From NCBI GenBank assembly GCA_964641275.1, contig CAZXMG010000029.1, positions 13,289-45,288 of the forward strand: a DNA stretch of 32,000 nt. Reading direction: 5' to 3'. This document shows, one piece after another, positions 1 through 32,000 of this stretch. Numbering within the stretch: the first letter of the stretch is position 1; every line of letters begins with the position of its first letter. Source of the stretch: an uncultured Polyangiaceae bacterium. Lineage in GTDB: Bacteria; Myxococcota_A; Polyangia; Polyangiales; Polyangiaceae. The notes beneath the pieces are model-generated. The model was not told where the DNA came from and ran no database searches. It saw only the letters and a list, made by a program, of their open reading frames with translations. A program made the translations under genes and the position numbers.

Positions 1-173
1 ATGAGCGCCGCCGGCGCCGCGCTCGAGGCGAGCGCGCTCGACATGGGCGAGCTGGATGAAGCGCTGGAGGAGGCGCTCCCCTGCGACGCGCCCGGCGGCG
101 GCGACTTGGCGCACCCGCTGGCCACGATGCACAAGACGGCGAAGCCGAGCGAGAAGCGACCCAAGGGCAGCAC
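1..173 (-). CDS. N-terminal part of a putative lipoprotein; the gene runs off the left edge of the window
   Basis: Absent from the ORF track because it is too short inside the window. Hand translation of the minus strand from GTG at 173..171 gives VLPLGRFSLGFAVLCIVASGCAKSPPPGASQG..., a signal peptide ending in a lipobox-like ASG|C. Plus-strand positions 3,6,9... are its third codon positions and are almost all G/C up to about 175. This also explains the apparent coding signal of the spurious plus ORF 1..723. Confidence 0.4.
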   Translation of the reverse strand, partial: MLPLGRFSLGFAVLCIVASGCAKSPPPGASQGSASSSASSSSPMSSALASSAAPAAL

Positions 174-180
174 GTGCGAC

Positions 181-651
181 CTATTGCCGGGGCCCGAACG
201 TGATCGCGCCGCCAGGCAGGAAGTACAGGATGTCCATCGCGCCGCCGGTGACGGTGGGCACGTGCCACGAGCCCGGCGGGTAGACCGTCCAGCCCTCGGG
301 CTGATCGTCGAAGCGCGCGTCGCCTTCCACGGCGAAGCACAGATCGACCTCGCCGCGCGGGTGGGTGTGGGCGAGCGCGGGCTTGTTCATGTGCACGACG
401 TCGATGCTGTAGTCAGCATCATCGGCGGCCTTGCGCAGGCGCGAGAAGCGAACGCCGTCGTTCTCGCGATCCGCGACCACCTTGGACTCGACCGCTGCGC
501 GCAGTGCGACGCGCAGGCGGCTGAGCTCGGGGCCATCGAGCGGCAAACGCGCCGCGAGCCTGTCTGCGGCGTCCGGCAGGGTGGTATCTACCTCTCGAAT
601 GGCGGGCAAGAGCGCCTCGACCATGGCCTTGAGTTGCTCCTTGTCGCTCAC
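181..651 (-). CDS. Small cupin-like protein, possibly DUF4863 / 4-hydroxylaminobenzoate-lyase-like
   Basis: 156-aa ORF with high GC3. C-terminal half reads HTHPRGEVDLCF...GWTVYPPGSWHVPTVTGGAMDILYFLPGGAITF, a metal-binding cupin-like His pattern that I recall from DUF4863 proteins. The family call is from memory only. Confidence 0.6.
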   Translation of the reverse strand: MSDKEQLKAMVEALLPAIREVDTTLPDAADRLAARLPLDGPELSRLRVALRAAVESKVVADRENDGVRFSRLRKAADDADYSIDVVHMNKPALAHTHPRGEVDLCFAVEGDARFDDQPEGWTVYPPGSWHVPTVTGGAMDILYFLPGGAITFGPRQ

Positions 652-719
652 GAGACCGCGTGTACCACGCGCGCCGTCTGGCCGGAACGTGGGGCGCGCG
701 CTCGTGTTAGAACTGCGCC

Positions 720-1352
720 GTGATCGATCCGCACCCGTTGCTCGAGGCTGTGGTGTTCGAGACCTCGTTCCCGCAGGCGTTGGGCTCGCTGACGCTGCCC
801 GACCAGGTCGCGGGCCTACTCGCCCTCGGCGCGGCCTCGCCTCTCACGGCGGACGATGCGGTGCGTGCGGCGGTGCGGGACCTCTTGCGGCACGGCGGCT
901 ACAAGCCCACCGGTCGCGGCAAGCCCGCGTCCGAGTACCTGCTGCGCGCCGCGACCGAGGGCTCGCTCGGGGCGATCAACGCCGCTGTCGACGTGTGCAA
1001 CGCGGTGTCGCTGCACAGCGGCTTGCCCGTGAGCGTCATCGACCTGGACCGCGCGCGTGAGCCACTTCGCATCGGCGTCGCGCCGCCTGGCGCGAGCTAC
1101 GTGTTCAACGCCGCGGGCCAGAGCATCGATCTCGGCGGGCTACTCTGCTTGTTCGACGCCGACGGCCCGTGCGCCAACGCGGTGAAGGACGCGCAGCGCA
1201 CCAAGACCCACGGCGAGACGCGGCGCACGCTCACGGTGATTTGGGGCACCCGCGCACTCGCTGGCCGCAGCGAGGCGGCGTTTCGCTGGTACGCGGAGCT
1301 GCTCGCGAGCTTGGGCGCTGCGGTCACGAAGCGTGTGGCGGAGTCGGAGTGA
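720..1352 (+). CDS. Stand-alone B3/B4 domain protein (PheT B3/4-like putative RNA-binding domain)
   Basis: 210 aa with GTG start. Motifs INAAVDVCNAVSLHSGLPVSVIDLD and KDAQRTKTHGETRRTLTVIWG match the pattern of stand-alone B3/4 domain proteins. High GC3. Divergent from the cupin gene across a 68-bp gap. Confidence 0.75.
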   Translation: MIDPHPLLEAVVFETSFPQALGSLTLPDQVAGLLALGAASPLTADDAVRAAVRDLLRHGGYKPTGRGKPASEYLLRAATEGSLGAINAAVDVCNAVSLHSGLPVSVIDLDRAREPLRIGVAPPGASYVFNAAGQSIDLGGLLCLFDADGPCANAVKDAQRTKTHGETRRTLTVIWGTRALAGRSEAAFRWYAELLASLGAAVTKRVAESE

Positions 1353-3079
1353 GCGGGCCCGATCTGGCGGCGCGCGCCAAGGAGCTCTTGGCCAAGCGGC
1401 GATTGACCACGCTCGTGCGCGAGGCTCACCGGCTGGGCGCCGAGCTGGCCCGCGTGGAGCGCGAGCTCGGCACCGTGCGGGATCAGATCTCGCTGCTCGA
1501 CCGCATCTGGCTGGGGGAGAGCCGTGACGAGGCGCGGGAGCGAGAGCTCGGCGCGGAGCGCGAGCGGCTCGTCGCGGCGGCAGCGCAAGCCCAAGCGCAC
1601 GCCGCGAGCGCGCTCGCACAGGTGGAGGCGGAGCTGCCTCCGCTCGCGATCGCTCGTCGCGTGGAGCAGGTGATTGCGGCCGCGCGAAGACTCTTGGCCA
1701 ACAACGACTACGGGCAGCGCGCGATCATGGTCGACCTGCGCGGGGTGGTCACGAGCGAGCTCGAGGCGCTGGGCGAGACCATTCGATCGACCTGGTTCCC
1801 GGACTTCGATCTGGTGGACGGGCTGAACGCCTTGCGTGACCAGCGCCCGACGCGGGCTTCGACCCAGGCGCGCGTGGCGCCGTTCCGTCGCTCGGCCACC
1901 CTGGGCTTTGCACCAGTGACGGTGACGGAGCTGCGCTCGCGCGCGGCGCGTCAGCTCGACTCGGACACGTTTCGGCAGGCGGCGGCGCGCTCGATCAAGG
2001 AGAACGTGGACGTCGAGCGGGCCAACGTGGTGCTGTCACGCGCGCGCGCCCACGTGCGCAAGCTTGAGGATCCGGGGCTGCGTTCGGCCCAGGATAGGCT
2101 CGCGGCCGAGTGGCGTGAGGCGGTCGACGCGGCCGAGCAGGTGGAGGCGCACGTGTTCGGAGCGCTCGCTGCGTTCCCGCCGATGGGCCTCTACCTGGCG
2201 GTGCAGTCAACGCTGGGTGCGTGTCTCGCGCTGGACCACCGCGCGCCGATCGAGCGGGCGCTGCAGGTCGACGGCGGTCTTCGCGGCGTGCCGTCGTTTG
2301 GACTTCGCGCGCTCGCCATGGCCGGCCTGGTGAGGATGCGCCGTGCGGTCGATACGTCCTTCCCTGGCCTCGCCGCGCTGATCGCGCCGCGCCCCGCGCG
2401 CGTGAGCGAGGCGCCTTGGCTCGCCCACATCATGAGTCGCTTCGCGCAGATAGGGGTGCAGCAGGCGCTCGACCGCGCGTTGCTCCACGCGCCGCTGATC
2501 GCGGCGCATCGTGTCCGCGAGCGCGCGCTCGCTCGCGTCGCGCGGAATGACCGATCGGTCGAGCCGGCGCTGGCCGCAAGCCGCGCGCAGCACCGCTTCT
2601 CCTCGCTCGCCCTCGAGCGCGCGCTCAACGAGCTCTATGGGCAGGCTTGGGCGGTCTCGCGCGAGCTGCCGGGGCTGCGGGTCCGCGACGCGATCGTGAA
2701 CGCGGCGGTGGCCACGGGAGCAGTCAGCGCCGTCTACAACCGCACGGCGAGTGTGTGCGTGCTGGTGCGTCGCGAAGGAGCCCTCGCCGCGGCGGCACTG
2801 TTGGCGCAAGAGATCCAGGTCTCGGCGCCGCAGGGGCGAGTGAGCCGCGAGCTCGTGGCGGGTGTGGCTCGGTTCGATGCAGCGCTGCGCGCCACACACG
2901 CCAAGGCTGTCGGGCGGCTGGCGAGGTACCCGCGCGAGCCTGGATGCATCGTCTTGGGACTGGAGTCGGGGTTCTCGAGCCTCCAGGGCTTGGCCGTCGC
3001 GGCGTTCCGCGTCTGGGGCGACATGCCGCCCGACGGCCTGTTGCTCTACCACTTCGCAGAGCGCGAGCTCGCTCGCTGA
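1349..3079 (+). CDS. Hypothetical 576-aa all-alpha protein with an N-terminal coiled coil; no recognisable family
   Basis: Same frame as track ORF 1169..3079. The likely start is GTG 1349..1351, which overlaps the upstream TGA (1350..1352) as GTGA. The N-terminus is a charged heptad-like stretch (ELARVERELGTVRDQISLLDRIW...ERELGAERERLVAAAAQAQ). High GC3 throughout. Confidence 0.7.
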   Translation: MSGPDLAARAKELLAKRRLTTLVREAHRLGAELARVERELGTVRDQISLLDRIWLGESRDEARERELGAERERLVAAAAQAQAHAASALAQVEAELPPLAIARRVEQVIAAARRLLANNDYGQRAIMVDLRGVVTSELEALGETIRSTWFPDFDLVDGLNALRDQRPTRASTQARVAPFRRSATLGFAPVTVTELRSRAARQLDSDTFRQAAARSIKENVDVERANVVLSRARAHVRKLEDPGLRSAQDRLAAEWREAVDAAEQVEAHVFGALAAFPPMGLYLAVQSTLGACLALDHRAPIERALQVDGGLRGVPSFGLRALAMAGLVRMRRAVDTSFPGLAALIAPRPARVSEAPWLAHIMSRFAQIGVQQALDRALLHAPLIAAHRVRERALARVARNDRSVEPALAASRAQHRFSSLALERALNELYGQAWAVSRELPGLRVRDAIVNAAVATGAVSAVYNRTASVCVLVRREGALAAAALLAQEIQVSAPQGRVSRELVAGVARFDAALRATHAKAVGRLARYPREPGCIVLGLESGFSSLQGLAVAAFRVWGDMPPDGLLLYHFAERELAR

Positions 3080-3103
3080 GGTGTGCGTCTCTGCTCAGCG
3101 AGC
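3071..3103. terminator. Perfect 10-bp inverted repeat between convergent genes; candidate bidirectional terminator hairpin
   Basis: gctcgctgag (3071..3080) and ctcagcgagc (3094..3103) are exact reverse complements with a 13-nt loop. The stems include the stop codons of both convergent genes (TGA 3077..3079; minus-strand TGA at 3095..3097). No clear U-tract. Confidence 0.4.
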
Positions 3104-3997
3104 CCTGGCGCACAGCTCGGGCAGACAGTGGGTCGACCCCTTGGGCGGACAGCGACCGAGCAGCGGGTCGCCTTGCAGCGCGAAGCGCTCACGGAAGGCG
3201 CCGTACCCGAACTTGAAGCGGGTTGGGAGATGGTAGCCTCGCGGAGGGCACGCTGGGTCGAGGTCCGGCCGCCGCGCGAGCGTGAGTCGAGCCGGATCGA
3301 GCTGGAACGCGACGCGGTCTCGTTTGCGGTGGAGGGGCTTCCACGGTTGCTGGGCCTCCTCGAGGTCCATGACGTGGAAGAGGCCCACGCCCTCTTCCGA
3401 GACCGACTCGACGCAGAGCTCGCCGCGGTCGTCACCGTCGAGATCGATCGCCTGGAGGCGGCGCATGGAGAGCGACGAGCCGCAGTCCTCGATGCTGAGA
3501 TCGAGCGCCCTGAACGTGTACAGCGGCCGCACGCCGTCGGAGAACGGCGCGAGGATCACGGCATCGAGCTTCTCGAACTGCATTCCTTCGTGCTCGTGCC
3601 CATGCTCCGAAGCCGCGACCCAGAGTCGCTTTCCCCCGACCTCGAGCGTCGAGCTTCCCTCGAAGCGACAGCGGTGGAAGCCGAACGGCGCCGGGGCAGC
3701 GCGGGCTCTGGGGCACGCGAGCGCGTTGTTCCATTCGTCCTCCACGAACAGCGCGAGGGCGTGATCTTCGGGCCGAGGGCTCACGCCAGGCCAGAGGAGC
3801 TCGATGGTGGGGGGGGCGGGGACGTCGAGCAGCGCGGCGCTCGGCGCTGGCGGTGGGGGGAGGGGCGGAGGCGTCGGGTCGGTGCGCGACTGGCCGGAGG
3901 TCCGGGCGGCGGTGTGCGACGAGGCCTCGTCGGGCGGCGCCTCTGCAGGTGAACTGCACGCCGCGGCGAGCAGCACCAGGATCGCCAGGCGACGCAT
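3095..3997 (-). CDS. Hypothetical lipoprotein
   Basis: From ATG 3997: MRRLAILVLLAAACSS, a signal peptide with lipobox LAAA|C, then a Pro-rich linker (TDPTPPPLPPPPAPS) and a globular domain. The track ORF extends to a GTG at 4024; I prefer the ATG because of the signal peptide geometry. Confidence 0.7.
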   Translation of the reverse strand: MRRLAILVLLAAACSSPAEAPPDEASSHTAARTSGQSRTDPTPPPLPPPPAPSAALLDVPAPPTIELLWPGVSPRPEDHALALFVEDEWNNALACPRARAAPAPFGFHRCRFEGSSTLEVGGKRLWVAASEHGHEHEGMQFEKLDAVILAPFSDGVRPLYTFRALDLSIEDCGSSLSMRRLQAIDLDGDDRGELCVESVSEEGVGLFHVMDLEEAQQPWKPLHRKRDRVAFQLDPARLTLARRPDLDPACPPRGYHLPTRFKFGYGAFRERFALQGDPLLGRCPPKGSTHCLPELCARAR

Positions 3998-4078
3998 GGG
4001 CCACTCTACGCGCGAACGAGCCACGCGATTCCGCCTCCTCTTGCGGCGTGTAGCGCGCAGCGCAAGCGCCGCCCGAGG

Positions 4079-5473
4079 TTAGCGGCTGACGTACTGGATG
4101 GCGTAGCTGGCGTGGGCACCGATGTGGTCGTGCCCTGCGGCGTCGACCACGTAGGCCAGATCGAAGTCGTAGCCGGAGAACACGCCGCCGAGCGGCAGCA
4201 TCACGCGATCCTCGAGCCCGCTGCTCGTGGCGATGGCGTGGAACAGGTGCGAGTTGGGGCTGGGGTCAGTGGAGACGACGCGCGAATAGACCAGGCGCTT
4301 GCGCTCGTAGCAGTCGATCTGCATGGCGACGTAGCGGCCGAGATCGTCGTTGGGGTACCCGGGCTGCGGCGCGTCGAGCACGATGGGCGCGGTGAAGGCA
4401 CCGCTCTGCCACTCCACCAGCTCCAGGCTGCGCGTGCTCTGTCGGTGGTAGGCGATCGCGGGCTGGTCCCAAGGATCGATGCCGAGCGCCACGCTCTGTT
4501 TGCTGTCTTCGGAGCTGGGCGCGGTCTCGGAGGCGACCACGGTGATGTCCCACCCGCTCGGCCCGAGCGTTGCGTGGCGCACCTCGAGGTCCACCGCGCC
4601 TTGCGAGCCGCCGGTCTCCACGTGGTAGGCCACGTGCGGCGTGCCCTGGCTGTCGAGCGCGAAGGAGACGGCGGAGATCCAGCCCGCTTGATCGATCAGC
4701 GCCGGCACGGTGGGTGTGCCTCCATCGGTGGTGAACCACTCGAGATCCGTGCCGTCGTTCACGCGCACCACGTGCTTGAGCGGGCCGTCGGCGGCGAGGC
4801 CGAGGGCGTTGGCCCAGCCCGGCGCGACGATGCGATCGCTGATCGAGTCGCACACCAGCCGAATGTGGCCGTCGTAGTCGTCGGTGTAGACCACGCACGG
4901 ATCGTCGCCGCTGGTCGTCGCGAACGAAGTCGCGATGTTGGAGCCCCACTGCTCGTCGGCGACGTAGTTGGTCTGCCAGGTATCGCTGATGGGGGTGAAG
5001 CGCTTCAGCGTCTCGGAGTAGAAGCTGCCGTTGCCGTAGTAGTCGACCGCCAGCACGTTCGGCTCGCCGCTCCGGAGCTGCATACCGGCGCGCCGGCGCG
5101 TGGTGTAGTTGCCCGGGCTCGGGGGGATCGCGACGGTGAACGCGGCGCCGGGGAGGGGGCAGGTGTCGACCAAGGGCGCCCCTCCGTCGCCTCCAGCTCC
5201 CCCAGCGCCTCCGGTGCCGCCTCCGGCTCCGCCCTGGGCCTGGCCCCCTTGCGCTGCGCCGCCCGGACCTGCGGTGCCTCCGCCCTCGGCGCTGCCTCCG
5301 GCAGCCGCGCCGCCAGCGCCCGGACCTGCGCCCCCGGAGGCCGCGTCCTCACACGTGCCCGCCGCGCCGCACACGCGATCACCTTTGCAATCGCCGTCCG
5401 AGACGCACGGCTCTCCGCCAGCGTCTGTGCAGGCCCAAACGAACAGCAGCGATCCCAAGAGGCGCCTTTGCAT
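4079..5473 (-). CDS. Hypothetical lipoprotein: small Cys-rich knot, Gly/Ala-rich linker and a beta-rich repeat (propeller-like) domain
   Basis: From ATG 5473, preceded by taaggg: MQRRLLGSLLFVWAC (lipobox). Then CVSDGDCKGDRVCGAAGTCE, a ~55-aa Gly/Ala linker (nt ~5177..5341), and recurring ...PHVAYH.../...PAIAYH.../...RLVYSR... strands. Confidence 0.75.
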   Translation of the reverse strand: MQRRLLGSLLFVWACTDAGGEPCVSDGDCKGDRVCGAAGTCEDAASGGAGPGAGGAAAGGSAEGGGTAGPGGAAQGGQAQGGAGGGTGGAGGAGGDGGAPLVDTCPLPGAAFTVAIPPSPGNYTTRRRAGMQLRSGEPNVLAVDYYGNGSFYSETLKRFTPISDTWQTNYVADEQWGSNIATSFATTSGDDPCVVYTDDYDGHIRLVCDSISDRIVAPGWANALGLAADGPLKHVVRVNDGTDLEWFTTDGGTPTVPALIDQAGWISAVSFALDSQGTPHVAYHVETGGSQGAVDLEVRHATLGPSGWDITVVASETAPSSEDSKQSVALGIDPWDQPAIAYHRQSTRSLELVEWQSGAFTAPIVLDAPQPGYPNDDLGRYVAMQIDCYERKRLVYSRVVSTDPSPNSHLFHAIATSSGLEDRVMLPLGGVFSGYDFDLAYVVDAAGHDHIGAHASYAIQYVSR

Positions 5474-5527
5474 GCCCTTACGGACACGCCTCGGCGCCAC
5501 GTGTCGCGCACGGACCTCAGATTCGGA

Positions 5528-6409
5528 TCAAGGCGCGCAGAAGGCGAGCACCTCGGTGAAGCTCGGGAAGCTGCCGATCTGGACCTCCACCGCTCCGTCG
5601 CTCGGGGTGGTCGGCAGGAAGGTCACGGTGACGTTGGGCAGGCCTTCCTGATCCAGCGCCAGCGTTCCTCCGGAGGGGCAGCGGTCACCTTGAGCCCAGC
5701 TCACGTCGTCCACCTCGTAGGCGGCGTCGAGCGCGCTGGTGCTGATCGTGCCCGATCCGTTGGCGCTCACCGAGCCGGCCTCGACGTCCAGGCGTCCGCC
5801 GGTGAGCGTGAAGTGGGTCGTTTCGGCGCCGTCGCTCAGCGTCAGATCGGCGGTGGTCGTGCGTCCCAACATGCCGTCGCCGGTGAAGCTCACAGCGACC
5901 GATCCGTCGACCGTGCTCGGGCCCATCGTCAGCTGCTCGAAGTCGAGCGCGAACGAGGTCGGGTTGATGGTCACGGTGAAGGTGATGCCCCCGTCGAGAG
6001 GCAGGCCCGTCGCCTCGAGCGTGCAGTCGGTGAAGGTGATGCTGGCGGTGAGCCCGGACCAGTCGAAGGTGACACACGCCGCTTCGGTGACGATCGAGTT
6101 GGTCGCCACGGCGTCCTCGACCAGGTCCTGGGCGCGGTTGTCGTCGGCGGAGTCCTGCTCCTGCCGCAGCTGATCGCCACCCAAGAACAGCGGCGCGGCG
6201 AGGGAGATGGTCGCCGCTGTGGCTTCGACCGCTTCGCTGGCGAGCGGCTCGGCGCTCTGGGCGCTGGCTCCGCCCGCGCCTCCCTCGGCGCCGCTTCCGC
6301 CGGTGCCGCCCCCGCCGGCGCCCCCGTCCGTTTGACCATCACGACGATTGCAGGCAGCGGTCAGCGACAAGAGGAGCAAGCAGGGAAGGGCGCGGGTCAT
6401 GCTGATCAT
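5528..6409 (-). CDS. Hypothetical lipoprotein with a Gly-rich linker and beta-rich domain
   Basis: Internal ATG at 6409 (or 6400) of track ORF 5528..6685 gives MISMTRALPCLLLLSLTAAC (lipobox). The longer ORF would overlap the GH3 3' end and is Arg/Ser/Ala-rich junk. Gly-rich linker at nt ~6260..6340. Confidence 0.7.
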   Translation of the reverse strand: MISMTRALPCLLLLSLTAACNRRDGQTDGGAGGGGTGGSGAEGGAGGASAQSAEPLASEAVEATAATISLAAPLFLGGDQLRQEQDSADDNRAQDLVEDAVATNSIVTEAACVTFDWSGLTASITFTDCTLEATGLPLDGGITFTVTINPTSFALDFEQLTMGPSTVDGSVAVSFTGDGMLGRTTTADLTLSDGAETTHFTLTGGRLDVEAGSVSANGSGTISTSALDAAYEVDDVSWAQGDRCPSGGTLALDQEGLPNVTVTFLPTTPSDGAVEVQIGSFPSFTEVLAFCAP

Positions 6410-6452
6410 CGTCGGTGAGACCCGGCAAGACCCGCAAGGGTCAAACCGAGCG

Positions 6453-8510
6453 CTAACCGCCGAACGAGAGCGGCAGCTCGAACCCGAGATCGCGCGAGGA
6501 AGTGCCCACCTCGAGCACGTACGACGCTGGCTCGAGCTCCCAGCCAGCGTCCGTCCAGATGGCGAGATCGCTCGCGGCCACCGTGATCTCGACCACCTCG
6601 CTCTGGCCCGCCTCGAGCAGGACGCGCTGGAAGCCTCGCAGGTCGCGGGGGGCGCGCTCGACGCTGCTGCCTTCGACGCGCACATACACCTGCACCACCT
6701 CGCTGCCGGTGCGGGCGCCGGTGTTGCTGACGCGCACGGCCACGGTGAGCTCGCCCTCGGCCGAGAGCTGGCTGGGGGTCACGCTCGCGTCCGACAGGCT
6801 GAAGCTGGTGTACGAGAGCCCGAAGCCGAACGGGAACTCCGGCTCGCTCGCGTTGGCGTCGAGGTGGCGGTAGCCGTGCAAGAAGCCGTAGCTGACCTCG
6901 AGGCTCTCGTGGTCGAACGTGGGCAGATCGGCCTCGCTGCGCGGGAAGGAGATGGGCAACCGGCCGCCGGGCTCCACGTCGCCGAACAGCACGTCCGCGA
7001 TCGCGTGGCCACCTTGGGTGCCGGGGTACCAGGCCATCAACAGCGCCTCGATCTCGTCCACGAACGGGCGCACGACGATCGCGCTGCCGGCCTCGAGCAC
7101 CACCACGGTGTTGTCGGACAGCGCAGCGACCGCGCTGATCAGCGCCTCGTCCTCGGCGTGGAGCGACAGCGTGTCGCGATCCCCGCCCTCGATGAAGAGG
7201 TCTTCGCCTTCGTCCGCGGAGGTGAGCCCGACCACGATCACCACCGCGTCGGCCGCGGCGATCTGCGCCTCGTCTGCGGCGCTGAGCGTCGGGCCGGGCA
7301 GGTGCACCACCTCGAGCGAGCCTGCCGCGGCTTGGATGCCGGCAAGCGGCGTGACCGGGCTCGTGGGGGTGACCGCGCTCGAGCCCAGATCGCCCAAGTT
7401 GGCCACATCCGCCAGCGCGCCCACCACCACCAGCGTGCCGCCGGAGCGGGAGAGCGGCAGCGTGCCCCCGTTCTTGAGCAGCACCATGCCTTGGCTGGCG
7501 GCCTCACGCGCGAGCGCCAGGTGCTCCTCGCTCTCCACCGCGTCGGGATCGAGCGCAGGCGGCATGAAGGCTGCGTACTCGGTCTTCTTGCGCACGATGC
7601 GGGTGACGGCCTCGTCGATCACCGCCTCGTCCACCTCGCCGGCGCGCACCGCGTCCACCAGCCCTTGCCCGAAGTAGTTGGGCGCCGGCATCTCGATGTC
7701 CAGCCCAGCGTTGGCGGCTTCGACGGTGCTGCGCGTGCCGAACACCCAGTCGGACTCCACGAAGCCGTCGAAGCCCCACTCGTCCTTGAGCAGATCGCGG
7801 AGCAACACCGGGTTCTCGCTGGAGAACTGGCCGTTGACCTGGTTGTACGCGCTCATCACGCTCGCGACCTTGGCGTCGACCACTGCGCGGCGAAAATGCG
7901 GCAGGTACACCTCGCGCAACGTGCGCTCGTCCACGGTCACGTTCACGTCGAAGCGGGTGTCCTCGATCGAGTTGCACGCAAAGTGCTTCACGCTGGCGAG
8001 CACGTGCTCTTGGGCGCCTTCGATGAACGCAGCACCCATCGCGCCGATGTGCACGGTGTCTTCGCCGTACGTCTCTTGCGCGCGGCCCCACGCGGGGTGG
8101 CGGAGCACGTTGATGGTGGGGGCCAGGAGCACGTTCGCTCCCTTGGCGGCCGCCTCGCGCCCGATGGCGCGACCCACGCGGCGCTCGAGCTCGGGATCGA
8201 AGCTCGCCCCACGCGACATCGCCACCGGGAAGGCCGTGGCCTTGCCGGCGCGCGCCCCGCGGGGGCCGTCCACCATACGAAATCCGGGGATCTTCAGCCG
8301 CGTGTTCTCCGGCGTGTGGAACAGATCGTCGATCGCCGCGAGCGAGCTGCCGTGCATCTGCTCCACCTTCTCCTCGAGGCTCATGGCCTGCACGAGCTCC
8401 TCGGGAGTGGCGGATCCAAACTGCGGCGTCTGCGGCGGGAGCGTCGCGCTGTCGTCGCCGCAGGAGAGCAGCAAGACGGTGCAGAGCGCTCGAGCGCCGA
8501 TCGTGCTCAT
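6453..8510 (-). CDS. Glycoside hydrolase family 3 beta-glucosidase (BglX-like), lipoprotein
   Basis: 685 aa. N-terminal MSTIGARALCTVLLLSC lipobox. GH3 hallmarks: KIPGFRMVDGPRG, LAPTINVLRHPAWGRAQETYGED, VKHFACNS, GFVESDW, plus the C-terminal alpha/beta sandwich and fibronectin-like region. Confidence 0.9.
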   Translation of the reverse strand: MSTIGARALCTVLLLSCGDDSATLPPQTPQFGSATPEELVQAMSLEEKVEQMHGSSLAAIDDLFHTPENTRLKIPGFRMVDGPRGARAGKATAFPVAMSRGASFDPELERRVGRAIGREAAAKGANVLLAPTINVLRHPAWGRAQETYGEDTVHIGAMGAAFIEGAQEHVLASVKHFACNSIEDTRFDVNVTVDERTLREVYLPHFRRAVVDAKVASVMSAYNQVNGQFSSENPVLLRDLLKDEWGFDGFVESDWVFGTRSTVEAANAGLDIEMPAPNYFGQGLVDAVRAGEVDEAVIDEAVTRIVRKKTEYAAFMPPALDPDAVESEEHLALAREAASQGMVLLKNGGTLPLSRSGGTLVVVGALADVANLGDLGSSAVTPTSPVTPLAGIQAAAGSLEVVHLPGPTLSAADEAQIAAADAVVIVVGLTSADEGEDLFIEGGDRDTLSLHAEDEALISAVAALSDNTVVVLEAGSAIVVRPFVDEIEALLMAWYPGTQGGHAIADVLFGDVEPGGRLPISFPRSEADLPTFDHESLEVSYGFLHGYRHLDANASEPEFPFGFGLSYTSFSLSDASVTPSQLSAEGELTVAVRVSNTGARTGSEVVQVYVRVEGSSVERAPRDLRGFQRVLLEAGQSEVVEITVAASDLAIWTDAGWELEPASYVLEVGTSSRDLGFELPLSFGG

Positions 8511-9487
8511 GGCGCGAGCGTGGCGCGCAGGCCATCGGCGAGCTGGGTTTCGGCGCGGAAGCCGAGCAGCTCGGCGGCGCGGCTCACCTCTGCGACCGAG
8601 CGCAAGATCTCCCCGGCGCGTGGTGCCTGGTGCCCGATGCGCGATGTGCCGCCAGAGAGCTCGACGATGGTCTTGGCCAGCTCGTTCACGGTGATCTCAC
8701 GGCCGGTGCCCACGTTCATCACCGCCCGGTCGGCGGCGTCGGACAGCGCCGCGGTCACGACCGCGCGGCTCACGTCCCCCACGTACACGAAATCGCGGGT
8801 CTGGCCGCCGTCGCCGAAGATGGTGATGTCCCGGCCGGCGCGCGCGCGGTCGGCGAAGATGGAGATCACGCCCGAGTACGGGCTGCTTGGATCTTGGCGC
8901 GGGCCGTACACGTTGAAGAAGCGCAGGGCCGTGGTCGGCACGCCATGAACTGCGGAGTAGTAGTGGAGCATGTGCTCCGAGGCGAGCTTGTCGATGCCGT
9001 ACGGCGAGACCGGGTGGCAGGTCGCCGACTCGCGCACCGGGAACGTATCGACGTCGCCGTACACAGCCGCGCTGGAGGCGAACACCACCTTCTTCACGCC
9101 GAACGCGCGCGCGTACTCCAGCACCTGTACCGTGCCCACGTAGTTGGTCTGCACGTCGACCAGCGGATTGTCGATCGACACGATCACCGATACTTGTGCA
9201 GCCAGGTGCACGATGCGCTCGACCGGCCCGTGCACCTTGGTGATCGGCGCGAGCGCGGCGAACAGTCCGTGGCTGACGTCCGTCGCGCAGATCTCGAGCG
9301 CCGGCTCGCTGCCGTCGAAGCCATGACGCGCGCGGTCTGCCCAGCGCGCCAGGTTCTGGCGCTTGCCGGTGGAGAAGTTGTCGAGCACCACCACGCGGCA
9401 GCCTTGCTCGATCAGTCGATCCACGGTGTGCGATCCAATGAAGCCGGCTCCGCCGGTCACCACCACGAGAGGGCGCTTGTTGCTCAC
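8507..9487 (-). CDS. NAD-dependent epimerase/dehydratase (extended SDR, GalE/UDP-sugar epimerase-like)
   Basis: VVVTGGAGFIGSH Rossmann motif, SSAAVYG, catalytic YGIDK (YxxxK). Its TGA (8509..8507) overlaps the GH3 ATG (8510..8508) as ATGA. Confidence 0.9.
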   Translation of the reverse strand: MSNKRPLVVVTGGAGFIGSHTVDRLIEQGCRVVVLDNFSTGKRQNLARWADRARHGFDGSEPALEICATDVSHGLFAALAPITKVHGPVERIVHLAAQVSVIVSIDNPLVDVQTNYVGTVQVLEYARAFGVKKVVFASSAAVYGDVDTFPVRESATCHPVSPYGIDKLASEHMLHYYSAVHGVPTTALRFFNVYGPRQDPSSPYSGVISIFADRARAGRDITIFGDGGQTRDFVYVGDVSRAVVTAALSDAADRAVMNVGTGREITVNELAKTIVELSGGTSRIGHQAPRAGEILRSVAEVSRAAELLGFRAETQLADGLRATLAP

Positions 9488-9512
9488 GCGGCCCGTTCTA
9501 CCACGCCTCTGC

Positions 9513-10019
9513 TCAGCCGCGGCTGCGACGGCGGGGCGCCTCGGCCTCGCCGGTGAAGGCCGGGTCGGCCTGGATGCGGCGCAGGTCTTTGGCGAGCTGC
9601 TTGGCGTAGTCGATCCAAAAGGCGCGGCCCGGGTCCTTGGACGGATCGGGCGGGCTGACGGCGAGCAGCGCGCGCAGCACCTCGGGGCGGGCTGTGCTCG
9701 CGAGCAGCGCGATCGCCTCGGTGCGAGTTGGGAAGCGATCCACGAACCCGGAGGCTGGCTCCTCGGGATCGGCTTGATACACCGGGTACACGTCGCTCAA
9801 GCGCTCGCGCGGCCCAGTGCCTTGCACCAACCACTCGACCGTCACCCCCAACGCGGACGCGAGCCGCTTGGCCGTGTCGTGGGGCAGGCGCGCGCCGCGG
9901 TCCTTGCTGCGCAGGGAGTTGATGTACTGCGAGGTGAAGCCGGTGCGCCGGGCGAGCTCGCTGCCGCTCACGCCGCGCGCCTCCATCGCCTCGACCAATC
10001 GGCCCTGCCACTCGCTCAC
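9513..10019 (-). CDS. XRE-family helix-turn-helix transcriptional regulator with an uncharacterised C-terminal domain
   Basis: HTH segment LVEAMEARGVSGSELARRTGFTSQYINSLRSKDRG...AKRLASALGVTVEWL. The track start (10085) adds 22 codons with low GC3 (tca act gat tca gat gaa act ttg gtt), atypical for this genome. I therefore prefer GTG 10019; GTG 10052 and ATG 10085 remain possible. Confidence 0.75.
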   Translation of the reverse strand: MSEWQGRLVEAMEARGVSGSELARRTGFTSQYINSLRSKDRGARLPHDTAKRLASALGVTVEWLVQGTGPRERLSDVYPVYQADPEEPASGFVDRFPTRTEAIALLASTARPEVLRALLAVSPPDPSKDPGRAFWIDYAKQLAKDLRRIQADPAFTGEAEAPRRRSRG

Positions 10020-10060
10020 TCGATGACTGTACTCCGCTCGGCCAGACACGCGAGGAACCA

Positions 10061-10107
10061 AAGTTTCATCTGAATCAGTTGACAACTATAGTTTCAGCCC
10101 TCAGGCT
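10061..10107. promoter_or_regulatory. AT-rich divergent promoter/operator region between the XRE regulator and the PP2C phosphatase
   Basis: The most AT-rich patch I noticed while reading the window. It contains TTGACA (10079..10084) and a perfect 10-bp palindrome AACTATAGTT (10084..10093) that reads TATAGT (-10-like) on both strands. There is no consensus partner hexamer at canonical spacing. Confidence 0.35.
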
Positions 10108-10113
10108 GACAGC

Positions 10114-11043
10114 ATGGAAGCCGAACCCCCGTCCTCCCGCCCCACCCCCACCTCGAGAGCTCCATCCAAACCTCCGGGCTCGACCTGGCTCTCGATCGCC
10201 GCCCGGTCCGAGACCGGGCACGTGCGCTCCCATAACGAAGACGTGGCCTTCGTCGCCACCCCGGAGCGCGGTTGCCAGCTGCTCGGCGTGTGCGATGGGA
10301 TGGGCGGCGCCAACGCCGGCGAGGTGGCGAGCGCCTTGGCCGCGCGCGTGATCCAGTCCGAGCTCTCCCTGCGCGCAGGGGTTCCCTGGGAGCTCGCGCT
10401 CGAGGAGGCGCTGCGCGCAGCCTCGCTGACCATTCATGGTCGAGCCGAGCAGGAGCCGCGACTCAAAGGGATGGGGACGACGGCTACCGTGGCCTGTGTC
10501 ACCCAGGAGCGGCTGCTGGTGGCCCAGGTGGGAGACAGCCGCGCCTACCTCCTGCGCCAGGGCCGCCTGCGGCAGCTCACGCGCGATCAGACGCTGGTCC
10601 AGCACCTGGTCGATCGCGGCCAGCTCAGTGCGGAGCAGGCCAAGAGCTCGAACCTGAGCAACGTGATCTTGCAGGCGCTGGGCACCAACCCCGAGGTCGA
10701 CGTCGTGCTCACGGAGGACGAGGTACAGCCGGGGGACACGCTGTGCCTGTGCTCGGACGGGCTCTCCGGGGTGCTCGAAGATGCCACCATCGAGGCGGTC
10801 CTGCTCGCGACGGAGAGCGCAGAACAGGCCTGTCAGGAGCTCGTCGAACGCGCCCTCGACGCAGGCTCGACCGACAACGTCACGTGCGTGGTCGCGCGGG
10901 CAATCGGCCCTGGCCCGCGCCCGCCCCGCCAACCTTCGCCCAGCCTGCCGCCCGACCCCGAGCCGAGCGGCTCCGATGCGGCCGCGAGAGGCGCGCTCGA
11001 CGCTTCGCTCTGGTCGGCCTTGCGCGTGTGGTGGGCCCGCTGA
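10114..11043 (+). CDS. PP2C-family Ser/Thr protein phosphatase (Stp-like) with a Pro-rich C-terminal tail
   Basis: SETGHVRSHNEDV, GVCDGMGGANAGEVAS, GMGTTATVA, VGDSRAYL, LCSDGLSG and STDNVTCVV cover the PP2C motifs in order. Confidence 0.9.
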   Translation: MEAEPPSSRPTPTSRAPSKPPGSTWLSIAARSETGHVRSHNEDVAFVATPERGCQLLGVCDGMGGANAGEVASALAARVIQSELSLRAGVPWELALEEALRAASLTIHGRAEQEPRLKGMGTTATVACVTQERLLVAQVGDSRAYLLRQGRLRQLTRDQTLVQHLVDRGQLSAEQAKSSNLSNVILQALGTNPEVDVVLTEDEVQPGDTLCLCSDGLSGVLEDATIEAVLLATESAEQACQELVERALDAGSTDNVTCVVARAIGPGPRPPRQPSPSLPPDPEPSGSDAAARGALDASLWSALRVWWAR

Positions 11044-11047
11044 AAAA

Positions 11048-11073
11048 TCGCATCCAGCCGGCAACGGATGCGA
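11048..11073. other. 8-bp stem hairpin just after the PP2C stop codon
   Basis: tcgcatcc (11048..11055) pairs with ggatgcga (11066..11073), with a 10-nt loop. It is preceded by AAAAA on the plus strand, so the U-tract lies on the minus-strand side. Confidence 0.25.
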
Positions 11074-11088
11074 CCCTGGCGTGTCTGA

Positions 11089-11985
11089 GTGCCCATGCGC
11101 CCGTTCTTCACCGCTTTGGCCGCCGCCTTCAGCCTGTCTTGTGCCGCCGCCGAGCCGCCGAGTGGGCTGGTGATCCTGGACGTGGCGCTACCGCAAGACC
11201 CGCTGGTGTCGGTCGCCGCGTTGCCCCCCGATCCCAACAGCCCCGTGGAGAGCGCGCAGGCCTCGCTCGAGGACTGCATCGCCGAGCTGCGCACCGAGCC
11301 GTTCGCGGACGTCGTCAGCACGGCCGAGGACGCCTCGGCCTACAACCTGGCGGTGCGCCGAGAGCTCGCGAGCCAGGTGGACGCCGCGCGCCGGGGCTAT
11401 CTCGAGCTGATCCAGGCGCAGCCGAAGTCCCGCTTCGTGCCGCTCGCTTACTTGGCGTTTGGCGAGCTGTTCCGCGACGAGGCGGCCAGCGACAACGCCA
11501 AACGCCCCCTCGCCATGCAGGCCTACGACGAGGTGCTGAAGTTCCCGCCCGCGCAGAACCCCGCCTATGGCGTGGCGTTGTTGCGTAGAGGCGACGTCGC
11601 AGAGGACTCTGCGCAAGCGCTGGATGCGCTGCTCAAAGCGCTGAGCGCCCCCGAGCTCGGAGCGTGCGCGGCCGCCGTCAAACGCGCGGCCCAGGAGCGG
11701 CTCGTGCCCGTGTACGCCTCCGTCGGAGATCCCGTGCGGGCGTTCGACTTCTTCTCGCGTTTGGCGAAGAAGGACGATCGTGAGCTCGCGGCCGCCTGGA
11801 CGGTGCGGCTTGCGCGGCATTGGTTCCGCGAGCAGCGCACCAAGGAGGCTGCCCTGGCCCTCGAGGGGATGGTGCGCGGCGCTCGACAGAGCTCGGACGC
11901 GATGTGTGGCGATGGGCTCAAGGTCGCGCTCGATCTTCAGGCTGGCTCGGTGGTGCGCGAGATCACCCTGCGCTGCGCCAAGTAG
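11089..11985 (+). CDS. Hypothetical lipoprotein, helical-repeat (TPR-like) appearance
   Basis: MPMRPFFTALAAAFSLSC lipobox; the remainder is alpha-helical with Ala/Leu-rich repeats (YLAFGELF..., AYDEVLKF...). High GC3. No specific family recognised. Confidence 0.65.
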   Translation: MPMRPFFTALAAAFSLSCAAAEPPSGLVILDVALPQDPLVSVAALPPDPNSPVESAQASLEDCIAELRTEPFADVVSTAEDASAYNLAVRRELASQVDAARRGYLELIQAQPKSRFVPLAYLAFGELFRDEAASDNAKRPLAMQAYDEVLKFPPAQNPAYGVALLRRGDVAEDSAQALDALLKALSAPELGACAAAVKRAAQERLVPVYASVGDPVRAFDFFSRLAKKDDRELAAAWTVRLARHWFREQRTKEAALALEGMVRGARQSSDAMCGDGLKVALDLQAGSVVREITLRCAK

Positions 11986-12035
11986 CCTGCCGAACAGGTG
12001 ATCGCCCGGCGCGGCTGGTGTAGCGTGAAGCCCTC

Positions 12036-12347
12036 ATGCGGCGCGCTCGTTACGCCCTCGCCCTGTCGATCTTGGGTTGTCTCCCGGTCTTGGCGTTGGC
12101 CTGCGACCAGTCCGGGCCGGGCTGTGAAGAGCTCGACCTCGATGGCTGCTACGCCACGCCTGGCTGCCAGTACATCGAGGAGCGCGACGTGTGCGCGCCG
12201 CCGAACGGGACCGGCTGCTTCTACGATGAAGAGTTCGGCTGCCCGGAGGGCACCACGCCGGAGGTCGTCCCTGGCGGCGACGGTCGCGGCGGCTGCGATC
12301 AGGCCCTGCGCTGCCTCGAAGGCGTCGCAGGGGGCGCCGCGAACTGA
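12036..12347 (+). CDS. Small Cys-rich lipoprotein (103 aa)
   Basis: MRRARYALALSILGCLPVLALAC lipobox. The mature part has 8 Cys, mostly as G-C dipeptides at ~8-residue spacing (PGCEE, DGCYA, PGCQY, DVCAP, TGCFY, FGCPE, GGCDQ, LRCLE). High GC3. Confidence 0.6.
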   Translation: MRRARYALALSILGCLPVLALACDQSGPGCEELDLDGCYATPGCQYIEERDVCAPPNGTGCFYDEEFGCPEGTTPEVVPGGDGRGGCDQALRCLEGVAGGAAN

Positions 12348-12364
12348 TCCGCCGTCGACCTCGA

Positions 12365-13348
12365 TCAGGCGGACGCGTCCCAGCCGCTCTTCGCCACTGC
12401 CCAGCTCCAAAGTCGTGCGCGCTCCTCGAGCGTGTCGGAGCGTTGCGTCGACGCCAGGCGGTGGAGCGGCCTTGGGCGGCGGTCGAGCCAGAAACGGCCA
12501 CTGTCCTGCAAGGGCGCTCCCTCATCGACCGCCAGCCAGACCAGCGTGTCGGCGCCGTCCGCGGGCGTGCGCAACAAAGGCCCGACGACGCGCCGAAAGG
12601 TCGGCAGCGACCGGGCTACGCCCGGCGTGTCGGCCCAGCCGGGGTGCATGGCGTGCACGAAGATCCGATCCCCGGCCAGCTTCTGTGCCCACAGCTCGAC
12701 CAGCGTCACCTGGGCGCGCTTGGCTCGAGCGTAGGCCTTGGTGCCATCGTAGTCGTCCGCCGACATCTCCAGCCGGTCGACCGACAACGGCTCGCTGTAC
12801 ATCCCGCCGGACGAGACCCACAGCACGCGCGCAGGCGCGCCGGCCCTCAGCGCAGGCAGGAGCAAGCCCGTGAGCAAGAACGGGCCGACCACTTGGCTCG
12901 CGACCGTCAGCTCGAGTCCCTGCGGACTCGTCCGGCGCACGTCGTCGAGCGCGCCCGCGTTGTGGATCAGCACGTGGATCGCCCGGTGGCGCGCGGCGAG
13001 CTCCGAGGCCACGCGCCGCATGGCGGCCAGGTCTCCCGTGTCAGCGACGATGAAGCCGACCTTCGAGTGGCCTGTCTCCTGCCGCAGCGCGCTGCAGGTT
13101 GCCTCTGCCTTCCCCGCGTTGCGCGCGATGATCTCGACGGTCGCGCCCATGCGGGCGAAGGCCCGCGCGGCCTCGAGCCCGAGCCCCGAGGTCGCACCGG
13201 ACATCACGACCACCCGGCCATCGAGCCTTCGTTCTTGGAGCGGTGCCCAGTGGTCCAGACGCCGTCGAAGCGCCGAGCCGACGCGCGTGAAACTTCCCAC
13301 GACGCTCCACTCGAGCGCGGCATCCACGCTGTCGGCGGCGAAGCCCAT
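12365..13348 (-). CDS. Classical short-chain dehydrogenase/reductase (DHRS12/retinol-dehydrogenase-like)
   Basis: VVMSGATSGLGLEAA (TGxxxGxG) and LIHNAGA (NNAG-like). Start taken at ATG 13348, preceded by gaggcgagga. The track start 13432 adds an Arg-rich extension. Confidence 0.85.
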   Translation of the reverse strand: MGFAADSVDAALEWSVVGSFTRVGSALRRRLDHWAPLQERRLDGRVVVMSGATSGLGLEAARAFARMGATVEIIARNAGKAEATCSALRQETGHSKVGFIVADTGDLAAMRRVASELAARHRAIHVLIHNAGALDDVRRTSPQGLELTVASQVVGPFLLTGLLLPALRAGAPARVLWVSSGGMYSEPLSVDRLEMSADDYDGTKAYARAKRAQVTLVELWAQKLAGDRIFVHAMHPGWADTPGVARSLPTFRRVVGPLLRTPADGADTLVWLAVDEGAPLQDSGRFWLDRRPRPLHRLASTQRSDTLEERARLWSWAVAKSGWDASA

Positions 13349-13489
13349 CAGGTCCTCGCCTCGGTCTCGTGCTCGTTCCGGAGGTCGTGCGCCATGAGCG
13401 TTACTTCCTAGCGCTTCGCACCTGGCCAGCAAGGGCTCGCGACTCGAAGCGCAGCCCGACGTGCTCCGGGGCCTCGCTTGCGCTGCGCG

Positions 13490-13981
13490 CTACGCTCGGC
13501 GAGCGCGATGGGCGGCCAGCCGGTCCAGCATGGTCTCGAGCGCAGCCTGCGGTGGTGCCGGCAGAGCACGCAAGGAGAGCGTCTCGCGCGCGTGGGCCGC
13601 GGCGCTCTGATGGGTCTCCACCAGCTTCAGCGGGAAGGGGAGGCGCATGGCGCTGACGATTCCCTGGGCTGCGGCGCGCACCAGCTTGCCCTTCAATCCG
13701 GAGACCGGCAGCAACGCCGCGCCGGCCACCACGGTCGGGCCGATGCGCAACACGAGCGCGTCGAGCGCGCGGCGCGCCTCGACGCTGGGGGGCTGCCCCA
13801 GAGGCAGCACCACCAAGCAGAGCTCGCCGCGGTGCTGCTCGTGAAACGGCGCCACCTCGTCCTCCAGCTCCTTGACGGTGCTGCCGCGTGGAGCGCCGAA
13901 CCAGCCCAAGGCCACCACGCGCCCGAGCGCTCGCGCCCGCAGCTCCGTGTGATCGAACAACACTTGCTCGAGGTCGCTCAC
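13490..13981 (-). CDS. Hypothetical protein (163 aa); possibly a STAS/SpoIIAA-like fold, not verifiable here
   Basis: C-terminal part of track ORF 13490..14509. GTG 13981..13979 overlaps the upstream gene's TGA (13980..13978) as GTGA. Sequence VSDLEQVLFDHTELRARALGRVVALGWFG...CLVVLPLGQPPSVEARRALDALV looks like a real globular protein. The part of the ORF upstream of the GTG is Arg/Gly junk. Confidence 0.55.
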   Translation of the reverse strand: MSDLEQVLFDHTELRARALGRVVALGWFGAPRGSTVKELEDEVAPFHEQHRGELCLVVLPLGQPPSVEARRALDALVLRIGPTVVAGAALLPVSGLKGKLVRAAAQGIVSAMRLPFPLKLVETHQSAAAHARETLSLRALPAPPQAALETMLDRLAAHRARRA

Positions 13982-14526
13982 GCGTCGAAAGGTCCGTCGT
14001 CTTCGTCCGGCTCGGCGTCGAGCTCGGGCAAGATGCCCTCGGCGATGGCCCGCTCGTAGGCCTCGGGCGTGGTGACTGCGAGGTGTGCGCAGCCATCCGA
14101 GACGGGCAGCCCGAACAGGCGCAGCTTCGAGCCGGTGTCCTCCAAGATGCCCTCGATGAACTCGAGCACGCAGCTCTGCGCGAAATCTCCGTCTTGATCG
14201 AACACACAGGTGTACGCGCGATCTCCGAGCGCGAGCTTGATGGTGAGCTCGCCTTCGTCCTCGGCGCTCTCGGTCACCTCGATCACGTCGGGCTTGAAGG
14301 CGAAGGGGATCTGCTCGCTGACCTCGGCGATGAACGAGCGATAGCTCTCGGGGTCGGTCACGCCCTCGGGGTCGACGACGACGCGAGCCACCACCTTGGC
14401 GACCACCTCGGGATCGCTGAGCTCGTGGCCGCTCGAGGACTCGAGGATGCGCGTTCGCTCCTCCCGGGGTAGCTCGTTGAACCAGCCGACGGCGTCGAGG
14501 CGCGCGCAAAGCTCAGTCGGGGTCAT
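13978..14526 (-). CDS. Hypothetical acidic protein (182 aa)
   Basis: MTPTELCARLDAVGWFNELPREERTRILESS...: balanced composition, strongly acidic C-terminus (ELDAEPDEDDGPFDA), high GC3. Lies 57 bp downstream of the isocitrate dehydrogenase gene on the same strand. Confidence 0.65.
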   Translation of the reverse strand: MTPTELCARLDAVGWFNELPREERTRILESSSGHELSDPEVVAKVVARVVVDPEGVTDPESYRSFIAEVSEQIPFAFKPDVIEVTESAEDEGELTIKLALGDRAYTCVFDQDGDFAQSCVLEFIEGILEDTGSKLRLFGLPVSDGCAHLAVTTPEAYERAIAEGILPELDAEPDEDDGPFDA

Positions 14527-14583
14527 AAAAGGAAGGTCTCACGTGGTTCGGGGATCGTAGCAGGCCTCGCGGCGCCGGCAGCC

Positions 14584-15612
14584 TCAGCCTGCCAGGCGAT
14601 CGATCACCGCGTCGGTGAAGGCGTCCGTGCCGAGCTCTCCCCCCAAGTCGCGCGTCTTCTGGCCGTCGAGGATCGCGCGCTCGTAGGCCGAGCGGATCTG
14701 GCTGGCCTTCTTCGCGAGCGACGGGTTGTCCTCCTCCTCGGCCAGGTGGTCGAGCATCATCACGCTGCTCATGAGCAGCGCCAGCGGGTTGGCGATGCCC
14801 TTGCCGACGATGTCCGGCGCCGAGCCGTGCACGGCCTCGAACACCGCGCCGTGGTCGCCGATGTTGGCGCCAGGCACCACCCCCAGTCCGCCCACCAGCC
14901 CTGCGCACAAATCGCTCATCACGTCGCCGTACAGGTTCTCCAGCAGCAGGATGTCGAAGCGCGACGGGTCTTGCACGATGCGCATGCAGCCCGCGTCGAT
15001 GATCAGCTCGTCGTACTCGATGTTCGGGTACTCCTTGGTGTGCACGTTGCGCGCGCAGCGGATGAACAAGCCATCCGTCAGCTTCATGATGTTGGCCTTG
15101 TGCATGGCCGTGATCTTCTTGCGGCGACGGCGGGTCGCGAAGCGGAAGGCCCAGTGCGCGATGCGCGTGCAGGCCATCTCGCTTGCGACCTTCATGCTCA
15201 TCACCACGCCGGGCAGCACCTCGTTCTCCACGCCGCTGTAGAGCCCCTCGGTGTTCTCGCGCACGATGATGATGTCCACGTTCTCGTAGCGCGTGGGCAC
15301 CCCTGGCAAGCTCTTCACGGGCCGGACCGCCGCGTACAGGTGCAGCCGCTTGCGCAAGGTCACGTTGACGGAGCGAAAGCCTTCGCCCACCGGCGTCGAG
15401 CACGGGCCCTTGAGCGCGATCTTGAAGTGCTCGATCGCCTCCAACGTCTCCTCCGGCATCGGATCGCGGCCCTTGGTCAGCGCGGCCACTCCCGCTACGT
15501 GCTCGTGCCACTGCACGTCGACCTGGGCCTTGTCGAACACCTTGCGCACGCTGTCAGCGATGCTCGGCCCGATGCCGTCGCCAGGGATCAACACCACGTG
15601 TTTGGTGGGCAT
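14584..15612 (-). CDS. Isocitrate/isopropylmalate dehydrogenase family enzyme, NAD-dependent isocitrate dehydrogenase type (342 aa)
   Basis: VLIPGDGIGPSI, RSVNVTLRKRLHLYAAVRP, IVRENTEGLYSG, NLYGDVMSDLCAGLVGGLG and FEAVHGSAPDI are the family motifs. The short length and sequence resemble IDH3/NAD-IDH rather than the ~416-aa NADP Icd. Confidence 0.88.
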   Translation of the reverse strand: MPTKHVVLIPGDGIGPSIADSVRKVFDKAQVDVQWHEHVAGVAALTKGRDPMPEETLEAIEHFKIALKGPCSTPVGEGFRSVNVTLRKRLHLYAAVRPVKSLPGVPTRYENVDIIIVRENTEGLYSGVENEVLPGVVMSMKVASEMACTRIAHWAFRFATRRRRKKITAMHKANIMKLTDGLFIRCARNVHTKEYPNIEYDELIIDAGCMRIVQDPSRFDILLLENLYGDVMSDLCAGLVGGLGVVPGANIGDHGAVFEAVHGSAPDIVGKGIANPLALLMSSVMMLDHLAEEEDNPSLAKKASQIRSAYERAILDGQKTRDLGGELGTDAFTDAVIDRLAG

Positions 15613-15672
15613 GGCGCGCTACGTTAGCACGGGAGAATCTTGCTTGTTGATTCAGCTGGCAAGCCCTGCGAA

Positions 15673-16275
15673 ATGCAACAGGTGGGCAAGCGAGACATCG
15701 TCTGTGCCGGTCACCCCGTGCTTCGCCAGCGCGCACAGGAGGTGGACCCTTCCGAGATCGGCGAGAAGCCTCTGCGCGACCTGGTCCGCACCATGATCGA
15801 GGCCATGCGTCGCGCGCCAGGGGTCGGTCTTGCGGCGCCGCAGATCGGCGTCGCCAAGCGCGTGATCGTGCTCGAGGACGCCGAGCGTCTGATGGCCAGC
15901 TTGAGCGCAGAGCAGCGGCAGCTCCGGGGGCGCGCCCCGTTCCCGCTCAAGGTGATCCTCAACCCCGTGCTCTCGTTCGACCAGCCCGAGCAAGAGGCCG
16001 TGTTCTTCGAAGGCTGCTTGAGCGTGCCGGGTTGGTCGGCGTTGGTGCCGCGCAAGCTCTCGGTGACGGTGCGTGGCCTCGACGAGAAGGGCGATTCGAT
16101 CGAGTGGAGCGTGAGCGGCTGGCCCGCGCGCATCTTGCAGCACGAGGTCGACCACATCGAGGGCACGCTGTACGTCGACCGCATGTGGCCCAGGAGCTTC
16201 GGCCTGAACGAAGAGGTGGCGCAGCATCTCGGCAAGCTGAGCGTCGCCCAGGTGCGCGAGCTGCTCGATGTCTGA
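15673..16275 (+). CDS. def: Peptide deformylase
   Basis: All three PDF motifs are present: GVGLAAPQIG, EGCLSVPG, QHEVDHIEG. ATG 15673 preferred over the TTG at 15640 used in the track. Confidence 0.9.
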   Translation: MQQVGKRDIVCAGHPVLRQRAQEVDPSEIGEKPLRDLVRTMIEAMRRAPGVGLAAPQIGVAKRVIVLEDAERLMASLSAEQRQLRGRAPFPLKVILNPVLSFDQPEQEAVFFEGCLSVPGWSALVPRKLSVTVRGLDEKGDSIEWSVSGWPARILQHEVDHIEGTLYVDRMWPRSFGLNEEVAQHLGKLSVAQVRELLDV

Positions 16276-16543
16276 GGGGCAAGACGACGAGCCCGTCCCG
16301 GAGTCGGGCCCGCGCCTCGGGCGGGCCGTGCTCGATCACCTGCCAGACGTGCGCGACGGGCTCACGCGCCTCGAGCGCGTGATCTTGTGGCAGCTCGGCG
16401 TGGTCGAGCGCGAGCGCGGGGGCCGGATGGTGCCCACGGCGATGCTGTACGGTCGCGTGGTCGAGCATGTCGACGTGGACGTGCCCACGTTTCAACGCAC
16501 CTTGGCGCGCCTCACGGGGAAGGGGCCGCCGCCTTCCAGGTGA
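16268..16543 (+). CDS. Small protein (91 aa) with a GyrA/ParC N-terminal-like signature
   Basis: ATG 16268 overlaps the def stop (16273..16275) by 8 nt. High GC3. Residues 19-40, [22 protein letters not shown], resemble the GyrA N-terminus (E. coli [20 protein letters not shown], from memory). The 3' end overlaps the convergent gene by 32 nt. Confidence 0.55.
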   Translation: [91 protein letters not shown]

Positions 16544-17612
16544 GCATGAAGAAGTCGCGGGGGCTCTTCTGCTTCCAGTACTCCTTCTTCGGAGCCTTCA
16601 GCTCTTTGAGCAACGGGGACGAGGGAGTCAGCTCGCCGGCCGCGTGGCTGTAGGTCAGGAAGCGGGTGTAGGAGTAGTTGATGTCGAGCTGGGCAGCGGA
16701 ACGGACCCCGGCAGCGAGCAGCCCGTCTGCGAGCCACTCTGCGGTGAGGTAGTCGCCGATGGCGAAGTAGAGCGTGCGACCGTCGGCGCCGAGGCCCACC
16801 GCGCTGCGTCGGATCTCCTTGTTGCCATCCTCCGCGCCTGCCCAGATTTTGGCCTTGTGCTCGATCGCGAGATCCGGGTGCTTCTTGCCGTCCTCGATCA
16901 GACAGGGTGGAGTCTGGCGGAAGAACGCGAAGCCTCCTTCGAGCGCGGGCTGCAGGGTCGGGTGCGTGGCCACGCGGTAGCTCTCGTCCTTGAGCTTGGC
17001 GAACGAGCACCCCTCGGGGCGGGGGTTCCAGGCGGTCACGCCGTCGAGCCCCACGCCCCAGTTGCCGTGGCGCTTCTTGAAGCCGCCGTTGGTCACCGCG
17101 ATCAAGTCGGGCAGGCGAGCCGCGGGGACGAGCCCGGTGCGCTTGTCCATCAATACGTCGGTGCCCTCCGGCTCCTCCGGTCCCATCACCAGGTCCATGC
17201 TGACGCGGGTGGTGTCGATCGCCACGAGGTCCACCACGACGAAGTCGCGAATCTTGTGAGGCCGCACCGTGGTTCGGTAGAGCGGCGAGCCGTCGCCGCT
17301 CGCGCGGTGGACCGCGAGCGGCGTCCACACACCATCTCCTGGCTTCTTGGTGCGCTCGACGGGAGGGGCGAAGCTCGCTGGGGGAAAGGCGCCGGCAGGT
17401 GGGCTGGCAGGTGTGGCGCTCGGCAGAGCGCTGGCGGTGGGGCAGGGCGGGCACTCCGGCGCGGAGCCACACACACACGCCGGATCGAGCAGAGGTGCGA
17501 GGGGCTCGGCGCTCGCAACCGGTGGCGGAGCCGGAGGTGCATCGCCCGAGCGAGCCCCGGCGCACGCGAGCAGAAGCGCCGAGGCAGTGGCGATCGAGCC
17601 CAGCTGGTTCAT
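16512..17612 (-). CDS. Phosphodiester glycosidase family protein (NAGPA/DUF2233-like), lipoprotein
   Basis: From ATG 17612: MNQLGSIATASALLLAC lipobox, then a Pro/Cys-rich linker. The C-terminal domain has VTNGGFKKRHGNWG..., IRRSAVGLGADGRTLYFAIGD and AAQLDINYS, typical of the family. An alternative TTG start at 17666 would overlap the upstream stop as TTGA. Confidence 0.75.
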   Translation of the reverse strand: MNQLGSIATASALLLACAGARSGDAPPAPPPVASAEPLAPLLDPACVCGSAPECPPCPTASALPSATPASPPAGAFPPASFAPPVERTKKPGDGVWTPLAVHRASGDGSPLYRTTVRPHKIRDFVVVDLVAIDTTRVSMDLVMGPEEPEGTDVLMDKRTGLVPAARLPDLIAVTNGGFKKRHGNWGVGLDGVTAWNPRPEGCSFAKLKDESYRVATHPTLQPALEGGFAFFRQTPPCLIEDGKKHPDLAIEHKAKIWAGAEDGNKEIRRSAVGLGADGRTLYFAIGDYLTAEWLADGLLAAGVRSAAQLDINYSYTRFLTYSHAAGELTPSSPLLKELKAPKKEYWKQKSPRDFFMLTWKAAAPSP

Positions 17613-17662
17613 GGCCCACTGGGTGTACGTCGAGGTCGCGTGGGGCGCAAACTTCCACCGGC

Positions 17663-18436
17663 TCAACGCGCGGGCGCGCAGGTCTCGAACCCCGCGAGCG
17701 TGAGCCGGAACGTCGAGCCGTCCGTGTGGCGCTCGGCGAAAAATAGGTCCAAGGCGTAGTCCTGGCCCCGCTCCAGGTCGGCCAGATCCGCCACGTCGTC
17801 GAGCGCCACGTCTGCGCTCTGGGCGGAGTGGACGCCACCCAAGTCGATCACCAGTTGGCCGTTCAGGAACACGAACAGGTCGTCGTCTCCGGTGAACGAG
17901 AGCGTCTCGCCCCCGACGTAGCGGAAGGCCTCGCTCAAGGCGACCGTGAAGTGGAAATTGTGGGCGCGGCCCTAGTTTCCGAGCAGGGCGTCGTCGATGG
18001 GAAAGAAGCTGTCGCTCGCGAACGTGCCCATGCCAGGGCCGAGAGGCACCAGCGGGATCACGATGGGCTGTGCGAGGTTCTCGCCCTCGACGTCGTGAAA
18101 CCAGCTGAAGAACGCCTGCTCGCCGTGCGTGGAGGGGTTGTCGCGCTCGCCGGCATACTGCGGCGTCCCGTCATCTCCCAGCGCGCCCAGCACGATGCCC
18201 CGGTCATCCCCGATGAACGGCTCCTCGAAGTCGGGGTGCTGATCGCTCAGGTCCCGCACGGTGCCCTTCAGCTGCAGGAGCGGCAGCGGCTCGCACGGCG
18301 AGGGCTCTGCCGGGCTCCCGCCTCCGCCCTGCGAGCTCTGATCTTCCGGCTCCGGCGTCGGCAAGCCGCTGCGAGCCCCGCACCCGAAGACCAGCAGGCA
18401 GCCCAGCCACAGCAGCCAGCGGTCCACCATCGCCAT
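17663..18436 (-). pseudogene. Fibro-slime (PA14-like) domain lipoprotein gene interrupted by a single in-frame TAG
   Basis: ATG 18436 gives MAMVDRWLLWLGCLLVFGC (lipobox), then LKGTVRDLSDQHPDFEEPF...FFPIDDALLGN. TAG at 17974..17972 follows. The same frame continues [48 protein letters not shown]...[13 protein letters not shown]. Together the two halves make one complete fibro-slime domain. Confidence 0.7.
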
Positions 18437-18496
18437 GGCCCCAAGCCTACCAAGAGTGAGACGCACGGCGAGGCTCTGTGGTAAGCGCCTGGCACC

Positions 18497-19828
18497 ATGA
18501 TCGTGATGAAGTTCGGCGGCAGCTCGGTGGCCGACAGAAAGCAGATCGACAAGGTCTTGGCCATCGTGAGGGCGCGCCTCTCCGAGCGGCCACTGGTGGT
18601 CTGCTCCGCGCACAAGGGCATCACCGACGCGCTGGTGCGTGCCGCGAAAGAGGCCGTGGCGGGACGTTACGATCCAGACGGCGTGATCGCGCGCCAACGC
18701 GCCGTCTTGCGCGAGCTCGGCGGTTCCGACGCTCTGCTCGACCCGATGTTCGAGGAGCTCGCTGGGTTGCTCCGAGGCATCCACCTGGTGCGTGAGCTGT
18801 CTCCGCGCAGCCTCGACTACGTGTCGAGCTTCGGTGAGCGCTGGAGCGTGCGCACGATCGCCGACTACTTCACCCGGAGCGGCCTCTCCGCGGCGGCGCA
18901 CGACGCGTGGGACCTGGGTTTCGTGACCAACCACGAGTTCGGCAGCGCGCGCCCCACGAGCGCGTTCCCCGCGGAGGCCAAGCGGCGCTATGCGGAGCTC
19001 GACGCAGATGTGGTGCCTCTGGTGACGGGCTTCGTCGGGCGCAGCGAGCAGGGCGAGATCACCACCGTCGGCCGCAACGGCAGCGATCTGACGGCCACGC
19101 TGTTCGGCGCGGCGCTGGGCGCAGCCGAGGTGCAGATCTGGAGCGACACCGATGGCGTGATGAGCGCCGATCCGAGCGTGGTGAAGGCGGCGCGCAACAT
19201 CCCAGTGATGTACTTCGAGGAGGCGGCGGAGCTGGCGTACTTCGGCAGTCGGGTGTTGCACCCCGCCACGCTTCTGCCGGCGATGGAGGCCAAGATCCCG
19301 GTGCGCGTGCTCAACACCAACCGGCCCGAGCACCCAGGCACGGTGATCCACGACACGGGCCGGCCCGCGGGCGAGCACGACGTGACGAGCATCGCGTACA
19401 AGGAGGGGCAGCTGGTCTTGACCATCACCTCCACCCGCATGTTCGGCGAGCTCGGCTTCCTCGGTCGCGTGTTCGAGGCCGCGGCCCGGCACGGCGTGGT
19501 GGTGGATGTCGTCACGACCAGCGAGGTTTCGGTCAGTCTCACGGGCAACGCCAAGGCCCCCATGCTGGCGCTCGCAGAAGAGCTGGCGCCGCTCGGCTCG
19601 GTGTCGCTGGCAGAGGGCAGGGCGATCCTCGTGGTCGTGGGCAAACACCTGGCTCGCAGGCCCGGGCTCGGCGCAGAGATCCTGGGCGCGGTCGCCAAGG
19701 AGGGCGTGAACATCGAAATGATCAGCCACGCCTTCGGCGCCATCAACTTGTCCCTGGTGGTGGGGGACGCCGACGTGGCCAAAACCGTCTCGGTGCTGCA
19801 CCGGGTGCTGTTCGAAGGTGCTGCTTGA
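18497..19828 (+). CDS. lysC: Aspartate kinase
   Basis: [13 protein letters not shown] kinase N-terminal motif, [39 protein letters not shown], and two C-terminal ACT-like regions (443 aa). Confidence 0.92.
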
Positions 19829-21909
19829 AGAACCGCTACGACGAGCAGGCGCGGGAGCAGGCCATCTCGGCGCTCGGCGAGGTCCCGCGGGATCTGGCGC
19901 TGCGCGTGTACACCTCTCGGCTGATCGGTCAGGACCACGATCTGGTGCTCCATGGTGGCGGGAACACCAGCGTGAAGGGGCGGTACCGCACCGTGCTCGG
20001 CGAGGAGCTCGAGTGCTTGTGGGTCAAGGGCTCTGGCTCGAGCCTGGATCGCGTCGGGCCGGGGGATTTCCCGGCCTTGGATTTGGCCTATCTGCGCAGG
20101 CTGCGCGGGCTCGAGCAGTTGACCGACGAGGAGATGGTCAACCAGCTGCGCACGCATCTGTTCGACGCGAGCGCGCCCAACCCGTCGGTCGAAGCGCTGC
20201 TGCACGCGTTCTTGCCGCACAAGTTCGTGGATCACTCCCATGCCGACGCGGTGTTGGTGCTCACCAACCAACCCGACGGCGAGGCGCTCATCCGCGAGGC
20301 GCTGGGCGCCGACGTCGCGATTTTGCCCTACATCATGCCGGGCTTCCCGCTGGCGCGGGCGGTCGCCGAGGTGGTCGAGCGGGCGCCACACGTGAAGGGC
20401 GTGGTGTTGATCAAACACGGGCTGTTCTCCTTCGGGGCGACCGACAAGGAGAGCTACGACCGCCACATCGAGCTGGTGGGCGCGTGCGAACAGCTGGCGC
20501 GCGCCAAGCGTCGGCCCGCGGTCTCGGCTGGCGCTGGGCCCGCGAGCGGACGTTTGGCGGAGATCGCCCCGATCTTGCGCGGCGCCTTGGCTGCGCCTCT
20601 GGCGACGCCGGCGCGGGGTTTTCAGCGCTGGGTGATGGAAGCGCGCACCAGCCCGGAGCTGTGCGCAGCGCTGGCCCGGCCCGACGCCGAGAGGCTGGCC
20701 AACACCGGTACGCTGACCCCGGACCACGCCATTCGCACCAAACCGTGGCCGTTGTTCCTCGGCGGCTGGGACCGGGCCCCGGACCTCGCGGCGTTCGTGC
20801 GCGATCGGGTGGCGCAGTATCGCGCGCGATACGACGCCTACTTCGAGTCCTGCCGCCACGGACGCAGCCTGAAGAAGCTCGACAGCGCGGCGCGCGTGGT
20901 GCTGGTGCCGGGGCTCGGCGCGCTCAGCTTCGGCGCCAGCAAGGCCGATGCGAGGATCGCGGCGGACATCACCGAGCACACCCTCAGGGCCAAAGCGATC
21001 GCCGAGGACGTGGGCAGCTACGAGTCGCTGAGCGACAGCGATCTGTTCGAGATGGAGTACTGGAGCCTGGAGCAGGCCAAATTGGGCAAGGCTGCGGAGA
21101 AGCAGCTCGCACGCCAGGTTGCGCTCGTCACCGGCGCTGCCGGCGCGATCGGACGCGGCATCGCGGAAGCAGTGTTGTCCGCGGGCGCCGTCGTCGCGCT
21201 GCTCGATCGCGAGGCCGCCGCCGTCGAGCAGCTGGCGAAGGAGCTGTGTGCGCGCTTCGGAGCCGGCGCGGCGCTGCCTCTCGCCGCCGACGTCAGCGAC
21301 GACGTCGCCATGCGCCGAGCGTTCGATCGCTGCGCGAGCGAGCTCGGCGGAGTCGATCTGGTCGTGCCCAACGCGGGCGTTGCGCTGGTGCGTCCAGTCA
21401 GCGAGCTCGGCACGGACGAGGCGCGGCGCGTCATGGATGTGAACTACCTCGGGGTGCTCACCACCCTGCGCGAGGCGGCGCGCATCTTCCGCGCGCAGGG
21501 CACCGGCGGCAACGTCGTGGTCAGCTCGTCCAAGAACGTGTTCGCGCCCGGCAAAGACTTCGGCGCCTACAGCGCGAGCAAGGCCGCCGCACACCAGCTC
21601 TCCAAGGTGGCGGCGATCGAGCTCGCCGCGATCGGCGTGAAGGTGAACCTGATCAACGCGGACGCGGTGTTCTCCCACGGCGAGACGCCCTCCGGCCTGT
21701 GGTCGGAGGTGGGCCCCGACCGCGCCAAGAGCCGGGGCCTCTCGCTGCCCGAGCTGTTCGACTTCTACCGGGACCGCAACCTGCTGAAGGCCCGCGTAGA
21801 GGCCCAACACGTCGGGGCCGCCGTCGTGTTCTTTGCCAGTGACGCGACCCCCACCACCGGGGCCACGTTGCCCATCGATGGCGGGATCGCGGAGGCCTTC
21901 CCTCGCTGA
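19825..21909 (+). CDS. Bifunctional class II aldolase / short-chain dehydrogenase (rhamnulose-1-phosphate aldolase/alcohol dehydrogenase-like)
   Basis: C-terminal 694 codons of track ORF 18907..21909. TTG 19825 overlaps the lysC TGA (19826..19828) as TTGA. The N-terminal aldolase-like half has [12 protein letters not shown] and [11 protein letters not shown]. The C-terminal SDR half has [19 protein letters not shown] and YSASKAA. Confidence 0.88.
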
Positions 21910-21946
21910 TCTTGCGGCGCGCGGCGGCCGCGCCTAGAGCCGTGGC

Positions 21947-22948
21947 ATGCAGGTCGAGAGCGAGCGCAAGGTCGGCTTGGGCCGAGACGAGGTCAAGGGC
22001 ACCATGGCGGCGTACGCCAAGACGTACGAGCGCGAGGAGCCGGACGATCGCTTCGCCAAGTACGCCACGACCACCAAGCAGTACTACGATCTCGTCACCG
22101 ACTTTTACGAGTACGGCTGGGGCCAGTCGTTCCACTTCGCCGTGCGTCGGCGAGGAGAGAGCCTGAAGCAGTCCATCGCCGAGCACCAGCGCTACCTCGC
22201 CGAGCGGCTCGGGCTCTCCGCCGGCAAGCGGGCGATCGACCTCGGCTGCGGCGTGGGCGGCCCCATGCGCGCCGTGGCACGCATCACCGGCGCGAACGTC
22301 ACCGGTGTCAACATCAACGCCTATCAGGTGGAGCGCGCGCGTCGCTACAACCAGCGGGAGGGTCTCGGCGCGCAATGCGACGTGATCGAGTCCGACTTCC
22401 TGAAGGTGCCGCTGCCCGATGCGTCGTTCGACGCGGCCTACGCGTTCGAGGCCACCTGCCACGCTCCCGACAAGCGGAGCGTGTTCGGCGAGGCCGCCCG
22501 CCTGCTCAAGCCCGGCGGACTGTTCGCGGTCTACGAGTGGTGCATCACGCCGGTGTTCGAGCCAGAGAACCGAGAGCATCGCCGCATTCGGCACGGCATC
22601 GAGAAGGGCAACGCGCTGCCCAGCCTGGCCACCTTCGACGAGGTGAAGCAGGGCCTCGTGGACAGCGGCTTCGAGCTCTGCGAGGCCAAAGATCGCGCGC
22701 CGGAATGCCACGCCGAGCTGCCTTGGTACTCCTCGCTCGACGAGGTCTCCGTGCGCAACTTGCCGCGCACCCCCGCCGGCCGCGTGGTCACCTCGGCCAT
22801 GAGCTCGGTGCTCGAGAAGCTGCGCATCGCCCCCAAGGGCACGCGCGAGGTCAGCGACTTCTTGAACGAGTGTGCGGACGCGCTCGTGGGGGGCGGCAAG
22901 CTCGGCATCTTCACGCCGATGTACTTCGCCCTCGCGCGGAAGAAGTAG
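21947..22948 (+). CDS. Sterol 24-C-methyltransferase-like SAM-dependent methyltransferase (ERG6/SMT1 family)
   Basis: Collinear with yeast Erg6 as I recall it: YYDLVTDFYEYGWGQSFHF (SMT region I; YEYGWGQSFHF = nt 22106..22138), SAM motif AIDLGCGVGGP, AYAFEATCHAP, LKPGGLFAVYEW, LPWY, and the C-terminal GIFTPMYFALARKK. Confidence 0.85.
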   Translation: MQVESERKVGLGRDEVKGTMAAYAKTYEREEPDDRFAKYATTTKQYYDLVTDFYEYGWGQSFHFAVRRRGESLKQSIAEHQRYLAERLGLSAGKRAIDLGCGVGGPMRAVARITGANVTGVNINAYQVERARRYNQREGLGAQCDVIESDFLKVPLPDASFDAAYAFEATCHAPDKRSVFGEAARLLKPGGLFAVYEWCITPVFEPENREHRRIRHGIEKGNALPSLATFDEVKQGLVDSGFELCEAKDRAPECHAELPWYSSLDEVSVRNLPRTPAGRVVTSAMSSVLEKLRIAPKGTREVSDFLNECADALVGGGKLGIFTPMYFALARKK

Positions 22949-22952
22949 TCGC

Positions 22953-23831
22953 TCAGTTCGCGATCAGCAGCAGCACCTTCACGGCCGGGTTGCCCTTCTC
23001 GTCCTTGGCCTCGGCCACGGCGAGGCCGATGCGCAGCGTGCTCAGCGCGTTCACCCCGCCTGGCGGCGTGTACTCGCTCGCCGCCACCACCCGCTGACCG
23101 GTGCAGATCAAGCCGTTGGTCTGCACCCCGGCTTGCTTGGCACGGCTCAGCGAGCGCTTGCCGATCTCGGCGAGCTGATCGGGCGGGACGTCGTCGTCCA
23201 GGGCGCCCACCTCGCGCTCGGCGATGCCGTTCAACGTGTCGTCCTCGATGACCTTTCGGCCCCGGCTCAAGATGCCGAGCACCGTGGCGCGCGCTTCTGC
23301 CGGCGTCTGCTTCTCGACCGGACGCGCGAACACCTGCACGAACAGCAGGTTGGTCGGCGTCAAAAGGCCCCCGCGCACGATGCCGACCCCGACGTGGGTG
23401 ATGTCTTTGGCCATCAGGTTTTCGTAGTGGCCGGGGCTTTTGAGCAGGCCGTCTTGTGCCGTACTCACGTCTGCGGCCTCGGCCAGGTTCTCACGGCCGA
23501 TCGCCACGGGCACCTCTGCGCGCGCGAGCCGGTCCTCGACCGACCCGCTGCTGGGAGAGTCATGCGCGAAGAAGCGGTTCTTCGACATGTCGTCCGCGTG
23601 AAAGCGCGCGACGTCGGCCAGCCGCACGTCGTAAGCCAGCGCCGGGAGGCCACGCGCGGCGCGGTCGCGGTTGATCCGCTCGAACATGGCACGCTCGAGC
23701 GGCGCGAGGTTGGGGTCCTGGGGCACCGTGGCGAGACCGCTCGAGCTGCCGCACGCCAGCAGCGCGGACGCCGTCAGGCCAAGCAGCAGGTCGCGACGTG
23801 GGATGAAGGAGGGATCGAGCGCGTTCGGCAC
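22953..23831 (-). CDS. CAP (SCP/PR-1, YkwD-like) domain lipoprotein with an extra C-terminal domain
   Basis: N-terminal IPRRDLLLGLTASALLAC (twin-Arg-like signal plus lipobox). CAP motifs: RINRDRAARGLPAL, DMSKNRFFAHDSP, SPGHYENLM, THVGVG. About 130 aa of unassigned C-terminal sequence. Confidence 0.8.
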   Translation of the reverse strand: MPNALDPSFIPRRDLLLGLTASALLACGSSSGLATVPQDPNLAPLERAMFERINRDRAARGLPALAYDVRLADVARFHADDMSKNRFFAHDSPSSGSVEDRLARAEVPVAIGRENLAEAADVSTAQDGLLKSPGHYENLMAKDITHVGVGIVRGGLLTPTNLLFVQVFARPVEKQTPAEARATVLGILSRGRKVIEDDTLNGIAEREVGALDDDVPPDQLAEIGKRSLSRAKQAGVQTNGLICTGQRVVAASEYTPPGGVNALSTLRIGLAVAEAKDEKGNPAVKVLLLIAN

Positions 23832-23871
23832 GGCGTAAGGATGGGCGGCCGGACCCCGTTTGGCAACGAGC

Positions 23872-24864
23872 TCAGCCCGGCTTCATCAGCTTCTTGGCCA
23901 GCTCCTCCCCTCGCAGAGTGGCGACCTCGACCTCGATGTCGACGTCGATCTCCACCTCCCAGGGCTCATCGCTGGGCCTGAGCGTGGGCTCCTTCTGCAC
24001 GGGCATCTCGGCCACGGCGCGCAGAACAGACCACATCTTGCCCACGGTCGCGAAGCGGTCCTGAGGGTCAGCCGCCAGCGCCTTCTCCACCCAGTCGTCG
24101 ATCGTTTGCGGCAGCTCACTGCGCAGCTTCTTCAGGCTGGGGCGTGCGCCACGGGTGACCTCGATCAAGAAGCGGTCGAGCGGCTGCTTGGGGTCGAACG
24201 GCGGTGCCCCCGCCAGCGCGCGGAAGATCACCGCCCCGAACGAGTACACGTCGATGCGGCGATCGGCATCTTTGGCGCGCCCGCGCCAAATCTCTGGCGC
24301 AATGTAGCCAGGAGACCCTGCGATCATGCCCTCTTGGGTCAGCGCGGTGGCGTTGAGATCCTTGGCCAATCCGAAGTCCAGCAGGCGGACGCCGCCCCGG
24401 GTCATGCTGTCGAGCACGAAGATGTTCCCGGGCTTGATGTCGCGGTGAACGATGCCCTGGTCGTGTGCAATATCCAGTGTCTCGGCGATGGGACCCAGCA
24501 GGTTGACGATGCGCTTCAGCTCGACGCGCGCGCCGTGCTTCTCCAGCTCGCGCAAGTAGGCCTCGAGATCTCGGCCCGCGAGCAGCTCCATCACGATGTA
24601 GAGCTCGCCCGCCTTGGCCTTGTTGAACGCGAAGATCTGCGCGGCGCTGGTGCCGCTGAGCGCGCCCATGGCGCGTGCCTCGCGGTGCATGCGGGTCTTG
24701 AAGCCGGCGTCGGCAGCGAGGTCGGCCCCCAGGCACTTGATCGCGACCCTGGAGCCGAGCATCGAGTCCTTGGCTGCGTACACCACGCCGTGGGCTCCTT
24801 GACCCACGACACCGGTGACCTCGTAACGATCGTCGATCAGGTCACCTACCGCGTAACTGCTCAT
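23872..24864 (-). CDS. Hanks-type Ser/Thr protein kinase, kinase domain only (330 aa)
   Basis: GQGAHGVVY glycine loop, VAIK, HRDIKPGN catalytic loop, DFG, GSPGYIAPE. Confidence 0.9.
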   Translation of the reverse strand: MSSYAVGDLIDDRYEVTGVVGQGAHGVVYAAKDSMLGSRVAIKCLGADLAADAGFKTRMHREARAMGALSGTSAAQIFAFNKAKAGELYIVMELLAGRDLEAYLRELEKHGARVELKRIVNLLGPIAETLDIAHDQGIVHRDIKPGNIFVLDSMTRGGVRLLDFGLAKDLNATALTQEGMIAGSPGYIAPEIWRGRAKDADRRIDVYSFGAVIFRALAGAPPFDPKQPLDRFLIEVTRGARPSLKKLRSELPQTIDDWVEKALAADPQDRFATVGKMWSVLRAVAEMPVQKEPTLRPSDEPWEVEIDVDIEVEVATLRGEELAKKLMKPG

Positions 24865-24904
24865 CTTGCGCGCTCCTCACGACGATCCCATCTTAGCAAC
24901 CGCT

Positions 24905-24941
24905 GGTCTCAGCTCGAACTTTGTCGTCTCGCGCTGAGACC
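24905..24941. other. 9-bp perfect inverted repeat in the 167-bp divergent intergenic region
   Basis: ggtctcagc (24905..24913) pairs with gctgagacc (24933..24941), with a 19-nt loop. It lies between the kinase start (24864) and the choice-of-anchor gene start (25032). Candidate operator or 5'-UTR structure. Confidence 0.3.
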
Positions 24942-25031
24942 GCCCGTGTCCAGGCCTGGGACGCGAGCACCGAGGAGGGGCCAGCGGCCGCAGACTTGGC
25001 GGCGCATCGCGCTCGGCACGGCGTTTGAAAG

Positions 25032-26402
25032 ATGCGCGGCATGCGCTCCCACAAGCTCGCCCGCTGGCTCGCGTTCACCTCGTTGCCGCTCCTGACCGTG
25101 GCCGCCCCCAACGCCGCGGCTGCGCTCACGGTGACTCCCACGGACGCCGCAACCACGCTGGCCAGTGCGCTGGTGGCCCACCCGCACGCCACCGTCTCCG
25201 GCTCGGACTTCTCGGGGCACCACGCGGCCGCGGGCACCTTCGACGAAGGTCCACTGGGCCTGAGCTCGGGGGTCGTGCTCACCACCGGGCTGGCGGTCTC
25301 CGCTCTCCCACCCAGTGACAGCGATGCGACCTCGTCCGATCATGGGAGCAGCGGCGCAGGTGTGTGCGAAGCGCTGCTGGGCGGTCAGGGCTTCGATCCG
25401 GTCTCGTTCCGCGTGGAGCTTGCGGCTCCAACTCCCTACGACGGCATCGCGGTGCCGCTCGTGTTCGGCAGCGACGAGTACCCAGCCTCTCTGGGGCGGC
25501 TGCCCAACGATCGCGGCGCGCTGTACTTGAACGGGCAGGAGCTCGCAGTCTGGGACGCCGCAGACTTTTCGACCGGGAGCGTGTACGGCGGCGACACCGA
25601 GCTCGAGTACGACGCAGCGCTGAGCCAGGTCGTGTACGCGACGCTGGAGTCGGGGGTCAACGTGCTCGAGGTGGTGCTGTGTGACGGAGGCGATGGCGCG
25701 ATCGACTCCGCGCTCTTCGTCGGGCAGCTCTCGCTGTGCTTCGACGGCGTGTGCGGAGTGGCCGAGCTGTGCGACATGATCGACGCGGATGCGGACGGTG
25801 ATCTCGCCTGCACCGACTGCGACGACTTCGATCCGTTACGTTCGTCGCTCGTGGCCGAGCAGTGCAACGACATCGATGACGACTGTGACGGCGAGTTGGA
25901 TGAAGGCTTCTTGGTCGGCGAGGCGTGCAGCGCCGGGTTGGGCGCCTGCGCCGCGAGCGGCGTCGTGGTCTGTGACGCCGGCGGAGCGGTGTGCGACGCG
26001 ATCGTGGGCGCGCCTCAAGCGGAGCAGTGCGGCGACGATGTCGACTCGGACTGCGATGGCCTCAGCGATCCCGCAGAAGGTTGCACCGGTGCAGGCGGCG
26101 GGTCGGTGGGCGGTGCCGGGCAGGGGCAAGGAGGAGAGCCCTCGTCTGGCGGCGCAGGTGTGGGCGCGGGGTCTGCAGGTGGCACGGGCAGCGGCGCCGC
26201 GGGAGACGGCGGTGGAGTGGTCGAAGCAGGGGGAGCAGCCGGTGAAGACGCGGTCCCAGCCTGGGTCGACCCTGGGCCCAAGGGCTGTGTGTTCTGCGAG
26301 ACGTCAGGCCAGCGTTCGACCGAGGAAGGCGCCGTCTCCGTGGTGGCGCTGCTCTTGATCGGGTTGTGGCGTCGTCGCGGCAACCTGGCGCTCCCTCGCT
26401 GA
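25032..26402 (+). CDS. Secreted choice-of-anchor-L domain protein with MopE-like Cys/Asp repeats and a MYXO-CTERM-type sorting tail
   Basis: Signal peptide MRGMRSHKLARWLAFTSLPLLTVAAPNAAAA. N-terminal domain: DAATTLASALV...VSGSDFSG...AAGTFDEGPLGLSSGVVLTTG. Repeats: DCDDFDP...EQCNDIDDDCDGELDEG and EQCGDDVDSDCDG (nt ~25769..26090). Gly-rich linker. The C-terminus GCVFCETSG...VVALLLIGLWRRRG (nt ~26274..26399) looks like MYXO-CTERM. Confidence 0.8.
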   Translation: MRGMRSHKLARWLAFTSLPLLTVAAPNAAAALTVTPTDAATTLASALVAHPHATVSGSDFSGHHAAAGTFDEGPLGLSSGVVLTTGLAVSALPPSDSDATSSDHGSSGAGVCEALLGGQGFDPVSFRVELAAPTPYDGIAVPLVFGSDEYPASLGRLPNDRGALYLNGQELAVWDAADFSTGSVYGGDTELEYDAALSQVVYATLESGVNVLEVVLCDGGDGAIDSALFVGQLSLCFDGVCGVAELCDMIDADADGDLACTDCDDFDPLRSSLVAEQCNDIDDDCDGELDEGFLVGEACSAGLGACAASGVVVCDAGGAVCDAIVGAPQAEQCGDDVDSDCDGLSDPAEGCTGAGGGSVGGAGQGQGGEPSSGGAGVGAGSAGGTGSGAAGDGGGVVEAGGAAGEDAVPAWVDPGPKGCVFCETSGQRSTEEGAVSVVALLLIGLWRRRGNLALPR

Positions 26403-26459
26403 GCTCGGCTCGCACCGATTGGGGCCCCCACCGGCCGCGACCTTCGCTATAGCGCATGG

Positions 26460-27992
26460 GTGGCGCTCGAGAAGCGATACGCCTCGCCGGCACTGATGGC
26501 GTCTGTGTTCGTGATCGCGACCAGCGGTCTCGTCTACCAGCTCGTCGCCGGTACGCTGGCTAGCTACGTGCTGGGCGACAGCGTCGCGCAGTTCAGCTTC
26601 GTGATCGGTCTGTACCTGTTCGCGATGGGGATCGGCTCGTACCTGTCCAAGCTGATCGAGCGCGATCTGTTGGTACGGTTCGTCGAGATCGAGCTGGCGC
26701 TGGCGCTCGCGGGCGGGTTGTCTGCGCCCATCCTGTTCCGCGTGTACACGTCGTTCGGTGCCTTCCGCGCAGCGCTGTATGGCCTCGTGGTGGTGATCGG
26801 CACCCTGGTCGGCCTGGAGATCCCGCTGCTCCTTCGGCTGCTCAAGTTCAACTTGGATCTCAAGGACCTGGTCGCGCGCGTGCTGACGCTCGACTACATC
26901 GGCGCGCTGGTCGGCAGCGTGCTGTTTCCAGCGGTGCTGTTGCCGCGCTTCGGCATCCACCAGACCAGCCTGTTGTTCGGCGCGATGAACGCGGTCGTCG
27001 CGCTGGTCGGGACCTTCCTCTTTCCGCTGGATCGCGCGGTGGTGCTGCGTCTCCGTGCTGCCAGCGTGTTCGTGATCATCGCGCTCGGCTTCGTGGGGCT
27101 GTGGATCGGCGACGTCATCAAGGCCTCCGAGACGTTGTACTTCGGCTCGCCGATCGTGCACGTCAGCCAGTCGCCGTATCAGCGGGTGGTGATCACGCAG
27201 TCCAAGCGCACCACGCGCCTGTTCCTCAACGGCAACCTGCAGTTCAGCTCCGACGACGAGTACCGGTACCACGAGGCGCTCGTCCACCCTGCGGTCGCTG
27301 CGTTGGGGCGCACCCCTCGCCGGGTGTTGGTGCTCGGCGGTGGTGACGGGCTCGCCGTGCGAGAGCTCTTGCGCTATCCGGAGGTGGAGACGATCCACGT
27401 GATCGACCTGGACGCGGCCGTGACGGATCTGTTCCAAAAGAATCCGCTCGGTCGGGGCCTCAACGGCGACGTGCTCAACGACCCGCGCGTCAAGATCGAG
27501 AACCAAGATGCCTTCCGCTTCTTGGAGGAGTCGACCGAGCCGGCCTTCGACTTGGCCATCGTGGACTTCCCCGATCCCTCGAACTACTCCGTGGGAAAGC
27601 TGTACACCGACGCGTTCTATGCCATGTTGCGAGAGCGTCTCTCGACGCGAGGCTTGGCCGTGGTGCAATCGACCTCTCCGGGCTACGCCCGCAAGACCTT
27701 CTGGTCCATCGTGACCACGATCGAAGCCGCCGGCTTCGTGGCCTTGCCCTACCACGCGTACGTGCCGAGCTTCGGCGATTGGGGCTTCGTGCTCGCGGGG
27801 GGGCCGGGCCTACAGCAACCCTCGGCTCTCAGACTGCCGAGCGGGACGTTGCGCTTCCTGGACGACGTCACGCTCGGTCCGCTGTTCTCGTTCCCCCCGG
27901 ACACGGCGCGGGTCCCCGCGGACGTCAACCGCCTCAACGACCAAAAGTTGGTCAGCCTGTACACCTCGGAGTGGGGTGAGTGGAGCAGGTGA
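26460..27992 (+). CDS. speE: Membrane-anchored polyamine aminopropyltransferase (spermidine/spermine synthase-like)
   Basis: GTG start. The N-terminal ~200 aa forms about 7 hydrophobic helices. The C-terminal domain has YHEALVHP, VLVLGGGDGLAVRE, IDLD, IVDFPDPS and VVQSTSP. Confidence 0.9.
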   Translation: MALEKRYASPALMASVFVIATSGLVYQLVAGTLASYVLGDSVAQFSFVIGLYLFAMGIGSYLSKLIERDLLVRFVEIELALALAGGLSAPILFRVYTSFGAFRAALYGLVVVIGTLVGLEIPLLLRLLKFNLDLKDLVARVLTLDYIGALVGSVLFPAVLLPRFGIHQTSLLFGAMNAVVALVGTFLFPLDRAVVLRLRAASVFVIIALGFVGLWIGDVIKASETLYFGSPIVHVSQSPYQRVVITQSKRTTRLFLNGNLQFSSDDEYRYHEALVHPAVAALGRTPRRVLVLGGGDGLAVRELLRYPEVETIHVIDLDAAVTDLFQKNPLGRGLNGDVLNDPRVKIENQDAFRFLEESTEPAFDLAIVDFPDPSNYSVGKLYTDAFYAMLRERLSTRGLAVVQSTSPGYARKTFWSIVTTIEAAGFVALPYHAYVPSFGDWGFVLAGGPGLQQPSALRLPSGTLRFLDDVTLGPLFSFPPDTARVPADVNRLNDQKLVSLYTSEWGEWSR

Positions 27993-28026
27993 GGAACAAC
28001 CGGCCGGATCCATGTAGGATGCCGTC

Positions 28027-29511
28027 GTGACTGCGGGGTCCCCGTTCGATCGTCAGGCGCCGTGCCCGAACTGCGGCGCGCCGATGACGTTCAAGTTTGC
28101 CGGCGCGCGCGCGCAGGTCTGCAAGTACTGCAAGTTCCTGGTTGCCCGCACCGACCGTGGCTTGGTGCGCATGGGTCAGGTGGCAGATCTGGCCGAGATC
28201 CCTTCGCCGTTGGCCATGGGTGTCACGGGCACCTGGGAGCGGCGCCGCTTCGAGGTCGACGGCCGCGTACAGCTCGACCGCGTCGCGGCGGCCTCGGCAC
28301 CTTGGCAGGAATTTTTCCTGCGCATGTTGGACAACGACGACGGCGTCTGGATCGCCTTCGCCCAAGGCCGTTGGTACTGGACCAAAGAGGTCCAGCCCAC
28401 GCCGCCGCTGCCGCCGCTCGGCACGCTCAGGCCGGGGGTCCCGATCCAGCTGCCCCACGCCGGTCAGGTCACCATCGCAGAGGTCGGTCGGCGCCGGGTG
28501 ACCTCGCTCGAAGGCGAGCTGCCCAAGGTGGCGTTGCCTGAGGCGGTCACGCCCTACGCAGACTTCGGCGGGCCAGGCGGGGTGTTCGGAACCCTCGACT
28601 ACGGCGACGGCCAGTCCATCCCGCCAACGTTGTACCTCGGTCGCCAGTTCGACCCAGCGACCTTCAAGCTCGACTCGGGTCAGCAGCTCGACGCGCCTCA
28701 AGCCGAGGTCAGCGCGTGCACCTGCCCCAACTGCGGCGGCAGCCTCCCGCTGGTCGCGCCGGGCACGACCGAGCGAATCGTCTGCAAGTACTGTGGCACC
28801 GTCAGCGACGTGAAGAGCGGCGGCGCGCTCTCGGCCTTGGGCCAAGCGCCACGCCCGCCCATGGAGCCGTTCATCCCACTCGGCGCCGAGGGCGAGCTGC
28901 GCGGCCGCAAGGTGATCATGATCGGCTTCGTGATCCGCGGCACCTGGGTCGAGGGCGGTCACTACACCTGGCGGGAGTACTTGCTCTATGCCGGCCCCAG
29001 CGAGGGCTACATCTGGCTGACCGAAGAGGACAACCACTGGCAGCTGGTCACGCCCATCCCGCCGGGCGAAGCGCAGATCGCGGGCAACCTGCACTACGCC
29101 GGCAAGCAGTACACGTTCAAACAGTCGGTGCAGGCCGCCGTCGAGTACGTGGTCGGCGAGTTCTATTGGAAGGTGGCGGTCGGCGAGAGCGTCGAGGCGA
29201 TCGAGTTCAAGGGTCCCGACGGCAACGTCTCCGTCGAGAAGGATCAGAACGAGGTCAACATGTCGTTCTGTCAGGAGATCAACCCGCAAGAGATCGGCCA
29301 CGCCTTCAAGATCGCTCCGCCGCCGAGCGCCTCCATGTTCTCCGAGGTGGGGGAGGGGGGCGCCCCGAGCAGCACCGTTCGCACCCTGATCTGGGTGGCG
29401 ATCATCATCGTGATCATCCTGTTCCTGGTCGCCGCCGACTGCGGCAGCGGCAGCTCGAGCGGTGGATCGAGCGGGGGCGTGTACGTGAGCCCAGGCTTCG
29501 GCGGCAAGTAG
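28027..29511 (+). CDS. DUF4178-like protein: two zinc-ribbon plus beta-domain repeats and a C-terminal TM helix with a Gly/Ser tail
   Basis: GTG 28027 is preceded by taggatg, an AGGA about 8 nt upstream. Ribbon 1 is CPNCG...CKYC (28063..28131); ribbon 2 is CPNCG...CKYC (28723..28793). The second repeat carries the W.EY.L......WL signature (YTWREYLLYAGPSEGYIWLTEEDNHWQL). TM segment LIWVAIIIVIILFLVAA is followed by GSGSSSGGSSGG. Confidence 0.8.
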   Translation: MTAGSPFDRQAPCPNCGAPMTFKFAGARAQVCKYCKFLVARTDRGLVRMGQVADLAEIPSPLAMGVTGTWERRRFEVDGRVQLDRVAAASAPWQEFFLRMLDNDDGVWIAFAQGRWYWTKEVQPTPPLPPLGTLRPGVPIQLPHAGQVTIAEVGRRRVTSLEGELPKVALPEAVTPYADFGGPGGVFGTLDYGDGQSIPPTLYLGRQFDPATFKLDSGQQLDAPQAEVSACTCPNCGGSLPLVAPGTTERIVCKYCGTVSDVKSGGALSALGQAPRPPMEPFIPLGAEGELRGRKVIMIGFVIRGTWVEGGHYTWREYLLYAGPSEGYIWLTEEDNHWQLVTPIPPGEAQIAGNLHYAGKQYTFKQSVQAAVEYVVGEFYWKVAVGESVEAIEFKGPDGNVSVEKDQNEVNMSFCQEINPQEIGHAFKIAPPPSASMFSEVGEGGAPSSTVRTLIWVAIIIVIILFLVAADCGSGSSSGGSSGGVYVSPGFGGK

Positions 29512-29520
29512 GCGTTCGGC

Positions 29521-31410
29521 TCAACCGGCCACCACGTCGCGTTTGCGAGGCTTGAGCATCCCAGAACGGAATAGCGCGATCACCGTTCCGATCAGCACCA
29601 CGTTGGTCACGCCGGCGATCAGCTCTCCGTGACTCGGCGCTGTCAACGCAGCGGCGGCGCCAACCCCGGTGATCGCGGCGCACAGTCCGAGCCAGGGTCG
29701 CGCCATGATGGCGATCACGGCGAACGTTCCGCTCAGCACCACGTTCGAGATCGCGTACGCGACGTCGGCGCCAACGCCCGCCCTGTACAACACCGCGACG
29801 GCGAACGTCGCCGCACACAGCTGCGCGACGACCGCGAACGCGATGCGACCGGTGATCGTGTTGGTGATCACGTGTTTACGGAAGACCAACACCAGCACGA
29901 CCACGGCGCTGGTGACGAATGCGTCGCCGAGCAGAACGTCGCGTGTTGGCACCACCGCCTCCGTTCCGCCGTAGACGATCCAGCTGATGGTGCCGCCGAC
30001 CAGGATCGTCAGCGCGATCCAGGTGAACCCCCACGCTCCGGAGCTGGGGTCCATCTCGCGCTGCAGCGCGATCACGCCCTCGGCTCGTCGCTCGTTGTCG
30101 CTCACGAGCCGCTCCAAGTCTGCCACCCGCGCCTCCAGATCGGGCGGTGGGTCGGGGATCTGCTGGAGCAACGCGCGCGCTGCCGCTGGGCTCTTCTGCC
30201 CCAGCTCCCGCTCGAGGTCGAGCAACAGGACACGCCGCGCGCCACGCTCCACCAGCGGATTGTCCGACCACTGCTGCTTGGCCAGGGCAAACGCGAAGCG
30301 GGCTTCGGCTAGGCGGCTCGCGGCATCCGCGGACAACAGCGCGACGAGCCCCGCTTCCACTTGCGACAAGCTGGCCTCGGCGGATCGCGCGAGCGCAACG
30401 CTACCCTTGTGCCGCAGGTGCTCTCGCAGTCGCTTGCGGAAGCTCACCACGCCGTCGAGCCGTTCGCGGGGCTCGCGCCGCGTGGCGAGGTTGCACAGCG
30501 CCGCAAGATCGCTCGGCACCTCCGGCGGGTAGGCCACGGGCTCCGAGGCGACGGCCGCGAGCAGCACCTCCAGCACGCCTCGGCCGGAGTGGCGAGGGGC
30601 GCCCGTCAAGAGCTCGTGCAGCGTTGCCCCCAGCAGGTACACGTCCGTCAGCTCGCTGAGCAGCTCCGGCCGCCCGTCCACCATCTCCGGCGCCATGTAC
30701 TGCGGAGTGCCCACCAAGTTGGGCTCGCCGGGCCTGGCCGGCAACCGCGCCGCGATGCCCCAATCGAGCAGGTACACAGCGCCGTACGAGCCGACCATGA
30801 TGTTGTCGGGCTTGATGTCGCGATGGATGATGCCCGACGCGTGGGCCAGCTCCAGCGCATCGCACACTTGGAGCAACACCTCGACGAACGTGCCGGTGCG
30901 GTCACCGTGTGTTTCGAGCAGGCTCGCCCAGGCGCTGTGCTGCGCGTCGTCGAGCAACGCGCGCAGGGTCGTGCCCTGGACTCGCTTCATCACCAACACT
31001 GCGCGCCCCGCCTCGTCCAGGCCCAACGCGTGGATGGGCACCACGTTCGGGTGTTCGAGCGCCCCCATGATCCTCGCCTCGTGGAGCAGGGCCTGCTGGG
31101 CGTCGCTCTCGCTGCCCAAGTGCGCGACCTTCACGGCGACCTCGCGCGAAAGCGAGTGCTGCTCCGCCAGGTGCACCACGCCCATACCACCCGTTCCCAG
31201 CGTGGAGAGCAGCCGGATCTCGCCGTCCCGCGCCCCCGCTCCGTCGGCCGTCGCGAGCGCGATCTGGGGGAGCGTACTCGTGGTGCCCCCGTCCTCGTGC
31301 ATCGGTCGGGTGCCGCCAAACCCGCGCAACGTCATGCCAGCGTGGAGCCCAGGCAGCGTCGGCATGCTTGCCCAGGTGGAAACATCGATCTCGCCCAAGC
31401 GCTCGCGCAT
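29521..31410 (-). CDS. Hanks-type Ser/Thr protein kinase fused to a C-terminal polytopic membrane domain
   Basis: GTGGMGVVH, VAVK, HRDIKPDN, DWG (a DFG variant), GTPQYMAPE. A helical linker is followed by about 6 hydrophobic helices. ATG 31410 preferred; the track start 31542 would overlap the upstream hydrolase gene by 76 nt. Confidence 0.85.
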   Translation of the reverse strand: MRERLGEIDVSTWASMPTLPGLHAGMTLRGFGGTRPMHEDGGTTSTLPQIALATADGAGARDGEIRLLSTLGTGGMGVVHLAEQHSLSREVAVKVAHLGSESDAQQALLHEARIMGALEHPNVVPIHALGLDEAGRAVLVMKRVQGTTLRALLDDAQHSAWASLLETHGDRTGTFVEVLLQVCDALELAHASGIIHRDIKPDNIMVGSYGAVYLLDWGIAARLPARPGEPNLVGTPQYMAPEMVDGRPELLSELTDVYLLGATLHELLTGAPRHSGRGVLEVLLAAVASEPVAYPPEVPSDLAALCNLATRREPRERLDGVVSFRKRLREHLRHKGSVALARSAEASLSQVEAGLVALLSADAASRLAEARFAFALAKQQWSDNPLVERGARRVLLLDLERELGQKSPAAARALLQQIPDPPPDLEARVADLERLVSDNERRAEGVIALQREMDPSSGAWGFTWIALTILVGGTISWIVYGGTEAVVPTRDVLLGDAFVTSAVVVLVLVFRKHVITNTITGRIAFAVVAQLCAATFAVAVLYRAGVGADVAYAISNVVLSGTFAVIAIMARPWLGLCAAITGVGAAAALTAPSHGELIAGVTNVVLIGTVIALFRSGMLKPRKRDVVAG

Positions 31411-31466
31411 AGGACGCTGAAGATAGAGGAGCCGAAGAAACGCGTCGCGCGTGCCGAGCGGATCGG

Positions 31467-32000
31467 TCAGCCCCGCTGGCGCAGCCAGCTCGCGATCCGC
31501 TCGAGTACGGCCGGTGCCATCGTCGTCTCGATCGATGTCCACTCCTGCATGGTGCCGAGAGTGGCCGGCTGAAACAGGTGGTTCAAGCCGACCAGCACCT
31601 CCGTGGTCACGTCGGGGTTCCTGCCTCGGTCGAGCGCAGCGCGGATGGCGGCGATGTTCTCCTCACCTGGCACCTGGAGGTCCACCGTGCCCCCGAGCGC
31701 CAGCACGGGGCAACGCACCTCTTCGAGAGCCCGCGCGGGCTCCGATCGGATGACGTCGCGCATGGCTGGTGACGCCACCTGCAACATCGCGGCGTCGACC
31801 ATCGCGCTGCGCTGCAGCCAGCCCGGGCGCGCGCTCGGGGTGAGCCCGATGATCGCGTCGACGTGCTCCTCCACCAGCTTGCGCAGCGCCCGGTCGTCCG
31901 CGCCGGCCAACACCGCTTCGAGCACCCGCTTCTGGCCGCTGTTGCCCAGCGCGAGGCGCTCGGCCGACACGTTCTGGGCCCGCAAGGTCTGGTCCATCTG
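31467..32000 (-). CDS. Alpha/beta hydrolase, C-terminal part (gene continues beyond the right edge)
   Basis: CPVLALGGTVDLQVP and the catalytic-His region VGLNHLF near the C-terminus are typical of alpha/beta hydrolases. 176 aa is too short for the fold, so the ATG at 31997 is probably internal. Confidence 0.7.
   Translation of the reverse strand, partial: QMDQTLRAQNVSAERLALGNSGQKRVLEAVLAGADDRALRKLVEEHVDAIIGLTPSARPGWLQRSAMVDAAMLQVASPAMRDVIRSEPARALEEVRCPVLALGGTVDLQVPGEENIAAIRAALDRGRNPDVTTEVLVGLNHLFQPATLGTMQEWTSIETTMAPAVLERIASWLRQRG

Follow-up and report, generated by a model that had tools for sequence, protein, structure and literature searches.

Whether a myxobacterium of the family Polyangiaceae encodes a working sterol C-24 methyltransferase (SMT) of its own is the question raised by the gene at 21947..22948 in a 32-kb stretch of DNA, here called the window, from an uncultured member of that family. 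The question has a geological side, as C-24 alkylated steranes (ergostane, stigmastane and 24-isopropylcholestane) are interpreted as fossils of eukaryotes, and each credible bacterial SMT slightly weakens that reading. The answer has several parts: whether the protein belongs to the SMT/ERG6 family, whether the gene is native to a bacterial genome, which sterols the enzyme would make, and where its substrate would come from. The reading that best explains the evidence set out below is that the gene probably codes for a bacterial sterol C-24 methyltransferase, catalytically competent and inherited vertically, in an uncultured Polyangiaceae-type myxobacterium.

SMTs are sparsely present in myxobacteria (Hoshino & Gaucher 2021, PMC8237579), and JGI metagenomes contain 7,966 SMT homologues (Brown et al. 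2023, PMC10070321). The latter study assayed 24 bacterial SMTs in vitro and found 20 active, two of them from a Sandaracinus MAG; it singles out marine myxobacteria as the most promising de novo producers and stresses that no isolate or cultured bacterium has so far been shown to make side-chain-alkylated sterols (PMC10070321). Ten more SMTs have since been assayed, four of them active (Brown & Welander 2025, bioRxiv 10.64898/2025.12.19.695621), for a total of 34 bacterial SMTs assayed in vitro and 24 active (PMC10070321; bioRxiv 10.64898/2025.12.19.695621). The other ten are inactive on desmosterol or 24-methylenecholesterol, and four of these carry all conserved residues (bioRxiv 10.64898/2025.12.19.695621). 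A scan of contigs from GTDB species-representative bacterial genomes detects at least 584 stretches that encode an SMT. The best 80 of these at least 584 are all from MAGs, which belong to Myxococcota, Alpha- and Gammaproteobacteria, Chloroflexota, Latescibacterota, Verrucomicrobiota-type orders and others; the top identity to the window SMT among the GTDB-representative matches listed is 58%. The statement in the initial annotation that bacterial SMTs are rare and that few have been tested is outdated in view of the 34 assayed enzymes and the GTDB count. Functional bacterial SMTs were already shown experimentally in 2023, and the window SMT is one more bacterial SMT, not a discovery.

Sequence features of the SMT protein

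The ORF list and translation give a 333-residue protein that runs from an ATG to a TAG codon, as initially annotated (Table 1). Read from stop to stop, the frame has GC1/2/3 values of 0.65/0.46/0.92, the signature of a real gene, and its N-terminus lines up with those of homologues in a 19-sequence alignment (A1). The match to the SMT/ERG6 family covers the full length of the protein, as had been claimed, and includes both Pfam domains. With a yeast ERG6 reference sequence that matches the published residues at 28/28 positions checked (Brown & Welander 2025), BLASTP yields 43% identity over 314 aa, spanning query residues 28–332 (E 5e-92). The C-terminal domain, Sterol_MT_C, reaches 83.9 bits where the gathering cutoff is 21.7 (E 8e-24).

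Table 1. Positions of the SMT gene, its conserved regions and its neighbours in the window
Feature	Coordinates	Strand	Basis
Aspartate kinase	18497..19828	+	TGA stop overlaps TTG start of next gene
Bifunctional class II aldolase / short-chain dehydrogenase (SDR)	19825..21909	+	NCBIfam NF006194, 831.7 bits vs cutoff 686; Pfam
SMT/ERG6-family sterol C-24 methyltransferase gene (predicted)	21947..22948	+	ORF; Pfam Methyltransf_11 and Sterol_MT_C; ERG6 43% over 314 aa
Region I (sterol-binding) YEYGWGQSFHF, residues 54-64	22106..22138	+	alignment; agrees with motif Y-E-[YF]-G-W-G-x-x-F-H-F
Region II SAM-binding loop DLGCGVGGP (DxGxGxxGP), residues 98-106	22238..22264	+	motif and alignment
Class I SAM methyltransferase domain, Methyltransf_11, residues 98-194	22238..22528	+	Pfam, E 4e-24
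Region III AFEATCHAP, residues 166-174; Glu168 equivalent to ERG6 E195	22442..22468	+	alignment mapping
Region IV LKPGGLFAVYEW, residues 187-198; Gly190 equivalent to ERG6 G217	22505..22540	+	alignment mapping
Asn222, ERG6 position 249	22610..22612	+	alignment mapping
Sterol methyltransferase C-terminal domain PF08498, residues 274-332	22766..22942	+	Pfam
CAP/YkwD-family protein, predicted lipoprotein-type signal (…LLACGSS)	22953..23831	-	Pfam CAP PF00188, 67.4 bits; YkwD family under cutoff
Ser/Thr protein kinase	23872..24864	-	annotation of central window

The motifs that the initial annotation cited are all present at the positions it gave, far beyond chance expectation. First, Region I keeps the equivalents of ERG6 G84, W85, G86, F89, H90 and F91, and ERG6 positions 81 and 83 are represented by Tyr54 and Tyr56, with Phe at neither. 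Second, the columns of the Region II loop are invariant across all 19 sequences of the alignment. Third, all 25 residues conserved in every functional SMT (Brown & Welander 2025), taken from the same alignment in ERG6 numbering, are identical in the window SMT. The protein ends in FTPMYFALARKK (residues 322–333). Like S. cerevisiae ERG6, the window SMT contains Regions I–IV and Tyr at positions 81 and 83, and the two sequences align nearly to the C-terminus. Unlike ERG6, it has neither the ~50-residue N-terminal nor the ~15-residue C-terminal extension, and position 249 is Asn rather than Asp.

Several other enzymes, namely AtmM, MitM, RebM, TleD, geranyl diphosphate C-methyltransferase and cyclopropane fatty acid synthase, share the Rossmann-type SAM fold with the window SMT. 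However, enzymes of the AtmM/MitM/RebM/TleD type match in the core only, lack Sterol_MT_C and Region I, and use other substrates. Non-sterol methyltransferases align only to residues ~40–250 of the window SMT, with scores far under their NCBIfam cutoffs, and sequence matches in the PDB (MitM, RebM, TleD and AtmM) are limited to the methyltransferase core. The window SMT passes no NCBIfam model; its top score, 65 bits for sarcosine/dimethylglycine methyltransferase, is far from the cutoff of 550, so this library of bacterial annotation models contains none for SMTs. An AlphaFold2 model (pLDDT 89.6, pTM 0.87) displays the alternating strands and helices typical of a Rossmann-like fold. The nearest solved folds to this model are generic class I methyltransferases (TM 0.55–0.65, 16–26% identity), and no genuine SMT structure is found among the PDB folds searched. 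The SMT-specific C-terminal half (residues 196–333) matches 762 of 1.84 billion 50%-identity clusters at E<=1e-3; the SMT family is compact, though well represented in uncultured bacteria. Because every available sequence criterion points the same way, the assignment of the predicted product of 21947..22948 to the SMT/ERG6 family is supported.

Relationships and bacterial residence of the gene

A neighbour-joining tree (110 sequences, 297 columns, 100 bootstraps) places the window SMT inside a 23-member SMT clade that contains only Polyangiaceae (support 99/100) and into which every Polyangiaceae-labelled MAG sequence retrieved falls. Two lineages make up this clade. Subclade A (90/100) holds the window SMT, L084, P0010 and several metagenomic sequences; subclade B holds L004–L007, L100, P0017, P0020 and P0021. 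ERG6 position 83 is occupied by Tyr, Ile or Met in subclade A and by Phe in subclade B. The Polyangiaceae MAG STL-MYX18 encodes one SMT of each subclade, and the A/B duplication is therefore old. A search for a second paralogue from the samples that contain P0001, a protein identical to the window SMT, returns the candidates P0036, P0091 and P0028, all of them from other samples.

The closest relatives of the window SMT are all bacterial or metagenomic, with 50–86% identity, whereas the top eukaryotic similarity is 43–47%; the label 'eukaryote-type' given to the protein initially is for this reason misleading. Plant SMTs belong to the same family and supply the best eukaryotic match, a cycloartenol C-24 methyltransferase of Actinidia (47%). 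Plants have the SMT1/SMT2 pair and the Polyangiaceae clade likewise has two old paralogue lineages, but the bacterial A/B duplication is independent of the duplication in plants. The assayed SMTs 1 and 2 of the Sandaracinus sp. MAG resemble the window SMT in family, in the pair of domains, in the 25 conserved residues, in phylum (Myxococcota) and in having an uncultured host. They differ in that they lie within a sterol gene cluster, which the window SMT does not, and the window SMT belongs to the separate Polyangiaceae-only clade. Published SMT trees leave the node between bacterial and eukaryotic sequences unresolved (PMC10070321; PMC8237579).

The family is best known from eukaryotes, and some bacterial homologues are inactive in vitro. 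Both observations would be in keeping with contamination by eukaryotic DNA, with acquisition from a eukaryote in the very recent past, or with a non-functional gene in decay. Several findings speak against each of these. First, the contig has 69% GC and is gene-dense, with overlapping bacterial genes, and the neighbours of the SMT gene (an aspartate kinase, a YkwD-like protein and myxobacterial-type kinases) are bacterial. Second, P0001 is found in an NCBI record, and three independent Logan assemblies contain it next to the neighbours seen in the window. Third, orthologues are found in conserved gene order on bacterial contigs of 272 kb and 1.29 Mb. In STL-MYX18 (GCA_046351325.1) an aspartate kinase (68% identity) and an aldolase/SDR protein (64%) precede P0010, an SMT 62% identical to that of the window. 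On the 1.29-Mb contig of GCA_964269625.1 an 83%-identical SMT, L084, is followed by a CAP protein (62%), a kinase (86%) and a choice-of-anchor-L protein.

Fourth, as stated initially, third-position GC in the SMT gene equals that of its surroundings (GC3 0.925, against 0.82–0.94 in ten flanking genes). Fifth, comparison with the 83%-identical orthologue of GCA_964269625.1 gives a dN/dS of ~0.24 (pN 0.12, pS 0.39). Add to these the low identity of the best eukaryotic match next to the bacterial ones, and a contaminant, recent import or relic becomes extremely improbable; contamination and recent eukaryotic import can, on the sequence evidence, be regarded as excluded for practical purposes. GC3, the gene order shared with two Polyangiaceae-type MAGs, dN/dS and the Polyangiaceae-only clade together argue that the gene has long been resident in bacteria, a claim of the initial annotation that is thereby upheld. 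By these sequence measures the gene is native to its bacterial genome and under purifying selection. With it, a family of soil- or wastewater-type myxobacteria that could in principle be cultivated gains an SMT that is resident and kept by selection. The gene also draws attention to a clade specific to Polyangiaceae, with its two lineages of paralogues.

Predicted products

If the window SMT works as its relatives do, SAM would bind in the Rossmann-fold domain at Region II, as in ERG6 and plant SMT1, and the side chain of a Δ24 sterol would sit between Region I and the loop that bears Asn222. Transfer of a methyl group to C-24 would yield 24-methylene or 24-methyl (C28) sterols, a second methylation might lead to C29 products, and 24-isopropyl (C30) sterols would not form. 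The chemistry so predicted, SAM-dependent C-24 methylation to C28 or C29 products, is like that of the Sandaracinus MAG SMTs. ERG6, a single-methylating enzyme, has the same Tyr pair at positions 81 and 83. Family membership, the conserved residues, purifying selection and bacterial residence are shown for the window SMT; its activity, how many methyl groups it adds and where its sterol comes from are inferred.

Residue 249 bears most directly on the range of products. Gly at this position is necessary for 24-isopropyl sterols, and Phe at position 81 or 83 boosts the C30 yield (bioRxiv 10.64898/2025.12.19.695621). The mutants G249N, G249A, G249S and G249T keep C28 and C29 sterols and lose C30 (bioRxiv 10.64898/2025.12.19.695621). 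The propylating SMTs of a Chlamydiae sp. MAG and of an Aplysina aerophoba symbiont have the family and the conserved core in common with the window SMT, but they combine Gly at 249 with Phe at 81 and/or 83, whereas the window SMT has Asn222 and Tyr54/Tyr56. Since Asn replaces Gly at 249, the window SMT lacks the residue published as necessary, and it has neither half of the propylating pattern. One methylation, possibly two, and no propylation are therefore predicted from Asn222 and the two Tyr residues, a prediction that draws on mutants of a different bacterial SMT.

This residue pattern speaks against 24-isopropyl sterols, geologically the most contentious product. As bacterial SMT function was established in 2023, and as the pattern is against the 24-isopropyl product, what the window SMT offers in practice is a protein to express and a target for isolation efforts, not a new concept. 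The A and B paralogues of the Polyangiaceae could divide the first and second methylation between them as plant SMT1 and SMT2 do, and, as Polyangiaceae are cultivable, the lineage might yield the first bacterial isolate with proven synthesis of side-chain-alkylated sterols; this pair of proposals, built on analogy, is speculative and more apt to fail than to hold. If such an isolate did make side-chain-alkylated sterols, it would supply the evidence named as missing by Brown et al.

Substrate supply and neighbouring genes

The window contains no OSC, squalene epoxidase, CYP51, Rieske oxygenase, 3β-HSD-type reductase or ERG4/24 homologue. This check comprises Pfam searches of the ORFs taken as real genes, Pfam annotation of 14790-30830, and tblastn with nine proteins of L093, a complete myxobacterial sterol cluster. 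It bears out the initial annotation, which had reported no squalene epoxidase, OSC or demethylase gene in the window and had placed the substrate supply elsewhere or supposed another isoprenoid as substrate: the scans for sterol genes are empty, and the supply is not encoded nearby. An epimerase gene at 8510..9487 was considered as an SdmB-like 3β-HSD on the strength of a weak 3β-HSD Pfam match and was rejected, as it scores far better as a GalE/sugar-nucleotide enzyme and is not matched by the L093 HSD query.

Sterol genes within 10 kb of the SMT are likewise found in none of the eight contexts seen in the Polyangiaceae clade (the window, L084, L087, L088/L007, L089/L004, L005, L006 and L100). 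Among ~85 other bacterial SMT loci, 33–40 have homologues of OSC, squalene epoxidase, CYP51, Rieske oxygenase, 3β-HSD or ERG24 within this distance. In one of the linked loci P0036, an SMT 54% identical to that of the window, overlaps the 3' end of an OSC gene and ends an operon-like run of an SQS-SE fusion, 3β-HSD, Rieske oxygenase, HMG-CoA reductase, P450, OSC and SMT genes. The linked loci and this run tie the bacterial SMT family firmly to sterol metabolism.

The empty surroundings of the window SMT, shared by all eight clade contexts, raise the alternative of an active SMT in an organism that makes no sterols itself and acts on those of eukaryotic prey or of the environment. There is a precedent: a Chlamydiae MAG without any other sterol gene has a fully active SMT, for which the use of exogenous sterols has already been proposed (PMC10070321). 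Sterol genes, OSC included, are moreover sparsely distributed in Polyangiaceae (PMC12004948). A search with the OSC of a Polyangium MAG points in the same direction, as none of the best 120 matches combines the source pattern of P0001 with an origin in its samples; the candidates P0193, P0216, P0141 and P0171, which have a similar source pattern or lie on long ENA/NCBI contigs, are all from other samples. However, absence within 10 kb is uninformative about the rest of a myxobacterial genome of probably ~10 Mb, in which sterol genes are often dispersed, and the literature consulted documents no sterol uptake by myxobacteria. Sterol synthesis is known from several members of the Polyangiaceae and Sandaracinaceae: in culture, Minicystis rosea, Sandaracinus amylolyticus and Polyangium aurulentum produce cholesterol (PMC12004948). 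Use of exogenous sterols by a non-producer is a minority explanation, and an unlikely one. Published work is consistent with both routes; because sterol-making members of both families are known, de novo supply by an OSC pathway encoded elsewhere in the genome is somewhat more likely than uptake.

The same contexts also permit a shift of the enzyme away from sterols, to squalene, another triterpenoid or a similar compound that carries a terminal isopropylidene group. In the alga Botryococcus braunii, SMT-like triterpene methyltransferases act on non-sterol substrates such as squalene. The Polyangiaceae clade is distinct, none of its eight contexts is linked to sterol genes, in contrast to just under half of the remaining bacterial SMT loci, and its two old paralogue lineages would leave room for functional divergence. 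Yet the window SMT retains all 25 residues of active SMTs and the whole Region I motif, and the Pfam results for the window reveal no terpene synthase or squalene gene nearby. We know of no bacterial precedent for such a switch within the SMT family, and a non-sterol substrate appears quite improbable. A sterol C-24 methyltransferase remains the preferred reading of the gene.

The neighbours of the SMT gene, the aspartate kinase included, provide genomic context only. Between the end of the aldolase/SDR gene and the start of the SMT gene, both on the + strand, lie 37 nt; the SMT and CAP genes are convergent, with 4 nt between their stop codons. A sterol-related role for the CAP protein was considered and rejected. 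Outside the window, SMT and CAP genes are adjacent in the 83%-identical relative L084 alone; the other ~85 SMT loci lack this arrangement, even when searched with iterative profiles, and it is read as local synteny. A scan for promoters and terminators around the SMT gene finds none. The window as a whole has ~69% GC throughout, with many long overlapping ORFs in other frames and on the opposite strand. Farther downstream, beyond the Ser/Thr kinases, lies a polyamine aminopropyltransferase gene.

Genes flanking the sterol methyltransferase

Two genes directly precede the sterol C-24 methyltransferase (SMT) gene of the window on the same strand: the first encodes an aspartate kinase, the second a bifunctional class II aldolase/SDR (Table). 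The stop codon of the kinase gene overlaps the start codon of the aldolase/SDR gene (TTGA), 37 nt separate the latter from SMT, and the order of all three is kept in the Polyangiaceae metagenome-assembled genome (MAG) STL-MYX18, at 64-68% identity for the kinase and aldolase/SDR. SMT is possibly co-transcribed with the kinase and aldolase/SDR genes; a promoter and terminator scan around SMT returned zero matches.

On the 3' side, SMT lies tail-to-tail with a CAP/YkwD-family gene, the two stop codons being 4 nt apart. Sterol binding is known for CAP proteins of eukaryotes, among them Pry1 of yeast and PR-1 of plants. The pairing recurs only beside the 83%-identical SMT of L084 and is absent from all of the roughly 85 other SMT loci compared, and the adjacency is therefore probably plain synteny. 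Farther downstream, the long-form polyamine aminopropyltransferase and the DUF4178 gene that follows it have no relation to SMT. The 32 kb also encode two eukaryote-like Ser/Thr kinases, together with a PP2C phosphatase; such genes are typical of myxobacterial genomes and are consistent with the Polyangiaceae assignment.

Alternative frames and strands of the window contain many overlapping ORFs of great length, the longest reaching 1000 aa. These artefacts of 69% GC, which show high GC2 and low GC1, were rejected as genes; real genes were chosen by GC3 pattern and Pfam.

Sterol genes at other SMT loci

Several related loci contain compact sterol operons. In L094, the gene order is a squalene synthase–squalene epoxidase (SQS-SE) fusion (1200 aa), 3β-HSD, Rieske, HMG-CoA reductase, P450, oxidosqualene cyclase (OSC) and SMT, with the end of OSC overlapped by the start of SMT. 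The complete myxobacterial cluster L093 has additional FAD_binding_4, amine-oxidase-type and ERG4/24 genes. At many non-myxobacterial loci (Dehalococcoidia, Alpha- and Gammaproteobacteria MAGs), SMT adjoins stop-to-stop ORFs of 1150-1600 aa carrying the OSC motif DCTAE. These are consistent with fused squalene monooxygenase/OSC genes, which Brown et al. 2023 (PMC10070321) already mention in their Methods.

Coordinates of features in the window and at other SMT loci
Feature	Locus	Position (strand)	Remark
Aspartate kinase + aldolase/SDR	window	18497..21909 (+)	
Counterpart	L087 (STL-MYX18)	5777..9222	
CAP/YkwD-family protein	window	22953..23831 (-)	lipoprotein-type signal …LLACGSS
Counterpart	L084	11185..12081 (-)	
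Aminopropyltransferase	window	26496..27992 (+)	NF002956, 608 bits vs cutoff 472
DUF4178 protein	window	28027..29511 (+)	
PP2C phosphatase, two Ser/Thr kinases	window	10114..11043 (+); 23872..24864 (-); 29521..31542 (-)	
Spurious ORFs	window	18907..21909 (+); 18988..21810 (-); 19818..21842 (+)	examples
Sterol operon	L094	1..11023	
Sterol operon	L093	1519..15202	
Sterol operon	L098	1210..8022	
DCTAE ORF	L026	11039..14518 (-)	example
DCTAE ORF	L027	4770..9590 (-)	example
DCTAE ORF	L047	5983..10230 (-)	example
VgrG-like gene	L087	13961..15418	
VgrG-like gene	L088	5189..7660	
VgrG-like gene	L100	8491..9915	

Paralogues and hosts

STL-MYX18 (GCA_046351325.1) encodes two SMT paralogues, P0010 (L087) and P0026 (L088), which fall in subclades A and B, respectively, of the Polyangiaceae SMT clade. 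ERG6 position 83 is Phe in subclade B and Tyr, Ile or Met in subclade A. The pair is reminiscent of the division of labour between plant SMT1 and SMT2.

A contig scan of 185,579 species-representative genomes yielded at least 584 SMT matches, the best 80 of which all come from MAGs, with no cultured isolate among them. This matches the published lack of any isolate known for sterol alkylation (Brown et al. 2023, PMC10070321). VgrG-like (Phage_GPD/Phage_base_V) genes lie no more than a few kb from SMT in three Polyangiaceae-clade loci and not in the window, which may be coincidence.
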